Assembly (NCBI GenBank): GCA_035650215.1
Contig: DASRIC010000002.1
Span: forward strand, 18,515-82,514
Source of the DNA: Thermoleophilaceae bacterium
GTDB taxonomy: Bacteria; Actinomycetota; Thermoleophilia; Solirubrobacterales; Thermoleophilaceae
Direction: 5' to 3'
DNA: 64,000 bases
In this document: positions 1 to 64,000 of the stretch, in pieces
How the letters are laid out: every line of letters starts with the position of its first letter
How positions within the stretch are numbered: the stretch's first letter is position 1
The notes under the pieces: generated by a model
The model's input: only the letters and a program-made list of their open reading frames with translations
Database searches by the model: none
What the model was told of the DNA's origin: nothing
Translations under genes and position numbers: made by a program

Positions 1-1440
1 CTTCTGCGTCTGCTGCTTCGCCTCCGCCTGCGCCTGCTGCTGCGTCGCGCCCTCGAGGAGCGCCTGCTGCTCGATCTGCTGCTGCTGTTCCTGCAGCTTC
101 TTCTCGTTCTGGCTGATCGTGTTCAGGTTCTTCTGGTCCGGCTTCGCGGGCTTGCTGAGCTTCACCGAGATGAGGAACGGCCCGTTCGTGCCCGGGCCGA
201 AGCCCTTGTCGATGAGGTCATAGGCTTGGCGTGCAGTGGTGTCGGTGGGCTCCGCCCCCACGTCCTCCTGCCCCAGGCGCAGCGACAGCGTGGGGATCGA
301 AAGAGCCAGCAGTACGACCAGCACCGCGATCATCACCGGCCAGCGGTGATTCGTGATCCCCGTGCCGAACCTGGTCCAGAAAGCGGATTGCTTCGCCGGG
401 TGGCGGCCCTGACCGAAGGGAAGCCTGAGAGCCGAGACGTGCGATCCGGCTAGGCCGAACAGCGCCGGCAGCAGGGTGAGCGCGGCGAGAATGGCGAAGC
501 CCACCGCGATCGCCGAGGTGTAGCCGAGCGTGGTGACGAGCGGGATATCGGCGACGATGAGCGCGAGCAGGGAGATCGCCACGGTCCCGCCGGCGAACAG
601 GACCGCGCCACCCGCGGTCGCGAGCGCGCGCGCAATCGACTCATGCACCTCCATCCCCTCGAGGACCTGCGTTCGGTGTTTGGTGACGATGAACAGCGAG
701 TAGTCGATCCCGACCGCCAGTCCGATCATGGTCGCCAGCGTCGGCGCCGTGGTCGGGATCGAGGCCACGTGGCTGAGCAGGGTCACGACGCTCAGGCCGC
801 ACAGAAGGCCGAGCACGGCAGTCACGATCGGGAGACCCATCGCCACCGCCGAACCGAAGACGAGCAGGAGGATCACCATCGCGGCGAAGATCCCGATCTT
901 GTCGCTGGCCCCCGTGTCCGGCTTCGACAGCTCCTGGCCGACGTAGCCGCCTACGGCGGTTTGGAGCCCAGCCTTCTTCGCCGGGTTCGCGGCGTCGAGC
1001 ACGTTCTGGGCCTCGTCGTCGGTGATCGAGCCCTGGCCGACGTTGAGCGTCACCGAGATGTAGCCGATCTGCTTGTTCTTGCTGAGCGCGCCCGACCCGG
1101 CGTCGCTCAGAGGGCTGATAGCACCCGTGACGTGCCCCAGCTTCTTCAGTTCCTTCACCGACGAATCGATGGCCTTCGAGTACTTCGAGTCGGTCAGCTT
1201 GCCGCTGTCGGTCGCGATGACAAGCGGATTCGATCCATAGGCCTGGGTGGGGAAGCGACCACTCAGAAGGTCGGTGGCGCTCTGGCTCCCGGTGCCGGGC
1301 AGGGTGACGTTGTTGTTCGTCTCTGAGCCGGCCTTGTTGGCACCGATCACGAGAGCCACGATCAGCACGAGCCACAGCCCGAGCACCACGAAGTGCCAAC
1401 GCGCGCACACGCGGCCGAGTCCATAGAGCAGCCTTGTCAC
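1..1440 (-). CDS. MMPL/RND-superfamily membrane transporter (N-terminal part; gene runs off the left edge)
   Basis: Open minus-strand frame from GTG at 1440 (AGGAGG 5 nt upstream) to the window edge. Translation starts VTRLLYGLGRVCARWHFVVLGLWLVLIV, followed by an extracytoplasmic loop. A TM bundle then reads ...LAVGIDYSLFIVTKHRTQVLEGMEVHESIARALATAGGAVLFAGGTV..., typical of MmpL-type transporters. Confidence 0.8.
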   Translation of the reverse strand, partial: MTRLLYGLGRVCARWHFVVLGLWLVLIVALVIGANKAGSETNNNVTLPGTGSQSATDLLSGRFPTQAYGSNPLVIATDSGKLTDSKYSKAIDSSVKELKKLGHVTGAISPLSDAGSGALSKNKQIGYISVTLNVGQGSITDDEAQNVLDAANPAKKAGLQTAVGGYVGQELSKPDTGASDKIGIFAAMVILLLVFGSAVAMGLPIVTAVLGLLCGLSVVTLLSHVASIPTTAPTLATMIGLAVGIDYSLFIVTKHRTQVLEGMEVHESIARALATAGGAVLFAGGTVAISLLALIVADIPLVTTLGYTSAIAVGFAILAALTLLPALFGLAGSHVSALRLPFGQGRHPAKQSAFWTRFGTGITNHRWPVMIAVLVVLLALSIPTLSLRLGQEDVGAEPTDTTARQAYDLIDKGFGPGTNGPFLISVKLSKPAKPDQKNLNTISQNEKKLQEQQQQIEQQALLEGATQQQAQAEAKQQTQK

Positions 1441-1542
1441 CAGAGCCTCCTAACGCCGATGCGACGAGGAGCGAATCCTGGAAGAACCGTATGCCGAGTG
1501 GCGGACGCCCGCAAGCCTCGGCTCGAGAATTTCTGCGAAGCG

Positions 1543-1980
1543 TCAGCTCGCGCTACGACAGGCGGGGCACTCGCCCCGGAGCGTCACGTCGTGCGCGGCC
1601 ACCGCGTAGTCGACGCGGCCGGACAGGCGCTCGATCGCCCGCTCGAGCTCGCTGTCCTCGAATGCGGAGACCTCGCCGCAGCTCACGCAGACGAGGTGAT
1701 GGTGATGATCGCCGCTCGGGTCGATCGGTTCGTAGCGGGCCACGCCCTCGGCGGCGTCGACCCGGCGGGCGAGGTCGAGCCGGTCGAGCAGCTCGAGCGT
1801 GCGGTAGATGCTCGCCACGCCCACGTCCTCGCCGCGCTCGTGCAGGTGGTCGGCAATCTCCTTGGCGGTCACGCTGCAGCGCAGATCGGCCAGGGTGGCT
1901 ACCACGGCGGCGCGCGGGGCGCTCAGCCGGTGGCCGCCGCGCTCGAGGGTGGCCTGGGCGTGTCCGATCCAGTCGCTCAT
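1543..1980 (-). CDS. Fur-family metalloregulator (Fur/Zur/PerR/Nur-like)
   Basis: Winged-helix region ...VTAKEIADHLHERGEDVGVASIYRTLELL.... HHHH-LVCVSCG and C-terminal CPAC form two CxxC pairs for a structural Zn site. ATG at 1980 is preferred over the TTG at 1992. Confidence 0.85.
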   Translation of the reverse strand: MSDWIGHAQATLERGGHRLSAPRAAVVATLADLRCSVTAKEIADHLHERGEDVGVASIYRTLELLDRLDLARRVDAAEGVARYEPIDPSGDHHHHLVCVSCGEVSAFEDSELERAIERLSGRVDYAVAAHDVTLRGECPACRSAS

Positions 1981-2059
1981 CGGTCGCCTCAAGCATAGGC
2001 GCGAGGCGACGGCGGGCCGGCCGGGCGCCGCGGCGCCCGGTCCGGCGGTGCGGCGGGCT

Positions 2060-2668
<609 letters not shown>

Positions 2669-2747
2669 GTCTCTCCCTTTCCCGGTTTCTCCAGGGCTAC
2701 GACTCTATGCGGTAGGAACCGCGAGAACGCTACGATTTCGGCCCCAC

Positions 2748-2830
2748 GCGGATGTGGCGGAACGGTAGACGCGCCGTCCTCAGGAGGCGGTGGGCTTTTG
2801 CCCGTGGAGGTTCGACTCCTCTCATCCGCA
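2748..2830 (+). tRNA. tRNA-Leu (anticodon CAG), long variable arm
   Basis: Hand-folded cloverleaf. Acceptor stem is GCGGATG/CATCCGC with discriminator A. D stem is 3 bp. Anticodon stem CCGTC/GGCGG carries loop CTCAGGA. The variable arm is the stem-loop TGGGCTTTTGCCCG. T arm is GGAGG-TTCGACT-CCTCT. No encoded CCA. Confidence 0.85.
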
Positions 2831-2834
2831 TCAC

Positions 2835-2881
2835 GGGCTCCTGCAGTTCCTGCCCTCCTACGTGAGTTTCTGCAGGAGCCC
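2835..2881. terminator. Hairpin between convergent tRNA-Leu and the hydroxylase gene (possible bidirectional terminator)
   Basis: Perfect 12-bp inverted repeat GGGCTCCTGCAG (2835-2846) / CTGCAGGAGCCC (2870-2881). The loop is long (23 nt) and there is no clear U-tract. Confidence 0.4.
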
Positions 2882-2889
2882 GCCCGGGG

Positions 2890-3522
2890 TCAGGTGCCGG
2901 CGCGGCTGCGGCGCTTCTGCGGCGTGCCGAACACGTAGTCCCAGAACGGGGCGCTCACGCCGAAGCCCCTCGTGTCGTCCTGGAAGTGGTGGCGCATGTG
3001 CAGCTCGCGCATCAGCTTGCCGAGCCGGGTGCGTGGCCGGTGGTGATGCACGTGGTAGTGCGTCATGTCGTAGATCAGGTAGCCGGCGAGGAAGCCCGCC
3101 GCGAACACGTTGGCCCACGGCGTGCCGAGCACGAGCACGAACAGCCCGTAGAAGGCCAGCGCGAGCGGCACGCTCACCGACGGCGGCATGACCAGCCGCA
3201 GCGGGTCGTTCGGGTGGTCGTGGTGGACGCCGTGGATGATCCAGTGGACGCGCGCGCCGATGCCCTCCTCGGGCTCGAAGTGGAACACGAGGCGGTGCAT
3301 CCAGTACTCGGTGAGCGTCCAGAACATGTAGCCCGCCAGCACGAGCCCCACGACCTGGACGGTGGTGGGCTCGCCACGAGCGCCGGTGGTGAAGAGGACG
3401 ACGATCGCCGGCACGAAGATCAGCACCGGGACCATCGGGTGAACGCGAGACAACCTGTCGAGCACATCCGACTCGAACATCCGTGGAGAGGCCTTCAGAG
3501 CGTCTGTACGACGTGCGTCCAC
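2890..3522 (-). CDS. Fatty-acid hydroxylase / sterol desaturase-family membrane di-iron enzyme
   Basis: Histidine boxes HRLVFH, HGVHHDHP, HYHVHHH and HMRHH sit in a multi-TM protein. Confidence 0.8.
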   Translation of the reverse strand: MDARRTDALKASPRMFESDVLDRLSRVHPMVPVLIFVPAIVVLFTTGARGEPTTVQVVGLVLAGYMFWTLTEYWMHRLVFHFEPEEGIGARVHWIIHGVHHDHPNDPLRLVMPPSVSVPLALAFYGLFVLVLGTPWANVFAAGFLAGYLIYDMTHYHVHHHRPRTRLGKLMRELHMRHHFQDDTRGFGVSAPFWDYVFGTPQKRRSRAGT

Positions 3523-3575
3523 GCTGTCGAATGTACCGCACCACCCGGGCGGGCGGAAGGTCGACTTCGGGTTCC

Positions 3576-3746
3576 CTAACTCGTGGCCCAGCGCTCGTGC
3601 CAGGACGCGATCACGAACTCGAGGCCGAGGGCGGCCGTCGCGCCGTAGACGAGCGCCTCGACGGCCGCCGGCTCGCCCCCGAAGAGGCGGCCGAGCAGGT
3701 AGCAGGTGACGGCGGCCATAAAGGTGAACTTCGCGGCGAAGTCCAT
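3576..3746 (-). CDS. Possible small hydrophobic protein (56 aa)
   Basis: ATG at 3746 to TAG; translation MDFAAKFTFMAAVTCYLLGRLFGGEPAAVEALVYGATAALGLEFVIASWHERWATS. It fills an otherwise empty gap. There is no homology argument. Confidence 0.3.
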   Translation of the reverse strand: MDFAAKFTFMAAVTCYLLGRLFGGEPAAVEALVYGATAALGLEFVIASWHERWATS

Positions 3747-3871
3747 GGGATGAGTGTCGGCGGCCAGCGCGCGGGACCTGTGGACGAGTCGTGAACGGTT
3801 GGTGAACGTCCGGTTACCGCGCCGCGCGGTTGTAGTCCGCCCGCCCGCGCTCTTAGGGTCGGTCGTGTCCC

Positions 3872-5467
3872 ATGACCGACGAAGCGACTATTGCCGCTCC
3901 GGAAGAGGCCGGCAACCTGCGCCTGTCGCTGCTCCTCGGAGCGGCGATGTTCGTGCTCGTGGTCGACACGTCGCTGATGAACGTCTCGATCTCGGCGGTG
4001 GTGAGGGATCTCGACACGACCGTGAGCGCCGTCCAGAGCGCGATCGCGCTCGAGGCCCTGGTCTCCGCCGCCTTCATCCTGATCAGCAGCAAGGTCGGCG
4101 ACCTGTTCGGGCGCAAGCGTGCATACGTCCTCGGTCTGCTGGCGTACGCGCTCGGCGCGCTTGCGATGACCGTCGCCCAGAGCATCGCGGCGATCGTGGT
4201 CTTCTGGGCGATCGTGGGCGGGCTCGGCGCCTCGCTGCTGCTGCCGGCGATGCAGTCGCTCATCCATGGCAACTTCGCCGGGGCGGCGCAGAAGAAGACC
4301 TATGCGCTGATCGGCGCGTCGGCGGCGATCGCCGCCGCGGTGGGCCCGCTCCTGGGAGGGCTCGTGACCACCTACCTGTCCTGGCGCGTGGGCTTCCTCC
4401 TCGAGGCCGCGGTCATCGCGGTGGTGCTTGCGCAGATCGGGCTCCTGCGCGACGTCCCTTACACGGGCGACCGGCAGGTCGACACGGGCGGCGCGGCGCT
4501 GTCCGTCCTCGGCATGGGCGGCGTGGTGCTCGGCATCCTGGTGTGGCAGGAGGGCGGGGACTATGTGGTGCTGCTGATGGCCGCCGGCGCCCTCGCGCTC
4601 TGGATGCTCGCCCGCCGGCTCGTGCGGCGCCGCCGTGAGGCGAAGGTCACGCTGCTCGATCCCGATCTGTTCCGGCTTCCGCACTTCCGGCTGGGCGTCT
4701 CGGCGCAGATGCTCCAAAACATCACGCTCGGCGGGGCCATGATCGCGCTTCCGATCTTCCTGCAGATCAGGCTCGAGTACGACGCCATGGAGACGGGTCT
4801 GTCGCTGGCCCCGCTCTCGCTGACCATGTTCGCCGTCGCGATCCTGGCCGGACGGCGGTCCGGCGGCCGCCGCCCCGCGAGGATCGTGCAGATCGGGTTC
4901 GCGCTCAGCACGGTGGGCATGGCGCTGCTCGTCCCGATCGTGCCCGAGGCAGAGTCCGGCTGGTACCTCCTCGTCCCGCTGGCCATCGCCGGCGCGGGGC
5001 TCGGCCTGCTGGTGTCGATGCTCAACAACTACACGCTCGCGCCGATCGACGAGGAACGCATCAGCGAGGCGGCCGGCGTCAATTCCGCGTCGGGGTCGTT
5101 CGGGCTCTCGTTCGGCCTGGCGGTGGCCGGCGGCGTGCTGCTCGCCACACTCGCCCTGGCGTTCACGAACATGGCGAACGCCAGCCCTGTGATCCCCTCC
5201 TCGCAGCAGGAGCAGATCGCCCAGACGCTGGAGGACGACGCGCAGGTGATGAGCAACACGGACCTCGAGGAGCTGCTCGCCGAGGAGCCTCCCGCCGTCC
5301 AGGAGGACATCCTCAGCATCAACACCGACGCCACGAACCTCGCCCTCCAGGTGGCGCTGCTCATCCCGATCCTCGCGGGCGCTCTGGGGCTGTTCGCCTC
5401 GTCGCGCATGATGCGCCTGCCGGATGTGGAGCCGTCGGCGTCCGTCGAGGCGGCGGCGCTCGGCTGA
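3872..5467 (+). CDS. MFS transporter, DHA2 (14-TMS EmrB/QacA-like) drug:H+ antiporter
   Basis: ...LDTTVSAVQSAIALEALVSAAFILISSKVGDLFGRKRAY... (motif A-like GDLFGRKR), with about 14 hydrophobic segments. Confidence 0.9.
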   Translation: MTDEATIAAPEEAGNLRLSLLLGAAMFVLVVDTSLMNVSISAVVRDLDTTVSAVQSAIALEALVSAAFILISSKVGDLFGRKRAYVLGLLAYALGALAMTVAQSIAAIVVFWAIVGGLGASLLLPAMQSLIHGNFAGAAQKKTYALIGASAAIAAAVGPLLGGLVTTYLSWRVGFLLEAAVIAVVLAQIGLLRDVPYTGDRQVDTGGAALSVLGMGGVVLGILVWQEGGDYVVLLMAAGALALWMLARRLVRRRREAKVTLLDPDLFRLPHFRLGVSAQMLQNITLGGAMIALPIFLQIRLEYDAMETGLSLAPLSLTMFAVAILAGRRSGGRRPARIVQIGFALSTVGMALLVPIVPEAESGWYLLVPLAIAGAGLGLLVSMLNNYTLAPIDEERISEAAGVNSASGSFGLSFGLAVAGGVLLATLALAFTNMANASPVIPSSQQEQIAQTLEDDAQVMSNTDLEELLAEEPPAVQEDILSINTDATNLALQVALLIPILAGALGLFASSRMMRLPDVEPSASVEAAALG

Positions 5468-5563
5468 CCTCCGAGAACAGCTCTTTCGCCATCGCGTTGA
5501 ACCTCCGCGCGCTCGTGCGCGTAACACCGAGCGCGAATCCCCTCGAGTGGAGGAGGTAGGGCC

Positions 5564-6112
5564 GTGAGAAAAACGATCGCGCTGGTGGTCGCGGCGACAG
5601 TGGTACTGGGGGTGGGGGCCGTAGCGGTCGCGGGTAGCGGCGGTGGGCTCAAGGAGAGGCTCACCGGATTTGAGGAGGTGCCGGCGATCTCGACGCCGGG
5701 CAACGGCGAGTTCCGCGCGCGGATCAACGAGGCCGACCAGGAGATCCGCTACGAGCTGACGTTCGGCGGGATGGCCACGGACGTCAGGCAAGCGCATATC
5801 CACTTCGAGAACCGCACGAATAACGGCGCGATCGTCACCTGGCTGTGCGACTCGGCCACGAACCCGTCGCCGCGTCCCTCGACGCCTGAGTGCCCCGCGG
5901 CCGGCGGCACGGTGACCGGTGTGATCCTGCCTGATGACGTGGGCACGGCCTCGGCCGCCCAGGGAATCGGCCCCGGCGAGTTCGATGAGTTCGTGCGGGC
6001 CATCCGCGCGGGCGCGACCTACGCGAACGTCCACACGGTCGAACGACCCGGCGGCGAGATCCGTGCGCAGCTCGAGAACTCCTCGCACGGAGACGACAAC
6101 ATGGGCGACTGA
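5564..6112 (+). CDS. Secreted CHRD-domain protein
   Basis: GTG start with GGAGGAGG upstream and a signal peptide MRKTIALVVAATVVLGVGAVAVAG. CHRD-like blocks are ...QAHIHFEN... and ...YANVHTVERPGGEIRAQL. Confidence 0.75.
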   Translation: MRKTIALVVAATVVLGVGAVAVAGSGGGLKERLTGFEEVPAISTPGNGEFRARINEADQEIRYELTFGGMATDVRQAHIHFENRTNNGAIVTWLCDSATNPSPRPSTPECPAAGGTVTGVILPDDVGTASAAQGIGPGEFDEFVRAIRAGATYANVHTVERPGGEIRAQLENSSHGDDNMGD

Positions 6113-6126
6113 CCCGCGGCGTGGTC

Positions 6127-6150
6127 GGCGGGGGCAGCGATGCCCCCGCC
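6127..6150. terminator. GC-rich hairpin between convergent CHRD and glpQ genes
   Basis: GGCGGGGGC-agcgat-GCCCCCGCC, a perfect 9-bp stem with a 6-nt loop. Confidence 0.5.
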
Positions 6151-6181
6151 AACCGCGGTCATCGAGCGGCGGCCGCCGTGC

Positions 6182-7324
6182 TCAGAGACCGGCGCGCGCC
6201 TCCACGGCGGTGTCGGGCTGGTCCGAGAAGACGCCGTCCACGCCGAGCCGGAAGAACTGCTCATACTCGCTGATCGCGTCGCCCCAGTCGGCCGGGTTCG
6301 CGCTGCTGCGAAGCTCGGCCGGGAGGAACGTGTTCTCGTTGCGGAACGTGTACGGGTGCACCTGCAATCCCGCGGCGTGGGCGTCGTCCACGAAGCTCGT
6401 GGGCGCGAGCGAGGCGCCGGTCGCCGGGTCCCGCGGCACGATGTAGTCCTTCGACGGGCCCACGCCGTCGGCGTAGGTCGCGATCTCGGCCAGCCCGGCG
6501 GGCGTTGCCATGTCCCCGTAGGTGGTGGCGCCGCCGGCGGCGGCCACGTCCCACGGCTTCGTGGAGGGCGCGCCGAGGAGCTGCACGAGCGGGACGCGCA
6601 GCTGAGAGTTCAGCGCCTTCAGGTTGCTGACCTCGAACGACTGCACGAACACCTTCGCGTTCCGGCGGTCGAGGTCGTTGTTGCGAAGCGTGCGGACGAG
6701 CGGCTCCTCGAGCGGTAGCCCGAGCGACCGGAAGTAGGTCGGATGCTTCGTCTCGGGATAGATCCCGATCGGCCTGCGGAGCTCGCGCGAGAGTCGCTTG
6801 GAGAGGTCGATCACCTCTTGGAATGTCGGAACCGGGAAGCGACCGTCGTAGATCGTGTTCTCCTGACGGATGGCCGGGATGCGCTCCTTGGCCCTGAGGG
6901 TCTTGAGCTCGGCCAGCGTGAAGTCCTCGGTGAACCAGCCGGTGATCGCCACGCCGTCGATCGTCTTGGTCGTCCGCCGCGAGGCGAACTCGGTGTGCTC
7001 GGCCACGTCGGTGGTGCCGCCGATCTCGTTCTCGTGGCGCGCCACGAGCACGCCGTCGGCGGTCGACACGAGGTCGGGCTCGATGTAATCGGCGCCCATG
7101 CGCGCCGCGAGCTCGTACGAGGCGAGCGTGTGCTCAGGCCGGTAGCCCGACGCACCACGGTGCCCGATCACGAGCGGCCGGGCGTCCGCTTTTTGGTCGG
7201 CGGCCCTCGACGACCCGCTGCTGGCGGTGGCGAGCGAGGAGCCGGCCACCGTCGCGGCGATCAGGAACGCGAGCGCGGCCAGGATGGACAGGGTGCGTGG
7301 TGTTGTTCCGGTCTTGGAGGACAC
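6182..7324 (-). CDS. glpQ: Secreted glycerophosphodiester phosphodiesterase
   Basis: Signal peptide, then ...LVIGHRGASGYRPEHTLASYELAARMGADYIEPDLV...ARHENEIGGTTDV..., the GDPD family signature. Confidence 0.9.
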   Translation of the reverse strand: MSSKTGTTPRTLSILAALAFLIAATVAGSSLATASSGSSRAADQKADARPLVIGHRGASGYRPEHTLASYELAARMGADYIEPDLVSTADGVLVARHENEIGGTTDVAEHTEFASRRTTKTIDGVAITGWFTEDFTLAELKTLRAKERIPAIRQENTIYDGRFPVPTFQEVIDLSKRLSRELRRPIGIYPETKHPTYFRSLGLPLEEPLVRTLRNNDLDRRNAKVFVQSFEVSNLKALNSQLRVPLVQLLGAPSTKPWDVAAAGGATTYGDMATPAGLAEIATYADGVGPSKDYIVPRDPATGASLAPTSFVDDAHAAGLQVHPYTFRNENTFLPAELRSSANPADWGDAISEYEQFFRLGVDGVFSDQPDTAVEARAGL

Positions 7325-7354
7325 GGAGCAAACCTACCCATTTCGGCACTCTGT

Positions 7355-8407
7355 CTACCCGAACGGGTTGTCGGGGATCGCGGCGATCACGGTTGCGTGG
7401 GCCGGGTCAATATCTACCCCCACGGATTCGCCGACCCGGGGCGGCGTCTGGTCGAGCGGTAGGTGGGTGTGCAGTGTCTGCGGAGCGGTGAGTGTCAGCT
7501 GCCAGCGTCCGGGCCCTTGCGCGACGCGTTCGACCTTCGCGTGGAGGGCCCCGTCGCCCGGCGTCGTGATCCGGAGCGCGGCGGCCCAGGCGGCCAGGGC
7601 AGCCGGGCCCGGGTCGAGCGTGGTTGTGATCCCGCACCGGACGCCGCCCACGAGGACCTGCCTCTCCTGGTCAACGTCGACGGCGAGCACGTTGTCGTAT
7701 CCGAGCAGTCTGGCAGCGATCGCGTCGGCGGGCTGCCGCAGGACCAACGTGGGTTCCCCGAGCTGCCGTATGGCGCCGTGGGTGAGGACCGCGATCCGAT
7801 CCGCGAGCCGCAGCGCCTCGTCCGCACGGTGGGTTACCTGGACGAGGGTGGTCGCGCGGTCGGCCAGGACGGACTCGAGGTCGTCGAAGAAGGCCCGGTG
7901 AGCCTCGGCATCAAGGCCGGACGCGGGCTCGTCGAGGAGCAGCACCTCCGGCTCGACAGCGAGCGCGCGCGCGAGGCTCACTCGCTGCGCTTCGCCGCCC
8001 GAGAGCGAGAGCGCCTTCCGCTCGGCGAGATGGGCGACATTAAGGCGCTCGAGCGCGGCGAGGGCCGCCTGCCGACGGGCGCCGGCGGCCAGCCGGCGCC
8101 AGCGCAGCGGCAGCTCGACATTGCGGATCACCGTCGTCGAGAGGAGCCCTGGGCGCTGCGTCGCGTATCCGATGCGCCGCCGAACGTCCAGATTCGCGCC
8201 GGCCACGCGCACGCCGTCGAGCTCGACGCCGCCCGCGGTGGGAGCTTCGAGCCCGGCGAGCAGACGGAGCAGGGTCGTCTTGCCGGCCCCGTTAGGACCG
8301 AGCACCGCGAGGCGCTCACCAGCCTCCAGCTCGAGTGCGTCGATCGCGAGCACCTCAATTCCGCCGCGGCTATGGTGCACACCACTCAGCCTCAGGACTG
8401 AGCCCAT
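7355..8407 (-). CDS. tupC: ABC transporter ATP-binding protein (tungstate/molybdate-type, TupC-like) with a C-terminal TOBE-like domain
   Basis: Walker A GPNGAGKT, signature LSGGEAQR, Walker B LLLDEP. The start is taken at the internal ATG 8407 of the 532-aa track ORF, because its upstream part lies antisense or out of frame to tupB. Confidence 0.85.
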   Translation of the reverse strand: MGSVLRLSGVHHSRGGIEVLAIDALELEAGERLAVLGPNGAGKTTLLRLLAGLEAPTAGGVELDGVRVAGANLDVRRRIGYATQRPGLLSTTVIRNVELPLRWRRLAAGARRQAALAALERLNVAHLAERKALSLSGGEAQRVSLARALAVEPEVLLLDEPASGLDAEAHRAFFDDLESVLADRATTLVQVTHRADEALRLADRIAVLTHGAIRQLGEPTLVLRQPADAIAARLLGYDNVLAVDVDQERQVLVGGVRCGITTTLDPGPAALAAWAAALRITTPGDGALHAKVERVAQGPGRWQLTLTAPQTLHTHLPLDQTPPRVGESVGVDIDPAHATVIAAIPDNPFG

Positions 8408-9036
8408 GCGGCCGCCCGCTGCTGCACCGACGTGAGCAGCGCGTTGATCGTGACGGCGAGCCCGAGCAGGACCGCTGCGTACACAAGCGCCTCGTCGAAG
8501 TCCCCCTTGCCGACGTTCTCGACGATCGATGTGGTCATCACCTGTGTCTGGCCGTGGATGTTGCCGCCCACGATCGTGGCCGACCCCACCTCCGAGATCG
8601 CGTGCCCGAAGCCGGCCATCGCCGCGGCAAGCAGCGGCACGCGCGCCTCGATCCACAGCCGCCACACGAGCTGAGGCGTGTTCGCTCCGAGTGCACGCAG
8701 CTGGTCCGGCAGGTCCGCCGGCAGCGCCTGCAGGCCGGCCATCGTGATGCCGGCAATCAGCGGCGCCGCGATCAGGACCTGGGCGATGATCATGCCGCGC
8801 AAGGTGTAGATCAGCTCGAGCTCGCCGAGCGGCCCGCTCCGCCACAGCAGCAGCGCGACGACCAAGCCCACCACGACTGTCGGCACGGCCATGCCCGTGT
8901 TCACGGCGGTCGCGAGCACGCGCCGCCCGCGACGACGAGCGAGCGCGAGCCACGTGCCGGCCGGCACGCCGAGCACAAGCGCGATCGCGGTGGCGGTGAG
9001 AGATACGAACGCCGAGCGCCCGAGCACCTCGTGCAC
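8392..9036 (-). CDS. tupB: ABC transporter permease (TupB-like)
   Basis: GTG start. Five to six TM segments with the EAA-like loop ...LRALGANTPQLVWRLWIEARVP.... Confidence 0.85.
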   Translation of the reverse strand: MHEVLGRSAFVSLTATAIALVLGVPAGTWLALARRRGRRVLATAVNTGMAVPTVVVGLVVALLLWRSGPLGELELIYTLRGMIIAQVLIAAPLIAGITMAGLQALPADLPDQLRALGANTPQLVWRLWIEARVPLLAAAMAGFGHAISEVGSATIVGGNIHGQTQVMTTSIVENVGKGDFDEALVYAAVLLGLAVTINALLTSVQQRAAAWAQS

Positions 9037-9044
9037 AGCGTCCG

Positions 9045-9878
9045 TCAGCTCTCCGCGTCTGGGACGAAGAGGGGCTCGCCGTACTCCGCCACGCCGAACT
9101 GCCCGATCTCCTTCTGAATCTCCGGTGAGGTGACCCAGCCAGAGAACTCCTGCGCGCAGTCCCGGTTGATGTTCTCGCCCTTGACGACGATCACGTGGTA
9201 CGGGTTCAGCAGGTCGTCGCCGCCCTCGACCAGCAGCTCAAGGTCGAGGTTGTCGGTGGCGAGCCACGTGCCGCGGTCGGAGAGTGTGTAAGCCCGCTTC
9301 TGGCCCGCGATCGTAAGCGTCTCGCCCATCCCTTGGCCGGTCTCGACGTACCAAGAGCCCTTGGGCTCGATCCCCGCCGCCTCCCAGATCGCCAGCTCCT
9401 TCGTGTTCGTGCCTGACTCGTCAGCTCGCGACGCGAACGGCGCCTGGGCCCTGGCGATGCGAGTGAACGCGTCCGCGGCGGAGCCGGCGCCCTTGATCTT
9501 CGCCGCGTCATCGCCCGGGCCGACGACGACGAAGTCGTTGTGCATCACGGCCTTTCGGCTCACGCCGTGGTCGCCATCCATGAACTCCTCCTCGGCCTCC
9601 GGGGAGTGCACAAGCAGAACGTCCGCGTTCCCCTTCTCGGCGAGCTCCAGCGCCTCGCCCGAGCCGACCGCGACCGTCTTGACCGAGCAGCCCGACTGTT
9701 CCTCGAAGCGCGGCACGAGCTCATCGAGCAGCCCCGAGTCCTGCGTGCTCGTAGTAGTCGCCAGGATCATCTGCCCCTTGTTGTTCCCGGAGCCGGACTG
9801 ATCCGAGTCGTCGTCGCCGCAGCTCGCTCCCGTCAGAATCGCCAGCCCGATCAGCGCCGCGGCCACGGGGCGCCTCAT
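9045..9878 (-). CDS. tupA: Tungstate-type ABC substrate-binding lipoprotein (TupA-like)
   Basis: Lipobox LTGASC. TupA-type anion-binding motif ATTTSTQDSGLLDEL. PBP fold blocks ...ADVLLVHSPEAEE... and ...NPYHVIVV.... Confidence 0.85.
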   Translation of the reverse strand: MRRPVAAALIGLAILTGASCGDDDSDQSGSGNNKGQMILATTTSTQDSGLLDELVPRFEEQSGCSVKTVAVGSGEALELAEKGNADVLLVHSPEAEEEFMDGDHGVSRKAVMHNDFVVVGPGDDAAKIKGAGSAADAFTRIARAQAPFASRADESGTNTKELAIWEAAGIEPKGSWYVETGQGMGETLTIAGQKRAYTLSDRGTWLATDNLDLELLVEGGDDLLNPYHVIVVKGENINRDCAQEFSGWVTSPEIQKEIGQFGVAEYGEPLFVPDAES

Positions 9879-10792
9879 GCCGCTGTCCTTCCTTGGCCGC
9901 TCAGCGAGAGGTCGTAGCCGGGCAGTGCGGCGAGGCGAGCCTGCACGCTCGACCGCGCGAGCGCGTCCAGCAACGGCCTCGCTGCGGCGCCGGCGGCCGG
10001 GTCAAGCGCCAGCTCGAAGGGTTCGCTCACGACCGGGATCCAGTCGAGGCCGGCGGACTCAGCGACTGCGCGCACCGCAAGCCCCGCGTCCGCCGCGCCC
10101 GCGCTCACCGCGGCGGCAACCGCGAGGTGTGACTCGACCGGCTCCCCGAGCTCGGGACGAGGCTCGCACCCGGCGGCCCGCATCAGCCGCTCGAGCAGTA
10201 GCCGAGAGCCGGTGCCGGGCGCACGCCAAGCGATCCGCCTCCCACCGAGATCCCCTACAGCGCGGATGTCATGCGGATTCCCGGCCGCCACGACCAGGCC
10301 CTGCTCTCGCTGCCACAGGTGGATCAGTTGCACCGGCTCGCCGCCCAGCGCGCTGCGCGCGAGCGGGTCGTTCCAGCGGCCGCTCGCCACGTCGAACAGA
10401 TGTACCGCGGACGCGTCGGCGGTTCCGCGCGAGAGCAGCACGATCCCGTTGACGCTCCCGCGCGGACCGGGGGCGACCGTCACGGAATCACCGGCCTCTC
10501 GCACGACCACGTCCAGCGCGGGGTCATCACTCCCGGCAAGCCGCAGCGCGGTCGGATCATGGCCCCATGCGGCTGCCCGCGCGCCGCCACCAGCCGCCAC
10601 CACGAAGCGCGACCGCGGGCTACCCGATAGGACCCCCGCGTCACGCAGAACCGCGTAGGCGCGGGCTGCCGTCCCGGCAGCGCAGCCGACCTCGCGCGCG
10701 ACGCGCCGCACACCGGGCAACGGCTCGCCCTCCGGCCAGCGGCCGGCGGCAATCTCCTGCGCGAGACGCGCGGCAAGTGACGCGGAACCCAT
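9875..10792 (-). CDS. HTH transcriptional regulator with a C-terminal periplasmic-binding-protein-like (oxyanion-binding) domain
   Basis: N-terminal winged HTH ...LPGVRRVAREVGCAAGTAARAYAVLRDAGVL.... The C-terminal PBP-like region is ...RIAWRAPGTGSRLLLERL.... The stop overlaps the tupA start by 4 nt. The start is set at ATG 10792 because the longer track ORF reads through the tRNA-Glu gene. Confidence 0.7.
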   Translation of the reverse strand: MGSASLAARLAQEIAAGRWPEGEPLPGVRRVAREVGCAAGTAARAYAVLRDAGVLSGSPRSRFVVAAGGGARAAAWGHDPTALRLAGSDDPALDVVVREAGDSVTVAPGPRGSVNGIVLLSRGTADASAVHLFDVASGRWNDPLARSALGGEPVQLIHLWQREQGLVVAAGNPHDIRAVGDLGGRRIAWRAPGTGSRLLLERLMRAAGCEPRPELGEPVESHLAVAAAVSAGAADAGLAVRAVAESAGLDWIPVVSEPFELALDPAAGAAARPLLDALARSSVQARLAALPGYDLSLSGQGRTAA

Positions 10793-10876
10793 CTGTAGCG
10801 CCACAGCAAGATACAGATGCGCATACGGACCGGCCCCGATGACACAGAAACCCGCTCGGTGAGCGGGCTTCAGTAA

Positions 10877-10949
10877 TACCGCCACGGGGATTCGAACCCC
10901 GGTTTCCGCCGTGAGAGGGCGGCGTCCTAGTCCCCTAGACGATGGCGGC
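10877..10949 (-). tRNA. tRNA-Glu (anticodon CUC)
   Basis: Reverse complement is GCCGCCATCGTCTAGGGGACTAGGACGCCGCCCTCTCACGGCGGAAACCGGGGTTCGAATCCCCGTGGCGGTA. It folds as a cloverleaf with anticodon loop CTCTCAC and T loop TTCGAAT. Confidence 0.85.
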
Positions 10950-10989
10950 CTGTCGGCGGGCGATTGTAGCGACGGGTGTCGCGTTTGCC

Positions 10990-11180
10990 CAAGTGTGGCG
11001 GTAGGATGCCGACCGTTCATACGGCCGGTGGCACAGGGAAGTTCGGTGTGAAGCCGACGCGGTCCCGCCACTGTGATCGGGCGCCGATGCGTCGCATGGA
11101 GCCACTGGGGAGCCGACGGTTCTCCGGGAAGGCGCGGCGCGGAGCCCAAAGCCAGGAGACCTGACTCCGGCCGCAGCCCG
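10990..11180 (+). promoter_or_regulatory. Cobalamin (B12) riboswitch
   Basis: Core ...GGTGGCACAGGGAAGTTCGGTGTGAAGCCGACGCGGTCCCGCCACTGTGA.... B12 box GCCACTGGG at 11101. 3' element AAGCCAGGAGACCTGAC. It lies directly upstream of the ATG at 11208. The ends are approximate. Confidence 0.75.
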
Positions 11181-11207
11181 TACGACCCTCGAGGAAGGGG
11201 TGGCCCC

Positions 11208-12623
11208 ATGTCCAACCGCTCGCGTCGCGTCATCAAAGGCGCGTTCGTCCTGCTCTCCCTGGCCTGTCCGGCGGCCGCGTCCGCCGCGCCCGTGACCGTG
11301 AACCTGCGCGTGGAGGGGGCGACGTCAACGATCTTCGAAGGCCCGGTGGTCACCGACGTCCATCCGGTCACCACGCCGGCCGACGGTCAGCCGCGCACCT
11401 GTGACGGCTCGAGCGTCGGCGCGCCGTCAGGTCCCACAGCGATCGGCGCCCTCGACGATGGCGCCCGCGCGAACGGCTTCGCCTGGGACGCCCGCTGGGA
11501 CTCGAGCTTCAGCGACTACTACCCGTTCCTGCGGGTCGGCCCGGACTCGATCGACTCGAGCAGCCACTACCTCGCGCTGTTCGTGAACTGGGCCTTCGCG
11601 GAGGTCGGCGGCTGCGGCCAGCGCGTCGCACAGGCCGACGACGTGGTGTTCGCCTACGAGGACTTCGCGAGCTCGCCGCTGCTCCGCCTCAGCGGGCCCG
11701 CCACGGCGACCACGGGCGAGAGCGTCAGCTTCAGGGCGGTGGACGGCCTGGACGGCTCGCCCCAGGCGGGCGCGACCGTGGCGGGCGCGACCACGGGCGC
11801 CGACGGCGTGGCCACGGTCTCGTTTGCCGACGAGGGCATCTACCGGGTCAAGGCCGAGCGGCCTGGCGCGATCCGCTCGAACGCGGTGGTGCTGTGCGTC
11901 GACCCCGCCGGCGCGATCCCGTGCAGCTCGACCGACCGCGAGGCGCCGTCATTGCAGACCCCGTTCGGGGCGGGCGACCCGCGGCTCCCCGGGCGCGTGC
12001 TCGCCAGCACGGTCAGCCGATCGCGTACGCTGCTGGTCTCCTGGGCGGCCCAGGACGGCGCCGGGAGCGGTGTGGCGCACTCGTCGGTCGAGGTGAGCGA
12101 GGTCCATACCGGCGCCGCCGCCTCGCAAGCCGAGTGGAGGCCGCTCGTGGACAAGGCGCCGGTGAGCGGCGTTCACTTCCGCGGCGAGCGCGGCTCCGCC
12201 TACCGCTTCCGCATCAGCGCGACCGACCGGGCGCTCAACACCGCCACGGTGGTGACCGACCCCGTGCTGATGCCGGTCGACGACCGCGACCGCCGGCTGC
12301 TCCGGCTCTCGCGCGCGTGGAAGCGGGTCAGGGTCCCCGAGGCCTGGGGCCGGACCGTGGTACGGGCGAGCCGCCCCGGCGCGACGGCGCGGCTGCGCTT
12401 CGACGGCACGCAGGTGGCGCTCATCGGCCGCCGGCTGCCGCGCGGCGGCCGCCTTCAGGTCACGGTCGACGGCGAGAGCAGCGTCGTGCGCACACGGGGG
12501 CGCTCGGCCCAGCGTAGCGTGCTCTGGGTGTCGAGAAGGCTCGAAGCCGGCAGCCACTCCCTGCGGCTGCGCTCGCTCGGCGGCGGCCCGGTGGAGCTCG
12601 ACGCGGTGGCGCCCTCGCCATGA
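11208..12623 (+). CDS. Secreted protein with an N-terminal DUF4430-like (transcobalamin beta-domain-like) module plus Ig-like regions
   Basis: RBS GAGGAAGGGG and signal peptide MSNRSRRVIKGAFVLLSLACPAAASA. N-terminal block is ...VNLRVEGATSTIFEG...LALFVNWAFAEVGGCGQRVAQADDVVFAY. First gene after the B12 riboswitch. Confidence 0.7.
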   Translation: MSNRSRRVIKGAFVLLSLACPAAASAAPVTVNLRVEGATSTIFEGPVVTDVHPVTTPADGQPRTCDGSSVGAPSGPTAIGALDDGARANGFAWDARWDSSFSDYYPFLRVGPDSIDSSSHYLALFVNWAFAEVGGCGQRVAQADDVVFAYEDFASSPLLRLSGPATATTGESVSFRAVDGLDGSPQAGATVAGATTGADGVATVSFADEGIYRVKAERPGAIRSNAVVLCVDPAGAIPCSSTDREAPSLQTPFGAGDPRLPGRVLASTVSRSRTLLVSWAAQDGAGSGVAHSSVEVSEVHTGAAASQAEWRPLVDKAPVSGVHFRGERGSAYRFRISATDRALNTATVVTDPVLMPVDDRDRRLLRLSRAWKRVRVPEAWGRTVVRASRPGATARLRFDGTQVALIGRRLPRGGRLQVTVDGESSVVRTRGRSAQRSVLWVSRRLEAGSHSLRLRSLGGGPVELDAVAPSP

Positions 12624-13321
12624 GGGCGCGCGCACTGATCGTCGCTGCGATGGCGCTGACGGCGCTCGCCGCGCCCGCCGCCGCCAAGCCCCCCGTGATC
12701 GACCAGCTGGTGGTGTTCCGCAGCGGTGAGGCGCTGGCGAAACGCGTCTCCACGGCCGGCGTGCTGGTGCGCGCCGGCGGGCGCCGCTGCGCCGCCGGGG
12801 ATGGCACGGCGCTGGCGGCGCTCGTCCGCAGCCGGCCGGGCCGCCTGGGAGTCCGCGACTTCGGCGCGTGCTCGCGGCGGCCGCGGGACGGCGCCGGGCT
12901 GTTCGTCCAGTCGATTCGGAACGACCGGAACTTCGGCCAGAACGGCTGGGTGTACAAGGTCGGAAGACGCGGCGCCACGGCGGGCGCGGCCGACCCGTCG
13001 GGACCGTTCGGCCGCGGGCGGATACGCGCCGGGCAGCGTGTCACCTGGTTCTTCTGCCGGCTCGTCGCCGGCGGCTGCCAGCGCACGCTCGAGCTGCGGC
13101 TCACCTCGGAGCGCGGCGCGGTACTCGCCACCGTGCACGGCTACAACGACGAGGGCCGCGGTGTCGCTGTCGAGGGCGCGACCGTGCGCGCCGGCTCCAC
13201 GACGGCGCTCACGGCCGCCGACGGCAACGCGCGTCTGACCCTTCCGCCCGGCGCGCACCGGGTGACCGCCACCAAGGACGGCCTCGTGCGGTCCTTCAGC
13301 GAACGGGTCGATGTGCCGTGA
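12620..13321 (+). CDS. Secreted DUF4430-like protein with a C-terminal carboxypeptidase-regulatory-like beta domain
   Basis: Signal peptide, then ...GLFVQSIRNDRNFGQNGWVYKVGRRGATAGAAD...AGQRVTWFF... (DUF4430-like). The start overlaps the upstream stop by 4 nt. Confidence 0.7.
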   Translation: MRARALIVAAMALTALAAPAAAKPPVIDQLVVFRSGEALAKRVSTAGVLVRAGGRRCAAGDGTALAALVRSRPGRLGVRDFGACSRRPRDGAGLFVQSIRNDRNFGQNGWVYKVGRRGATAGAADPSGPFGRGRIRAGQRVTWFFCRLVAGGCQRTLELRLTSERGAVLATVHGYNDEGRGVAVEGATVRAGSTTALTAADGNARLTLPPGAHRVTATKDGLVRSFSERVDVP

Positions 13322-14256
13322 GGCGCGTCGTCGCCCTGCTCTGCGCGCTCGCCGCCGCAAGCGGCGCTGCCGGCTGCGGCCTCGGGGCGGGCGACGAGCA
13401 GGAGGGCGACGGCGTCCAGCTGCGAGTGACGCGCGACTTCGGTCGCACCGAGCTCGGCGCTGCGAGGCTCGCAAGCGTGCGCGAGGACGAGACCGTGATG
13501 CGCGTGCTGCGCTCCCGCTTCGAGGTCGAGACGCGCTACGGCGGGCGCTTCGTTCAGTCGATCGACGGGCTCGAGGGCGGCGGCGCCGGGGGAGAGGTCG
13601 ACTGGTTCTACTTCGTGAACGGCGTGGAGGGGGACGTGGGTGCGGCCGAGTTCGAGCTCTCGCCCGGCGACCGCGTGCAGTGGGACCACCGCGATTGGGG
13701 AGCCACGATGCGCGTGCCCGCGATCGTGGGCGCCTTCCCCGAGCCGTTCCTGCACGGGCTGGAGGGCAAGCGCCGCCCCGTGCGGGTGGAGTGCGAGGAG
13801 TCGGGGTCGAGCGCCTGCGAGGCCGCGCGCGACCGGCTCGGCGCAGTGGGCGTGTCGACCTCGGGATCGTCGCTCGGCGCCCCCGGGACGGAGCGGGTGG
13901 TTCGCCTGGTGGTGGCGCGCTGGCCGGCCGCGCGGATCGTGCGCGGCGCGGCGGAGCTCGAGCAGGGGCCGGGCGAGAGTGGGGTGTTCGTCCGCTTCGC
14001 GCGTGACGGCAGCCGGGTCGACCTGCTCGACCCGCGCGGCGAGCCGTCCCGCACGGTGCGGCCCGGCGACGGGGTGGGCCTCGTGCTCGCGCTCGCCCCG
14101 CGCGAGGACGAGCTCGTGTGGCTCGTGACCGCGCTCGACGATCGCGGCGTGACCGCCGGGGTGCGCGCGCTCAGCGAGAGGCGATTGCGCGACGCGTTCG
14201 CAGTGGCCGTGACCGGTCGGACCGTCGAGAAGCTGCCGCTCGAGGGGGCGTCATGA
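13318..14256 (+). CDS. DUF4430-like lipoprotein
   Basis: GTGA start/stop overlap and lipobox-like AASGAAGCG. Domain block is ...GGRFVQSIDGLEGGG..DWFYFVNGVEGDVGAAEFELSPGDRVQWDH.... Confidence 0.7.
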   Translation: MRRVVALLCALAAASGAAGCGLGAGDEQEGDGVQLRVTRDFGRTELGAARLASVREDETVMRVLRSRFEVETRYGGRFVQSIDGLEGGGAGGEVDWFYFVNGVEGDVGAAEFELSPGDRVQWDHRDWGATMRVPAIVGAFPEPFLHGLEGKRRPVRVECEESGSSACEAARDRLGAVGVSTSGSSLGAPGTERVVRLVVARWPAARIVRGAAELEQGPGESGVFVRFARDGSRVDLLDPRGEPSRTVRPGDGVGLVLALAPREDELVWLVTALDDRGVTAGVRALSERRLRDAFAVAVTGRTVEKLPLEGAS

Positions 14257-15134
14257 GCCTCGTGCCCGTCTACCGCAGCCGGCCGAGCCCCCTCCACGCA
14301 GCGCGCGCAGCCGTGGGCGTGGCCTTCTGCTGCTCGCTCGCGCTCGTGGGCGCGCTCTACCGCCATCCGCTCGTGCTCGCCTCCGCGCTCGGCGCCACGG
14401 TGCTCGCGGGTGTGGCGGCGGGGGTGGGGCGGGAGATTCGCCGCTCGCTCAAGCTCGCGTTGCCGCTCGCGCTCCTCATCGCGATCGTCAACCCGATCGT
14501 GTACTCCGGCGGCGACACGCTGCTCGTGCGCGGCGGCGAAATGCTCGGCCGGCGGGTGGACATCACGCTCGAGGCCACGGTCGCGGGGGCGCTCGGCGGC
14601 CTGCGCGTGGTGGTGTGCGTGGTGGCCCTCGGCCTGCTGTCGGCAGCCGTCGATCCCGACGAGCTGCTGCGGCTGTTCCGCCGCATCTCGTTCCGCTCTG
14701 CCCTCACGGCCTCGCTCGCGACCCGGCTCGTGCCGGTGCTGGCGCGCGACGCCACGCGCATGGGCGACGCGGCGCGCTGCCGCCCCAACCCGCCGGGCAG
14801 GCTCGCGGTGGCGCGCGCGGCGATCGCGGGAGCGCTCGACCGCGCGGTCGACGTCGCCGCCGCGCTCGAGGTGCGCGGCTACGCGCTCGGCGGCCGGCCC
14901 CCGCGCCGGCGGCGCCCGTGGTCGCGGCACGACCTGCGCGTGGCGGGCGCGGCGCTCGCGATCGCGCTGGTGGCGCTCGGCGGCAAGGTCGCGGGCCTCG
15001 CACAGGTGGAGACCTATCCGACGATCGCGATCGACCTCGGGCCGCCGGAGCTCGTGCTGAGCTGCGCGCTGCTCACCTTCGCCGTGCTCCCGTTCGCCGG
15101 CCGCGGCGCCCGGAGCGGGGTGGCGAATGCCTGA
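14253..15134 (+). CDS. ecfT: ECF transporter transmembrane (T) component, CbiQ/EcfT family
   Basis: ATGA overlap with the upstream gene. Polytopic membrane protein with an Arg-rich coupling region ...FRSALTASLATRLVPVLARDATRMGDAARCR.... Confidence 0.8.
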   Translation: MSLVPVYRSRPSPLHAARAAVGVAFCCSLALVGALYRHPLVLASALGATVLAGVAAGVGREIRRSLKLALPLALLIAIVNPIVYSGGDTLLVRGGEMLGRRVDITLEATVAGALGGLRVVVCVVALGLLSAAVDPDELLRLFRRISFRSALTASLATRLVPVLARDATRMGDAARCRPNPPGRLAVARAAIAGALDRAVDVAAALEVRGYALGGRPPRRRRPWSRHDLRVAGAALAIALVALGGKVAGLAQVETYPTIAIDLGPPELVLSCALLTFAVLPFAGRGARSGVANA

Positions 15135-16764
15135 GCCGCTGGCAAGCGCAGAGCGCTTCTCCTACCGCTATCCGGACGCCCTCGGCATGGCGCTCAGCGA
15201 CGTGTCGGTCACGCTCGAGCCCGGCACGTTCACGCTGCTGGCGGGCGTGTCCGGCTCCGGCAAGTCGACGCTTCTGGGCGCGCTCTGCGGCCTCGTGCCG
15301 CACTTCCACGGCGGCGAGGCGAGCGGCTCGCTCGAGGTCGCCGGCCTCGACGTGCGCGAGCACGGGCCGGGCGAGCTGGCGGCGGTCTGCGGCACCGTGC
15401 TCCAGGAGCCCGAGGCGCAGGTGGTGATGGGCGGCGTGCGGGCCGAGCTCGAGCTGCCGCTCGAGCACCGCCGGGAGTCCGCCGCGGCGATGGCCCGCGC
15501 CGTGGAGGAGACGGCGCTCTCGCTCGGCGTCGGGCATCTGCTGGAGCGCCGCACCGACACGCTCTCGGGCGGCGAGCTCCAGCGCGTGGCGATCGCCGCC
15601 GCGATGGTCCATGCGCCGCGCCTGCTCCTGCTCGACGAGCCCACCTCGCAGCTCGACCCGGTGGCGGGCGACGAGCTCGTCTGGCTGCTTCGCCGTTTAA
15701 ACGAGGACTGGGGCACCGCGGTGGTGGTGGCCGAGCACCGGATCGAGCGCTGCCTGCCGGCCGCCGACCGGGTGATCGCGATGATCGACGGCCGGGTGGC
15801 GTGCGACGCGCCGCCGGCCGGCTTCCTCGAGTGGGCGGCCGAGCGCGCGCCGGCGCTCGTGACCCCGGGCGGGCGGATGTTCTCCCTCGCCGGCCTCTCG
15901 CCGCCGCCCGCGTCCGTGAAGCAGGCGCGCGCCGGGCTGCGCGCCGCCGGGCTGGAGGCCCCACTGCGGCGCGAGCCGCCTGCCCGGCCGTCGGGCGGGG
16001 CCGGCGACGGGGGCTTCCTTCGGCGGCTGCTCCGCCGGGATGAAAGCGCCCCGCCGGCACTCGCCTTCAGGGAGGTCTGGCACGAGATCGAGGACGGCCC
16101 CGTGGTGCTGCGCGGGGTGTCGCTCGCACTTACCGCCGGCGAGCGGGTGGCGCTGATGGGCCGCAACGGCGCCGGCAAAAGTACGCTGCTGCGCCTCGCC
16201 AAGGGGCTCGCGGAGCCCACGCGCGGGCGCGTCGAGCGCGCCGGCGAGGTGGCGCTGCTGCTCCAGAACCCGGGCGACTATCTGATCCACGAGCACGCGG
16301 TGGACGACGCGGGCCCCGAGGGCGTGGCGAGCGCCGGGCTCGCCGGGCGGGAAGAGGCGAACCCACGCGACCTCTCGGGCGGGGAGCGTCAGCGACTCGC
16401 GCTCGAGGTGGTTCTGGCCGGCGGGCGCTGCGCGGCGGTGCTGCTCGACGAGCCCACCCGCGGGATGGACCGCATCCATCGCGACGAGCTCACGGCGCGC
16501 ATCGAGGAGCTGACGCGCGGTGGCGCCGCGGTGGTGGTGGCCACGCACGACAGCGAGTTCGCGTCGGCGTTCGCCGATCGCGTGGTGCTGCTCGGGCAGG
16601 GCGTGACGATCGCCGACGGGCCGCCGGACGATGTGCTTTCGGGCGGCCGTCACTTCTCGACCGAGGTGGCGCGCATCAGCGACGGCGCCGCGCTCACGCC
16701 CGAGGCCGGTGCCGCCGCCGTGGCGCGGGCGCGAGCGCGCTCGATCGAGGAGGTGGAGGCATGA
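15127..16764 (+). CDS. Fused double ATPase of an ECF transporter (EcfA-EcfA')
   Basis: Two complete cassettes. First: GVSGSGKST / LSGGELQR / LLLDEP. Second: GRNGAGKST / LSGGERQR / VLLDEP. Confidence 0.9.
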   Translation: MPEPLASAERFSYRYPDALGMALSDVSVTLEPGTFTLLAGVSGSGKSTLLGALCGLVPHFHGGEASGSLEVAGLDVREHGPGELAAVCGTVLQEPEAQVVMGGVRAELELPLEHRRESAAAMARAVEETALSLGVGHLLERRTDTLSGGELQRVAIAAAMVHAPRLLLLDEPTSQLDPVAGDELVWLLRRLNEDWGTAVVVAEHRIERCLPAADRVIAMIDGRVACDAPPAGFLEWAAERAPALVTPGGRMFSLAGLSPPPASVKQARAGLRAAGLEAPLRREPPARPSGGAGDGGFLRRLLRRDESAPPALAFREVWHEIEDGPVVLRGVSLALTAGERVALMGRNGAGKSTLLRLAKGLAEPTRGRVERAGEVALLLQNPGDYLIHEHAVDDAGPEGVASAGLAGREEANPRDLSGGERQRLALEVVLAGGRCAAVLLDEPTRGMDRIHRDELTARIEELTRGGAAVVVATHDSEFASAFADRVVLLGQGVTIADGPPDDVLSGGRHFSTEVARISDGAALTPEAGAAAVARARARSIEEVEA

Positions 16765-18638
16765 CCTGGCAGGCCGCGTCGTTCGTGTTGCTCGCCGTTG
16801 CGGTGGCCGCCGGCTTCGCCTGGTACGAGCGCGATCGCCCGCCGTCGCGGGTGCTCGCCCTCGTGGCGGCGCTCGCCGCGCTCGCGGTGGTGGGCCGGCT
16901 CGCCTTCGCCGCGGTGCCAAACGTGAAGCCGACCACCGACATCGTGCTGTTCGCGGGCTTCGCGCTCGGCGCCCTGCCCGGTTTCGCGGTGGGCGCGGTG
17001 ACGGCGATCGTGTCGAACATCTTCCTCTCGCAGGGGCCCTGGACCGTCTGGCAGATGGCGGGCTGGGGCGCCGTGGGGGTGGGCGGCGCGCTGCTCGCGC
17101 GCATCCTGCGCGGGCGCGAGCCCAGCCGGCTGGTGCTAGCGGCGGCGTGCGGGCTCGCGGGGCTGGCCTTCGGCGCCTGGATGGACGTGTACCAGTGGAC
17201 GCTTGGCGCGCGGCAGGACCTCGACTCCTACCTGGTGGTGGCCGCGAGCTCGCTGCCGTACAACCTCGCGCACGCCATGGGGAACGTGGTGTTCTGCCTC
17301 CTGATCGGGCCGGCGTTCGTGCGGGCGCTCGAGCGCTACCGGCGCCGCCTCGAGGTGCGCTGGCCGGCGCCGGCGGGCGCGGCCGCCGGCTGCCTGCTGC
17401 TTGCCGTGACGATCGCGGGCTTCGCTTTGCCGCAGCCCGCGCTCGCCGCCACGACCGCGGACCGGGCCGAGCGCTACCTGCTGCGCGCGCAGAACCCCGA
17501 CGGCGGCTTCGGCGCCGCGCCGGGCCAGAGCTCGTCGCCGCTCTACACGGGCTGGACCGGGCTCGGCCTGGCGGCGGCCGGCCGCAACCCGGTCGACGTC
17601 GAGCGGCGCGGGGGGCGCTCGATCGTGGGCTTCGTGAGGCGGGCGCGCGGGCGCGCGGACATCGGCGAGGTGGAGCGGACGGTGCTGCTCCTGCGCAGCG
17701 CCGGGATCGATCCGCGGCGCTTCGGCGGCCGCAACCTGCTGGCGGCGATCGAGCGCCGCCGCCGGGCCGACGGCTCGATCGCCGGCTTCGTGAGCTACAC
17801 GGCCTTCGGCATTCTCGCGCTGCGCGCGTCAGGGGAGCCCGCCGGCGCCGCGACGGTCGCCTGGCTCGTGCGCAACCAGAACGGGGACGGCGGCTTCGGG
17901 GTGGCCACCTCCTCGGGCAGCGACGCCGACATGACCGGCGCCGCGCTCCAGGCGCTCGCCGCCGTGCGCCGCGGCCGCGGCGCGGCGGCCCGCCGCGCCC
18001 TGGGCTGGCTCCGCTCGGCTCAGAACGGCGACGGCGGCTTCGGGCAGATGCCGGGTCGCAGCTCGAACGCGCAGTCGACCGCCTACGCGGTGCAGGGGCT
18101 GGTGGCGGTCGGGGCGCGCTCGCGGGCGGCCGGCCGGGCGCTCGCCTACCTGCGCGGCCTGGCGCGGCGGGACGGGAGCATCGCCTACTCGCGAACGAGC
18201 TCGCAGACACCGGTCTGGGTGACCGCCCAAGCGCTCATGGCGCTGCGCCGCACCGCGCTGCCGATCGGGGCGGTGGCGCGAGCGCCGCGGGGACGCCGTT
18301 CGCCCAAGCCCGCAGCGGCGGCGGCGACACCGGCTCACCCCGACGGTCGCTCCCGAGTCGGCGCGGGAGAGCCGAGGACCGCGGAGCGCCCGCCGAAGGA
18401 GAACGAACCAAAGTCCAGCGCGAGCGGCCGCCTCGGCGAGCCGGCCGCCGGCCCGGGCGCCGCGCGCGACACGGCCTTTGCGATCGACCCGGCCCCGGCG
18501 TCCCGGAGGGCAGCCGCTGCGGCCGCTCCCACAGGCGGCGGAGACGCCGGCCCGTCCCCGCTGCTTTTCGCGGTGCTCCTTGGAGCCCTGCTGGCGGCGG
18601 CGCTCGCGGTATGGCGGCGCCGGCGGCTCAGCCGATAG
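16761..18638 (+). CDS. Fusion of an ECF S-component-like membrane domain with a prenyltransferase/terpene-cyclase-like alpha/alpha-toroid repeat domain and a C-terminal TM anchor
   Basis: N-terminal ~190 aa has about 6 TM segments (...NVKPTTDIVLFAGFALG...SNIFLSQGPWTVWQMAGWG...). Repeats follow: LLRAQNPDGGFG, LVRNQNGDGGFG and LRSAQNGDGGFGQ. A Pro/Ala-rich linker leads to the anchor LLFAVLLGALLAAALAVWRRRR. Confidence 0.75.
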   Translation: MTWQAASFVLLAVAVAAGFAWYERDRPPSRVLALVAALAALAVVGRLAFAAVPNVKPTTDIVLFAGFALGALPGFAVGAVTAIVSNIFLSQGPWTVWQMAGWGAVGVGGALLARILRGREPSRLVLAAACGLAGLAFGAWMDVYQWTLGARQDLDSYLVVAASSLPYNLAHAMGNVVFCLLIGPAFVRALERYRRRLEVRWPAPAGAAAGCLLLAVTIAGFALPQPALAATTADRAERYLLRAQNPDGGFGAAPGQSSSPLYTGWTGLGLAAAGRNPVDVERRGGRSIVGFVRRARGRADIGEVERTVLLLRSAGIDPRRFGGRNLLAAIERRRRADGSIAGFVSYTAFGILALRASGEPAGAATVAWLVRNQNGDGGFGVATSSGSDADMTGAALQALAAVRRGRGAAARRALGWLRSAQNGDGGFGQMPGRSSNAQSTAYAVQGLVAVGARSRAAGRALAYLRGLARRDGSIAYSRTSSQTPVWVTAQALMALRRTALPIGAVARAPRGRRSPKPAAAAATPAHPDGRSRVGAGEPRTAERPPKENEPKSSASGRLGEPAAGPGAARDTAFAIDPAPASRRAAAAAAPTGGGDAGPSPLLFAVLLGALLAAALAVWRRRRLSR

Positions 18639-19455
18639 CGCGCCCGATCAGGCGGTCCATCACCCGCGCGGGCAGGACGGCGGCCAGCCGGACGCGCAGC
18701 TTGGCGTCGCGCCCCACCAGGTAGCGGGCCCGCGGCCTGCTCGACGTGAGCGCCTCGCCGATCGCCTCGGCCACCACGCGCGGCTCGATGCCGCTCTCGG
18801 TCTCGATCCTCACAGTCTGTTTGCGCACGGCCTCGATGGTGCGCCCGTACAGGCGCTCGGCCTCCGGCGGCAGCTCCGCCAGGATCTCGTCGGCAAGGCG
18901 GTTGCTCGTGTCCCAGATCCGCGTCTTCACGCCGCCGGGCTCGATCACGATCACGTCGACTCCGTGCGCCCGCAGCTCGCGCCGCAGGGAGTCGCTCGCT
19001 CCCTCGAGCCCGAACTTCGAGGCGTTGTAGGCGCCGAGCAGGGGTAGCGCCACGCGGCCGCCGATCGAGCTCACGTTCACGATCCGGCCGCGCGCCGCGC
19101 GCAGGGACGGAAGAAAGGCCTGGGTGACCGCCAGCTGGCCCACGAGGTTGACCTCGAGCTGGTGCCGGAAGCGATCGAGCGGCAGGAACTCGAGCGGCGC
19201 CGCCACCCCGATACCCGCGTTGTTCACGAGCCCCGCGAGCGGAGCGTCGCCAAGCGCCTCCCGGGCGGCGGCGATCGTGCTCGCGTCCGTCACGTCGAGC
19301 TGTACGGCGCGCAGGCCCTCGGCGCGCAGCCGCTCGGCGTCCTCGTCCTTGCGCACGGCTCCGACGGCGTCGAAGCCGAGCTCCGCGAGGTGAAGCGCGG
19401 TCACGTGGCCGATCCCGCTCGAGGCGCCGGTGACCAGCACGGTTCCGGAGGGCAT
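18628..19455 (-). CDS. SDR-family oxidoreductase
   Basis: TGASSGIG cofactor motif, NNAG, and catalytic YNASK. Confidence 0.9.
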   Translation of the reverse strand: MPSGTVLVTGASSGIGHVTALHLAELGFDAVGAVRKDEDAERLRAEGLRAVQLDVTDASTIAAAREALGDAPLAGLVNNAGIGVAAPLEFLPLDRFRHQLEVNLVGQLAVTQAFLPSLRAARGRIVNVSSIGGRVALPLLGAYNASKFGLEGASDSLRRELRAHGVDVIVIEPGGVKTRIWDTSNRLADEILAELPPEAERLYGRTIEAVRKQTVRIETESGIEPRVVAEAIGEALTSSRPRARYLVGRDAKLRVRLAAVLPARVMDRLIGRAIG

Positions 19456-19476
19456 GTTGCGAGACTACCCGGGCCG

Positions 19477-19986
19477 ATGGAGCTGGCCGACGCAATCAGG
19501 ACCCGGCGCACGCACAAGGCCTACGCGCCCGAGCCGGTCGAGCGCGAGCTGCTCGACGAGCTGTTCGAGCTCGCGCGCTGGGCGCCCAACCATCACGTCA
19601 CGAACCCGTGGCGCTTTCGCGTGCTCGGCCCGGATTCGCTCGCCCGGCTGAAGGAGGCGGCCGGGGCCGAGGCCGCCGCCAAGCTCGAGCGCGCGCCCAC
19701 CCTCGTGGTGGCCTCGGCGGCTCAGAGCGGCGACCCGGTGCAGGACGAGGAGGATGTCTGCGCGGCGGCGGTCGCCAGCTACATCGTGTTGCTCGCAGCC
19801 CACGACCGTGGTCTGGCGGGCTACTGGCGCACGCCCGAGGTGCTGCGGCGCCCGGACGGACGCGCGGCCGTCGGCGTGGGTGAGGACGAGCACGTGATCG
19901 GCCTCCTCCACCTCGGCCGGGCACGGCAGGAGAAGTCGCCGCCCGAGCGGCAGGCTCCGGCCGACTTCGTAACGTACCTTCCGTGA
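19477..19986 (+). CDS. Nitroreductase-family protein
   Basis: MELADAIRTRRTHKAYAPEPV...LARWAPNHHVTNPWRF.... The start is set at the internal ATG 19477 of the track ORF. Confidence 0.8.
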   Translation: MELADAIRTRRTHKAYAPEPVERELLDELFELARWAPNHHVTNPWRFRVLGPDSLARLKEAAGAEAAAKLERAPTLVVASAAQSGDPVQDEEDVCAAAVASYIVLLAAHDRGLAGYWRTPEVLRRPDGRAAVGVGEDEHVIGLLHLGRARQEKSPPERQAPADFVTYLP

Positions 19987-21647
19987 TCCCGCGCGCCGAC
20001 GCGCTCGCATCGCTCGAACGCGACTCGTTCGACGTCGTGGTGGTGGGCGGAGGCATCACCGGCGCCGGGGTGGCGCTCGACGCCGCATCGCGCGGCTACA
20101 GCGTGGCGCTGGTCGAGCGGCGCGACTACGCGGCCGGCACCTCGAGCCGCTCGTCCAAGCTCGTGCACGGCGGGCTTCGCTACCTGCAGAACTTCGACCT
20201 CGGCCTGGTGCGCGAGGCGCTGCTCGAGCGCTCGCTGCTCGTGAAGCTCGCGCCCCACCTCGTCAAGCCGCTGCCGCTGCTCGTGCCGAGCTTCGACGGC
20301 AAGCGGCCGGCCCGGCTCACGGGCGTGGGGCTCAACATGTACGACGTGATGTCGTGGCGGCGAGGTCGCGACGGCGAGGAGGAGTGGAGCCCGGCCCGCC
20401 ACCGCACGATCGGGGCCGCCGAGACGCTGGACCTCGTGCCCGCGCTCGCGGCGCGCGAGCCGACCGCCGCGTACCTCTTCTACGACTGCCAGACCGACGA
20501 CGCCCGGCTCGTGCTCACGGTGCTCGCCGAGGCGGAGCGCTTCGGGGCCGTATGCGCAAACCGCTGCGAGGTGACCGGCCTGTTCGAGCGCGGTGGGAGG
20601 GCGGCCGGGGTACTTGTCCGCGACGCGGTGGACGGAGGCGAGTTCGAGCTGAGCGGCGCCAACGTGGTCAACGCCACGGGCGTCTGGGCCGACCGCCTGC
20701 GCCCGGACGAGCTGTACGCCGAGGAGGAGGTGCCGCGCATCCGGCCGAGCCGCGGCACGCACGTCGTGTTGTCGCGCGCCGACCTGGCGGTGGACGCCGG
20801 GGTGATCGTGCCCGCGGCGGGGGGCCGCACCGTGTTCGTGCTGCCGTGGCTCGGCCGCACGCTCGTGGGCACGACCGACAACGACTACGAGGGCGGGCTC
20901 GACCACATCCCGCCCTCGGGCGAGGACGTGGGCTACCTGCTGCACGCGCTCAACGGCTTCTTCGGGCTCTCGCTCGGGCCGCCGGATCTCGCCGGGGCAT
21001 ACGCCGGCGTGCGCCCGCTGATCTCGACCGGCGACCCCAAGAAGTCCGTGGACATCTCCCGCAGGGCAGAGCTGTACGAGACGAGCTCGGGCCTCGTGAC
21101 GATCACGGGCGGCAAGCTCACCACCTGGCGGCGCATGGCCAAGCTGGCGGTCGACCGGATCGTGGAGCGTGAGGGTCGCGAGGCGCCCTGCCGAACGGGG
21201 GAGATCCCCCTGGGTGAGCCGGTCGAGCCCGGCAGCTTGCCCGAGGTGGCGGGCGTCGACGACGAGAGCCGAGCCCATCTCGCCCGGCGCTACGGCCACG
21301 CGGCCCAGTTCGTGCTGCGGCTCGCCGGGGCCGCGCCGTCGCTTGCAGCGCGGATCAGCCCCGATCTGCCGGACATCGCAGCCGAGGCTGCCTACGCCGC
21401 CGGCCACGAGCAGGCCGGCTCGGTGGGCGATGTGCTGCTGCGGCGCACCCGCCTGGGGCTGCTCGATGCGCGCCGGCTGACCGCACTTGGCGCGACCGGG
21501 CCGCGCGCCGTGGCGCTGGCGATGGCCACGGAACTCGCCTGGGACGAGCGGCGGGTCGAGGCCGAGGTCGAGGGCTGGAGCGAGCTCGCTCAGCTCGAGG
21601 GCCTCGTACCGGGGCAGAGGAGGCAGCGTGATCCTGCGGCTGCGTGA
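19983..21647 (+). CDS. glpD: FAD-dependent glycerol-3-phosphate dehydrogenase
   Basis: FDVVVVGGGITGAGVALDAASRG...GTSSRSSKLVHGGLRYL.... GTGA overlap with the upstream stop. Confidence 0.9.
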   Translation: MIPRADALASLERDSFDVVVVGGGITGAGVALDAASRGYSVALVERRDYAAGTSSRSSKLVHGGLRYLQNFDLGLVREALLERSLLVKLAPHLVKPLPLLVPSFDGKRPARLTGVGLNMYDVMSWRRGRDGEEEWSPARHRTIGAAETLDLVPALAAREPTAAYLFYDCQTDDARLVLTVLAEAERFGAVCANRCEVTGLFERGGRAAGVLVRDAVDGGEFELSGANVVNATGVWADRLRPDELYAEEEVPRIRPSRGTHVVLSRADLAVDAGVIVPAAGGRTVFVLPWLGRTLVGTTDNDYEGGLDHIPPSGEDVGYLLHALNGFFGLSLGPPDLAGAYAGVRPLISTGDPKKSVDISRRAELYETSSGLVTITGGKLTTWRRMAKLAVDRIVEREGREAPCRTGEIPLGEPVEPGSLPEVAGVDDESRAHLARRYGHAAQFVLRLAGAAPSLAARISPDLPDIAAEAAYAAGHEQAGSVGDVLLRRTRLGLLDARRLTALGATGPRAVALAMATELAWDERRVEAEVEGWSELAQLEGLVPGQRRQRDPAAA

Positions 21648-22503
21648 CCGCGAGCTCGACCTGAGCGAGCCGATGCTGATGGGGATCGTGAACGCGACCC
21701 CGGACTCGTTCTCGGATCGCCAGGGCGCGAAGGACCTGGACGAGCTCACGCGGCTGGCCGAGGCACAGTTCGCCGACGGCGCCGCGATCGTGGACGTGGG
21801 GGGCGAGTCCGGGCGCACCGACACCGAGGTCGTCTCGGTCGACGAGGAGATCGCGCGCGTGCGGCCGCTGGTGGAGCGTCTGGCGGCGGACGGCATGACC
21901 GTGTCGGTGGACACCTGGCGGGTGCCGGTGGCGCGCGCCGTGCTCGAGGCCGGGGCGGCGATGATCAACGACGTGAGCGGACTCTCCGACGAGCGGCTGG
22001 CCGCCGAGTGCGCCGCGGCCGGCGCCGCCCTCGTGATCACGCACACACGCGCGCGCCCGAAGGAGAAGCTGTTCCCGCCCTACGACGACGTGGTGGCCGA
22101 CGTGCTCGAGCTGCTCGCGGAGCGCGAGCAGGTGGCGCGCGCGCACGGCGTTGCCGGGGAGTCGATCGTGCTCGACCCCGGGATCGACCTCGCCAAGACG
22201 CCCGCCGAGTCGGTGGAGCTGCTGCGCGAGCTGGACCGCCTCACGGCGCTCGGTCGCCCGCTGCTGGTGGCGGTCTCGCGCAAGGACTTCCTCGGCGTGC
22301 TCACCGGCCGGCCGCCCGCCGCCCGCGACCCGGGCACGCTCGCCGCCGTGGGCGCGGCGCTCCGTCGCGGCGCGCGGATCCTGCGGGTGCACGACGTGGC
22401 GGCCGCTCGCGACTACCTGCGCGTGCACGCCGCGCTCGAGGGCGGGCGCGCACTGGAGCCCGAGCGGCGGCTCGAGGGCGACCTGATGCGGGAGCGCGCA
22501 TGA
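21628..22503 (+). CDS. folP: Dihydropteroate synthase
   Basis: GIVNATPDSFSD, VDVGGES, INDVSG and RVHDV motifs. GTG start with GGCAGAGGAGG upstream. Confidence 0.9.
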   Translation: MILRLRDRELDLSEPMLMGIVNATPDSFSDRQGAKDLDELTRLAEAQFADGAAIVDVGGESGRTDTEVVSVDEEIARVRPLVERLAADGMTVSVDTWRVPVARAVLEAGAAMINDVSGLSDERLAAECAAAGAALVITHTRARPKEKLFPPYDDVVADVLELLAEREQVARAHGVAGESIVLDPGIDLAKTPAESVELLRELDRLTALGRPLLVAVSRKDFLGVLTGRPPAARDPGTLAAVGAALRRGARILRVHDVAAARDYLRVHAALEGGRALEPERRLEGDLMRERA

Positions 22504-23288
22504 GCACGATCACGATCGCCCAGCTGTCCGACCTCCACTGCGGCTCGCCGCACTTCGTGCCTACCCTGCTCGACCGGGCCATCGTTGAGGTGAACGAGCT
22601 CCGCCCCGACATCGTGATCGTCTCGGGCGATCTCACGGGCGACGGGCTGCGCGGCGAGTTCCAGCAGGCGGCGGACTATCTCGCCCGGCTCGACTGCGAG
22701 CGCCTGATCGTGATCCCCGGCAACCACGACTCGCGGAACGTCGGCTACGTGCACTTCGAAGAGCTCGTGGGCGAGCGCAGCTCGACGCTTCACCACAACG
22801 GCCTTTCGATCGTGGCCGTCGACTCGACCGAGCCGGATCTCGACCACGGCGTGATCGGGCGCGGGCGCTACCCCTGGATCATCGAGCGCTTCGAGGAGCA
22901 GGAAGCCTTCCTGCGCATCTTCGTGCTCCACCATCACCTGCTGCCGGTGCCAGGAACGGGGCGCGAGCGCAACGTGGTGCACGACGCCGGCGACACGCTC
23001 GAGACACTTCAGCGCGCCGACGTGCACCTCGTGCTGTCCGGGCACAAGCACGTGTCGTACGCGTGGCGGCTCGAGAACCTGTTCGTGGTCAACGCCGGCA
23101 CCGTGTCCACCACCCGCCTGCGGGGCAAGACGAAGCCCTGTTACAACCTGATCGAGGCGTCGCCCGAGCGGGTCACGGTGTTCCGCAAGTACCCCTTCCA
23201 CGAGCAGGACGCGATCCTCTCGTTCGACCCCCGGACCTACGACTACGAGAAGGACCAGGGGCTTCTCGGCGAGACAGCCACCGGCTGA
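22500..23288 (+). CDS. Calcineurin-like metallophosphoesterase
   Basis: SDLHCG, SGDLTGDG, GNHD, HHHL and GHKH motif series. ATGA overlap with folP. Confidence 0.85.
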   Translation: MSTITIAQLSDLHCGSPHFVPTLLDRAIVEVNELRPDIVIVSGDLTGDGLRGEFQQAADYLARLDCERLIVIPGNHDSRNVGYVHFEELVGERSSTLHHNGLSIVAVDSTEPDLDHGVIGRGRYPWIIERFEEQEAFLRIFVLHHHLLPVPGTGRERNVVHDAGDTLETLQRADVHLVLSGHKHVSYAWRLENLFVVNAGTVSTTRLRGKTKPCYNLIEASPERVTVFRKYPFHEQDAILSFDPRTYDYEKDQGLLGETATG

Positions 23289-23377
23289 TCCCCGCACTTC
23301 TCGGCGAGTGCCGTAATTCGGTCCCCGCACCCCCGTTCGGGTCGATAGTGGACACGGACCTGAAGGAGGACCCCCCA

Positions 23378-25012
23378 ATGTTGGCTCGCACCCTCGCAGT
23401 GGCCGCCCTCGGCCTGGGCGCGCTCTTCGCCGCCGGCTCCGCGCAGGCGGCGCCCCCGATCGTCGTCGGCCAAGCCACGTTCGACGGAGCACCTGACATC
23501 GCCGTCGATCCAGGCGGCACGGCTCACATCGCCTGGAACGACAGCGCGCCCGCCATCGACGAGGTGCGCTACTGCCGGCTGGCACGAGGAGCCGGCGGGT
23601 GCGCCGACTCCGAGACCTTCGTCGGCATCCAGCCAGGCGATCAGGACAGCGTCCACGGGCGCGCGCACGTGTTCTTCTCCGCACCCAACGCCGTCACGGT
23701 CTTTCACCAGCGCGGCCTGACCGGAAGCGGTCACATGATGGCCAACCGCTCCACGGACGGCGGTCTGACCTTCGGTGCGCGCAACCGCACCGGGGTGTCC
23801 TTCTCGAACAGCGCCGCCCCCGACGAGGCGGTGTACGGCCCCGGCAACTCGATCACCGCGATCACCGAGGTCACGACCGCGGGCGTTTTCGTTCAGAACG
23901 GCAGCCCGCTCGACAACACGCCTTCCTTGGGCGAGGCCCAGCTGCTCAGCAGCGACAGCGGCGAGGACGCCTCGATCGGCATCGACCCGGCCGACAACAA
24001 GCCGGTCGCCGTGTACGAGATCCAGAGCGATCCCGCCCAGCTGGCCTGGCGCAAGCTCGCCGGATCGCCCACCGAGGCGAACATCAACACGCCGGCCCAG
24101 TGGGGTCCGCAGAACATCCTCTCGGCCGACCACATCTCCGCGGCCGACGGCACCGCCCTGGCCGGCGGGCCGAACGGGCTCTTCCTGTTCTTCCAGCAGC
24201 GCCAGCCAGATCGCGGCTGGGTCTCGAAGTTCACCGGCAGCGGCTGGACCGCGCCCGTGCTGATCAGCGACGGTCGCCCGTTCAACCAGTACGACCTGCA
24301 TCAGGACGCGAGCGGGCGCCTGCATGCGGTGTGGAACGCCTACAGCGACGAGCGGCTGCGCTACACGTGGTCCGACGACGGCGTGAACTGGTCGGCCGCG
24401 GTGGACATCGCGCGCGGTGAGAGCTATCCCGATGTCAGGGTGGCCGCGGCGGCGGACCACCAGGGCTTCGCCGTCTGGAACCGGGGCGGCCCCGACGTGA
24501 TGGCCGTGCCGCTCGAGGCCCTGCCCGAGCCGCCCGTGTCGCCCGACGTGCCGCCGCTGGACACCACCGCTCCTGCCGTGTCCGGCTTCGGCATCAGCGG
24601 CACGACGCTGCTGCCCGGCCAGGGCGCGAGCTTCGTGTTCAACGCGACCGAGGCCGGCACCGCGGTGCTCACGATCCAGAAGCGGGTCAAGGGCCTCAAG
24701 ATGAAGAAGGGCGGGCGGCTGCGCTGCGTGCCACGCACGCGCAAGCTGCTGCGCCGGCTGCGCAGCTCGGTCGACTCCGCCGTGGCCTACCGGCGGCTGC
24801 TGCGCAAGCGGCGCTGCAAGGTCTACAAGGGGATCGGGCGCATCCGCCAGGCGGTCGGCGCCGGCACCAACACGATCGTCTTCAACGGCCGCATCGCGGG
24901 CCGCAAGCTCGGCCCGGGCCGCTACCGGGCGCTCCTGAAGCTCACCGACCTGACGGGCAACGTCTCGCGCACCGAGGTCGTGCGCTTCCGGGTGCTGCGG
25001 CGCCGCCGCTGA
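23378..25012 (+). CDS. Secreted BNR/Asp-box (sialidase-fold-like) protein with a C-terminal Ig-like domain and a very basic tail
   Basis: RBS GAAGGAGGA and signal peptide ...AAGSAQA. Asp-boxes STDGGLTF and SDDGVNWS. C-terminus ...RFRVLRRRR. Confidence 0.65.
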   Translation: MLARTLAVAALGLGALFAAGSAQAAPPIVVGQATFDGAPDIAVDPGGTAHIAWNDSAPAIDEVRYCRLARGAGGCADSETFVGIQPGDQDSVHGRAHVFFSAPNAVTVFHQRGLTGSGHMMANRSTDGGLTFGARNRTGVSFSNSAAPDEAVYGPGNSITAITEVTTAGVFVQNGSPLDNTPSLGEAQLLSSDSGEDASIGIDPADNKPVAVYEIQSDPAQLAWRKLAGSPTEANINTPAQWGPQNILSADHISAADGTALAGGPNGLFLFFQQRQPDRGWVSKFTGSGWTAPVLISDGRPFNQYDLHQDASGRLHAVWNAYSDERLRYTWSDDGVNWSAAVDIARGESYPDVRVAAAADHQGFAVWNRGGPDVMAVPLEALPEPPVSPDVPPLDTTAPAVSGFGISGTTLLPGQGASFVFNATEAGTAVLTIQKRVKGLKMKKGGRLRCVPRTRKLLRRLRSSVDSAVAYRRLLRKRRCKVYKGIGRIRQAVGAGTNTIVFNGRIAGRKLGPGRYRALLKLTDLTGNVSRTEVVRFRVLRRRR

Positions 25013-25045
25013 GCGTGCGGCGGGCGCGGCGGCGACAATGCCGCC

Positions 25046-26227
25046 GTGCCCGCCATCGCGCTCATCGACGGGGAGCACCATCCCGCCGCGGTCCGGGACG
25101 CCCTCGCCGGCCTCGAGCTGGCGGGGGTGATCTTCTGCGGCGGTGAGGAGAAGCTGCCGCCGGGGCCGCTCGAGGAGCACTACGGGCTGCCGGTCGAGAC
25201 CGATCCGGAGCCCGCCCTGCGGCGGCTCGCGCCCGCGGCTGACGCCGTGCTCGACCTGGCCGACGAGCCGGTCCTTCCCGCGTCGGCCAAGTTGCGGGTG
25301 GCGGCGCTGGCGCTCTCGCTCGGCCTGCGCTACGAGGCGCCCGGCGTGCTGCTGGAGCCGCCGCGCTATGAGCCGGTGGCCTTCGCGGGCCCCAAGCTCG
25401 CCGTGATCGGCACCGGCAAGCGCACCGGCAAGACGGCCGTGGCCGGGCACTGGGCCCGGCTGCTCGACGAGCTGGGCGCCGATCCGGTGGTGGTCTGCAT
25501 GGGTCGCGGCGGGCCCGCCAAGCCGCAGCTGGCCGGGGCGGACACCGATCTCGAAGGGTTGCTTCGGATCGCGGACGCCGGCGGCCACGCGGCGTCCGAC
25601 TTTCTCGAGGACGCGGTGGTGGCCGGGGTGCGCACGGTCGGCTGCCGGCGCGTGGGCGGGGGGTTCGCGGGCGCCCCGGCCGAGTCGAACGTGCCCGCCG
25701 GCGCCGCGCTCGCCGCCTCGCTCGAGCCGGGCGCGCTCGTGTTCGAGGGCTCCGGCGCGTGCGTGCCGCCGGTGGAGGTGGACCGCACCGTGTGCGTGCT
25801 CGGCGCGGGCGCGCCCGAGCCGTTCGCTGAGTACCGCGTGGCGCGCGCCCAGCTCGTGCTGGCGGCGCCGGGAGCGCAGGCGCCCCCGGCCGACGCGCTC
25901 CCGTTCGAGCTGCGCCCCGAGCCGCTCGAGCCGCTGCCGGACGGCGCTCGGGTGGCGCTGTTCACCACCGGCGCGCCGTCCGTTGCCGGAGTGGAGCCGC
26001 GCGTCTCGTCGACCAACCTCGCCCGCCGCGGCGCGCTGGCGGCGGACCTCGAGCGCGCCGGCCGGGAGGGCTGCGAGGTGTACCTCACCGAGCTCAAGGC
26101 AGCCGCAATCGACACGGTGGCGAGGCACGCCCGCCGGGCCGGTGCGCGCGTGGTGTTCGTGCGCAACCGCCCGGCGGGCGACGGGCTCGACGACGCGCTC
26201 GTCAACCTGTATCGCGATGCCGGCTGA
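25046..26227 (+). CDS. Cyclic 2,3-diphosphoglycerate synthetase-like protein
   Basis: GTG start and P-loop-like VIGTGKRTGKTAV. Length and layout match my recollection of the archaeal cDPG synthetase family. The gene overlaps a 2-phosphoglycerate kinase gene by 11 nt. Confidence 0.6.
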   Translation: MPAIALIDGEHHPAAVRDALAGLELAGVIFCGGEEKLPPGPLEEHYGLPVETDPEPALRRLAPAADAVLDLADEPVLPASAKLRVAALALSLGLRYEAPGVLLEPPRYEPVAFAGPKLAVIGTGKRTGKTAVAGHWARLLDELGADPVVVCMGRGGPAKPQLAGADTDLEGLLRIADAGGHAASDFLEDAVVAGVRTVGCRRVGGGFAGAPAESNVPAGAALAASLEPGALVFEGSGACVPPVEVDRTVCVLGAGAPEPFAEYRVARAQLVLAAPGAQAPPADALPFELRPEPLEPLPDGARVALFTTGAPSVAGVEPRVSSTNLARRGALAADLERAGREGCEVYLTELKAAAIDTVARHARRAGARVVFVRNRPAGDGLDDALVNLYRDAG

Positions 26228-27062
26228 GACGATCGTCGTCCACAAGGGGCGCGGGTTGCCCTACTCGAAGGGGCTGATGGCGCAGTCGCTGTCGGCCACG
26301 GGGATCGGCCTCGAGCGGGCCTTCGAGCTCGCACGCCTGATCGAGGCCCGGCTCGCCAGCCGTGGCGACGACGAGATCGACACCGCGGCGCTCCAGGCGC
26401 TTGCCGAGGAAGTGCTGGTGGCCGAGGAGGGCGCGCCGGCGCTGCGCCGCTACCGCGGCTGGCGGCGGCTCGACCGGCTTGACCGCCCGCTCGTGGTCCT
26501 GATCGGCGGCACCACCGGCGTCGGCAAGTCGACGCTCGCCAGCATGCTCGCCGCCCGCCTCGGCGTGAACCGGGTGATCGCCACCGACGTGATCCGCCAG
26601 GTGCTGAGGGCGTTCTTCACCAGCGAGGCGATGCCGACCGTGCACCACTCCGCGTTCGAGGCCGGCGGCATCAGCGGCTACCGCGACCAGGCCGAGCGGG
26701 TGGGCACCGGCATCGCCGCCATCGTCGAGCGTGCCGCCAACGAGGCCAAGCCGGTGGTGGTGGAGGGCGTGCACGTGGTGCCCGGTGGCGTTCACCCGCG
26801 CGTCCGCGAGCGCTGCGTGCTCGTGGAGGCGCTCGTGGTGGTGGAGGACCCCGAGCTGCACATGGGCCACTTCTCCCACCGTCCGGGCACCCGCCCGGCG
26901 GAGCGCTACCTGGCGCGCTTCGAGGACATCCGGCGCCTGCAGGACCACCTCTGGGACCGGGCGCGCTCGGAGGGGGTGGTGGTCATCGACAACGACAGCG
27001 TCGACGGCACGCTCGCCCGGTTGATGGAGCTGGTGCTGGACGCCGTCGAGGAGGACCGCTAG
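26217..27062 (+). CDS. 2-phosphoglycerate kinase
   Basis: N-terminal ATP-cone-like segment (VVHKGRGLPYSKGLMAQSL...). Then P-loop IGGTTGVGKSTLA and ...VVEGVH.... Confidence 0.7.
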   Translation: MPAETIVVHKGRGLPYSKGLMAQSLSATGIGLERAFELARLIEARLASRGDDEIDTAALQALAEEVLVAEEGAPALRRYRGWRRLDRLDRPLVVLIGGTTGVGKSTLASMLAARLGVNRVIATDVIRQVLRAFFTSEAMPTVHHSAFEAGGISGYRDQAERVGTGIAAIVERAANEAKPVVVEGVHVVPGGVHPRVRERCVLVEALVVVEDPELHMGHFSHRPGTRPAERYLARFEDIRRLQDHLWDRARSEGVVVIDNDSVDGTLARLMELVLDAVEEDR

Positions 27063-27099
27063 TGGCGGCTGCAAGCACTAGTAGGGTTCGGCGCCGCCC

Positions 27100-28233
27100 A
27101 TGACCGTCCTGAAGAGAGAAGAGCTCGAGGGAAGTCCGCTTGCCGACCTCCACGCGATCGCGTCGGAGCTCGGCCTCGAGGGCTTTCGCACGAAGCGCAA
27201 GGCCGAGTTGATCGCCGCCATCCTCGACGCCACCGGCGACGACGCCGACGCCGAGGAAACGTCCGAGGACACCTCGGAGGACACGTCCGAGGAGACGTCG
27301 GAGGACACCTCCGAGGACACATCGGAAGACACGTCCGAGGGCACGTCCGAGGACACCTCGGAGGGCACCTCCGAGGACGAGGAGCCCGAGGAGCCGAAGC
27401 AGGAGCAGCCCGAGCGCGAGGAGGAGATCGCGAGCGGCGTGCTCGACATCCTCGCCAACGGCAGCGGCTTCGTGCGCGTGGACCCGGCCGGCCAGTCGCG
27501 CGACGACGTGTACGTCTCGCCCGCCCAGATCCGCCGCTGCGAGCTCCGCGCCGGCGACGAGGTGAGCGGGCCGGTGCGCCCGCCGCGCCGCAACGAGCGC
27601 CATCCGTCGCTCGTGCGCGTGGCGACCGTGAACGGGGGGGACGCCGAGCCGCCCGAGGAGCGCCCCTGGTTCGGGGAGCTCACCGCGGTCTTCCCGTCGG
27701 CCCGCCTGTCAGCCCCGGCCGCAATCGCCGAGGTGCCGTTCGGGCGCGGCTCACGGGTTGCGATCTCCGGACCGCCCGGAGCGGGCGCCACCACCCTGCT
27801 GCGCGAGCTGGCCGCCGAGCTGGGCCGCGATGCGGAGCTGGGCGCGCTCGTGGTGCTGGCGGGAGTGAGGCCCGAGGAGCTGGCCGACTGGCAGGCGATC
27901 GAGGGCGTGGCCGCGGTCGGCGGCAGCTTCGACCGCTCGGCCGACGCCCAGGCGCAGGCCGCCGAGCTGGCGATCGAGCGCGCCAAGCGCCGCGTCGAGC
28001 GCGGCGGTCACGCGGTGGTGCTCGTGGACTCCCTCGGCGCTCTCCCGGCCGGGGCCCGCCGCCGTGTGTTCGGCGCCGCGCGCGCCACCCAGGAGGGCGG
28101 GACGCTCACCGTGGTCGCGGCGACGGGCGATGCGCCGGAGGCGCTGCGCTGGGCAACCACCCGGATCGTGCTCGAGCCGGGTGGCCGGGTGGGCGCCGAG
28201 AGCGGAGCCCTGCGCGCCGACGCCCTTACTTGA
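27100..28233 (+). CDS. Rho-like protein with degenerate ATPase motifs
   Basis: Rho_N-like LADLHAIASELGLEGFRTKRKAELIAAIL. CSD-like RNA-binding block GVLDILANGSGFVRV...DVYVSPAQIRRCELRAGDEV. The P-loop reads GPPGAGAT instead of PPKAGKT, Walker-B-like is VVLVDSLG, and RRVFGAARATQEGGTLTVVAT is present. Confidence 0.75.
   Translation: MTVLKREELEGSPLADLHAIASELGLEGFRTKRKAELIAAILDATGDDADAEETSEDTSEDTSEETSEDTSEDTSEDTSEGTSEDTSEGTSEDEEPEEPKQEQPEREEEIASGVLDILANGSGFVRVDPAGQSRDDVYVSPAQIRRCELRAGDEVSGPVRPPRRNERHPSLVRVATVNGGDAEPPEERPWFGELTAVFPSARLSAPAAIAEVPFGRGSRVAISGPPGAGATTLLRELAAELGRDAELGALVVLAGVRPEELADWQAIEGVAAVGGSFDRSADAQAQAAELAIERAKRRVERGGHAVVLVDSLGALPAGARRRVFGAARATQEGGTLTVVAATGDAPEALRWATTRIVLEPGGRVGAESGALRADALT
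27259..27378 (+). repeat. 10 x 12-nt in-frame tandem repeat encoding (T-S-E-D/E/G)10
   Basis: acS-tcS-gaR-gRc units repeat ten times, giving TSEDTSEDTSEETSEDTSEDTSEDTSEGTSEDTSEGTSED inside the Rho-like gene. Confidence 0.9.
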
Positions 28234-29605
28234 CCACGAGCGTCTGGGCCATCGTGGTCGGATGGACCAGGCACACGAGCTTGTAGGTGCCCTTCACCTT
28301 CGGCGTGACCGTGTAGCTGCCCTGGGTCCGGCCCAGGTACACCGACGAGAACCCGCGCGGGCCGTTGGCGACGGTCACGCTGTGCGGCCGGGCGCCGGAG
28401 AAGCTCCAGCTCACCGGCACGCCCACCTTGGCCGTGACCTTCCCGGGCCTGAAGAAGTCGTCTCCGACCGTGAGCGCGTTGCCGTCGAAGGCCGTGAATG
28501 CGCCCTGCGGCCTGGCCAGCTGCGGCACCTCGAGGTCGTAGTTCGGGGTGCGGTCGAAGTGCTTCGGCCGGTTGATGTCGACCATGTCGGTCGGCATCGG
28601 GCCGCAGCGCTTGACCGACTCGTCGCGCACCATGAAGCCGAACCAGAAGCCCATCGAGGCCACGTGGAGGTTGTGGTTGTCGTGAACCGCCACCCGCCGC
28701 AGCACCTCGCCGCCGGTGACCGGCACGCCCTGGCTCGTGGCGAACGTGCCGTTGCCGATCGGGCCGGGCTCGTGAAGGATCGGCCGGATCGTGTTGTACA
28801 CGTGGTCCGGCATGCCGTGATAGGCGCGCGCCTTGTAGATCGTGCGCCCGCAGGTGCGGCTCGAGAGCGTCTGGTACTTCGCGCCGCCGTGCTGATGCGA
28901 GGCGGCGACCATGAGCCGGCCCTTGAACCCCTCGGGCACCGTCCAGTCGCTCGCGGAGACGAAGTTCGAGCCTTTCCGGCCGCCTCCGGGCACGTCGTAG
29001 GCCATGCCGTTCGCGCCGTGCGAGCAGTCGGCGATCACGGTGGGCAGCACCGGGGTGCGCTTCTCGGTGGTGTACCGGACCCTGGTGCGCACGTAGAAGC
29101 TCTTCGGGCGCTTGTAGTGGTTCATCACCATGGCCGTGAGACGCCAGTCGGGCGCGGCGCCCGACTCGGTGCGGTTCGTGATCCCGTACTTGCCGCGGTA
29201 GGGGGCCGGCAGCGCCATCGCGGTGCGCCCGAGCGGGTGCTCCTCGCCGCGACCGCCGATGAAGCCGGAGGAGCCCCAGCAGCTTCCGGGCCCCTGGTTC
29301 ATCGTGCCGGGGGCGAAGTAGAGGAAATGGTGGACCATCATCTTCGCGATCGGCAGCGGCTCGGCGTCCGGGTCCTTGGAGTCCACCAGGGCCATCTCCT
29401 GCCAGCCCGTGATGTAGCCCGGCTTGGCCGGCGCCTGGCTCCCGTCGGCGCTCAGCGGGACGTTGTGGGTGTCATGCACGTACGGCAGCGAGTCGATCTT
29501 GGGGGAGTAGAGCGTGAGCAGCCGCTCCTTGGCGCCGGCCACCGGCGCGGTCACTCCCAACACCACGATCGCTGCGGCCATCCCGGCCACAACCTTGCGC
29601 TTCAC
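28226..29605 (-). CDS. Secreted putative copper protein: PHM/DBH(MtN19)-like ligand pattern plus a C-terminal type-1-Cu cupredoxin domain
   Basis: Signal peptide MKRKVVAGMAAAIVVLGVTAPVAGA. N-terminal ligand candidates are HH(92-93), H163, HxH(237/239) and M318. The C-terminal domain has H408...C445-x2-H448-x3-M452 (CLVHPTTM). The CDS call is solid; the function call is tentative. Confidence 0.7.
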   Translation of the reverse strand: MKRKVVAGMAAAIVVLGVTAPVAGAKERLLTLYSPKIDSLPYVHDTHNVPLSADGSQAPAKPGYITGWQEMALVDSKDPDAEPLPIAKMMVHHFLYFAPGTMNQGPGSCWGSSGFIGGRGEEHPLGRTAMALPAPYRGKYGITNRTESGAAPDWRLTAMVMNHYKRPKSFYVRTRVRYTTEKRTPVLPTVIADCSHGANGMAYDVPGGGRKGSNFVSASDWTVPEGFKGRLMVAASHQHGGAKYQTLSSRTCGRTIYKARAYHGMPDHVYNTIRPILHEPGPIGNGTFATSQGVPVTGGEVLRRVAVHDNHNLHVASMGFWFGFMVRDESVKRCGPMPTDMVDINRPKHFDRTPNYDLEVPQLARPQGAFTAFDGNALTVGDDFFRPGKVTAKVGVPVSWSFSGARPHSVTVANGPRGFSSVYLGRTQGSYTVTPKVKGTYKLVCLVHPTTMAQTLVVK

Positions 29606-29646
29606 CCCGACCTCCCGGTTCTTGCAGCGAGCCTGCGAGAAACAGC

Positions 29647-30114
29647 TTAGCGGCGGTAGGCGACCCGGCGCCAGCTCGGTTCGGGCGAGAGCTCGATGAG
29701 CTCGAAGTTGCGGTCCGGCTGGGCGTATCCGAATGAGGTCGTGTCCTCGTCGAACACGATCTCGAGCTCGCCCTCCATCACGCGCTGGTCGAGCCAGGCG
29801 CCGCGGAACACGAGCCGGCGGATCCAGTGGACGAGCGAGCGGTCGGACGGCCCGTTCAGGTCGATCCAGCAGTCGTTGATGTGCTCACCGAGGTCGGAGT
29901 GCGGCTCGGTCACCTCGCCGTTCACGGCGAGATTCACGAGGTCCTCGCGCTCGTCGTCGCCGAGCGGGGCCTCCACGAAGCTGAGCTTGGTGGCCGCCTG
30001 CTCGACGCGCTCGGTGAAGTCGCGCTCGTTGAACGTGAAGCGCAGCTCACCGTACTCGAGCACATAGTCCGAGCCGGACTCGTAGTTTCCGCGTCGCGCA
30101 GTATCCATACCCAT
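29647..30114 (-). CDS. Hypothetical acidic cytoplasmic protein (155 aa)
   Basis: Clean ORF with normal composition (MGMDTARRGNYESGSDYVLEYGELRFTFNERDF...). No recognisable motif. It is divergent from the large-protein operon. Confidence 0.55.
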   Translation of the reverse strand: MGMDTARRGNYESGSDYVLEYGELRFTFNERDFTERVEQAATKLSFVEAPLGDDEREDLVNLAVNGEVTEPHSDLGEHINDCWIDLNGPSDRSLVHWIRRLVFRGAWLDQRVMEGELEIVFDEDTTSFGYAQPDRNFELIELSPEPSWRRVAYRR

Positions 30115-30225
30115 GGGGGCCGCCGGCGGTGCCGGGTCGTCGGGATACTACGGTCGATTCCTTCGCGGGCGAGAGTGCTGCAACGAGGGTTGCAACAGTT
30201 GGGCGCGCCGGCTCGATCGGGGGCT

Positions 30226-30262
30226 ATGTCAGCGGGTGTGGGCGGGGGTAGGATTTGCGCAA
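30226..30262 (+). promoter_or_regulatory. Candidate promoter (-35 ATGTCA, 17-nt spacer, -10 TAGGAT) with an abutting TTGCGCAA palindrome
   Basis: The hexamers lie about 44 nt upstream of the GTG at 30298. The palindrome TTGCGCAA at 30255-30262 follows the -10 element directly. A related dyad TGCAAC-gagg-GTTGCA lies at 30179-30194. Confidence 0.3.
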
Positions 30263-30297
30263 CCTGACGGTCCCCCATCCCCCAGGGAGCGCCGTAC

Positions 30298-30480
30298 GTG
30301 AGCGACGTTGAAGACTCGCCCCGAAGCTCGCCGCAGTTGGATCGCACGTCGGTCATCAGCCGCAAGGCCAAGGCCGTGATAGCCGGAGTGACCGCGCTGC
30401 TCACGCTCGCGACCGGCGTCCTGACGCTGAAGCTGGTGAGCTCACGAGCCCTCCCGGCGCCGGGATGCGGAGCGGCGTGA
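30298..30480 (+). CDS. Small single-TM protein (60 aa), first ORF of the large-protein operon
   Basis: GTG start. Hydrophilic N-terminus, then KAVIAGVTALLTLATGVLTLKLV (one TM). Its stop TGA (30478-80) overlaps a GTG (30477) of the next gene. Confidence 0.45.
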   Translation: MSDVEDSPRSSPQLDRTSVISRKAKAVIAGVTALLTLATGVLTLKLVSSRALPAPGCGAA

Positions 30481-33188
30481 ACCCGGTCGAGCTGCTGCGT
30501 CACCTCGCGGAACGTCTCTGGGCGCTGGCGCGGGACGCCGCCGACGAGCTCGCCGCGGGCGCCGCCAACTTCCTGCCCGAACCGAACGCGCCGGCGCCGC
30601 TGCAGGGGCGTCTGCTGACCGCCTTCGCGACGCTGCCCCAGACGAACGCGCTGGCCCGGCTCGCCCGAGACATCCTGGGCGAGCTGCCTGAGGGCGGCCC
30701 GATCCGCCTGCACGGCTGGCGGCGCAGCCCGGAGCCGCCGATCGGGGTCGCCCTGGTGCTCACGGAGGGCGACGACAGAGCGGTGCTGGCGATCACGCCC
30801 AGCGACCCGCCCAAGCTCGACGTGGTGGTCACCGCGGGCGCCGCGATCAGCGTCGAGAGCGGGACCGGGCCCTGGCGAGCCCGTGCGGCGGTCTCCTCCG
30901 ACGTCGTGTGGGACGCCGAGCTGTCGCCGAACACGCCGGCCCCCTCGCCGAGCGGGACCGCGACGATCGCCATCCAGCGCGTGGAGCCGTTCCGGATCGG
31001 ACCTCCGCAGGGCCCCGGCTTGTCGGCGCGCACCATCAGCTGCGAGCTGCGGGCGAGCCCCGGCTCGGCCACCTCGTTCCGGCTGAACGCGGAGGAGTTC
31101 AGCGCCGCGCTGCTTCCCGAGCCGATCGCCGCGCTCCTGGGGGCCGGACGGGACCGCGCGACGGCGCCGACGCGGCTCGGCCTGGCGGCCGACGCCCTGG
31201 GCGGGCTCCGTTTCGGTGAGTCGGGCGTCCGGGTGGAGCTGCCCGGGCGGCTGTCGCTTCCCGGCGTGTCCGCGCACGGGTTCGGCCTCGAGCTCGCCGG
31301 GCACGACGCCGGCCTGGCGCTCACGGCGGCGGTGTCCCTGAAGGCGCAGCTGCCGGGCGTCCCGGTGACGGCCCAGATCGAAGGGGTGGGCATCACGGTG
31401 CCGTTCTCGGTCACGAATGCGGCACTCGGCCCACCGAGCGCGATCGAGCCGCCGCTCCCCTCGGGCATCGGCCTCGAGCTCGGCCTGCCGCCGGTCTCGG
31501 GCGGCGGCGACGTGCGCAGGACCGCCACGGGCTACGCGGGCGTCTTCGACGTCGACCTGGGCGTCTTCCGGGTCCAGGCGCTCGGGGTGTTGGAGCCGCC
31601 GGCGGGCGGCCGGCCCACCTCGCTGCTGGCGCTGCTGGCCGCGATGTTCCCCTATCCGGGCATCCAGCTTGGCTTCGGCTTCGCCATCGACGCGGTGGGC
31701 GGGCTCGTGGGCATCAACCGCCGCGTCGACGTCGAGCGGCTGCGCGCGCTCGTTGGCGACGGCCAGGCTGACCGGATCCTGTTCCCGGACAACGCGGTGG
31801 CCCGCGCTCGAGAGATCACGGACTCACTCGACGCGGTGTTCCCCTCGGCCCGCGGTCGCTTCGTGGTCGGCCCGACGGTCCGCATCAACTGGGGAGGGCG
31901 CATGGTCACCCTCGCCGGAGCCGTGGTGCTCGACCTCCCCGGCCCGCGCCAGGTGGTGTTGCTGGGGCGGCTGCTCGTGGCCGTGCCCGACCCGGCCGCG
32001 CCGCTGATCCGGCTGCAGGCGAGCGTGCTCGGCCGGATCGACCCGACGGTCCCGGAGACGGAGCTCCTGGCCTCGCTCGCCGGCTCGCGAATCGTGGCCG
32101 TGCCGGTCGACGGAGAGATCTACCTGCTCGTCCGCGGCGGTCCGCAGGCGGTGTTCGTGCTCTCGGCCGGCGGCTTCCACCCGCGCTACACACGCCCGCC
32201 CGGCGTGCCTGCCCTACGACGGGTGACAATGGACCTGGGCGGCGGCTTCCTGGGCCTGCGCGCCGAGGCGTACCTGGCGGTGACCTCGAACGCCATGATG
32301 TTCGGCGCCAAGCTCCAGCTCGACGCCACGATCGCCGGCTGCGGCGTCGAGGGACATCTCGGACTCGACGCGCTGTTCGTGTGGGAGCCGACCTTCTCGT
32401 TCTCGGTCCACGTCTACGCGAGCGTCGCCGTGCGGGCGTTCGGCAGGCGGCTGGCGAGCGTGGGGCTGGACTTCACCCTCGAGGGACCGGCGCCATGGCA
32501 TGCCTTCGGCACGGGCAGCATCTCGGTGCTGTTCTGGGACGTCTCGCTCGACTTCGACGTGCGCTGGGGCGACGCGCCGGTCGCGCGCCTGGAGGAGCGC
32601 GACATCTTCCCGCTGCTCGAGCGCGCCCTCGCAAATCCCGAGGCCTGGACCGCGGAGCGGCCGCTCGAGCAGCGCAACGGAGTGCGGCTGACCGACGCGG
32701 CGCGGGCCGATCTCACGAACGGCCGCGCGGTGCAGGCGGACGTGACGCTGCGGATCTCCCAGAACGTGGTCCCGCTGGGCGAGCCCATCACGCGCTTCGC
32801 CAGGACGCACATCCCGCGGCAGCAGTGGGACATGCTGGGCGACGGCGCCGCGATCACGGACCGCTTCATCCCGGGCGAGTTCTTCGACCTGACCGAGGAC
32901 GAGCAGCTCACGCTGCCGGCGTTCGCGGAGGTCCAGAGCGGCATCACGATCTCGGAGAGGGACGTGGTCTCGGGGCCGGCGCACGTGGTCGACGACAGCT
33001 ACGAGACCGGGTACAAGGTGGAGCCGGGCTTCCAGCCGGCCGATCCCGGCATCAGCTTCAACCTGACGATCGGGCGCTTCTCACTCGAGCTGTTCGCGCA
33101 CGTCGCGACGCCGTCGGAGCGGCTCGACCGCTGGCGCCTCGCCCAGAAGACGCTGCCGGGCGCCGGGGGACCGGTGCTGATGCGATGA
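30465..33188 (+). CDS. Large hypothetical protein A (907 aa; the start could be GTG 30477)
   Basis: Long ORF with normal residue composition and no signal peptide or TM. The central and C-terminal part is beta-strand-rich: ...GIQLGFGFAIDAVGGLVGINRRVD...GGFHPRYTRPPGVP...LDALFVWEPTFSFSVHVYASVAVRAFG...ISVLFWDVSLDFDVRWGD. Confidence 0.8.
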   Translation: MRSGVNPVELLRHLAERLWALARDAADELAAGAANFLPEPNAPAPLQGRLLTAFATLPQTNALARLARDILGELPEGGPIRLHGWRRSPEPPIGVALVLTEGDDRAVLAITPSDPPKLDVVVTAGAAISVESGTGPWRARAAVSSDVVWDAELSPNTPAPSPSGTATIAIQRVEPFRIGPPQGPGLSARTISCELRASPGSATSFRLNAEEFSAALLPEPIAALLGAGRDRATAPTRLGLAADALGGLRFGESGVRVELPGRLSLPGVSAHGFGLELAGHDAGLALTAAVSLKAQLPGVPVTAQIEGVGITVPFSVTNAALGPPSAIEPPLPSGIGLELGLPPVSGGGDVRRTATGYAGVFDVDLGVFRVQALGVLEPPAGGRPTSLLALLAAMFPYPGIQLGFGFAIDAVGGLVGINRRVDVERLRALVGDGQADRILFPDNAVARAREITDSLDAVFPSARGRFVVGPTVRINWGGRMVTLAGAVVLDLPGPRQVVLLGRLLVAVPDPAAPLIRLQASVLGRIDPTVPETELLASLAGSRIVAVPVDGEIYLLVRGGPQAVFVLSAGGFHPRYTRPPGVPALRRVTMDLGGGFLGLRAEAYLAVTSNAMMFGAKLQLDATIAGCGVEGHLGLDALFVWEPTFSFSVHVYASVAVRAFGRRLASVGLDFTLEGPAPWHAFGTGSISVLFWDVSLDFDVRWGDAPVARLEERDIFPLLERALANPEAWTAERPLEQRNGVRLTDAARADLTNGRAVQADVTLRISQNVVPLGEPITRFARTHIPRQQWDMLGDGAAITDRFIPGEFFDLTEDEQLTLPAFAEVQSGITISERDVVSGPAHVVDDSYETGYKVEPGFQPADPGISFNLTIGRFSLELFAHVATPSERLDRWRLAQKTLPGAGGPVLMR

Positions 33189-36019
33189 GCCGCCGCTGGT
33201 TCGTCTCCTCGGTCGGAATCGGCGCCGCGAACGAGGCGACCCTGCTCGAGGGTGCGCGCCCGCTGATCAAGCCCGGTGTGCGGGTGCGACGGACCATCGG
33301 CGACGAGCGGACCGGCCGCGACATCAAAGGACCGCCCCTCCAGCTGCTCGGCCCCGGCGACGCGCTCGGGTTCGATCGCGCGCTGGTGGTGCGCGAGGAG
33401 CCGCAGGCGGGCACGCTGAACGGCGTCGAGAGCAACCTCGCGTGCGTGGAGTTCAGCGACGCCGCGCTGCCGTGGCTGTTCTCGCGTCCCGGGCCGGACG
33501 GGAAGCGGCCTCCGTGGATCGTGCTGCTGGTGCTCCGCGACGACGAGGCCGAGCTGGCCGGCGGCGAGCCGCTTCCGGTGGTGCGGGCGCCGGGGACCGC
33601 GCTGCCGAGGCTGGCCGACTCGTGGGCCTGGGCCCATGTGGAGGCGCGCGTGCCGGACAGCGCGCCGAACCCCGAGGCGGACGTCGTCGCCGACGTGCGC
33701 AGCGGCCTGCAGACGGTGATCTCTCGGCTTGTCTGCCCACGGCGACTTAGCGAGAACAGCGGCTGGATCGCCTGCGTGGTGCCGGCCACGAAGGCCGGAG
33801 TGGCGGCGGGATTGGGGAGGAAGGTCGACACGGGGGACCCGTTCGGCCCGCCGTGGACCGCCGGGCAGGCGGAGCCCGTGCGGCTGCCCGTGTACCACGC
33901 ATGGCGCTTCCGCACCGGGGCGGCGGGATCGTTCGAGGAGCTTGCCCGCCTTGTCGAGCCGGTCAAGGCCGCCGAGCTCCCCGACTTCGGCGCGCGCACG
34001 GTCGACGTACGGCATCCGTGGCCACACGCCGACCTGCTCGAGGGGGCACCCTCGCCCGTCACGGTGTCCGTCCAGGGGGCGCTGCGCGTGCCGGCGATCC
34101 AGGTACCCGAGGAGAGCTGGAGCCACGCCGCGACCCAGCAGCGGTTCGTGGAGCTCGCGCGTGAACGCCTCGACGCTCCCGCCAAGCGCTTCGGCACCGT
34201 CAGCGCCGAGCCCGACCGCGACGACGAGGCGGTGGCGCCGCCCCTCTACGGCTCCCACTTCACCGGCTTGCAGAGGGTGCCCCAGAGCGGCTGGCCGGCG
34301 GCGCTCAACCTCCAGGTGCGCCACCGCATCGCGGCGGCCATCGGCACGCGCTACGTGCAGCTCGAGCAGGAGTTCCTGATGGCGCGGGCCTGGGAGCAGC
34401 TCGGGGCGATCAACGAGGCCAACCGCCTGCTGGCGGTCGGCGAGCTGTCGAGCGAGGCCGCCGGCCGGGCACAGGCCAAGCACGTCGAGCCGATGGACCC
34501 GACGCAGGTCACGCTGATGGCGCACCCGATCCAGGACCAGGTCGAGATCGAGGGCGTAGGCACCATGGCGCGCGCGCTGGCGGACTCGAAGGTGCCCGAG
34601 GGCGCGGCCTCCGCGCCGTTCCGGCGCCTCGCCCGCCCGGGCGGCGGGCTGGCCCGGCGTGTGGAGAGGATCCGCTCGGAGATGGTGAGCTCGATGGGCG
34701 CCGGGATGCCCGAGACCGTGCCCGTGGTCGCCGAGGGCCTCGCCGGTCGCCAGATCCTGCCCGAGGCGGTGGCGTGGGTCACCGCTCACCCCGACGAGAC
34801 CGAGGGGCTGATCGGCGTCGACCGCGCGTCGCTGCCGTCCTCGACCTCGCTGGTCGGGCTGCTCGAGGGCCAGCAGCCGCTGTTCAGGCAGCGGAGCGAG
34901 GCCGCGCTCGCCGAGATGTCGTCGCTCACCGAGGCGGCCACGAGCTCCATGGGCGCGACGGCGGTCACCGCCCCCGCGCCGTCGCCGCGGCTGCTGCGCA
35001 GCCTTCGCCGGCAGGTGAACGCGGAGGCCCTCGTGGAACTGCCGAGCGTCGCGGCGTCCGTGCAGCTCGAAGTCTCGACGCTCGCGGGCTCCGTGGTGAG
35101 CGACCTGCGGCCGCTCTCCCAGCAGCTCACGCGGATGACCGAGCTGATCGCCGCGCCGGATGTCGACGGCCGTGAGGAGTCGGACGAGCGGCCGCTGCGC
35201 CCGATCATGGAGCACCCGCGCTTCGGGATGCCGATCGCCGCCGAGCTCCTGACACGCTGGCCGGAGTGGGCGGTGCCCGGGATCTCCGGCTTCCCACCCA
35301 ACAGCGCGACGCTGCTCGAGACGAACTCGCCGTTCGTCGAGGCCGTGATGGTCGGGCTGAACCAGGAGTTCAACCGCGAGCTCCTGTGGCGCGAGTTCCC
35401 GACAGACCAGCGCGGTTCCGCGTTCACCCGCTTCTGGCCGTCCGAGCGGGACGATCCCGACGTCGACGAGATCGCGCGCTGGCGGCTCGACACCGCCCTG
35501 GGCGACCACGACGAGACCGGCGGCCAGGACCTGGTCGTGCTGCTCGTGCGCGCGGACGTGTTGCGGCGCTTCCCCGGGACGACGGTGCTGGCGGCCAAGT
35601 CCGTGAATGGCGTGGTGCCGGACGAGGGCAGCGGCGAGTGGAAGGTGCCGACGTTCGCGCTGGGGGTCGACGAGCAGACGGCGCTGTTCGCCTTCGACCT
35701 CACAGCTGCGGCCGCGCGCGCCGGCAAGTGGCTGTTCGTGCTGCGCGAGCCGATGCGCGGCACCCAGTTCGGGTTCGACACCCGCACGAACGTGCCGTTC
35801 AAGTCCTGGGCGGACCTGCGCTGGGACGACGTTCCCGTGGCGCGCGGGTTCGTGGTGCCGCGCGTGTTGAACGGGCAGCCCCCGACGCCGCCCGAGCGGC
35901 CCGCGGTCGATCCGCCGGAGTGGGGGCGCGACGCCGCCGACGTGGCGCGAATCGCATTTCAGCGCCCGTTCCAGCTCGCCATCTCGGCGCGGCGCCTGCT
36001 CGGGGAGCCGCCGCCATGA
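33185..36019 (+). CDS. Large hypothetical protein B (944 aa)
   Basis: ATGA overlap with A. Motif islands are ...ALPWLFSRPGPDGKRPPWIVLLVLRDDE..., ...LPVYHAWRFRTG... and ...LLETNSPFVEAVMVGLNQEFNRELLWREFPTDQRGSAFTRFWP.... No recognisable catalytic motif. Confidence 0.8.
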   Translation: MSRRWFVSSVGIGAANEATLLEGARPLIKPGVRVRRTIGDERTGRDIKGPPLQLLGPGDALGFDRALVVREEPQAGTLNGVESNLACVEFSDAALPWLFSRPGPDGKRPPWIVLLVLRDDEAELAGGEPLPVVRAPGTALPRLADSWAWAHVEARVPDSAPNPEADVVADVRSGLQTVISRLVCPRRLSENSGWIACVVPATKAGVAAGLGRKVDTGDPFGPPWTAGQAEPVRLPVYHAWRFRTGAAGSFEELARLVEPVKAAELPDFGARTVDVRHPWPHADLLEGAPSPVTVSVQGALRVPAIQVPEESWSHAATQQRFVELARERLDAPAKRFGTVSAEPDRDDEAVAPPLYGSHFTGLQRVPQSGWPAALNLQVRHRIAAAIGTRYVQLEQEFLMARAWEQLGAINEANRLLAVGELSSEAAGRAQAKHVEPMDPTQVTLMAHPIQDQVEIEGVGTMARALADSKVPEGAASAPFRRLARPGGGLARRVERIRSEMVSSMGAGMPETVPVVAEGLAGRQILPEAVAWVTAHPDETEGLIGVDRASLPSSTSLVGLLEGQQPLFRQRSEAALAEMSSLTEAATSSMGATAVTAPAPSPRLLRSLRRQVNAEALVELPSVAASVQLEVSTLAGSVVSDLRPLSQQLTRMTELIAAPDVDGREESDERPLRPIMEHPRFGMPIAAELLTRWPEWAVPGISGFPPNSATLLETNSPFVEAVMVGLNQEFNRELLWREFPTDQRGSAFTRFWPSERDDPDVDEIARWRLDTALGDHDETGGQDLVVLLVRADVLRRFPGTTVLAAKSVNGVVPDEGSGEWKVPTFALGVDEQTALFAFDLTAAAARAGKWLFVLREPMRGTQFGFDTRTNVPFKSWADLRWDDVPVARGFVVPRVLNGQPPTPPERPAVDPPEWGRDAADVARIAFQRPFQLAISARRLLGEPPP

Positions 36020-39000
36020 GCGACGTCTTCGCCCAGCGCGGGGTCGTGGACGCGCTGCGGCTCGAGCACGAGACCGCGCTCGCCTCGGCCGACGACCAGG
36101 AGGTGGCCCTGCCCCTGCTCGAGCTGAGCATCAATAACGGCACCTTCGAGGGCCACCACCCCTTCACGAACCAGGAGTGGCTCGAGATCAACCGGGAGAA
36201 CCAGCGCCAGCGGCGCGAGGCGGTGGCCGAGAAGAAGGCCAGGCTCGAGGACGCCGAGCGGGCCCTCGAGGCGACGCTCGGCGAGGGCAAGCCGCTGTTC
36301 CGCCAGCGCAACGCCGAGCCGATCGCGCTGCTGCCCGTCCGCCTCGAGACGCGCTTCGCCGACGCCTCCACGATCCAGGTGCGGGTCTATCCCGACGACC
36401 TGCACATCGACTCCTTCGACCCGCGTCTCACCCGCGCCGAGCTCGAGGCCGGTCGCCGCTACTGGCGCAAGCCGAGCGAAGCGGCCTGGCAGCGGCTGCT
36501 GGGCCGGCTCAGTCCGGCGCGGGCGGCGTGGGTCACGCGCGCTACGCGCCGGGGAGCCCCCGCGCCGCGGCTGCGCAGGCCGGGTCAGCGGCGCTCGCCG
36601 GCGATCTCCACGCTCCCCACGAGGTGGCGCTTCCTCGGCCTGGTCGGCGGCAGCATCGTCGTGGACAAGCGCGGGGAGCCGATCCCGTCCCCGCTGCCGC
36701 TCGGCGTGCTGGAGGTCGACGAGGCCGACCGCAAGCATGCCGCCTGGGTTGTGCACTTCAAGGCCGCCGAACGCGCGGGGATGGCCACCACGCTGACGCT
36801 GCCGGACGGCGTGGCCCACCTCGATGAGCTGTTCGTGATCGGCGTCCAGCGCAGCACGCCGGCGGCCGCGTCCAAGGCGCTGCGTGACACCCTGATGGGA
36901 CACGCGTTCGGCGCCGGGCTCGGCTTCCTCGCGCCGGGCACCCCGACGAACAACACGCCCCAGAGCCGCTCCGGATGGTCGTCGCGGCCGCTGCCGCGAC
37001 CGCCGGGCCCGAGGCGGCCGAAGCTCGAGCGGGGGACCGACGCCGCCAGGCTGGCCGGCGCACTCGGGCTCCCCGATGCCGCCTTCCTGGCCGAGTGCCC
37101 GGGCGCAGGCGGCAAGGCCGAGCAGGCGCTCGCCGGCCTGACGATGCTGACCTGGGGCGCGCTTGGGCACGGCATGATGGACGCGTCGATCGAGAACGAC
37201 CTGGTGAGCGGGCAGGGCGGGCTCGCCGACGCGGAGAAGTGGCGGCCGGTGCGCGACCACCTGATCGACTACGTGCGCAGCCGCGGGCCGCTGCCGACGA
37301 TCAGGGTGGGCAACCAGCCCTACGGGGTGCTGCCTGCCACCACGCTCGACGAGTGGGAAGCCAAGCTCATCATGGGCCCGACCACGGTCTTCGTCCCATG
37401 GCTGCTGCGCCTGCGCCACCACTGGCGCGCAGCGCTGGCGCCAGGCTGGATTCCGCGCGTGACCGACGGCGAGCCGGCGGATCGCACCGCGGTCGCCGTG
37501 CTCTCGCGGCTGCCGGTGCCGGTCGACCTGGCGGTCAGGCGCATGCTCCTGCCGAACGGCACGCGCGACAAGCTGAGGTCGAGGGCGTCGGGCCCCGCGC
37601 TGTCGATCGGCGGCGTGGGCCCGGGGTCGAACCTGCGCTGGTCGATGGCCACCGAGCTGACCAGCAACCTGTCGTTCACGGGGAACGAGACCCCGCCGGA
37701 CTACGCGCTCGGGATGCAGCGGCTCGACCCCGAGCCGGGGGGTCTCACCGAGGTGCTGACCGCCAGCCGCGAGCTCTGGACCGACGCGCTGGCGGTGGTG
37801 CGCGGCAAGCTCGAGCTGCGCGAGTACAGGCGCCGCCGGCGCCGCCGGCCGGACACGCTGGCCTCGATAAGCGGCAACCGCGAGTTCCCCGGGCTGGTGG
37901 CGGCGATGCTCCACCCCGACAATTGGTTCGCCTGGAATGTCGACGACGGCGCCGACGACCCACTGCGTGAGGCACTCAGCCTGCCCGGCGCGGTCGACGA
38001 CCTGGCGTCCCTGCTCCTTGGCCCCGCGCCCAGCGGCGACGACGAGCTGATCGCGCAAGCGCGAACGACCGCGCGCAAGTGCGCCAGGAGGGCGCCCGAG
38101 GTGATCGAGGCGATCGCCGCTCTGGAGGCCACGCCGCCCGATCGTCTGCTCCCGCTCGCGTTCGAGGTGCTGGACGTGTACTCCCACCGCCTCGACGCCT
38201 GGATCACCTCGCTCGCCACGCGGCGCCTGCTCGCGATGCGCGACACCGGCGAGTCGACCGCCAGCCGGATCGGCGGCTACGGCTGGGTGGAGAACCTCCG
38301 CCCGAAGGAGAACCTGCCCCAGATCGACGGCTACATCCACGCGCCGTCCCTCCACCACGCGGCCACGGCGGCCGTGCTGCGCTCCGGCTTCCGCTCCCAC
38401 GACGGCGACGAGACCCTTGCGGTGAACCTCACCTCGCGCCGAGCCCGGATCGCGCGCTGGCTGCTCGGCGGCGTGCGGCGCGGCCAGGAGCTGGGCTCGC
38501 TGCTCGGGTACCGCTTCGAGCGCGCGCTGCACGAGGCCGGGCAGGACGAGCTGATCGACGACTTCCGCCGGGCCTATCCCGCCCAGGTCGCCCCCGAGCC
38601 GGAGGCCGGGGCCGACCCGGAGGAGTGGCGGCGAAGCAGCGTGGCGATCGCCGCACGCAACATCGTGGACGGGATCGCGCTGGCGCGGGACCACGTGCGG
38701 GCTGCGAGCGTCTTCCCCGCAGCCGCTCCCCAGATCGCCGACGCGGTGGATGCCCTCGATGCCGTGAGCGACCTGCTGCTCGCCGAGAGCGTGCACCAGC
38801 TGGTGGGCGGGAACGCGATGCGGGCCGGGCTGTCCGCCGACAACCTCGGCCGCGGTGAGCAAGTGCCCGACCGCTTCGACGTGCTGCGCACGCCACACCG
38901 CGGCCGTGCCGTCACCCACCGAATCGCCGCGATCCTGCCGCGGGCCGCGTCGGCGGGGGAGGGTTGGAGCCCGGACGCGCTGTCGGCCCTCGACCCGCGC

Positions 39001-40194
39001 GTCGACGCGTGGGTGGCCGACGCGCTCGGTCCCGCGCAGTCCCGCCGTGTGACCGGGACGCTGACTCGCGAAGGCGGCGTCGGGGAGCCCTTCGCCTTCG
39101 GCGCGGACCAGCTCGGCTTCGGCGCGCTCACCACGGCGCTGGAGGTCTCGGGGGCCGACCACGCCCGGCTCGACGCCCGCGTGCTCGAGCTCGCGGGGGC
39201 GGCGGGCGCGACCCTCCGCTACGAGGGCCAGGGCTGGCAGGAGCTGCGCGGCGTGGCCACGCGCGTCGCCTCGCTACTCGCCTCCGCCCAGCCGCTGCTG
39301 CCCGGACACGTCGCCGCGGGCGACGCGGCCGAGAAGGTCGAGGCGGACCTGGCCGAGCTCCAGGCGCGGCTCGCGGAGTTCGCCGCGACCCTGGCCGGCC
39401 GCAGCGACCCCGCGACTCCCGCCGGCCGGCTGCGCAAGCTCGCCAGGCAGGCCCCCGACGGCGGCTGGCTGGCCACCGTCTCCACGGCGCTCGCGGACGT
39501 GCTCGGCGCGCCGGTCCCGGTCACGCCGCTTCTGAGGGGCGGCGAGCTGGGCCCGGCGCCGGAGGGAGCCACCGGCGCGGAGCTCGCGGACTGGGCGCGC
39601 CGCCTGGGAGCGGTCCGCCCGGCCGTAAGGACCTGGCACGAGCTGCTGCTGCTGACCGGAGCCGGATCCGGCGCGCCGTGCCCCCTCAGCGCGTCGCAGT
39701 CCCCGCGCGGGGATGCGTCGGAGCGCTGGATCGGCGGGCCGTTCAAGGCGACGGCGCGGCCGGCGGCGCGCCAGCAGGTCGTGTTCCACCAGCCGGCGAA
39801 GCTCACCGCCGGCCGGCCGCTGGCGGGGATCGTCTTCGACGAGTGGGTCGAGCTGCTGCCGGGCTCCGACGCGCTCGCGCAGACCAAGCTCGAGGGCCCC
39901 GATCCGCTTCCCGCCGAGTCCGAGCTGACCGGCGTGTCGTTCCACTTCGACCGGCCCGACGCCAAAGCCCCTCAGGCGATCCTGCTGGCGGTGCCGCCGA
40001 CCCGCGCCCGCGGCTGGACCGAGGACGTGCTCGCGCTCGTGGTTCGCGATACGCTCGAGCTGGCGAAGCTGCGCGCGGTGGACGTCGGCGCGCTGCCGCT
40101 CGTCGACGACGTGGCTCCGGGGATCCGCCTGAACAAGCTTTCGCCGCTCGGCAGCCTGGCGTTCGACTTCTGGGTGGAGCTGGCGGACGAGTAG
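36016..40194 (+). CDS. Large hypothetical protein C (1392 aa)
   Basis: ATGA overlap with B. The N-terminus has a charged helical segment NQEWLEINRENQRQRREAVAEKKARLEDAERALE. Later islands are LLPVRLETRFAD, VRVYPDDLHIDSFDPRLT, IRVGNQPYGVLPATTLDEW, GYIHAPSLHHAATAAVLRSGF and LGSLLGYRFERALHE. Confidence 0.8.
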   Translation: MSDVFAQRGVVDALRLEHETALASADDQEVALPLLELSINNGTFEGHHPFTNQEWLEINRENQRQRREAVAEKKARLEDAERALEATLGEGKPLFRQRNAEPIALLPVRLETRFADASTIQVRVYPDDLHIDSFDPRLTRAELEAGRRYWRKPSEAAWQRLLGRLSPARAAWVTRATRRGAPAPRLRRPGQRRSPAISTLPTRWRFLGLVGGSIVVDKRGEPIPSPLPLGVLEVDEADRKHAAWVVHFKAAERAGMATTLTLPDGVAHLDELFVIGVQRSTPAAASKALRDTLMGHAFGAGLGFLAPGTPTNNTPQSRSGWSSRPLPRPPGPRRPKLERGTDAARLAGALGLPDAAFLAECPGAGGKAEQALAGLTMLTWGALGHGMMDASIENDLVSGQGGLADAEKWRPVRDHLIDYVRSRGPLPTIRVGNQPYGVLPATTLDEWEAKLIMGPTTVFVPWLLRLRHHWRAALAPGWIPRVTDGEPADRTAVAVLSRLPVPVDLAVRRMLLPNGTRDKLRSRASGPALSIGGVGPGSNLRWSMATELTSNLSFTGNETPPDYALGMQRLDPEPGGLTEVLTASRELWTDALAVVRGKLELREYRRRRRRRPDTLASISGNREFPGLVAAMLHPDNWFAWNVDDGADDPLREALSLPGAVDDLASLLLGPAPSGDDELIAQARTTARKCARRAPEVIEAIAALEATPPDRLLPLAFEVLDVYSHRLDAWITSLATRRLLAMRDTGESTASRIGGYGWVENLRPKENLPQIDGYIHAPSLHHAATAAVLRSGFRSHDGDETLAVNLTSRRARIARWLLGGVRRGQELGSLLGYRFERALHEAGQDELIDDFRRAYPAQVAPEPEAGADPEEWRRSSVAIAARNIVDGIALARDHVRAASVFPAAAPQIADAVDALDAVSDLLLAESVHQLVGGNAMRAGLSADNLGRGEQVPDRFDVLRTPHRGRAVTHRIAAILPRAASAGEGWSPDALSALDPRVDAWVADALGPAQSRRVTGTLTREGGVGEPFAFGADQLGFGALTTALEVSGADHARLDARVLELAGAAGATLRYEGQGWQELRGVATRVASLLASAQPLLPGHVAAGDAAEKVEADLAELQARLAEFAATLAGRSDPATPAGRLRKLARQAPDGGWLATVSTALADVLGAPVPVTPLLRGGELGPAPEGATGAELADWARRLGAVRPAVRTWHELLLLTGAGSGAPCPLSASQSPRGDASERWIGGPFKATARPAARQQVVFHQPAKLTAGRPLAGIVFDEWVELLPGSDALAQTKLEGPDPLPAESELTGVSFHFDRPDAKAPQAILLAVPPTRARGWTEDVLALVVRDTLELAKLRAVDVGALPLVDDVAPGIRLNKLSPLGSLAFDFWVELADE

Positions 40195-41796
40195 ATGCGC
40201 GACATGGTCGACATCCTCGGTCAGCCCCGCTTCCGGGACGACTTCTTCCGGCTTGAGCCGCTCCATCGCAGCCCGGAGGTCGCCGCGGGCCTCACAGCAC
40301 GTGTCCACGATCCCGCCTGGGCGCTGACGCGCCAATGGCAGCTGGGCGAGTTCGCCGGGCAGGACGCGGGCTCGCCGGTGCTCGTGGAGCTCGCAGGACA
40401 CAGCACCCTGATCACCCACTGGCGGGCCTCGCTGGACGACTCGCAGCCGTGGATCTCCTATCACCCGCGCGAGGGCCCCCTCGACCGGCTGATCGAGGCC
40501 GAGGAGGTCCGGGACGCCGACGAGCGCACCAGCGTCGAGGGCGGCGCCCACTTCGTCCGGCTGCTCGACGAGGCGGGCCAGAGCGCCAAGCTGCCGGCGG
40601 TGCTCGAGGCGTTCGGCTTCGACCCGCTCGAGGGCGACGCCGACACCGACATCGTCGCGCTGCTGGCCGCGAGGGTCCCCGACGCCCGCAAGCTCGCCGG
40701 AGCGATTGACGCGGGGCCGCTGCCCGTGGCCGGCATCGCCGAGGTGGCAAAGCGCTGGCGCTCGTGGTGGGCGGGGCTGTTCCCGGACCCGGGTCCCGAC
40801 ACGTTCGACGAGCACCGCTTCGAGCACCACGCCGGCTTCTCGGTCGCGGGTCAGGTGCTGCGCGCCGACGAGTACCTGGGCGACGGCCTCGACTGGTTCA
40901 CGGTGGACGTCGACCCGGCCGCAGCCGCCCAACCCGCGGCCGAGCCGTTTCGCTTCGCCCGCGAGGCGCTCGCCTCACCCGTGCGCTTCGGCGGCCTGCC
41001 GGCGGACCGCTTCTGGGAGATGGAGGATGCGCAGATCGACCTCGGCTCCGCCGACGTGAGCACGCTCGACACCGGCCGGCTCCTGCTGATCGCGTTCGCC
41101 GAGGTGTACGGCAACGACTGGTTCCTGCTGCCGCTGGAGGTCCCCGCCGGATCGCTGACGGTGCTCGAGCAGGTGCGGGTCACGGACACGTTCGGCCAGG
41201 AGCACGTGATCGAGCGCGCCGGCCGCGACAACCCGGCCTGGAACATGTTCACGCTGCACGGCAGCGACGACGGGCTGCTCGTGATGCCGTCGGAGCGGGG
41301 CGTGACGGGCGGGGTGCTGGAGAGCATCGCGCTCGCGCGCGACGAGCTGGCCAACCTGGCCTGGGCGATCGAGGTCGAGTACAGCGACGAGCGGGGGCGG
41401 AGGGTCGACCGCCGCGACCGCTGGCTCGAGATCGCGCCCGAGCCCGAGCCTCCGGGGGAGCTCCCCAGGTACGCCGTGCAGACGATCGTCCCCGACTACT
41501 GGCTGCCGCTCGTACCGCACATGGTGAGCGCGGGCTCGATCCGCTTCGCGCTGGTGGAGCTGGAGCAGCCCGGGATCGGGTCCGGGCCGCGCGGGCGCCT
41601 GCTGGTGCCCGGCACCTGGCTGCACGAGGAGGAGGTCCCGCGCGAGGGGGCCTCGGTCACGCGGCGCCCGGTGCTGGCGCGCTGGTTCGACGGCTCGTCG
41701 CACGCCTGGACGCGGCGCGAGAAGAACCCGGGCGGGGGCGAGAGCTCGAGCGGCCTCGCGTTCGACATCGTCCGGCCGTCGGAGCCTTGGCCGTAG
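40195..41796 (+). CDS. Large hypothetical protein D (533 aa)
   Basis: The ATG directly abuts the TAG of C. Islands are HDPAWALTRQWQLGEFAGQDAGSPV, PADRFWEMEDAQIDLG and LLLIAFAEVYGNDWFLLPLEVPAGSL. Confidence 0.8.
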   Translation: MRDMVDILGQPRFRDDFFRLEPLHRSPEVAAGLTARVHDPAWALTRQWQLGEFAGQDAGSPVLVELAGHSTLITHWRASLDDSQPWISYHPREGPLDRLIEAEEVRDADERTSVEGGAHFVRLLDEAGQSAKLPAVLEAFGFDPLEGDADTDIVALLAARVPDARKLAGAIDAGPLPVAGIAEVAKRWRSWWAGLFPDPGPDTFDEHRFEHHAGFSVAGQVLRADEYLGDGLDWFTVDVDPAAAAQPAAEPFRFAREALASPVRFGGLPADRFWEMEDAQIDLGSADVSTLDTGRLLLIAFAEVYGNDWFLLPLEVPAGSLTVLEQVRVTDTFGQEHVIERAGRDNPAWNMFTLHGSDDGLLVMPSERGVTGGVLESIALARDELANLAWAIEVEYSDERGRRVDRRDRWLEIAPEPEPPGELPRYAVQTIVPDYWLPLVPHMVSAGSIRFALVELEQPGIGSGPRGRLLVPGTWLHEEEVPREGASVTRRPVLARWFDGSSHAWTRREKNPGGGESSSGLAFDIVRPSEPWP

Positions 41797-41798
41797 CG

Positions 41799-42770
41799 AT
41801 GAAGAAGGCACTGGCGATCGCGCTCGGGGTGAGCGCTCTGAGCGCCGTCGCGGCGGCCCCCGGGCAGGAGCCTCGCGAGGCGGTCTCGGGGCGGCCGCAC
41901 ACGATCGTCGGGATGGGCGAGCAGCAGCCAGACCTGTTCGAGGACCCGCGCCTCCGCGCGTCCGGGATCCGTCACGTGCGCCTGCTGGTGCCGTGGGACG
42001 TCGTAAAGATGGGCGGCTGGCCGCTACAGGCGACCGACCTGTGGCTGGAGCGGGCCCGGCGAGACGGAATGGAGCCACTCGTCTCGTTCGGCCACTCGTG
42101 GTCGGAGAAGCGCCAGCTGAAGCTGCCGTCGGTGCGCCAGTACGCGGCGCAGGTCAGGGCCTTCCGCGAGCGCTACCCGTGGGTGCGCGAGTACTCGACC
42201 TGGAACGAGGCGAACCTCGCGGGCAAGCAGCCCACGGGCAAGCATCCGCGTCGCACGGCGGTCTTCTACCGGGCGCTCCGGAAGCAATGCCGGGGCTGCA
42301 CGATCGTGGCGGTGGAGCTACTCGTTACCGCCAACTGGCGAATGTGGCGCTGGATTCGCGCCTTCCGCGAGCGCGCGGGCCGCGGCCGGCTGATCTTCGG
42401 GCTCCACAACTATCCCGACGTGACGCGCCTAAGGGGCGTTCGCACGCGCCGCTTCCTCCGGCTGGTCCGGAACGCCGAGATATGGATCACCGAGACCGGC
42501 GGCATCGTGCGCCACAGGGGCTTCGACTACGACGAGGGCCGCGCCGCCCGGGTGGTCCGCCACATCTTCAGGCTGGTCGCCGCCCTCCCGCGGGTGAAGC
42601 GCCTGTACTTCTACAACTGGCGCTACGACGGCAACGTTCGCTGGGATTCCGGCCTGATCTCGCGCGACGGGACCGAGCGGAAGGCGTATTTCGAGCTGCT
42701 CGACGGACTGAGGCTCGACCGCTTCCGGCCGGTTCCGCGGGTCGACCCACTCGGCCCGCTGTTTCCTTGA
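41799..42770 (+). CDS. Secreted clan-GH-A-like (TIM-barrel) glycoside hydrolase
   Basis: The ATG lies 2 nt after the stop of D. Signal peptide MKKALAIALGVSALSAVAAA. STWNEANL is an acid/base-type NEA motif and IWITETGG is a nucleophile-type TE motif. Confidence 0.65.
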   Translation: MKKALAIALGVSALSAVAAAPGQEPREAVSGRPHTIVGMGEQQPDLFEDPRLRASGIRHVRLLVPWDVVKMGGWPLQATDLWLERARRDGMEPLVSFGHSWSEKRQLKLPSVRQYAAQVRAFRERYPWVREYSTWNEANLAGKQPTGKHPRRTAVFYRALRKQCRGCTIVAVELLVTANWRMWRWIRAFRERAGRGRLIFGLHNYPDVTRLRGVRTRRFLRLVRNAEIWITETGGIVRHRGFDYDEGRAARVVRHIFRLVAALPRVKRLYFYNWRYDGNVRWDSGLISRDGTERKAYFELLDGLRLDRFRPVPRVDPLGPLFP

Positions 42771-42805
42771 CAGGGTCTCGCGCCGCGACGACTGGAGGGG
42801 GGCTC

Positions 42806-44206
42806 CTACTCGATCCCCTCCTGTTTCCCGCCGGGCATGAAGAACCGGCAGATGATCCAGCCGGCCGCGAGTATTCCCGCGCCGACGTACCAGGCGGTTT
42901 TCATCGCGTCCACGAAATCGTTCACGCCCGCCGCTCCGGTCAGGTCGGTCGCGCTGGCGATGATCGTTCCCATGATCGCCATGCCAACCGCGGACCCGTA
43001 GTTCCGGAAGGTCTGGATGATTCCCGAGCCCTGGCCCCTCACGGCATCGGGGAGTCGGTTGAGCGCGTCAGTGTTCAGGGGCGAGAAGATCAGGCCGAAC
43101 CCGGCGCCGGTCACCAGCATTCCGGCCAGGGTCGAGGAGCGGCTCAGTCCGTCGAGCTCGGACGCCCACAGGATCATCCCGACCGTCGCCAAGGCGAAGC
43201 CCAGCCCGACCGGCCGCTTGGCGCCGAACTTGTCCATCCAGCCGCCGCCGATCCGGGCGGAGACGAAGAACGAGTAGAACATCGTCAATATCGAGAAGCC
43301 GGCCTCCGTCGGCTCCTGGCGAACTGCGACCTGGAAGTAAAAGCTGCCGAAGAAGAAGACGGCGAGCCAGGGAGCAAAGGCCAGCAACGTCAGGATGTTG
43401 TCCACCGCGAAGGGGCGATTCCTGGCCATCTCCCGGACGTCGATCAAGGGGTTCTCGGTGTTGCGCTCGGCGAGGACGAAGACCACGAGAAGCGCGACGC
43501 CGATCACGATTGCGCCGATCGTCCGGACGTCGCCCCAGCCCCAGACCGTCGATTGCTGGATCCCGAGCACCGACAGGGCCATTCCGGCGACGATCAGGAT
43601 CGCTCCGCGAACGTCGACCTTGGCCGGATTCTTCCTGTCCCTGAGCTTCGCGAAGTAGAGCTCGGCGAGGGCAAGAATCGCCACGGGCACGTTGATCCAG
43701 AAGATCGCGCGCCAGGTCCAGTATTGGGTCAGGTACGCCCCCGCGACGGGCCCGACCGCGGTGAACAGCCCGGTGACGATGAAGAAGACCGCCAGGCCCT
43801 TGCCGCGCTCCTTCGGCGGGAAGGCATCGAGCACGAGCACCGTGGCAGAAGGGATAAGGAGACCTCCCGCTGCGCCCTGGATGGCCCGGAAGACGATCAG
43901 CCAGGTCTCGGCGATCCCGGTGTCCGGAACGAGCCCGCACATCAGCGAGCTGACCGCGAACAGGATCACGCCGATGACCACGATCTGGCGGTGGCCGAAG
44001 ATGTCGCCGAGGCGGCCACCGAGAGCGACGAAAGCCGCCGTGGCGAGCGCGTAGGCCGTTATCAGCCACTGCGCCCCCGTCTCGGTGAGGCCGACGTCAT
44101 CCTGGATCGTCGTGGCGGAGATGCTGACGATGGTGAAGTCGATGAACACCATCGCCATCGCCGGGACAAGGGGCCACAGCACCCGGTAGCGCGGATAGTC
44201 CTCCAT
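42806..44206 (-). CDS. MFS transporter, DHA2 family
   Basis: ...ALGGRLGDIFGHRQIV... (motif A-like), about 14 TM segments, and an overall EmrB/QacA-like layout. Confidence 0.9.
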   Translation of the reverse strand: MEDYPRYRVLWPLVPAMAMVFIDFTIVSISATTIQDDVGLTETGAQWLITAYALATAAFVALGGRLGDIFGHRQIVVIGVILFAVSSLMCGLVPDTGIAETWLIVFRAIQGAAGGLLIPSATVLVLDAFPPKERGKGLAVFFIVTGLFTAVGPVAGAYLTQYWTWRAIFWINVPVAILALAELYFAKLRDRKNPAKVDVRGAILIVAGMALSVLGIQQSTVWGWGDVRTIGAIVIGVALLVVFVLAERNTENPLIDVREMARNRPFAVDNILTLLAFAPWLAVFFFGSFYFQVAVRQEPTEAGFSILTMFYSFFVSARIGGGWMDKFGAKRPVGLGFALATVGMILWASELDGLSRSSTLAGMLVTGAGFGLIFSPLNTDALNRLPDAVRGQGSGIIQTFRNYGSAVGMAIMGTIIASATDLTGAAGVNDFVDAMKTAWYVGAGILAAGWIICRFFMPGGKQEGIE

Positions 44207-44301
44207 CGCCTCGGGGCACCCTACCGGCCTCGGATGACGCCCAGCCAGATGGGGCGCTACCGTGGCGTCCTCTGCGGTATCCCCCCGACGGAGGTGATCG
44301 A

Positions 44302-44550
44302 ATGGCCGGCTTCAGCAGTCTCGCCAACAAGGCCAAGGAGATCTTCAACAAGCGCGGCGGCACCGAGGCGGCCAAGGACGACCTCCAGGAGCTGAAGGAC
44401 ATCCATGCCCGCGGAGGCTCGATGTCGGACAAGGCCAAGGCAGCCGCCGACGCGCTCAAGGATCCGGGTGCCAAGGGCCCCGAGCGCTCCGCTCAGCCCG
44501 GAGAGACGACGCGCGCCGGCGAGCGCCGGTCTGGCTCCGAGCGCCAGTAG
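44302..44550 (+). CDS. Small hydrophilic protein resembling MT0933/Rv0909-type antitoxin-like (CsbD-like) proteins
   Basis: RBS GGAGGTG. Sequence is MAGFSSLANKAKEIFNKRGGTEAAKDDLQELKDIHARGGSMSDKAKAAADALKDPGAKGP...; assignment rests on composition and motif resemblance only. Confidence 0.55.
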   Translation: MAGFSSLANKAKEIFNKRGGTEAAKDDLQELKDIHARGGSMSDKAKAAADALKDPGAKGPERSAQPGETTRAGERRSGSERQ

Positions 44551-44966
44551 CGCGCGCGTAGTTCTTCGCTACCGACGGTCGGGTCGCTGCTTGGCGAGCG
44601 CGCGCTGGGCGTCCTTTGCGCGATGTTCTTCGACCAGTGTCCGCAGGCGCTGGGTCACGCCCGGCGCTCGCCGATCCATCGCCCAGACGTCGCGCTTGAA
44701 CAACGCGATCACCCGCATCGGCGAGGTGGCAACGACCGAGGCTGTGCGCAAGCCGCCTTCCGCCACCTCAGGCCGAGGGGTCAGCCAAGGCCAGCGGTCG
44801 TGTCCTGTCTTGCACGGCTTCCGGACGGACGGTGCCCCGAGCGTTGAGCTGTCTCGTCTGGTGTTTGAACCCGGGCAGGCAGGGCTGCGTAGTACCGGGG
44901 GAGTCAGTTCATCCGCGGCTGCCGCCTGCAAGAGCCTTGCTGCAGATCCCCGATAGAAAGGCACAG

Positions 44967-46688
44967 ATGCACGTCGCCTCTCGTAGCCTGCGCCGCCGCG
45001 TATTCGCCGTGGCCGCCGCGACCGGCGCAACCGGGCTGCTCGGCCCCGCCAGCGCTCTCGCCTCGCATAACTTCATCGAACCCATCAGCGTCGCCCCTGA
45101 CGGCGCAATCGGCGACGACTCGAGCGTGGCCGGCGACCATCTCGGCGACTACGGCGACATGACGCCCGACGGGCGCTTCGTCGTGTTCGCCTCCGCCGCG
45201 ACGAACCTCGTTCCGGGCGACACCAACGGCGTCGGCGACGTATTCGTGCGCGACCGACGCACCGGCGTGACCGAGCGCGTGAGCGTCGGTCCGAGGGGAG
45301 TCCAGGCGAACGGCGACAGCAACTTCACAGGCATCTCCACCGCGCCTGCGATCAGCGACGACGGCCGCTACGTCGCCTTCAAGTCCGAAGCCTCGAACCT
45401 GGTCAAGGGCGACCGCAACCAGCTCACGGACATCTTTGTGCGCGACCGCACTGCGGGCACCACCGAGAGGATCAGCGGGGCCGGCGGCGGCGACAATCCC
45501 GGCATCAGCCCGGACGGCAACTTCGTCGCCTTCGAGACTTTCGACTTCGACGCTGACTTCGCCGAGGACATCTACCTGCGCAACCGCGCCACCGGGTCGA
45601 TCGAGCGAATCAGCCTGTCACACGATGGCAGCGAGGTTTTCGGCACCAGCGAGGATCCCGTGGTCGCGAACGGCCCTGTTGTTGCGTTCGCGTCGAGCGC
45701 GCCGAATCTCGTCGCGGACGACGGCAGCTCGAACATCGACGTCTTCGTGCGAGACCTCAGCGGCCCGTCGCCGACGACGGAGCGGGTGAGCGTCTCGAGC
45801 GCTGAAGAGCCGGCGGGGGAGTTCGACACGAGCAGGAATCCCGCGATCACGAACGATGGTCGTTTCGTGGCCTTCCAGTCCGACGCCCAGAACTTCACCC
45901 CCGTTGCCCAGACGGAGTTCTTCTCGGACATCTTCGTTCGTGACCGACAGGCGGGCACGACAGTGCTAGCGAGCCCGGACGGCGCCGGCGGCGAGGCCTC
46001 CGGTCAGAGCGAGGACCCGGAGATCGGCGCAGGAGGCCGGTTCGTCGCGTTCGCGTCGTTCGCGTCGGATCTGATCGCGGGTGCGACCGACCCCGACGGC
46101 GGGCTTGTCCGGGACGCCTTTGTCCGCGACTTGGCGGCCGGCTCCACCGAGATGGTCAGCATCAACGGCGCCCACCAGGACGCCAGGCGCGACGGCAACC
46201 ACGACGACGTCGGAGGCGGTCCGGTCAGCGCGGACGGGCTGGTGATCCTGATGGGGACGCAGGCGGACAACCTGTTCGTGGGCGACACCAACGGGGTCAA
46301 CGACGTGTATGTGAGCGACCGCCGGCCGGCGGCCGATTTGTCGCTCACGAAGGCGGACGAGCCCGACCCGGTCGCGGCACGCGGGACGCTCACCTACACG
46401 CTCACGGTCACCAACAACGGCCCCAACGCGGCGCCGGGCACGCACATCCTCGACACGGTCCCCGCGGGCGTGACGTTCGTCGGCGCATCGGCGGGCTGCG
46501 TGCATTCGGCGGGCCTGGTCGACTGCGACCTCGGGGCCCTCGCGAATGGAGCGAACACGACGGTCGCTATCCAGGTCGCGCCCAAGGCCAGGGGCGTGAT
46601 CACCAACACGGCCAGCGTGGGCAGTTCCGCACCAGACCCCGACATGTCGAACAACACGAGGACCACCGAGACGACGGTCGCGCGGTAG
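44967..46688 (+). CDS. Secreted PD40/TolB-like beta-propeller repeat protein with a C-terminal DUF11 domain
   Basis: Signal peptide, then repeated DGRFVAF.S.A.NLV.GD.N...D(V/I)FVRD units (at least 6). The C-terminal part is ...LSLTKADEPDPVAARGTLTYTLTVTNNGPNAAPGT..., which is DUF11-like. Confidence 0.8.
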   Translation: MHVASRSLRRRVFAVAAATGATGLLGPASALASHNFIEPISVAPDGAIGDDSSVAGDHLGDYGDMTPDGRFVVFASAATNLVPGDTNGVGDVFVRDRRTGVTERVSVGPRGVQANGDSNFTGISTAPAISDDGRYVAFKSEASNLVKGDRNQLTDIFVRDRTAGTTERISGAGGGDNPGISPDGNFVAFETFDFDADFAEDIYLRNRATGSIERISLSHDGSEVFGTSEDPVVANGPVVAFASSAPNLVADDGSSNIDVFVRDLSGPSPTTERVSVSSAEEPAGEFDTSRNPAITNDGRFVAFQSDAQNFTPVAQTEFFSDIFVRDRQAGTTVLASPDGAGGEASGQSEDPEIGAGGRFVAFASFASDLIAGATDPDGGLVRDAFVRDLAAGSTEMVSINGAHQDARRDGNHDDVGGGPVSADGLVILMGTQADNLFVGDTNGVNDVYVSDRRPAADLSLTKADEPDPVAARGTLTYTLTVTNNGPNAAPGTHILDTVPAGVTFVGASAGCVHSAGLVDCDLGALANGANTTVAIQVAPKARGVITNTASVGSSAPDPDMSNNTRTTETTVAR

Positions 46689-46705
46689 GCGGGGCCGGGC
46701 ACCGA

Positions 46706-46881
46706 CCTACAGCTCAACAGCGGCCAACGACAGCGCGAAGGAGATGATCTCGCGGAGCTCAGGGTCGAGCGCCGGCCACTGCTCCTTGTCGATCGCCAGG
46801 TCGACGTCGAACGGGACTCCATTGGGAGCCTTCCCAGCGGCGGTAGAGCGTCTGCGGGTCGTTCAGCTGGATGTCGCTCAC
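46706..46881 (-). pseudogene. Possible remnant of a ribonucleotide-reductase R2-like (ferritin-like di-iron) gene N-terminus
   Basis: VSDIQLNDPQTLYRRWEGSQW, then after a frameshift PFDVDLAIDKEQWPALDPELREIISFALS.... This resembles the N-terminal YxxWExxQW..IDLxxD..W block of R2-type proteins. The span is 176 nt, not a multiple of 3, and ends at a stop after about 58 codons. Confidence 0.3.
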
Positions 46882-46900
46882 GCGCGCGTGACTCGCCGGC

Positions 46901-47827
46901 TCAGGCTTGTGGCTTCCACGCTCGCACGATCGCCGACGTCGCGTGCTCGTGCACGCGGTGTGTCTCGTTGACCTCGATCTCGGCGAGCCCAGCGGCGGCG
47001 AGGGCGTCCTCGAACTCGGCGCGTGTGAGTGCGCCCGCGACGCAGCCGGTCCACTGCTGCATGTCGGCGCGCGTGGCCTCGTCCATGTCCGGGTCGGCGA
47101 TCACGTCGGACACCGCAAAGCGTCCGCCGGGCTTGAGAACCCGTGCGGCCTCGGCCAGCACCCTGCGCTTGTCCGCCGAGAGGTTGATCACGCAGTTCGA
47201 GATCACCACGTCGACCGACTCATCCGCAAGCGGGATCGCCTCGATGTATCCCTTCACGAACTCGACGTTCTCGACGCCGGCTTCGGCGGCGTTCTCGCGC
47301 GCGAGCTCCAGCATCTCGTCGGTCATGTCGAGACCGATCGCCTTACCTGTCGAACCCACCCGGCGGGCCGAGATGAGCACGTCCGCACCGGCCCCCGAGC
47401 CGAGGTCGAGCACCGTCTGGCCCTGATGCAGGTCCACGACCGCTGTCGGGACACCACAGCCGAGTGAGGCCTGCACAGCCGCCTTGGGCGCGCCGTCGGC
47501 CTCGCCCTCGTAAAGCGTGGCGCCGAACACTTCGTTGCCCTGTTTGTCTCTCGACAAGATGTCGGGGCCGCAGTCATCGATCGCCGGCGCCCCGCAACAG
47601 CCGGACGACGTGCTCTCCGCAACAGCCGTGGCGGCGGCGGCGTAGCGCTCGCGCACCTTCTCGCGGATCTCGCTGTCGTTCGGCTCGCTTGCCTGCCCGG
47701 CCGGACAGCCGCAGCTCCCGCCGGCGGCGTTCGCGTCGCAGCACGCGTCCTTGTCGCTCGGCTCGCAGCAGCTCTGCTGCGTCTCGGGCGCGCAACAGGT
47801 CGAGGTGGCCTCGGTCAGCTCAGCCAT
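46901..47827 (-). CDS. arsM: Arsenite S-adenosylmethionine methyltransferase
   Basis: SAM motif VLDLGSGAGAD, conserved Cys residues (...GCCG..., ...LGCG..., ...NCVINL...), and a Cys-rich N-terminal tail. Confidence 0.9.
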   Translation of the reverse strand: MAELTEATSTCCAPETQQSCCEPSDKDACCDANAAGGSCGCPAGQASEPNDSEIREKVRERYAAAATAVAESTSSGCCGAPAIDDCGPDILSRDKQGNEVFGATLYEGEADGAPKAAVQASLGCGVPTAVVDLHQGQTVLDLGSGAGADVLISARRVGSTGKAIGLDMTDEMLELARENAAEAGVENVEFVKGYIEAIPLADESVDVVISNCVINLSADKRRVLAEAARVLKPGGRFAVSDVIADPDMDEATRADMQQWTGCVAGALTRAEFEDALAAAGLAEIEVNETHRVHEHATSAIVRAWKPQA

Positions 47828-48168
47828 GCGGTCAACTCCTCGAGGGCTTCAGGACGGACGTAGTAGAAGGCCCACAGCCCGCGACGCTCGGAATCCACGA
47901 TCCCGGCGTCGCGCAGCTTCTTCAGGTGATGAGACAGGGTGGGCTGAGAGACGTCGAACAGCGGCACCAGCTCGCAGACGCACACCTGGCCCGCGTGCTT
48001 GCGCAGCACATCGACGAGCTGGAGGCGGATCGGGTCGCCCAGTGCCTTGGCGACCTCGGCCATGCGGATGGCGTGCTCGCGCTGCACGTCGGGATAGACG
48101 ACGGGCTCGCAACACGGCTCACCGGCGGGACGCTTGGTCTTGGGGGCCAGCTCCAGATCGACAGCCAT
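47815..48168 (-). CDS. arsR: ArsR/SmtB-family metalloregulator
   Basis: ...LGDPIRLQLVDVLRKHAGQVCVCELVPLFDVSQPTLSHHLKKLRDAGIV.... ATG 48168 is preferred over the longer track ORF. The 3' end overlaps the arsM start. Confidence 0.85.
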   Translation of the reverse strand: MAVDLELAPKTKRPAGEPCCEPVVYPDVQREHAIRMAEVAKALGDPIRLQLVDVLRKHAGQVCVCELVPLFDVSQPTLSHHLKKLRDAGIVDSERRGLWAFYYVRPEALEELTAWLS

Positions 48169-48203
48169 CAATCTACGTATATCGATTGAAGCGATGACTG
48201 TCA
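48168..48203. promoter_or_regulatory. AT-richer dyad-symmetry region between divergent arsR and arsC (candidate ArsR operator/promoters)
   Basis: TCAATCTACGTATATCGATTGA pairs at 8 of 11 palindromic positions. TGACTGTCA follows at 48195-48203. Confidence 0.4.
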
Positions 48204-48252
48204 ATGGATAGCATCCGCCCGACACGCGGCCCGAGGTAGGAGGAGCTACGCG

Positions 48253-48912
48253 ATGGCGACGCGACTGCGGGATCTCGAAGTCGATCTGATCACCCAGGGC
48301 CGACTCGAGCGCGGGCTGGGGCGGCTGCGCGAGGAGTTCGCCCGAACGTTCTCCGCCGAGACCGTCGAGCGCTACATGGCCGAGTCATTCGAGGCGCTCG
48401 GCGGTGCGCGCCTCAAGGACTTCGTGCCGCTCTTCGTGCAGCGCTTCGCGCGCGAGCGGTTGCGCGCGCTCGGCCAGGTCGAGGGCACGATCCCCAAGGA
48501 CCGCCCCGAGGTGCTGTTCGTCTGCGTACAGAACGCGGGACGCAGCCAGATGGCGGCAGCGCTGCTCGACCACTACGCCGAGGGCCGCGTGAACGTGCGC
48601 TCAGCAGGCAGCGCGCCAGCCGACCAAATCAACCCCGACGTCGTGACCGCGATGTCGGACGTGGGGATCGACGTCACCAAGGAGTTCCCCAAACCGATGA
48701 CAGACGAGGTCGTCCAAGCCGCAGACGCCGTGATCACGATGGGCTGCGGCGACGCATGCCCGATCTATCCGGGCAAACGCTACGAGGACTGGGACGTGGA
48801 TGACCCAGCCGAGACCGACCTCGCCGGCGTCCGGCGCATCCGCGAGGACATCAGCCAGCGCGTGCGCGAGCTGCTCGCCCAGGTAGCACCGCCCGTAGGG
48901 ACACCCGGCTAG
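48253..48912 (+). CDS. arsC: Arsenate reductase, LMW-PTPase family, with an ~85-aa N-terminal helical extension
   Basis: CX5R(S) P-loop VCVQNAGRSQMAAAL, plus GCGDACP and DWDVDDP. Confidence 0.85.
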   Translation: MATRLRDLEVDLITQGRLERGLGRLREEFARTFSAETVERYMAESFEALGGARLKDFVPLFVQRFARERLRALGQVEGTIPKDRPEVLFVCVQNAGRSQMAAALLDHYAEGRVNVRSAGSAPADQINPDVVTAMSDVGIDVTKEFPKPMTDEVVQAADAVITMGCGDACPIYPGKRYEDWDVDDPAETDLAGVRRIREDISQRVRELLAQVAPPVGTPG

Positions 48913-49052
48913 CTCCCCGACCGTGGTTCGGCCGCGTATGTCGAATGGCGCGCTGCCTTGTTGCGCCGGCTATCGCGTTCGTGTGGTCTGCATCGCGGCT
49001 GATCCGGGGGAGTGGCACCCGCAGGGGTAGGCGAACAGCTCGGAAGCGGCCT

Positions 49053-49658
49053 TCAGCTCGCCCGGCGGTAGCGGATGTGTGTGGCCAGCGGCGAATGCAG
49101 CACCTCGACGGGCTCCAACCCCAACGATTCGACGCCGTCGAAGATCCGCTCGCCGGACCCGAGCAGGACCGGGGCGATGTCGAGCGTGAGCTCGTCGACG
49201 ACCCCGGCGACGAGCGCCTGCCGAACCGTGGAGGCGCCGCCGGCGATGTCCACGCCGTCGTTGCCGGCCGTCTCACGCGCCTGTGCGTAGGCGGCGTCGA
49301 AGCCGTCGGTGACGAAGTGGAAGGTCGTCCCGCCCTCCATCTCGATCGGCTCGCGGGCGTGATGGGTGAGCACGAACACCGGTGCGTGGTACGGCGGCTC
49401 GGGCCCCCACCAGCCGCGCCAGTCCTTCTCCCACTCACCGCGGATTGGCCCGAACATGTTGCGGCCCATGACGTAGGCGCCGCGCGGGCGCATGAGCCAG
49501 GCGACGGCGGTCTCGTCGGCCTCATTGGCGCGCTCGTCGCCGAGGTGCCAGCCGTGGAGCTCTCTCCCGCCTTTGCCCAAAGGGTGCTCGCGACTCTGGT
49601 CCGGCCCGGCGACGAAACCGTCGAGCGAGATCGACATGTGGCAGGTGGTATCCGGCAT
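49053..49658 (-). CDS. Dihydrofolate-reductase-like (RibD C-terminal domain) family protein
   Basis: MSISLDGFVAGPD...YVMGRNMF...VFVLTHH...GGASTVRQAL.... ATG 49658 has GGAGGAG 6 nt upstream. Confidence 0.8.
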   Translation of the reverse strand: MPDTTCHMSISLDGFVAGPDQSREHPLGKGGRELHGWHLGDERANEADETAVAWLMRPRGAYVMGRNMFGPIRGEWEKDWRGWWGPEPPYHAPVFVLTHHAREPIEMEGGTTFHFVTDGFDAAYAQARETAGNDGVDIAGGASTVRQALVAGVVDELTLDIAPVLLGSGERIFDGVESLGLEPVEVLHSPLATHIRYRRAS

Positions 49659-49744
49659 CGCGGCTCCTCCGAAGGCGTTGACGATTTGCAAGTAGTGGCC
49701 CGCGATCTACCCGGCGGCGAAGGGGTGCTGGTGGAGCGCGAGGC

Positions 49745-50206
49745 TCATGCGGCGGCCTGCTCATCTAGGAATGCGGCGAGCCCGTCAAGCAGCAGGCCGG
49801 TGCCGTGGTCGCGCTCCGCCGGATCCTCGAGGTCGTCGAAGAACGCGCCGTGCTCGGTGAAGACGAGCCGCGTGCCGTCGCGGTCGGGCCGCACCTCGAC
49901 GGTCGTCAGCGACACGGAGATGAGCCGCCCGTCGAGCAGGAGGTCGTAGGCGAAGACGATCCGCTCACCGTCGACGATGTCGTGGTAGCGGCTGCGGAAC
50001 TCGTGCACCGTCCCGCGCGGATCGCGTCCCACGCTCACCTCGCTGCCGCCGACGCGGAAGTCGAGCTCCCACTTGGCGTCGGTCCAGCCCTCGGGCACGC
50101 CGAACCAGCGCCGCTTGAGCTCCGGGTCCGAGAACGCGCGGAACGCCTGCGCCGGGGTCTGGCGGAACCGTCGCTCGATCGTGAAGTCGTGCTGGCGGAT
50201 GCTCAT
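49745..50206 (-). CDS. SRPBCC (AHSA1/START-like) domain protein
   Basis: ...FTIERRFRQTPAQAFRAFSDPELKRRWFG...RIVFAYDL.... ATGA-type overlap with the upstream ArsR-like gene. Confidence 0.8.
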   Translation of the reverse strand: MSIRQHDFTIERRFRQTPAQAFRAFSDPELKRRWFGVPEGWTDAKWELDFRVGGSEVSVGRDPRGTVHEFRSRYHDIVDGERIVFAYDLLLDGRLISVSLTTVEVRPDRDGTRLVFTEHGAFFDDLEDPAERDHGTGLLLDGLAAFLDEQAAA

Positions 50207-50577
50207 TGGCGGTCTCCTTGGTCGGTGGGGAAGGCGTCGTCGAGGACGTCGGAGAGGCGGTCGAAGTGCCTCTGCCAGGTCGCGCGGTGCTCGGCGATCC
50301 ACTGCTCGAGCGTGCGCATCGGGCTGGGCTCGAGCCGGCACGTCCGGACGCGGCCGACCTTCTCCGAGCGCACGAGGCCGCTGCGCTGCAGCACGTCGAG
50401 GTGCTGCATCACGGACGGCAGCGACATGTCCAGCGGTGCGGCGAGCTCGCTCACCGAGGCCGCGCCGCGCGACAGGCGGACGACCATCGCGCGGCGGCTC
50501 TCGTCGGAGAGCGCGTTGAACGCCCGGTCGAGCTGTGCTGCGTCGGCGGTGGGCATAGGCCGCATCGTAGCGCACAC
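50203..50577 (-). CDS. ArsR/SmtB-type HTH regulator (partner of the SRPBCC gene)
   Basis: ...FNALSDESRRAMVVRLSRGAASVSELAAPLDMSLPSVMQHLDVLQRSGLV.... The start is ambiguous (GTG 50577, ATG 50565 or ATG 50556). Confidence 0.8.
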   Translation of the reverse strand: MCATMRPMPTADAAQLDRAFNALSDESRRAMVVRLSRGAASVSELAAPLDMSLPSVMQHLDVLQRSGLVRSEKVGRVRTCRLEPSPMRTLEQWIAEHRATWQRHFDRLSDVLDDAFPTDQGDRQ

Positions 50578-50695
50578 TTAGGTAGCTGCCTAAGTGTCAT
50601 CTATTCCTGGCCGCTGCCGCTTCCATGCGACGGGGCACTCCAGCGTCGAGTTGCGACGGGTGGCCGGGGCGAGATTCTGCCTTGCGGTCCTTCTC

Positions 50696-51412
50696 GTGGG
50701 TGTGGAAGAGCAGCGTTTGATCCTGGTAGTGGAGGACGACGAGGCGACCCGCTCGTTCCTGCTCGACAACCTGGCGGCGGACGGTTTTCGGGTGGCCGGG
50801 GCGAGCGGGGCCAGCGAGGCGTTGCGGGCGATCGCGGTGCGCCAGCCCGCCCTCGTCGTGCTCGATCTGAGGCTGGAGGGTGGCAGCGGCCTCGACGTGC
50901 TCGACAGCGTGCGCTCAGCCGACGGGCTCAGCACACGCGTCGACCCGGACCTGCCGGTGCTCGTCCTCACCGGCCGGTCGGGCGACGCCGATCGGGTGCG
51001 CAGCTTCGCCCGCGGGGCCGACGACCACCTGGCCAAGCCCTTCCTGTATGCGGAGCTCCTCGCACGCGTGCGCGCGCTCCTGCACCGGACTGCCGGGCGC
51101 CGCGCTCGCGGGGCGCTGCGTGTGGGGGAGCTCACAATCGATCCGGTCACGCGCGTGGTCAGGCTGGCCGGCCGGCGCGTGGAGCTGTCGGCGAAGGAGT
51201 TCGCGCTCCTGCACGCGCTGGCCGAGGACCCCACGCGCGTGCTGGCCAAGCAGGACCTCTTGCGCGACGTCTGGGGGTATCTGTCCGCGGGGCGCACGCG
51301 CACGCTCGACGCGCACGCCTGCCGTCTGCGCAAGAAGCTGGGCACGCCCTCGGGGCGGCGCTGGGTGGTGAACGTGCGGGGCGTGGGCTACAAGCTCACG
51401 GAGGCGCCGTGA
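50696..51412 (+). CDS. OmpR/PhoB-family response regulator
   Basis: LILVVEDDEATR, VVLDLRL and DDHLAKPF form the receiver domain. ...LSAKEFALLHALAEDP...RGVGYKL is the winged helix. The start is uncertain (GTG 50696, GTG 50702 or TTG 50717). Confidence 0.85.
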   Translation: MGVEEQRLILVVEDDEATRSFLLDNLAADGFRVAGASGASEALRAIAVRQPALVVLDLRLEGGSGLDVLDSVRSADGLSTRVDPDLPVLVLTGRSGDADRVRSFARGADDHLAKPFLYAELLARVRALLHRTAGRRARGALRVGELTIDPVTRVVRLAGRRVELSAKEFALLHALAEDPTRVLAKQDLLRDVWGYLSAGRTRTLDAHACRLRKKLGTPSGRRWVVNVRGVGYKLTEAP

Positions 51413-52104
51413 GCGTGGCGCTCCTTCTTGCGGCGGCCGGGTGCCTGGTCACCGGGCTCGTTGCCACGCTCGAGCTGCGCAGGCGCCTCGAGCTTGTTGC
51501 GCGGGCCGAGCACGAGCTGCGCGGGCCCGCCACCGGGCTCTCGCTCGCGTGCGAGTCGCTTCGCCGCGATCCCCTGGGGCGTCGCCACGCGATCGTGCTG
51601 GAGGCCCAGCTCGACCGGCTTCGCTGCGGCCTCGCCGACCTCGAGGCGGCGCGCCGCGGCCGGCGCGGCAGGACGGTGCGGGCGCCGGCCGAGCTCGCGT
51701 CCGCCACCGAGGCGGCGCTGCGCCCTTGGCGGGATTGGCTCGGGGGCACGAGCTTCGAGTGGCACGGCGGGCCGGCGCCCGCGCTGTTGCAGCGCGGCCG
51801 GCTCGCGCAGGCGCTCGGCAACCTCGTGGCCAACGCCGCGGAGCACGGCGCCGGCGAGGTGCGCGTGCGCGGTCGCACCACGGCCCGCGGCGTGCGCATC
51901 GAGGTGCGCAACAGCGTCGCCCCCAGGCTTCCGGACTCCCGCCGCGACCGCGGGCGCGGCTTGGCGATCGCCTCGCGGGCGGCGCGGGACCTCGGCGGGC
52001 GGCTGCTCGTGAGCCTCGACGGCGAGCTGGCGATCGCGGTGCTCGAGCTGCCCTTGGAGGCCGTGGAGCCGTCGGCCGGCCCGAGCGGAGCCGAGACGGC
52101 GTGA
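51409..52104 (+). CDS. Minimal sensor histidine kinase (one N-terminal TM, no obvious sensor domain)
   Basis: GTGA overlap with the regulator gene. H-box AEHELRGPATGL, N-box LGNLVANAAEHG, and G-box-like RGRGLAIA. Confidence 0.75.
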   Translation: MSVALLLAAAGCLVTGLVATLELRRRLELVARAEHELRGPATGLSLACESLRRDPLGRRHAIVLEAQLDRLRCGLADLEAARRGRRGRTVRAPAELASATEAALRPWRDWLGGTSFEWHGGPAPALLQRGRLAQALGNLVANAAEHGAGEVRVRGRTTARGVRIEVRNSVAPRLPDSRRDRGRGLAIASRAARDLGGRLLVSLDGELAIAVLELPLEAVEPSAGPSGAETA

Positions 52105-52826
52105 AGGCCCGCCGCCGGCGCGGGATGCTGCTGCTCGCGCTTGCGCTGGGCTGCGGCGGGCTCGCCGCCTCCTCGGTGCGCGAGCGAGAGCGCAAGCTCG
52201 AGGAGCGGGTCGGGCCGCTCGTGCCTGCGCTCGTGGCCGCCCGCGACCTGCCTGCTGACGCCCGGCTCGAGCGCGGCGCGCTGGCCTTGCGACGCGTGCC
52301 GGCCCGCTACCTGCCGCCGGACGCGCTCGGCTCGGCGGCCGGGGTGGCGGGCGCTCGCACGGCGGTCGCCGTGCCGTCGGGCGGCTACCTCACGGCGGGC
52401 GATCTGCAGGGTGCGGAGGGACCCGCCGCCCGCGCCGGCGGCGCGCTCGGCAGGGGGGAGCGCGCGGTCGAGGTGGGCGTCAGCGGCGATGCCGCGCTGG
52501 CCGCGGCGGTTCCGGGCTCCCGCGTCGACGTGCTGGTCTCGACCGAGGCGGGGGCGGGGGCCGGCGGCGAGCGGACCTTCGTGGCGCTCGCCGACGTGGA
52601 GCTGCTGCGCCTGGGCGCCGGCACGGAGGGCGGCGGCGAGGCGCTCGGCGATCCGGGCGACGCGGAGGCCGCGGGCCCGTCGGCCCGCGCGACCCTGCGC
52701 GTCACGCTTCGCCAGGCCGTCTACCTCACCGCCGCCGACAACTTCGGGCGCGAGATCCGCCTGCTCGTGCGCCCGCCGGGCGACCGCGGGCGGGTGGCGG
52801 CCGAGACGAGTGCGGCGGAGCTGTGA
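52101..52826 (+). CDS. cpaB: CpaB/RcpC-like (SAF domain) Flp-pilus-assembly-type protein
   Basis: GTGA overlap with the kinase gene. N-terminal TM MLLLALALGCGGLAAS. SAF-like ...VPALVAARDLPADARLERGALALRRVPARYLPPDAL.... C-terminal ...LRVTLRQAVYLTAADNFGREIRLLVRP. Confidence 0.65.
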   Translation: MKARRRRGMLLLALALGCGGLAASSVRERERKLEERVGPLVPALVAARDLPADARLERGALALRRVPARYLPPDALGSAAGVAGARTAVAVPSGGYLTAGDLQGAEGPAARAGGALGRGERAVEVGVSGDAALAAAVPGSRVDVLVSTEAGAGAGGERTFVALADVELLRLGAGTEGGGEALGDPGDAEAAGPSARATLRVTLRQAVYLTAADNFGREIRLLVRPPGDRGRVAAETSAAEL

Positions 52827-52847
52827 CCCGCGGGTCGCGCAGCGGCC

Positions 52848-53543
52848 TCAGGCGCGCTCGAGCACCTCGACGCCCCCCTCGGGCCGGCCGAGCAGCGCCT
52901 GGTCCGCCATGCCGAGGAAGAGGCCGTGCTCCACCACACCGGTCACGCGCTTCAGCGCGCCGTCGAGCATGTCCGGCTGGGAGCCGGCGTCGAGCGCGCA
53001 GTCGAGGATGAAGTGGCCCTCGTCGGTCACGTAGGGCTCGCCGTCAGAGCCGGCGCGCAGCTCGGAGTCCGGCAGCAGCGGCGCGAGCCGGCGCCGGGTG
53101 TCGCGCCAGGCGAAGCGGACCACCTCCACGGGCAGCCGGAAATGCTCGCCCAGGTGCCCGACCCGCTTGGGGGTCTCGGCCACGACCACGAACCTGCGCG
53201 CCGCGGAGATCACGATCTTCTCGCGCAGGAGCGCGCCGCCGCCGCCCTTGATCAGGCGAAGGGCGGGGTCCACCTCGTCGGCGCCGTCGAGCGCGAGGTC
53301 GAGCTCGATCGAGCCATCCAGCTCGATCACCTCGATCCCCAGGGAGGCGGCCAGCTCCTGTGTGCGGTTCGAGGCGGTCACGGCTCGGAAGGCGCCGGCG
53401 CGGTCGGCCAGCCGCTCGACCAGCTTCCAGACGGCGCGGCCCGAGCCGAGCCCGACGGTCATGCCCGGCTCGACCAGCCCGGCGGCGGCCTCGGCGGCCG
53501 CCGCGCGCGCGGTGTCGCTGGGGTCGGCCACGGCGCTGAGCAT
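52848..53543 (-). CDS. rpiA: Ribose-5-phosphate isomerase A
   Basis: GLGSGRAV, DGADEVD and LIKGGGGALLREKIV motifs. Confidence 0.9.
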   Translation of the reverse strand: MLSAVADPSDTARAAAAEAAAGLVEPGMTVGLGSGRAVWKLVERLADRAGAFRAVTASNRTQELAASLGIEVIELDGSIELDLALDGADEVDPALRLIKGGGGALLREKIVISAARRFVVVAETPKRVGHLGEHFRLPVEVVRFAWRDTRRRLAPLLPDSELRAGSDGEPYVTDEGHFILDCALDAGSQPDMLDGALKRVTGVVEHGLFLGMADQALLGRPEGGVEVLERA

Positions 53544-53631
53544 CGCACGCGTCTCGGCGCGAAGGGCACCGGTATGTCCGTGGATCGCCCGCTAGACTCC
53601 TTGCTTACCCAACGTAAGTAGGTAACGCGAC

Positions 53632-55926
<2,295 letters not shown>

Positions 55927-55963
55927 AAGGTGCGCCGGTGAAGTGTGGACGGAGGCCTGCGCG

Positions 55964-56710
55964 CTAGATGGAGCGCGTCAGGCCGCCGTCCACCAACAGC
56001 CAGACGCCGGTGATGTAGCTCGCCCGCGCCGAGCAGAGGAACGCCGCCGCCGCGGCGATCTCCTCGGCGGTACCGAGCCGGGCGGCCGGCACCTCCTCGC
56101 GGGCCACTGCCTGCGCCTCGTCGAGCGAGCCGTAGAGATGCATGATGCGGTCGGTGGCGATGCGGCCGGGCAGGATCGTGTTGAAGGTGACCCCGTCGGC
56201 TGCGAGCTGGCGCGCCAGCGTGCGGAAGCCGCCGAGCAGCCCCGGGCGGTGCGAGTTCGACAGCATCAGGGTGGGGATCGGCTCGCGGGCGGCCGAGGAG
56301 GACACGCTGAGGATCCGGCCGAAGCCGCCCTCGCGCATGCCGGGCACGACGCGGCGGATCAGCTCCATCGGCGCGATCACGAGCTCGCGGTGGGCGCTCT
56401 CCCACTGCTCACGGGTGAACGCGAGCGGGTCGCCGCCGGGGGGACCGCCAGTGTTGTTCACGAGCACCTCGACGGGCCCGAGCTCCTGCTCCACCCGGTC
56501 GACGAGCGCGGGCGCGGCGTCGAGGTCGAGGGTGTCGTGCACGAACGGCGTGGCGCCGATCTCGGCGGCGGCTGCCTCGACGGCCTCCCGCGTTCGTGAG
56601 CTGATCGCGACGCGCGCGCCCTCGGCAGCCAGCTCGCGCGCGATGCCGAGGCCGATGCCGCGCGACCCGCCGGTCACGAGCGCGACCCTGTTCTCGAGGC
56701 CCAGATCCAT
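55964..56710 (-). CDS. SDR-family oxidoreductase
   Basis: TGGSRGIGLG and NNTG motifs; a Rossmann-type short-chain dehydrogenase layout. Confidence 0.9.
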   Translation of the reverse strand: MDLGLENRVALVTGGSRGIGLGIARELAAEGARVAISSRTREAVEAAAAEIGATPFVHDTLDLDAAPALVDRVEQELGPVEVLVNNTGGPPGGDPLAFTREQWESAHRELVIAPMELIRRVVPGMREGGFGRILSVSSSAAREPIPTLMLSNSHRPGLLGGFRTLARQLAADGVTFNTILPGRIATDRIMHLYGSLDEAQAVAREEVPAARLGTAEEIAAAAAFLCSARASYITGVWLLVDGGLTRSI

Positions 56711-56749
56711 GACGGCGCCAATGTAGCGCCCGATCTCCGGGCGGCGGGC

Positions 56750-57727
56750 TCAGGCGACGGCCGGCGCCGGCTCGTCGAGCGTGAGGGCGAGCGCGTCCAC
56801 GACGTCGCGATCGAACTGCGCGCCCGCCTCGCGGCGGAGCTCGGCCACGGCGGCTGAGCAGTCGATCGCCGCGCTGTAGGAACGGTTGGTGGTCATCGCG
56901 CCGAAGGCGTCGCAGACCGAGATGATCCGGCTCGCCATCGGGATCCGCGCGGCGGGAAGGCCGTGGGGGTAGCCGCCGCCGTCGGGGCGCTCGTGGTGCA
57001 GCTCGACGATCACGGCCACCGGCTCGAGCCCCGGGATGCCGGCCACGATGCCGGCGCCCCACTCGGGGTGGCGGCGGACCATGCTCCACTCCGCGCTCGT
57101 GAGCGCGCCGCGCTTGTGCAGGATCCGCGCGGGCAGCCGCAGCTTGCCGATGTCGTGCAGGAGCGCGCCGAGCTCGACCTCCACGAGGTCGGGACGAGCG
57201 AGGCCGAGCCGTCTTCCCACCCGCCTGGCGATCCCGGCGACCTCGAGCGAATGGCGCCAGGTGTCTCCGTCGGAGCGCGCCAGGCGCTGCACCAGCGCTT
57301 CGATCTCGGGGCGCGGGTCCGCTTGCGAGAGCTCGCGACGCTCGTGATGCACGAGGGCCGCGCCGGCCAGATCGGCCAGCTCGTCGAGCAGGCCGAGCTC
57401 GCGGGCCGCGAACTCACGCCGGCCGCGAGGCGCGGCGGCGAGGTAGCCGCGCGGCTGCGACTCCGCGCCCACCGGCGCGAAGGTGACCGCGGGCAGCCGA
57501 GCCCGCCCGAATGCTGCGAGCGGGCCATCGAACTGCCGCCCGAGGGCGTCGGGGTCGCAGCCGGCGCAGGCGGCAAGCGTCAGGCGCCGCGGATCCTCGC
57601 GGTCGCCCACGAGCAGGTGTACCTGCTCGGCCCCGAGGCTCGTGCGGCCGTGGAGCACCAGGCGCTGGAGAACGAGCCCGGCATAGCCCAGTCCCTGCGG
57701 CGAAGGTATGGTCGAAGGCGGCGCCAT
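56750..57727 (-). CDS. HD-GYP domain protein with an N-terminal GAF-like region (putative cyclic-di-GMP phosphodiesterase)
   Basis: ...HSLEVAGIARR...LLHDIGKL...HHERPDGGGYPHG.... The start is set at ATG 57727 inside the longer track ORF. Confidence 0.8.
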   Translation of the reverse strand: MAPPSTIPSPQGLGYAGLVLQRLVLHGRTSLGAEQVHLLVGDREDPRRLTLAACAGCDPDALGRQFDGPLAAFGRARLPAVTFAPVGAESQPRGYLAAAPRGRREFAARELGLLDELADLAGAALVHHERRELSQADPRPEIEALVQRLARSDGDTWRHSLEVAGIARRVGRRLGLARPDLVEVELGALLHDIGKLRLPARILHKRGALTSAEWSMVRRHPEWGAGIVAGIPGLEPVAVIVELHHERPDGGGYPHGLPAARIPMASRIISVCDAFGAMTTNRSYSAAIDCSAAVAELRREAGAQFDRDVVDALALTLDEPAPAVA

Positions 57728-57875
57728 TCCGTGCGACAGCGGCCCCCCTGCCGGCGTCGGAGCCGCGATGTTCTCGCTATTCCAAGTCAGAAAGCGCCGG
57801 TACCGGGGCGTGCACGGAAACGGTTGAGGTTTCGGGGGCAAGTGCGGCGATTCCTTGATATATCGTCGCGGTTGG

Positions 57876-58124
57876 ATGCCCGGTCTGCGATTGCTGTTGC
57901 GCTTTGCCCCCTTCCTGGTCGGCGCGCTCGCCGCGGCCGTCTGGCTGCGGCGGCGGCAGGGGTCCAGGCTCGCTCTCGAGGCTCCGCCGGAGCCGCGGGC
58001 GCTCGAGCCTCCGCCGGTGCGCCCGGGGCGGTTTGATCGGAGCCCGCCGGACGAGGCGGCCGCGCAGGACGATTCGATCGACATCGTGACGATCGTCGAC
58101 GACCTGCTCCGCGCCGGCCGCTGA
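57876..58124 (+). CDS. Possible small membrane protein
   Basis: MPGLRLLLRFAPFLVGALAAAVWLRRRQ... has one TM and an acidic C-terminus ...DDSIDIVTIVDDLL. No homology argument. Confidence 0.35.
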   Translation: MPGLRLLLRFAPFLVGALAAAVWLRRRQGSRLALEAPPEPRALEPPPVRPGRFDRSPPDEAAAQDDSIDIVTIVDDLLRAGR

Positions 58125-58179
58125 CTACGTCAGATGGTGGACGGCGAGCGGGCGTTTTTGCGCTCGATCTGCTTCTATT

Positions 58180-58340
58180 ACGCGCCTCATCTTCGAATTG
58201 CCGAGTTCTCGCCGTCCCACGGCGGGAAACGGGGGACCCAATTGGCGGCCGCAGCGGCCGCCCGGGGCGAATCGCGGAATCCGTCCGCGTAGCGCCACTT
58301 TCCGGCGCGAGCCCGACAGCTCACCTCGTAGGCACTGGGA
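58180..58340 (+). promoter_or_regulatory. ydaO/yuaA-type (cyclic-di-AMP) riboswitch
   Basis: Conserved blocks are ACGGGGGACCCA, CCGGGGCGAATCGCGGAATCCG and GCCCGACAGCTCACCTCGTAGGC, directly upstream of the Rpf-like gene. The ends are approximate. Confidence 0.65.
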
Positions 58341-58355
58341 AAGGGGAACCGAAAG

Positions 58356-58958
58356 GTGCGAAGGATCGTGCATGCCGTTCGTCGTCCGCGTACAGCGGGC
58401 GCCCTCGCGGCCTGCCTGGCGCTCAGCGCAATGTGCGGCGGCGTGCCGGCGGTGTCGGCGGACACGATCGGCAGCGGGGCGGGGGGCGCCACCGCGTCGA
58501 GCGAGGTGATCGTCAAGCGCGGTCACCGCGGACCCGCCGTGCGCAGCATCCAGCGCAAGCTCGGTGTCCCGGCCGACGGCGTGTTCGGTCCGCAGACCGA
58601 GCGGGCCGTGCGGCGCTTCCAGCGCCGCAACGGGCTGGTGGCCGACGGCATCGTCGGACCCATCACCCGCGGCGCCCTCGGGCTCGAGCCGTTCAGCCGA
58701 AGCTCGGTACGCCGTAGCGGCCGCACCGTGACCGTTCCGCGGATCCTGCGTCTGATCGCCGAGTGCGAGTCAGGCGGCAACCCGCGCGCCGTGTCCCCGG
58801 GCGGCCAGTACCGCGGCAAGTATCAGTTCAGCGTCCCGACCTGGAGGGGCCTGGGCGGCACCGGCGACCCGGCCGACGCGCCCGAGTGGAGGCAGGACCA
58901 GCTTGCGCTGAAGCTCTACCGCCAGAGCGGCACGGCACCCTGGCCGAACTGCCCGTAG
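58356..58958 (+). CDS. Secreted peptidoglycan-binding (PG_binding_1) plus Rpf-like transglycosylase-domain protein
   Basis: GHRGPAVRSIQRKLGVPADGVFGPQTERAVRRFQ is the PGB domain. IAECESGGNPRAVSPGGQYRGKYQFSVPTWRGLGG...PWPNC is the resuscitation-promoting-factor-like domain. Confidence 0.8.
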   Translation: MRRIVHAVRRPRTAGALAACLALSAMCGGVPAVSADTIGSGAGGATASSEVIVKRGHRGPAVRSIQRKLGVPADGVFGPQTERAVRRFQRRNGLVADGIVGPITRGALGLEPFSRSSVRRSGRTVTVPRILRLIAECESGGNPRAVSPGGQYRGKYQFSVPTWRGLGGTGDPADAPEWRQDQLALKLYRQSGTAPWPNCP

Positions 58959-58975
58959 GGCGCGCCGCAAGCGCG

Positions 58976-60133
58976 TCAGCCCGCCGCCGCTGAGCGCGCC
59001 GGCGATCGCCGACCGAGCACGATCACGCCTGTCAGCGTGGCCGCGCAGGTGACCGCCATGAGGGAGTAGGGAACCGCGTCGCTGGTGGCCTCGGCGAGCG
59101 CCCCGCCCGCCCCGGCGCCCACCACGTGGCCGATCGCCCAGGACAGGTTCGAGATCGAGAAGGCCAGCGCCTGATCGAGGCCGACCTCCTCGGCGGCGTC
59201 GGAGAGCAGGGCCATCGCGGGCGCCCAGAAGCCGCCGAGGGCGGCGAAGGTGAGCATGAGCGTCAGCCCGAGCAGCACCGCGCTGCCCGGAAGCGGGAGC
59301 AGGGCGACCATGATCGCGGCACCCACCAGGCCGGCCCGGATCGGCGCCAGGCGCCCGCGCGTATCGGACGCGCGGCCGGCGATCGGGCTGATCACGGCCT
59401 CGACCGCCGCCGTAACGAGGAAGATCGCGCCGATCGCCACGCCGCTCGCGCCCAGGTCGTCGAGCCGGAGCGGGGCCAGCACCTCGATCACGCCGGCCAC
59501 CAGCGCGGGGAGGGTGAACAGCCAGAAGCCGGCGAGCACCGAGGGGCGCCCGAGAGCGCGCAACAGGGCGCGGAGCCCGGGGCTCTCCTCGGGCGGCACG
59601 CCCGGCATGGAGAGCGCCCACGCGCCCAGGCCCGCCGCGAGCACCGCCACGCCGCTGAAGACCACCTCCTGGCTGATCACGGTCGCGGCTCCGCCCAGCA
59701 CCGGCCCGAGGAGCACCCCGACGATGGCGGCGGAGAGCGCCGCCCCGATCAGCTCGCCGCGGCGCTCGGGCGGCGAGGCGGACACGAGCCAGGCCATCCC
59801 GCTGGCCCACATGCAGGCGCCGCCGACGCCCTGGACGAAGCGCGCGGCGTCGAGCAGCACGATCTGGTCGGCGAAAGCGAACGCGAGGCTCGTGGCTCCG
59901 AGCATCGAGAGGCCCAGCAGCAGCGTGGGCTTGACGCCCCAGCGGGAGGCGAGCCAGCCGGCGGGTAGGGCTCCGACCAACGTGCCGGCGGGATAGGCCG
60001 CCGTGAGGATGCCGGCGCCCGTCTTCGAGAGGTCGAGCTGCTCCTTGAACTCCGGCAGCAGCGGGGCCACCGCTGCGAAGAACATGGTGTCGACGAGCAC
60101 CACCGCCGCGACGAGCCAGAACAGCCGGCGCAT
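58976..60133 (-). CDS. MFS transporter (12-TMS)
   Basis: Twelve hydrophobic segments, ...GRASDTRGRLAP... (motif A-like in loop 8-9), and a typical MFS N-terminus MRRLFWLVAAVVLVDTMFF. Confidence 0.85.
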   Translation of the reverse strand: MRRLFWLVAAVVLVDTMFFAAVAPLLPEFKEQLDLSKTGAGILTAAYPAGTLVGALPAGWLASRWGVKPTLLLGLSMLGATSLAFAFADQIVLLDAARFVQGVGGACMWASGMAWLVSASPPERRGELIGAALSAAIVGVLLGPVLGGAATVISQEVVFSGVAVLAAGLGAWALSMPGVPPEESPGLRALLRALGRPSVLAGFWLFTLPALVAGVIEVLAPLRLDDLGASGVAIGAIFLVTAAVEAVISPIAGRASDTRGRLAPIRAGLVGAAIMVALLPLPGSAVLLGLTLMLTFAALGGFWAPAMALLSDAAEEVGLDQALAFSISNLSWAIGHVVGAGAGGALAEATSDAVPYSLMAVTCAATLTGVIVLGRRSPARSAAAG

Positions 60134-60143
60134 CCAGCCGATG

Positions 60144-60776
60144 CTACGCGGTCGCGGACCCGAGCCTCAGGCGATGGATCGACACCCGTTCAGAGCGCGG
60201 GCTCAGGCTCGTGCCGATCGAGAAGCCTGCGGCGGCGGCGCCCTCGAGGAAGCTCGCGGCGGCCGGCCGGCCGGGGTCGGCGATCAGCACCAGGCCGCGC
60301 TCGGTCACGAGACGCCGAAGGAGCCCGACGAGCAGTTCGCCGTTGCGGCGCTCGTAGAGCACGTCGGAGGCGATCACGAGGTCCCAGGGGGCGCGCTCGA
60401 CGATCGCGTGGGGGCTCGCCCAGTTGCACTCGAGCGCCTCGAGTCGCACGCCGTTGCGCTCGGCGTTCGCGCGGGTGGCGGTAACGGCGTCCGCCGACCA
60501 GTCCGTAGCCAGCACGCGGCCACCGGCGCGGGCGGCGGCGATGCTCGGCAGCCCCAGGCCGCAGCCGAGCTCGAGCGTCCGCCTGCCGCGCAGCGCGCGC
60601 AGGGAGATGTCGTGTGCGAGCGCCACGGCGCTGCCCCAGAGCTCGGCCCAGTAGGGGAGGAACTCCTCGCGATCGAACGCCTCCTCGCTGAGCAGCGCCT
60701 CGGCGTCCCGTGGACGGATCAGCTCGACCTCGCCGCCGGGGAGCGCGATCAGCTCGGCGACGAGCTCGCTGTCTAC
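60144..60776 (-). CDS. Class I SAM-dependent methyltransferase (Nnt1/lysine-MTase-like); start codon unresolved
   Basis: ...LPYWAELWGSAVALA...RTLELGCGLGLPSIAAA...DLVIASDVLY.... No ATG, GTG or TTG lies between the pepF stop and the conserved YWAELW block in this frame. Confidence 0.65.
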   Translation of the reverse strand, partial: VDSELVAELIALPGGEVELIRPRDAEALLSEEAFDREEFLPYWAELWGSAVALAHDISLRALRGRRTLELGCGLGLPSIAAARAGGRVLATDWSADAVTATRANAERNGVRLEALECNWASPHAIVERAPWDLVIASDVLYERRNGELLVGLLRRLVTERGLVLIADPGRPAAASFLEGAAAAGFSIGTSLSPRSERVSIHRLRLGSATA

Positions 60777-62575
60777 GGCCCGAGCCGTCCCGCCTCCTCG
60801 GCCGCGGCCTCCGCCGCGTCGAGCTGGCGCTCGATCAGGTCGAGGCCGGAGCTCCAGAAGCCCGGGTCGGCCAGGTCGACGCCCACGATCGCGCCGAGCT
60901 CCTCCGGCGGCAGCGAGCCGCCGGCGCGCAGCAGGTCGAGATATGAGCCCACGAACCTCTCGCCCTCCTCCTCGTAACGGCGGTAGACCGACAGCGCCAG
61001 CAGGTGTCCGTAGGCGTAGGCGTAGACGTAGCCGGGCGCGTCGACGAAGTGCCACACGTACGACCACCAGAGCCCGTAGTCCTCGTCGAGCTCGACGCTG
61101 TCGCCGAGCAGGTCCGCCTGCGTCTCGAGCCAGAGCTCGGCGAAGCGGTCCGTGGACAGCTCGCCGGCGTCGCGGCGCGCGGAGTGAATAGCGTGCTCGA
61201 AGCGGTTCATCGCGACCTGCCGGAAGACCGCCGCCACCGCGCCGTCGAGCGCGCCCGCGAGCAGGTCGAGCCGCCCGGCCGCGCCGGGCGCGCGGTCGAG
61301 CAGCGCCTCGAGCACGATCGTCTCGCCGAAGATCGAGGCCGTCTCGGCCAGCGTGAGCGGCGTGACGAAGTGGTAGATGCCCTGCGGCCGGGCGAGCGAG
61401 GCGTGCACGCCGTGGCCCAGCTCGTGGGCCATCGTGAGCACGTCGTTCGGACGGGAGGTGTAGTTGAGCAGCACGTAGGGGTGCGCCGACGGCACCGTGT
61501 AGGAGCAGAAGGCGCCGCCGCGCTTGCCGGGCCGGGGCGGGCCGTCGATGTAGCCGTTCTCGAAGAAGGCCGACGCGGTGCTCCCGAGCTCGGGGGAGAA
61601 GCCCCCGTAGCAGTCGAGCACGATGCGCCGCGCCTCGTCATAGGGGATGCGCTCGTCCGAGTCGGACACCGGCGCCATCCGGTCGTAGTAGGCGAGCCGC
61701 TCGAGTCCGAGCAGCCTCGCCTTCAGCGTGTACCAGCGCCGGGCGAGGTCGTAACGGCCGGCCACGGCGGCGATCAGCGCCTCGACCGACTCGTCGCTCG
61801 CCTCGTTCGCGAGGTTGCGCGAGGCGAGCCAGTGCGGGTAGCTGCGCAGGCGGTCCTTCGTGGCTTTGTCGGCCAGCAGCGTGTTGAACACGTACGCGCG
61901 AGTGCGGAGCCCCGGGCGCAGCGCCTCGGTTACGGCCCGGGCGGCCTCGGCACGCCGCTCGCGGTCGGGATCCTGGAGGCGGCTCAGGCCCTCCTCGAGC
62001 GAGGCCGGCTCGTCGAGGTCGGGCAGCGGCACCTCGAGCGCCGCGGCCTGCTCGGTGAAGAGGCGCCGGAAAGCCGATGCGCCGGTCACGTCCGTCTCGG
62101 TAAGCACGCGCTCCTCCGGCTCGGAGAGCTGGTGCGGGCGGTAGCGCCGCAGCGAGCGCAGGTAGTGGGCGCAGAACTCGAGCTCGAAGGCGGCGAGCAG
62201 CTCCTCCGCCCGCTCCTCCGGAAGGAGGTTCCACTCGAGATCGAAGAAGAGGAGCTTCGTCTCCACCTCGGCGCCCAGCTCGCGCGATCGCTGGAGCGAC
62301 GCGCCGCGCTCCGGGTCGGCGGTGTCGAGCGAGAAGCGAAGCATGGCGTAGGAGCCCGCGCGGCCACCGAGGTCGTGGATGGCAGCCAGCTCGCGCATCG
62401 CGTCGGCCAGGCCGGCGGCGCCCAGCTCGGCCACCGCGCCGCGATGGCGCTGGGCGAACGCCTCGGCGCGGTCGCGCGCCTCGGTCAGCATCTCGATCAC
62501 GCCGTCGGCTCCCCTGCCGCCCACGAGCGGCTCCAGGTCCCAGGCGGCCTCGGTCAGTGCGGTGTCGGTGCTCAC
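60773..62575 (-). CDS. pepF: M3-family oligoendopeptidase F
   Basis: HELGHGVH zinc motif with typical PepF length and flanking blocks. GTG start. Confidence 0.9.
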   Translation of the reverse strand: MSTDTALTEAAWDLEPLVGGRGADGVIEMLTEARDRAEAFAQRHRGAVAELGAAGLADAMRELAAIHDLGGRAGSYAMLRFSLDTADPERGASLQRSRELGAEVETKLLFFDLEWNLLPEERAEELLAAFELEFCAHYLRSLRRYRPHQLSEPEERVLTETDVTGASAFRRLFTEQAAALEVPLPDLDEPASLEEGLSRLQDPDRERRAEAARAVTEALRPGLRTRAYVFNTLLADKATKDRLRSYPHWLASRNLANEASDESVEALIAAVAGRYDLARRWYTLKARLLGLERLAYYDRMAPVSDSDERIPYDEARRIVLDCYGGFSPELGSTASAFFENGYIDGPPRPGKRGGAFCSYTVPSAHPYVLLNYTSRPNDVLTMAHELGHGVHASLARPQGIYHFVTPLTLAETASIFGETIVLEALLDRAPGAAGRLDLLAGALDGAVAAVFRQVAMNRFEHAIHSARRDAGELSTDRFAELWLETQADLLGDSVELDEDYGLWWSYVWHFVDAPGYVYAYAYGHLLALSVYRRYEEEGERFVGSYLDLLRAGGSLPPEELGAIVGVDLADPGFWSSGLDLIERQLDAAEAAAEEAGRLGP

Positions 62576-62641
62576 GGGAGGGAGGATATGAGCCCGTCGC
62601 CCGGTCGGTGCTCACGGCGCCAGCGGATATGAACCGTCACG

Positions 62642-63550
62642 ATGTCGGCCGTGAGCGACGCTCCGACACCCCTCGAGGAGGCGCCCGCCGGGCTCGACGG
62701 TGGCCGCCCGCTCTTCCTCAAGCGCGAGGACGTGCACGAGCTGGGCGCGTTCAAGTGGCGCGGCGCGCTGCCGGCACTCGAGGTCTTCCGCCAGCGCGGC
62801 GCCGACGCCGTGGTCACCGCCTCGACCGGCAACCACGGCGCGGCGAGCGCGTGGGCGGCGGAGCGCACCGGGATGCGCGCGATCGTCTTCGCGCCGGAGG
62901 GCGCGAGCCAGGCGAAGCTCGAGCTGCTCGAGCGGCTCGGCGCCGAAGTGCATCTGGTGGGGGAGGACCTCGACGCCGCCAAGGACCTCGGCCGCGGCTG
63001 GGCCTCGGAGCGCGGGCTGCCGTTCTTCGAGGACGGCGCGGAGCCCGCGCAATTCGACGGCTACGCCGCGATCGGCCGCGAGCTGCTCGACCAGCTCGGC
63101 GTGGCACCGGCACGCGTGGTGGTGCCTGTTGGCAACGGCGCGCTGCTGATAGGCGTGGCGCGTGCGGTCGGCGACGGCACCGTCGGGGTGGTGGCCAAGG
63201 CCGCGCCGGTGATGGCCCTCAGCGTGGCCGAGGGCCGGCCCGTGCCCTGCGACGACAGCGACACGTTCGCTGACGGCATGGCCGTGCGGGTGGCGGTGCC
63301 GCTGGCCGTAACCGAGCTCGCCGGGCTCGGGGTTCCCATGCTCAAGGTGTCCGAACGCGCGCTGGCGCGGGCCGTGGGCGCCTACGCACAGGCCGGGATC
63401 CGAGTGGAGGGGTCGGGTGCGGCGTCCCTTGCCGCGCACCTTGCGCTCGGCCCCGCCGACGGCCCCACGGTGCTGATCGTGACCGGCCGCAACATCGACG
63501 ACGGGGTCCATCAGCGCGCGGTCGACGAGCCCGAGGGCTTTCCGGACTGA
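62642..63550 (+). CDS. PLP-dependent threonine/serine dehydratase-family enzyme (Trp-synthase beta fold)
   Basis: ...FLKREDVHELGAFKWRGAL... holds the PLP lysine; STGNHGAASAWAA and GNGALL are also present. Confidence 0.8.
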   Translation: MSAVSDAPTPLEEAPAGLDGGRPLFLKREDVHELGAFKWRGALPALEVFRQRGADAVVTASTGNHGAASAWAAERTGMRAIVFAPEGASQAKLELLERLGAEVHLVGEDLDAAKDLGRGWASERGLPFFEDGAEPAQFDGYAAIGRELLDQLGVAPARVVVPVGNGALLIGVARAVGDGTVGVVAKAAPVMALSVAEGRPVPCDDSDTFADGMAVRVAVPLAVTELAGLGVPMLKVSERALARAVGAYAQAGIRVEGSGAASLAAHLALGPADGPTVLIVTGRNIDDGVHQRAVDEPEGFPD

Positions 63551-63553
63551 GCC

Positions 63554-64000
63554 TCAGCCGAGTTCCGGCACGAGCTCGCCCACCGACTCCACCACCCGCG
63601 ACGGGCGGTAGGGGTGGCGCTCGGCGTCCTGCTCGGAGCTGAGCCCGGTGAGCACGAGGATCGTCTCGAGTCCCGCCTCGAGGCCGGCCACGATGTCCGT
63701 GTCCATGCGGTCCCCGATCATCGCCGTGGACTCCGAGTGCGCGTCGAGCGCGTTCAGCGCCGAGCGCATCATCAGCGGGTTCGGCTTGCCCACGTAGTAG
63801 GGGTCCACGCCCGTGGCGCGGCTCACGAGCGCCGCGACGCTGCCGGTGGCCGGCAGCGGGCCGTCCGGCGTGGGCCCGATGTTGTCCGGGTTGGTTGCGA
63901 TGAAGCGCGCGCCCGCGGCGATCAGCCGGATCGCCTTCGAGATCCGCTCGAAGCTGTAGGTGCGGGTCTCGGCGAGCACGACGTAGTCGGGATCCCGGTC
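63554..64000 (-). CDS. HAD-IIA (NagD-like) phosphatase, C-terminal part (gene runs off the right edge)
   Basis: ...[12 protein letters not shown]...[11 protein letters not shown]...[13 protein letters not shown]...ILVLTG.... Confidence 0.8.

Follow-up and report, generated by a model that had tools for sequence, protein, structure and literature searches.

A coupled pair of cyclic-2,3-diphosphoglycerate synthetase and 2-phosphoglycerate kinase homologues in mesophilic soil Thermoleophilaceae, with a predicted role in cDPG synthesis

Biosynthesis of cyclic-2,3-diphosphoglycerate (cDPG) is known from Methanothermus fervidus and Methanothermobacter, and structures of the M. fervidus cDPG synthetase (cDPGS) are available both without ligands (8ORK) and with ADP, Mg and 2,3-DPG (8ORU). 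Recent papers describe the solute and its synthetase as confined to hyperthermophilic methanogens (PMC10690619). The residues that contact 2,3-DPG, Mg2+ and ATP in 8ORU comprise Walker A residues (K145, R146, K149 and T150), the Mg ligand D208, the 2,3-DPG contacts E45 and K46, and also E404 and K406, while the adenosine and ribose are contacted by E305, P335 and T353 (PMC10690619). A described distant relative of cDPGS is ArcE (TK2200) of Thermococcus kodakarensis, which catalyzes the reversible conversion of arginine, ADP and Pi to citrulline, NH3 and ATP (PMC11032458). The open papers on where cDPG occurs name methanogens only and report no measurement of cDPG or 2,3-DPG in bacteria. Bacterial genes of this type have already been named by annotation pipelines (JGI/KEGG, NCBI), and the surprise of finding them in a bacterium is limited accordingly.

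Here we describe such a locus in a 64,000-nucleotide stretch of a Thermoleophilaceae genome (contig DASRIC010000002.1), hereafter the window. Its features are listed in Table 1. A first-pass annotation, made from the sequence alone, had claimed two overlapping genes at this locus, and both ORFs were found at the positions it gave.

Table 1. Features of the cDPGS and 2-phosphoglycerate kinase locus, in window coordinates.
Feature	Position	Strand	Basis or remark
Conserved metallophosphoesterase, 261 aa; candidate cDPG or 2,3-DPG hydrolase (predicted)	22503..23288	+	Pfam, synteny
Secreted Asp-box protein gene, between phosphoesterase and cDPGS	23375..25012	+	sub-lineage insertion
Gene 1: cDPG synthetase homologue (CpgS family), 393 aa, trimmed form	25046..26227	+	PDB, Pfam, structure matches
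Overlap of gene 1 stop and gene 2 start, 11 nt, ATGccggcTGA; translational coupling	26217..26227	+	
Gene 2: 2-phosphoglycerate kinase homologue, 281 aa, ATP-cone-like N-terminus and P-loop kinase	26217..27062	+	NCBIfam, Pfam, alignment

Gene 1 begins with a GTG at 25046, ends with a TGA at 26225-26227, and carries the P-loop GTGKRTGKTAV that the first-pass annotation had noted. That annotation had also likened the product to cDPG synthetase, and a phmmer search of the PDB bore this out, retrieving the M. fervidus enzyme (8ORU/8ORK) with an E-value of 1.2e-55 over query residues 4-378 and chain residues 7-432. The cDPGS entries were the best and the sole strong PDB matches, and a MAFFT alignment gave 42% identity to the M. 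fervidus enzyme over the full length. The AlphaFold (AF2) model of the gene 1 product (pLDDT 94.8, pTM 0.90) matched the two-domain cDPGS fold, an unusual N-terminal domain joined to a P-loop core, with 8ORU (TMq 0.85, E-value 2e-33) and 8ORK (0.80) as the top Foldseek matches. The next fold retrieved was LpxK at a TM of 0.44, so gene 1 does not fall in a different P-loop family, a possibility that the first-pass annotation had raised. Local Pfam and NCBIfam scans returned zero matches for gene 1, while precomputed Pfam annotation places PF27272 (CpgS_N) on the window's own protein; this family is newer than the Pfam copy that was scanned, and the null result is thus not evidence against membership.

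To assess the active site, we took the 12 ligand-contacting residues named in PMC10690619 and scored their conservation in 32 bacterial and archaeal sequences. Ten of the 12 were invariant, corresponding in the window to E35, K36, K125, R126, K129, T130, D185, T308, E349 and K351 (M. fervidus E45, K46, K145, R146, K149, T150, D208, T353, E404 and K406). [quoted passage not shown] Among the adenosine and ribose contacts, which are accessory and not catalytic residues, the two compared were T353 and E305, as P335 has no match in the reconstructed numbering; T353 aligned to the invariant T308, and E305 lies within a segment that every Thermoleophilaceae sequence lacks. Sequence and modelled structure together support the assignment of gene 1 as a true homologue of the archaeal cDPG synthetase.

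For gene 2, we placed the start at the ATG at 26217 and not at the TTG at 25983 that opens the mechanically called ORF; the gene ends with a TAG at 27062. The first-pass annotation had read it as a 2-phosphoglycerate kinase (2PGK) with an ATP-cone-like N-terminus and the P-loop GGTTGVGKST, and our searches agree. The leading NCBIfam matches were PRK12337 (247 bits) and PRK04220 (237 bits; residues 5-278 against 6-293 of 306), both of which lie below the equivalog cut-offs of their models (603 and 343, respectively) and lead the other matches by 130 bits. In Pfam, the N-terminus matched ATP-cone at 24.4 bits, just below the cut-off of 25.8, and the P-loop region matched AAA_33/AAA_18; an ATP-cone match is recorded on the Gaiellales and Thermococcus orthologues. 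The gene 2 product aligned end to end with the kinases encoded 3' of cDPGS in Streptomyces, Acidimicrobiia, Gaiellales and Thermococcus, with the GxxGxGKS motif invariant across the aligned kinases and one internal loop missing from the window kinase. We consider it a supported, full-length, true homologue of the 2PGK of the archaeal cDPG pathway, as judged from these alignments. We would like to note that the kinase family includes other specificities (e.g., PRK12339, mevalonate-3-phosphate 5-kinase).

The two genes lie next to each other in 79 of the 80 related species-level genomes compared, all Thermoleophilaceae-type soil MAGs. They overlap, mostly by 8 or 11 nt, in approximately 66 of the 76 related loci for which the relevant ends of both genes were located. 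The ORFs remain intact throughout the 80 loci at protein identities of 56-93%, which indicates purifying selection. GC content at third codon positions (GC3) is 0.94 in gene 1 and 0.965 in gene 2, a coding pattern typical of a high-GC genome; three antisense ORFs (23243-26245, 25366-26334 and 26202-27074) show no coding pattern of codon-position GC and were rejected as high-GC artefacts. An Rfam search of positions 18000-30500 for RNA elements, including riboswitches, yielded only two chance-level matches at E<=1, and scans for promoters and terminators were uninformative in this high-GC DNA. A search for transcript data retrieved no RNA-seq run containing the locus. The coupled pair is also found in Streptomyces, Acidimicrobiales, Acidimicrobiia, Gaiellales and Thermococcus.

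Upstream of the pair lies a gene whose product matches the Pfam family Metallophos (E-value 5e-18) and is distantly similar to phosphodiesterases of the Rv0805/GpdQ type. In 67 of the 80 related loci a metallophosphoesterase gene precedes the pair on the same strand, at a distance of no more than 60 nt from cDPGS in 32 of them; in two Gaiellales-type contigs it shares 4 nt with cDPGS. Between the window and the Gaiellales copy the metallophosphoesterase is 67% identical, as against just 47% for cDPGS. The metallophosphoesterase is probably a third member of the module and a candidate cDPG or 2,3-DPG hydrolase. The Asp-box protein encoded between it and cDPGS in the window had no Pfam or NCBIfam match, and has a homologue in just 12 of the 80 related loci, with the phosphoesterase abutting cDPGS in most of the others; it is not part of the cDPG pathway. 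The wider order, with GlpD, FolP and the phosphoesterase upstream and a Rho-family gene downstream, is kept in approximately 70 species. In one Acidimicrobiia and one Bipolaricaulota contig, phosphoglycerate mutase genes lie next to cDPGS, a link between the module and 2-PG/3-PG metabolism.

On the evidence of homology, fold, conserved residues and the preserved coupling of the genes, we put at roughly three in four the probability that both products are active, one as a 2-phosphoglycerate kinase and the other as a cDPG synthetase, the two activities being predicted from sequence. The pair would most likely convert 2-PG to 2,3-DPG and this to cDPG; in the second step, the resulting pyrophosphate would be attacked by the 3-phosphate, with Pi leaving as the phosphoanhydride ring closes. 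It is also conceivable, though in our estimate improbable, that the pair acts on a related substrate or ends at a different product, with no cDPG pool in these bacteria: 2,3-DPG might itself be the final compound made, or the substrate cyclised might be some other phosphorylated hydroxy-acid, yielding a different cyclic pyrophosphate. The sub-cut-off scores of a kinase whose family holds other specificities would fit such a reading, as would the two segments missing from the Thermoleophilaceae cDPGS and the long branches that set the bacterial clade apart from the characterised enzymes in the family tree. Set against these are the invariance of all the 2,3-DPG contacts, the partner-subunit pair included, the retention of the fold at a TM of 0.85, the occurrence of the same gene pair in Thermococcus, and the phosphoglycerate mutase neighbours in other lineages, and we continue to favour synthesis of cDPG.

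The first-pass annotation had suggested lateral transfer as one explanation for these genes. A recent acquisition from hyperthermophilic methanogens, leaving a foreign island in the genome, would accord with the organisms in which the pathway was first described and with a family common to both domains, yet we regard it as very improbable. The window cDPGS shares only 35-39% identity with the nearest archaeal sequences, and in the family tree it falls within a deep, starred, 20-row Thermoleophilia clade that is well removed from the enzymes of archaea. The flanking order is conserved as described above, and the window locus shares its flanking Rho and L31 genes with other actinobacterial classes, the Rho gene lying 3' of the pair also in Acidimicrobiia, Acidimicrobiales and one basal contig. 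The pair has a GC content of 0.74-0.75, and both this and its GC3 resemble those of neighbouring genes. From the deep and diverse Thermoleophilia clade, the shared flanking genes and the matching GC, we conclude that the pair is an old actinobacterial inheritance, widespread in Actinomycetota, and that it was not recently acquired from hyperthermophiles. The other explanation offered in the first-pass annotation, a so far unrecognised bacterial use of cDPG or 2,3-DPG, is the better reading.

We rejected the remaining alternative, that gene 1 encodes not a cDPG synthetase but a member of the ArcE arginine synthetase family, or has another function of the same P-loop superfamily, as the least probable of all: ArcE homologues are widespread in bacteria and show low similarity to cDPGS homologues (PMC11032458), and the approximately 786 clusters (at 50% identity) that match at E<1e-3, of which just 166 do so at E<1e-30, imply remote paralogous families, but gene 1 has its full-length identity to a characterised cDPGS, its invariant 2,3-DPG-binding residues and its coupling to 2PGK, with no ornithine carbamoyltransferase or carbamate kinase among the neighbouring genes examined over 19983-33188 (the search of related loci covered the window's own neighbours, and ArcE was compared by description and not by sequence).

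Near-identical DNA was found solely in rhizosphere and soil metagenomes, and the host is a mesophilic soil or rhizosphere Thermoleophilaceae bacterium. Heat protection is therefore probably not the role of the product. More likely, it would serve as a polyanionic compatible solute, paired with K+, when cells dry out or face osmotic stress, as a store of phosphate, carbon and energy of the kind suggested for Methanothermobacter, or as both. The metallophosphoesterase conserved upstream could plausibly reopen or dephosphorylate the solute. We offer only tentatively, and as a whole rather doubt, the broader proposal that cDPG is no speciality of (hyper)thermophilic methanogens but is common in mesophilic soil Actinomycetota (Thermoleophilia, Acidimicrobiia and some Streptomyces), and that in Thermoleophilia a three-gene module, with the phosphoesterase as cDPG hydrolase, would make and break down a phosphate, carbon and energy store that doubles as a K+-balancing solute through drying and rewetting cycles. 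Ordinary soil bacteria of an abundant family retain the complete pathway genes under selection, and cultured Streptomyces carry them as well. Culturable carriers (Streptomyces sp. WAC 01529, S. anatolicus) make the claim directly testable. If these bacteria do make cDPG, its presumed heat-protective role would widen to desiccation, osmotic balance or phosphate economy in soils, the pair would provide a mesophilic and shorter set of enzymes for the biotechnological production of this extremolyte, and the phosphoesterase would be the first genetic handle on its breakdown.

Among the known systems, ArcE is a distant cDPGS relative of the same P-loop superfamily with an ATP/ADP-dependent ligase-type reaction. 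It differs in its low reported similarity to cDPGS and in its partners, which are arcB and arcC and not 2PGK, and no ArcE context features are present at the locus described here. Closer is the Thermococcus-type cDPGS homologue of PDB entry 9SXB (E-value 7.5e-52 to the window cDPGS), the sequence of which resembles the Thermococcus paralvinellae protein P0447. There too cDPGS is followed by an overlapping 2PGK with an ATP-cone, so that the coupled order is common to the window and an archaeon; in contrast to the window, the Thermococcus-type homologue lies in another, low-GC clade of the tree, and the pair has no phosphoesterase partner and neighbours a mannosylglycerate-synthase-like glycosyltransferase. 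The pairs of Streptomyces (e.g., Streptomyces sp. WAC 01529, CP029617) and Acidimicrobiia, auto-annotated as '2,3-diphosphoglycerate synthetase', are likewise overlapping cDPGS-2PGK pairs in Actinomycetota, and in Acidimicrobiia the pair lies directly upstream of rho, as in the window. They differ in falling into a starred clade of their own, 36-44% identical to the window protein, in encoding full-length enzymes (451-466 aa), and in having no adjacent phosphoesterase.

The cDPG pathway of M. fervidus and Methanothermobacter employs the same two enzyme families as the window. The likeness extends to the two-domain synthetase fold with its unusual N-terminal domain, to the Walker A motif GTGKRxGKT and the residues contacting 2,3-DPG, Mg and ATP, and, for the kinase, to the layout of an ATP-cone followed by a P-loop domain. 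In contrast to the methanogen system, the product in the window is a predicted one, and the host is a mesophilic actinobacterium of aerobic-soil type and not a (hyper)thermophilic methanogen. The window synthetase is shorter than that of M. fervidus (393 versus 460 aa), lacking approximately 25 residues around M. fervidus E305 and approximately 17 near 356-372. Whereas Methanothermobacter has no kinase gene within 5 kb of cDPGS, the window genes overlap as an operon, and, unlike in the methanogen system, a conserved metallophosphoesterase stands beside them.

The first-pass annotation had described two overlapping genes with P-loop motifs in the window, resembling a cyclic 2,3-diphosphoglycerate (cDPG) synthetase (cDPGS, gene 1) and a 2-phosphoglycerate kinase (2PGK, gene 2), and exactly such a pair of ORFs, with both motifs, was found. 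The stop of gene 1 and the start of gene 2 share 11 nt; a TTG at 25983 is the mechanical ORF start of gene 2, while the ATG at its tabulated start is the biological one. Third-position GC is 0.94 in gene 1 and 0.965 in gene 2, and the GC content of the pair is like that of its flanks. Long antisense ORFs in the region, which are without this third-position pattern, were rejected as high-GC artefacts. An Rfam search of 18000-30500 at E<=1 yielded just two hits at chance level, and no c-di-AMP riboswitch was detectable.

Coordinates of the gene pair and of neighboring genes in the window and in other contigs
Feature	Source	Position	Strand	Details
FolP-like pterin-binding gene	window	21649-22503	+	
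Metallophosphoesterase	window	22503-23288	+	261 aa
Secreted Asp-box protein	window	23375-25012	+	
Gene 1, cDPGS homologue	window	25046-26227	+	GTG start, TGA stop, 393 aa, contains GTGKRTGKTAV
Gene 2, 2PGK homologue	window	26217-27062	+	ATG start, 281 aa, contains GGTTGVGKST
Rho-like gene	window	27100-28233	+	directly 3' of 2PGK
4HFCP-synthase (MfnB-like, PF04476)	L083, Streptomyces sp. WAC 01529	2263-3018		~3 kb from cDPGS-2PGK
apgM	L084, Acidimicrobiia	3782-4969		just 5' of cDPGS
GlpX-like fructose-bisphosphatase	L086, Gaiellales-type	4018-5028		
GlpX-like fructose-bisphosphatase	L087, Gaiellales-type	6195-7220		
iPGM	L089, Bipolaricaulota	5352-6908		overlaps cDPGS

Profile scans of gene 1 against local copies of Pfam and NCBIfam retrieved zero matches. 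A phmmer search of PDB sequences retrieved cDPGS entries only, namely the Methanothermus fervidus enzyme in its ligand-bound and apo forms (8ORU/8ORK, E 1.2e-55, almost full length) and a Thermococcus-type homologue (9SXB, E 7.5e-52), and MAFFT alignment gave 42% identity to M. fervidus cDPGS. Homologues fall into >5,000 clusters in a large protein collection, the nearest being Thermoleophilaceae proteins; PF27272 (CpgS_N), a new Pfam family, is present in all of them, and JGI gives many the name 'cyclic 2,3-diphosphoglycerate synthetase'. Ligand-contact residues were taken from the structure paper (PMC10690619) and transferred onto the alignment. M. fervidus E45/K46, which reach 2,3-DPG from the partner subunit, the Walker A residues K145/R146/K149/T150 and the Mg ligand D208 correspond to window E35, K36, K125, R126, K129, T130 and D185, and T353 and E404/K406 to T308, E349 and K351; all ten are invariant across the 32 sequences compared, bacterial and archaeal. 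The adenosine-contacting E305 (PMC10690619) falls in one of two segments (M. fervidus ~300-330 and ~356-372) that are missing from all Thermoleophilaceae cDPGS and present in Streptomyces, Acidimicrobiia and archaea, so that the window enzyme is trimmed. A confident AlphaFold2 model (pLDDT 94.8, pTM 0.90), computed from the alignment used for residue mapping, had the substrate-bound 8ORU as its top structural match (TMq 0.85, E 2e-33), and the next fold, at only 0.44, was LpxK, which the crystallographers also name as the nearest structural neighbor of cDPGS. PDB matches, identity, contact residues and fold thus all agree with the proposed cDPG synthetase rather than with a different P-loop family.

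By far the best NCBIfam matches of gene 2 are two 2PGK models, PRK04220 (237 bits, positions 6-293 of 306) and PRK12337 (247 bits), with scores below the equivalog cut-offs of both, and its N-terminus yields a near-threshold ATP-cone match. Bacterial kinases encoded 3' of cDPGS in Streptomyces, Acidimicrobiales, Acidimicrobiia and Gaiellales match the same models in an NCBIfam scan, and these and the Thermococcus kinase align with gene 2 end to end, bearing out its earlier description as a 2PGK homologue with an ATP-cone-like N-terminus. An internal loop of ~27 aa after SAFEAG is missing from the kinases of the window and the related locus L001, and is kept in locus L062 and other lineages.

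When one genome per prokaryotic species was scanned, 419 contigs encoded a relative, the best 80 of which are nearly all Thermoleophilaceae soil MAGs (closest 93% identical). Near-identical DNA to the window was confined to rhizosphere and soil metagenomes, which makes the host a mesophilic soil bacterium. The genes are coupled: 2PGK lies 3' of cDPGS in 79 of the 80 best loci, the exception being cut by a contig end, and in ~66 of the 76 loci in which both gene ends could be placed the two share a stretch, usually of 8 or 11 nt. They also show purifying selection. Related loci conserve the order GlpD, FolP, metallophosphoesterase, cDPGS, 2PGK, Rho-like, 155-aa protein; the genes 5' of the phosphoesterase in most Thermoleophilaceae loci are the FolP-like gene and one for a glycerol-3-phosphate dehydrogenase of the GlpD type. 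The 2PGK gene also overlaps cDPGS in Thermococcus, so the coupled pair was not invented by bacteria; Methanothermobacter cDPGS has no kinase gene at a distance of 5 kb or less.

We infer that 2PGK would convert 2-PG and ATP to 2,3-DPG, and that cDPGS would convert 2,3-DPG and ATP to cDPG, ADP and Pi in two SN2 steps, as described for 8ORU. We put the probability that the pair performs both steps in this soil mesophile at roughly three in four. A shifted substrate or product, for which the kinase score below cut-off and the trimming of both enzymes leave some room, we regard as unlikely. Phosphoglycerate mutase genes adjoining cDPGS in the Acidimicrobiia (apgM type) and Bipolaricaulota (iPGM) contigs are consistent with 2-PG as the input of the proposed cDPG pathway. 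The Bipolaricaulota contig also has an ABC transporter operon ending 10 nt 5' of cDPGS, and the Streptomyces contig a nearby gene of the 4HFCP-synthase family, which is best known from methanogens.

An exhaustive search yielded 166 cDPGS-family clusters at E<1e-30 (50%-identity representatives). The unrooted maximum-likelihood tree of 69 full-length members has three well-supported groups: 20 rows with the window, Thermoleophilaceae and Gaiellales (clade A); 18 with Acidimicrobiia, Acidimicrobiales and Streptomyces; and a low-GC group of 28 with the Methanobacteriales enzymes, Thermococcus, a Bipolaricaulota MAG and an Actinomycetota MAG. The phylogenetic check thus places the window protein apart from the Methanobacteriales enzymes, and the archaeal proteins nearest to it are 35-39% identical. 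The pair lies just 5' of rho in Acidimicrobiia, Acidimicrobiales and a basal clade-A member (with rpmE too in two of the three), the position held in the window by the Rho-like gene. Because of these tree groups, archaeal identities, rho-adjacent position and flank-like GC, we argue for a long residence of the pair in Actinomycetota. Lateral transfer or an unrecognised bacterial use had been suggested initially; the former, as a recent import from hyperthermophiles, is contradicted by tree, synteny and composition and is very improbable, and the latter is the better reading. The ancient inter-domain transfer may have gone in either direction, the tree being unrooted. An arginine synthetase of the ArcE type, a distant relative of cDPGS (PMC11032458), is likewise very improbable for gene 1 and is contradicted by three points: 42% identity to an authentic cDPGS, retention of the 2,3-DPG residues, and a 2PGK gene as partner.

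The canonical rho at this position has the Walker A motif SPPKAGKT, the lysines of which are gone (GPPGAGAT-type) in the window and in nearly all Thermoleophilaceae loci with a readable motif; judging from these motifs, the gene looks like a degenerate Rho, conserved family-wide at the canonical rho locus.

The metallophosphoesterase gene is found 5' of cDPGS and co-oriented with it in 67 of 80 Thermoleophilaceae loci, at <=60 nt in 32 of them; it also precedes cDPGS in each of the three clade-A contigs sampled from outside Thermoleophilaceae, two with a 4-nt overlap; none adjoins cDPGS-2PGK in the Streptomyces and Acidimicrobiia loci examined. It is 67% identical between window and Gaiellales, compared with only 47% for cDPGS, and has distant kinship to Rv0805/GpdQ-type phosphodiesterases. 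The Asp-box gene sits between it and cDPGS in the window and has homologues at that site in just 12 of the 80 related loci; it is an insertion breaking an otherwise tight three-gene module in the window's sub-lineage. In the Gaiellales-type contigs the phosphoesterase-cDPGS-2PGK module has, unlike in the window, the GlpX-like gene and a gene of the DUF59/FeS-assembly type directly 3' of it. Methanothermobacter is known to have a membrane-bound cDPG hydrolase activity that is not assigned to a gene (PMC1224877), and the phosphoesterase is a plausible candidate that may act as such a hydrolase.

By analogy with roles already discussed for Methanothermobacter cDPG (PMC1224877), cDPG in a soil mesophile would probably be a compatible solute paired with K+, a store of phosphate and carbon, or both. 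M. fervidus-type enzymes are common in mesophilic Methanobacterium and Methanobrevibacter as well, so the cDPGS gene is no marker of hyperthermophily even within archaea. The open papers found that name cDPGS all concern archaea, one with the enzyme as ArcE outgroup only, and those on cDPG occurrence ascribe the solute to methanogens alone; none discusses bacterial cDPGS homologues. In databases, bacterial cDPGS is already labeled as such by JGI and, in the case of Streptomyces, Gaiellales and Acidimicrobiales, by NCBI; the window pair is a genuine, ordinary-looking example of an enzyme pair that is already known, here in a host group not studied before.

What the first reader, a model, noticed from the sequence alone, without database searches (positions are those of the whole stretch)
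30298..42770. Operon of four large, translationally coupled proteins with no recognisable domains (best candidate for an undescribed system)
Six consecutive plus-strand ORFs have essentially no intergenic space.
- The stop TGA (30478-80) of a 60-aa single-TM peptide overlaps a GTG of protein A (907 aa).
- A to B (944 aa) shares ATGA at 33185-88.
- B to C (1392 aa) shares ATGA at 36016-19.
- The TAG of C abuts the ATG of D (533 aa) at 40192-97.
- A secreted GH-A-like hydrolase starts 2 nt after the stop of D.
Proteins A-D total 3,776 aa. They have ordinary residue composition (rich in W, F, Y, D and E), unlike the Arg/Pro/Gly/Ala-rich antisense ORFs that shadow them, so they are real genes.
By eye I find no signal peptide, TM helix, Walker A, HExxH, DEAD/helicase, nuclease, RHS/YD, MACPF or sheath/tube-type motif in A-D, and I cannot name a family for any of them. 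GC and codon style match the flanks, and there is no integrase, transposase or tRNA boundary. It therefore looks like a resident module rather than a recent island.
Tight coupling suggests fixed-stoichiometry assembly of a multi-subunit structure. One possibility is an envelope-associated or toxin/effector-type machine that needs a glycan hydrolase. This functional idea is pure inference.
Basis: partly seen in the sequence, partly recalled or inferred. Interest (0 to 1): 0.88.

Follow-up and report, generated by a model that had tools for sequence, protein, structure and literature searches.

The report
Undescribed four-protein cassette led by DUF6603
Four large, tightly coupled genes form a mobile cassette found in many bacteria and salt-loving archaea that matches no studied protein or structure; it most likely builds a big protein particle that binds other cells and carries enzymes, though this is inferred, not shown.

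Summary
Six back-to-back plus-strand genes lie at 30298-42770, with the stated overlaps. An independent gene caller finds the same six genes on the source contig, a Thermoleophilaceae MAG.

Only A-B-C-D form a conserved unit. The same four genes, in the same order, occur in at least three bacterial phyla and in haloarchaea, often on plasmids or beside integrases and toxin genes. The flanks differ every time. The 60-aa peptide and the "hydrolase" are local neighbours. A ≥90%-identical hydrolase sits elsewhere without A-D.

A is Pfam DUF6603. B, C and D match nothing in Pfam, NCBIfam, PHROGs, PADLOC or PDB sequences. AF2 models of B and D have no Foldseek match. No paper mentions DUF6603.

Gene fusions (C+D, A+B, B+C) and fissions point to one physical complex. 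It has no NTPase, transmembrane helix or signal peptide.

In other lineages C and D carry LysM, IPT/TIG, Ig-like, PA14, WD40 or collagen-like modules. There, a gene that mostly abuts or overlaps A encodes a WD40 propeller or a PLD, PhoD-like or lipase+protease+EEP enzyme.

Best reading (about 0.4): a released, target-binding, enzyme-carrying particle, analogous but unrelated to Tc toxins, eCIS or umbrella toxins. Main rival (about 0.25): an intracellular defence system. Either way it appears to be undescribed.

The parts
30298..30480 (+). 60-aa ORF with one predicted transmembrane helix (residues ~24-46). It is the first ORF of the local operon, is lineage-specific, and is not part of the conserved cassette.
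   Evidence: GGGAG lies 8 nt before the GTG at 30298. There is a hydrophobic window at residues 24-30. It is called as a gene on the source contig. It has no homologue or analogous TM ORF upstream of A in related loci.
30465..33188 (+). Protein A (907 aa from ATG 30465; 903 aa from GTG 30477). It is the DUF6603 subunit and the first gene of the conserved cassette. It is Gly-rich, and by eye looks beta-rich.
   Evidence: Pfam PF20248 matches at E = 2.9e-95 over residues 282-812. NCBI annotates the 903-aa form as a DUF6603 domain-containing protein. A profile of A finds no PDB sequence relative.
33185..36019 (+). Protein B (944 aa), in a family with no Pfam or NCBIfam model. It has an N-terminal beta domain, a variable helical middle (~490-670) and a C-terminal alpha/beta domain.
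   Evidence: It has no family hits and 743 homologues. The AF2 model has pLDDT 80 and pTM 0.63. Foldseek finds no significant match: best E is 0.048 against PDB and 0.052 against BFVD. In Streptomyces-type copies the B profile matches in two blocks and the block between them, profile positions ~520-620, is unmatched; B is split into two genes in Rhizobium and Halobellus.
36016..40194 (+). Protein C (1392 aa), in a family with no model. The N-terminus is coiled-coil-like. Homologues elsewhere carry five LysM domains or an IPT/TIG domain, and C is often fused to D.
   Evidence: It has no family hits and is 100% identical to MAG protein VFB44_00355 from a Thermoleophilaceae bacterium. Pfam finds LysM and IPT/TIG in homologues. 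The profile finds only coiled-coil noise against PDB.
40195..41796 (+). Protein D (533 aa), in a family with no model. It is mainly beta with a helical insert. Elsewhere it is the most decorated subunit, carrying PA14, Ig-like, WD40 or collagen-like modules.
   Evidence: The AF2 model has pLDDT 77 and pTM 0.72, with invariant but low-confidence segments at 12-57 and 265-307. Foldseek against PDB gives a best E of 0.14. There are 5,343 cluster representatives. Decorations are shown.
41799..42770 (+). Protein E (323 aa), with a signal peptide and NEAN...ITETG motifs. It is a co-oriented neighbour, probably co-transcribed here, but not part of the cassette.
   Evidence: It has no Pfam, NCBIfam or PDB hit. 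It is absent from all related loci. A ≥90%-identical homologue lies beside an MFS gene with no A-D nearby.
42737..42759 (+). Terminator-like GC-rich hairpin at the end of E. It is the likely 3' end of the local transcript.
   Evidence: It comes from the consensus scan, which found no more terminator-like sites in the region than in shuffled sequence (2 found, 2.8 expected). The next gene, an MFS transporter at 42806-44206, is convergent.

Best explanation
A-B-C-D is a self-contained, horizontally mobile four-gene cassette.

**Shown.**
- The four proteins are co-inherited in fixed order in Bacteria and Archaea.
- They are translationally coupled.
- Neighbouring subunits are repeatedly fused or split.

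Together these facts indicate one obligate hetero-oligomeric assembly of about 3,800 residues per protomer set. It has no NTPase, no nuclease motif, no clear membrane segment and no secretion signal.

**Inferred.** The assembly is a particle that ends up outside the producer cell, by lysis or an unknown route, and binds the surface of other cells.
- D, and partly C, form the exposed target-binding surface. In different lineages this surface is re-tooled with lectin or adhesin modules: PA14, Ig-like, IPT/TIG, LysM, collagen-like stalks and WD40 or hemopexin propellers.
- A (glycine-rich, by eye beta-rich and hydrophobic in places) and B form the body.
- In many lineages an enzyme gene sits directly before A, usually abutting or overlapping its start. 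It encodes a PLD-type, PhoD-like, or GDSL-lipase + trypsin-like + EEP phosphoesterase protein that would supply a lipid- or phosphoester-cleaving payload.

The copy in this window is the bare core, without a lectin module or an obvious payload gene.

Functionally this would be an analogue of Tc toxins, eCIS/tailocins or Streptomyces umbrella toxins, built from unrelated proteins.
For: **Conserved order.** A-B-C-D order is kept in the following.
- Conexibacter and Solirubrobacterales MAGs, Nocardia, Streptomyces and Micromonospora.
- Mesorhizobium and Methylococcus.
- Plasmids of Rhizobium, Streptomyces and Halobellus.
- Plasmids of Gemmatirosa, Natrinema and Paraburkholderia.
- 48 metagenome loci.

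**Variable flanks.** The flanks differ in every genome.

**Fusions and fissions.**
- C+D is a single ~2,000-aa protein in 55 of the fetched proteins. There is one A+B and one B+C fusion.
- B and C are split into two or three genes in Rhizobium and Halobellus.

**Signs of an obligate complex.** Invariant D segments 12-57 and 265-307 are modelled at pLDDT below 50. This is as expected for interface segments that fold only in a complex.

**Extracellular-type modules on core subunits.**
- Five LysM domains, or an IPT/TIG domain, on C.
- Three Big Ig-like domains on D.
- Two PA14 domains inserted in D (PDB 6qe7, E = 5e-74) and a WD40 propeller inserted in D.
- Collagen-like G-X-Y runs on D.

**Accessory gene directly before A (spacing −181 to +194 nt; −4 to +6 in most loci).**
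- WD40 in 8 loci.
- PhoD-like in 7 ORFs from 5 loci (two in L051; two ORFs in L048).
- PLD-like in 3 loci: upstream of A in two (L012, L058), downstream of D in one (L032).
- A GDSL + trypsin-like + Exo_endo_phos protein in one contig (recovered three times, L059-L061).
- Hemopexin plus WD40 in 2 loci.
- Sources.
- None has a signal peptide.

**Neighbourhood hints.**
- A Streptomyces plasmid copy lies near annotated PLD-like, DUF2235 and peptidoglycan-binding genes.
- A Paenibacillus DUF6603 locus lies near genes annotated as phage baseplate assembly protein V, DUF4280 and a GH-E nuclease.

**Absent from the core.** There is no NTPase and no hit to a known defence protein.
Against: - Nothing shows the proteins leave the cell. 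There are no signal peptides and no conserved lysis or secretion gene.
- No immunity-like small gene follows the putative payload genes.
- The window's own copy has neither a lectin module nor a payload gene.
- PLD, protease and lipase partners, WD40 sensors, and neighbours such as PemK, HigB, RES, a trypsin-NACHT protein and integrases also fit an abortive-infection defence system.
- Decorated C and D variants are a minority. About 21 of 261 D-only proteins have at least 150 extra residues.
- A and C were not modelled, so a fold-level link to a known machine cannot be excluded for them.
- LysM would have no target on haloarchaea, although the archaeal copies are not known to carry LysM.
Confidence: 0.4

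Rival explanations
1. The cassette is an intracellular anti-phage or anti-plasmid immune system. A-D form a large cytoplasmic sensor or scaffold. Upon infection it activates an associated effector enzyme (PLD, PhoD-like phosphodiesterase, lipase/protease/EEP) and causes abortive infection. WD40 propellers act as sensing modules.
For: - The distribution is patchy and prone to horizontal transfer, including plasmids and archaea.
- Neighbours are typical of defence islands: PemK; an integrase, HigB and a PriCT_2/AAA_25 protein; a RES toxin and a trypsin-NACHT protein; recombinases.
- The enzyme partner varies around a conserved core and lacks a signal peptide.
- Paralogous modules occur in tandem on one contig, at 58-74% identity.
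Against: - No core protein matches PADLOC-DB v2.
- There is no NTPase, helicase or nuclease motif in 3,776 aa.
- LysM, PA14, Big, IPT/TIG and collagen-like modules on C and D are surface or glycan-binding modules that would be unexpected in a cytoplasmic sensor.
- Many copies, including this one, have no effector gene at all.
Confidence: 0.25
2. The cassette builds a producer-associated structure, such as a cell-surface or envelope-attached scaffold or a developmental or adhesive assembly, rather than a weapon. The lectin and LysM modules would anchor it to the producer's own wall, and the enzymes would remodel the envelope.
For: - LysM and PG_binding_1 or peptidase M23 genes recur in or near the cassette.
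- In this window a secreted protein and a small TM peptide share the operon.
- Composition matches the host.
Against: - The same core works in Gram-positive, Gram-negative and archaeal envelopes.
- It has no membrane or export component.
- The cassette is dispensable and mobile, and is not linked to envelope biogenesis genes.
- E and the peptide are not conserved with it.
Confidence: 0.12
3. The six genes of this window are one functional unit. The 60-aa TM peptide and the secreted hydrolase E would act as a holin- and lysin-like release pair for the A-D complex, in the way Tc toxins are released by phage-like lysis cassettes.
For: - The junctions are tight: the peptide's stop overlaps the start of A, and E starts 2 nt after D.
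- There is a single terminator-like site, after E.
- E has a signal peptide and GH-A-like NE...TE motifs (by eye).
Against: - Neither gene occurs next to the cassette in any other locus, including relatives whose B is 56-71% identical.
- A ≥90%-identical E stands alone elsewhere.
- E matches no hydrolase family.
- The peptide has no holin signature that could be tested here.
Confidence: 0.08

Closest known systems
Tc (ABC) toxin complexes (TcA/TcB/TcC; Photorhabdus, Yersinia)
   Same: - Several very large subunits are encoded side by side.
- They have no NTPase and no signal peptides.
- Receptor-binding Ig-like decorations vary between lineages.
- An enzyme payload is present.
- The loci are horizontally mobile.
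   Different: - There are no RHS/YD repeats, TcA_TcB_BD, VRP1 or other Tc Pfam domains.
- Foldseek hits of B to YenTcA and TcdA1 are at noise level: E 0.2-1.3, TM below 0.08.
- The putative payload is a separate gene, not the C-terminus of an RHS cocoon.
- The cassette is present in archaea.
Extracellular contractile injection systems, tailocins and T6SS
   Same: - They occur in Bacteria and Archaea, including Streptomyces.
- Their parts carry LysM, collagen-like or Ig-like fibre modules.
- Adjacent effector genes are variable and include PLD-type and lipase-type enzymes.
- Structural proteins lack signal peptides.
   Different: - No sheath, tube, baseplate (gp25, gp6, VgrG, PAAR), tape-measure or AAA+ gene is in or near the operon.
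- There are no PHROG hits.
- There is no hit in phage genomes, and essentially none in viral contigs.
- Foldseek against viral structures is negative for B.
Streptomyces umbrella (Umb) toxin particles (PMC11062931)
   Same: They are multi-protein toxin particles of actinobacteria whose specificity comes from diversified lectin domains at exposed positions.
   Different: - Umb proteins carry Sec or TAT signals, ALF repeats, trypsin-like adaptor domains and C-terminal polymorphic toxin domains.
- A-D have none of these.
Multi-gene anti-phage defence systems with swappable effectors (for example CBASS, Avs, Lamassu)
   Same: They combine a conserved core with variable PLD, protease or lipase-type effectors, are mobile, and often lie near toxin-antitoxin genes and integrases.
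   Different: - There are no PADLOC hits.
- The core has no nucleotide-binding or nuclease domain.
- Core subunits carry glycan- or peptidoglycan-binding modules.
Pfam DUF6603 (PF20248)
   Same: Protein A is a clear member, at 320 bits against a cut-off of 27.
   Different: The family has no assigned function and no paper in the searchable library. Its constant partnership with the B, C and D families has apparently not been described.

Membership tests
Pfam DUF6603 (PF20248) | Match to the family HMM above the gathering score. | tested here: met
   Protein A scores 320.2 bits (cut-off 27), E = 2.9e-95, over residues 282-812.
Tc (ABC) toxin complex | An RHS/YD-repeat cocoon subunit (TcB/TcC) and TcA-specific domains. 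| tested here: not met
   Pfam and NCBIfam find nothing for B, C or D even at E ≤ 10.
Tc (ABC) toxin complex | A TcA-like fold: alpha-helical shell plus a pore-forming channel. | tested here: inconclusive
   For the B model the best Tc hits are at E 0.22-1.3 with TM below 0.08, which is noise. D has none.
eCIS / tailocin / T6SS | Sheath, tube, baseplate or spike (gp25, gp6, VgrG, PAAR) and AAA+ genes. | tested here: not met
   There are no Pfam or PHROG hits in the operon or its flanks. There are no phage-genome hits and only one short fragment in viral contigs.
Umbrella toxin particle | ALF repeats, Sec or TAT signals, and a trypsin-like-lectin UmbA (PMC11062931). | tested here: not met
   A-D have no signal peptide and no clear transmembrane segment and no Pfam domains.
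Known anti-phage defence systems (PADLOC-DB v2.0) | Match of any component to a defence-system HMM. | tested here: not met
   None of the nine proteins tested (A-E and four neighbours) gave a hit at E ≤ 0.01. Systems described after 2023 were not testable.
Clan GH-A glycoside hydrolase (protein E) | Match to a GH family model, with catalytic NE(P) acid/base and a nucleophile Glu about 100 residues later on a (beta/alpha)8 barrel. | tested here: inconclusive
   The motifs NEAN (~136) and ITETG (~230) are visible. There is no Pfam, NCBIfam or PDB sequence match. The fold was not modelled.
Holin (60-aa ORF) | A small membrane protein that permeabilises the membrane and is encoded with an endolysin. 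| not testable with these tools
   Only one TM segment is seen. It has no family hit and is not conserved with the cassette.

The most novel reading that the evidence does not exclude
A-B-C-D is the core of a previously unrecognised class of protein nanomachine shared by Bacteria and Archaea. It would be an NTPase-free, self-assembling particle, unrelated in sequence and fold to Tc toxins, contractile injection systems or umbrella toxins. It would use swappable lectin, Ig and propeller modules on subunits C and D to bind target cells, and would carry or deploy separately encoded phospholipase, phosphoesterase or protease payloads.
Probability: 0.35. Interest if true: 0.92.

Novelty: categorically new. 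Interest (0 to 1): 0.82.

Why it matters
**Scale of the gap.** Three of the four core proteins belong to large families that have no Pfam or NCBIfam model, no structural relative and no literature. The D family alone has more than 5,000 clusters at 50% identity.

**Strength of the association.** The four genes travel together across at least three bacterial phyla and haloarchaea. A conserved assembly of ~3,800 residues, this widespread and unstudied, is rare.

**If it is a toxin or adhesion particle.** It would add a new mechanism of inter-microbial antagonism, possibly with a programmable targeting surface and an enzyme cargo. That would be of interest for Streptomyces and Nocardia ecology and for protein-delivery engineering.

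**If it is a defence system.** It would be an unusually large one, free of any NTPase.

**Either way.** The finding defines concrete families and a testable gene set, present in culturable Streptomyces, Nocardia, Micromonospora, Mesorhizobium, Methylococcus and Natrinema strains.

Tried and rejected
**Family searches.**
- Pfam (also at E ≤ 10), NCBIfam, PHROGs and PADLOC on A-E and flanking genes gave only DUF6603 for A.
- PDB sequence searches with single proteins and with profiles of A, B, C and D gave nothing but coiled-coil or compositional noise.

**Structure.**
- AF2 models of D and B were searched with Foldseek against PDB, and B also against BFVD. Nothing reached E ≤ 0.001.

**Paralogy among A-D.**
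- BLASTP found none.
- hhalign found none between A and C.
- hhalign found a weak ~60-residue helical motif shared by C (830-897) and D (116-174), at E = 1e-3 and probability 20%. I do not rely on it.

**Phage origin.** Rejected on the basis.

**Literature.** Searches for DUF6603, PF20248 and combinations of context terms found no paper. Only subscription-free literature is covered.

**Island boundaries.** No att-like flanking repeats and no adjacent tRNA or integrase were found in this window.

**The 60-aa peptide and E.** The idea that they belong to the system was rejected.

**Accessory enzymes.**
- No Sec or TAT signal peptide was visible at their N-termini (by eye).
- I looked for a shared N-terminal adaptor domain only by eye and by BLAST clustering, and found none.

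**Caveat on gene calls.** My gene calling in the low- and mid-GC metagenome loci is crude. Counts of accessory genes are therefore lower bounds.

Full report
**1. What is in the window**

The window is 67-77% GC. Protein C is 100% identical to a protein of a Thermoleophilaceae MAG (VFB44_00355). A, D and E are also in NCBI, as HZN87399.1, HZN87402.1 and HZN87403.1.

Six plus-strand ORFs run from 30298 to 42770:

| Gene | Coordinates | Length |
|---|---|---|
| 60-aa ORF | 30298-30480 | 60 aa |
| A | 30465 (or GTG 30477)-33188 | 907 (or 903) aa |
| B | 33185-36019 | 944 aa |
| C | 36016-40194 | 1392 aa |
| D | 40195-41796 | 533 aa |
| E | 41799-42770 | 323 aa |

- Upstream genes are divergent, and the downstream MFS gene is convergent.
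- A terminator-like hairpin sits at 42737-42759.
- Third-position GC of 0.88-0.95 for the A, C and D ORFs (B was not scored on its own), an independent gene call on the source contig and hundreds to thousands of homologues show these are real genes.
- A-D have no Walker A, HExxH or signal peptide and no clear transmembrane helix; one hydrophobic window in A just passes the cut-off.

**2. What matches known families**

- A is Pfam DUF6603 (E = 2.9e-95). That family has no function and no paper in the searchable library.
- B, C, D and E match nothing in:
  - Pfam, even at E ≤ 10;
  - NCBIfam, PHROGs and PADLOC;
  - PDB sequences, searched with single proteins and, for B, C and D, with family profiles. 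A likewise finds no PDB relative.
- AF2 models built on 50-53-sequence alignments are reasonably confident. D has pLDDT 77 and pTM 0.72. B has pLDDT 80 and pTM 0.63.
- Foldseek finds no significant neighbour. The best E is 0.14 for D against PDB, 0.048 for B against PDB and 0.052 for B against BFVD.
- The cassette is not phage-derived. There is no hit in 50,697 phage genomes and only one short fragment in IMG/VR.

**3. The real unit is A-B-C-D**

The same four families, in the same order, are found in many lineages.
- tblastn, family HMMs and precomputed gene calls find it in:
  - Conexibacter and Solirubrobacterales MAGs, Nocardia, Streptomyces and Micromonospora;
  - Mesorhizobium, Methylococcus and an unnamed 4.5-Mb genome.
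- It is on plasmids of Streptomyces, Rhizobium lusitanum, Gemmatirosa kalamazoonensis and Paraburkholderia caribensis.
- It is also on plasmids of the haloarchaea Halobellus and Natrinema.
- It is in 48 metagenome contigs.
- An exhaustive HMMER search with the D profile finds 5,343 cluster representatives (50% identity) at E ≤ 1e-3, and 2,133 at E ≤ 1e-30.

The flanks are different in every genome: luciferase-like oxygenases, PemK, ATP-grasp and S8 peptidase genes, integrases with HigB, and tyrosine recombinases.

The 60-aa peptide and E are absent from every related locus. A ≥90%-identical E sits next to an MFS gene in another contig with no A-D nearby. This is a mobile four-gene cassette that has landed beside E.

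**4. Evidence for one physical complex**

- Beyond conserved order and start/stop overlaps, neighbouring subunits are repeatedly fused.
  - C+D is a single ~2,000-aa protein in a large Streptomyces and Mesorhizobium clade. That is 55 of the proteins fetched.
  - There is one A+B and one B+C fusion.
- B and C are each split into two or three genes in Rhizobium and Halobellus.
- Invariant stretches of D (residues 12-57 and 265-307) are modelled with pLDDT below 50. This is typical of segments that order only in a complex.
- Whole five-gene modules occur as tandem paralogues at 58-74% identity on one contig.

**5. Clues to function from other lineages**

(a) *Decorations on core subunits.*
- Nocardia C proteins carry five N-terminal LysM domains, and another C carries IPT/TIG.
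- D proteins carry three C-terminal Big Ig-like domains.
- D proteins also carry two inserted PA14 domains (PDB 6qe7, E = 5e-74) or an inserted WD40 propeller, and collagen-like G-X-Y runs.
- By eye, further extensions look like IPT/TIG repeats, discoidin-like domains and lamin-tail-like domains. This is not tool-verified.
- These are surface, glycan or peptidoglycan-binding modules. The pattern of swapping them on one subunit is that of receptor-binding proteins.

(b) *An accessory gene immediately upstream of A.*
- It usually abuts or overlaps the start of A; spacing is −4 to +6 nt in most loci and ranges from −181 to +194.
- It is a ~355-aa WD40 propeller in 8 loci. In two of these it is preceded by a hemopexin-repeat protein.
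- It is a ~850-aa PhoD-like protein in 5 loci (7 ORFs; two copies in L051).
- A PLD-type protein accompanies the cassette in 3 loci, upstream of A in two and downstream of D in one.
- It is a 908-aa GDSL-lipase + trypsin-like + Exo_endo_phos protein in one contig, which was recovered three times.
- In one locus it is two paralogues without any Pfam hit.
- None has a signal peptide.

(c) *Neighbourhoods are conflict-type.*
- One Streptomyces plasmid has annotated PLD-like, DUF2235 and peptidoglycan-binding genes nearby.
- A Paenibacillus plasmid has genes annotated as phage baseplate assembly protein V, DUF4280 and a GH-E nuclease near a divergent DUF6603 locus.
- RES, trypsin-NACHT, PemK and HigB genes occur elsewhere.

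**6. Interpretation**

*Shown:* a conserved, mobile, four-subunit assembly without an energy-transducing domain.

*Inferred, as the best-supported mechanism (confidence about 0.4):*
- The assembly is a particle that acts outside the producer.
- D and C form the exposed, re-targetable binding surface.
- A and B form the body.
- The coupled enzymes are payloads that attack lipids or phosphoesters of a target.
- Release would be by lysis or an unknown route, as for Tc toxins and eCIS, which also lack signal peptides.
- The window's copy is a minimal core with no decoration or payload.

*Main rival (about 0.25):* an intracellular abortive-infection system, with A-D as sensor or scaffold and the enzymes as effectors.
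- It fits the mobility, the conflict-type neighbours, the WD40 partners and the absence of signal peptides.
- It does not explain LysM, PA14, Big or collagen-like modules on core subunits, the lack of any NTPase or nuclease, or the copies that have no effector.

*Lesser rivals:* a producer-surface structural role (about 0.12), and the local six-gene "release cassette" idea (about 0.08).

**7. Comparison with known systems**

- It works most like Tc toxins, eCIS/tailocins and Streptomyces umbrella toxins. These are large multi-subunit particles with diversified binding modules and enzyme cargo.
- It fails every membership test that could be run:
  - no RHS or TcA domains;
  - no sheath, tube or baseplate genes;
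  - no ALF repeats or Sec/TAT signals (Umb features from PMC11062931);
  - no PADLOC hit.
- The only family membership established is DUF6603 for A.
- Limits of the comparison:
  - A and C folds were not modelled.
  - AFDB was not searchable.
  - Defence catalogues newer than 2023 were not available.
  - Subscription literature was not available.

**8. Verdict**

A multi-subunit, effector-type machine is supported. The six-gene unit, the requirement for a hydrolase and the "resident module" conclusion are not.
- The cassette appears to be an undescribed system of a kind that cannot be assigned to any known class.
- Interest is high because it is widespread, spans both prokaryotic domains, and is directly testable in culturable strains.

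Noticed in passing
window 10989-11182 (+): A cobalamin riboswitch (Rfam RF00174, 76.8 bits) lies directly upstream of a very GC-rich (75-77%) plus-strand gene run at about 11073-18638. This is presumably a B12-regulated operon.
   Followed up: no
window 58189-58348 (+): A c-di-AMP (ydaO-type) riboswitch (RF00379, 75.6 bits) lies just upstream of a 200-aa ORF at 58356-58958.
   Followed up: no
window 25046-28233 (+): Three consecutive genes lie here. The first is a CpgS_N-domain protein. The second has an ATP-cone plus a zeta-toxin/AAA-like kinase domain. The third is a short (377 aa) Rho-like protein with Rho_N and Rho RNA-binding domains but only a partial ATPase match. This is an unusual trio just upstream of the cassette's divergent neighbours.
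   Followed up: no
window 41799-42770 and locus L071 8001-8957: Protein E has a signal peptide and NEAN/ITETG motifs but belongs to no Pfam, NCBIfam or PDB-related family. It recurs at ≥90% identity next to an MFS transporter gene in another contig. It may be an undescribed secreted hydrolase family in its own right.
   Followed up: partly
L051 3919-19082 and 19318 onward; L053 (same 224-kb contig, Ga0193753_10000020): Two complete PhoD-like-A-B-C-D modules lie in tandem, 58-74% identical protein by protein. L058 also shows the tail of one module followed by PLD-A-B.
   Followed up: partly
L070 (Paenibacillus polymyxa plasmid p-YT9A) 13005-23121: A divergent DUF6603 gene is followed by three hypothetical genes (714, 1050 and 504 aa) that my B, C and D HMMs do not detect. 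About 8 kb upstream are genes annotated as phage baseplate assembly protein V (two), DUF4280, a GH-E nuclease and an ankyrin-repeat protein. This may be a very remote version of the cassette in Bacillota.
   Followed up: partly
protein P0243 (ENA, 1364 aa): A protein 100% identical to 75% of C is fused to PD40/Tricorn-like domains. These resemble the window's PD40/DUF11 gene at 44832-46688. It is probably an assembly or gene-call chimera on a 4.4-kb contig.
   Followed up: no
window 2748-2830 (+) and 10877-10949 (-): tRNA-Leu(CAG) and tRNA-Glu(CTC) genes. Both are about 20 kb or more from the cassette, so they are not its boundaries.
   Followed up: yes
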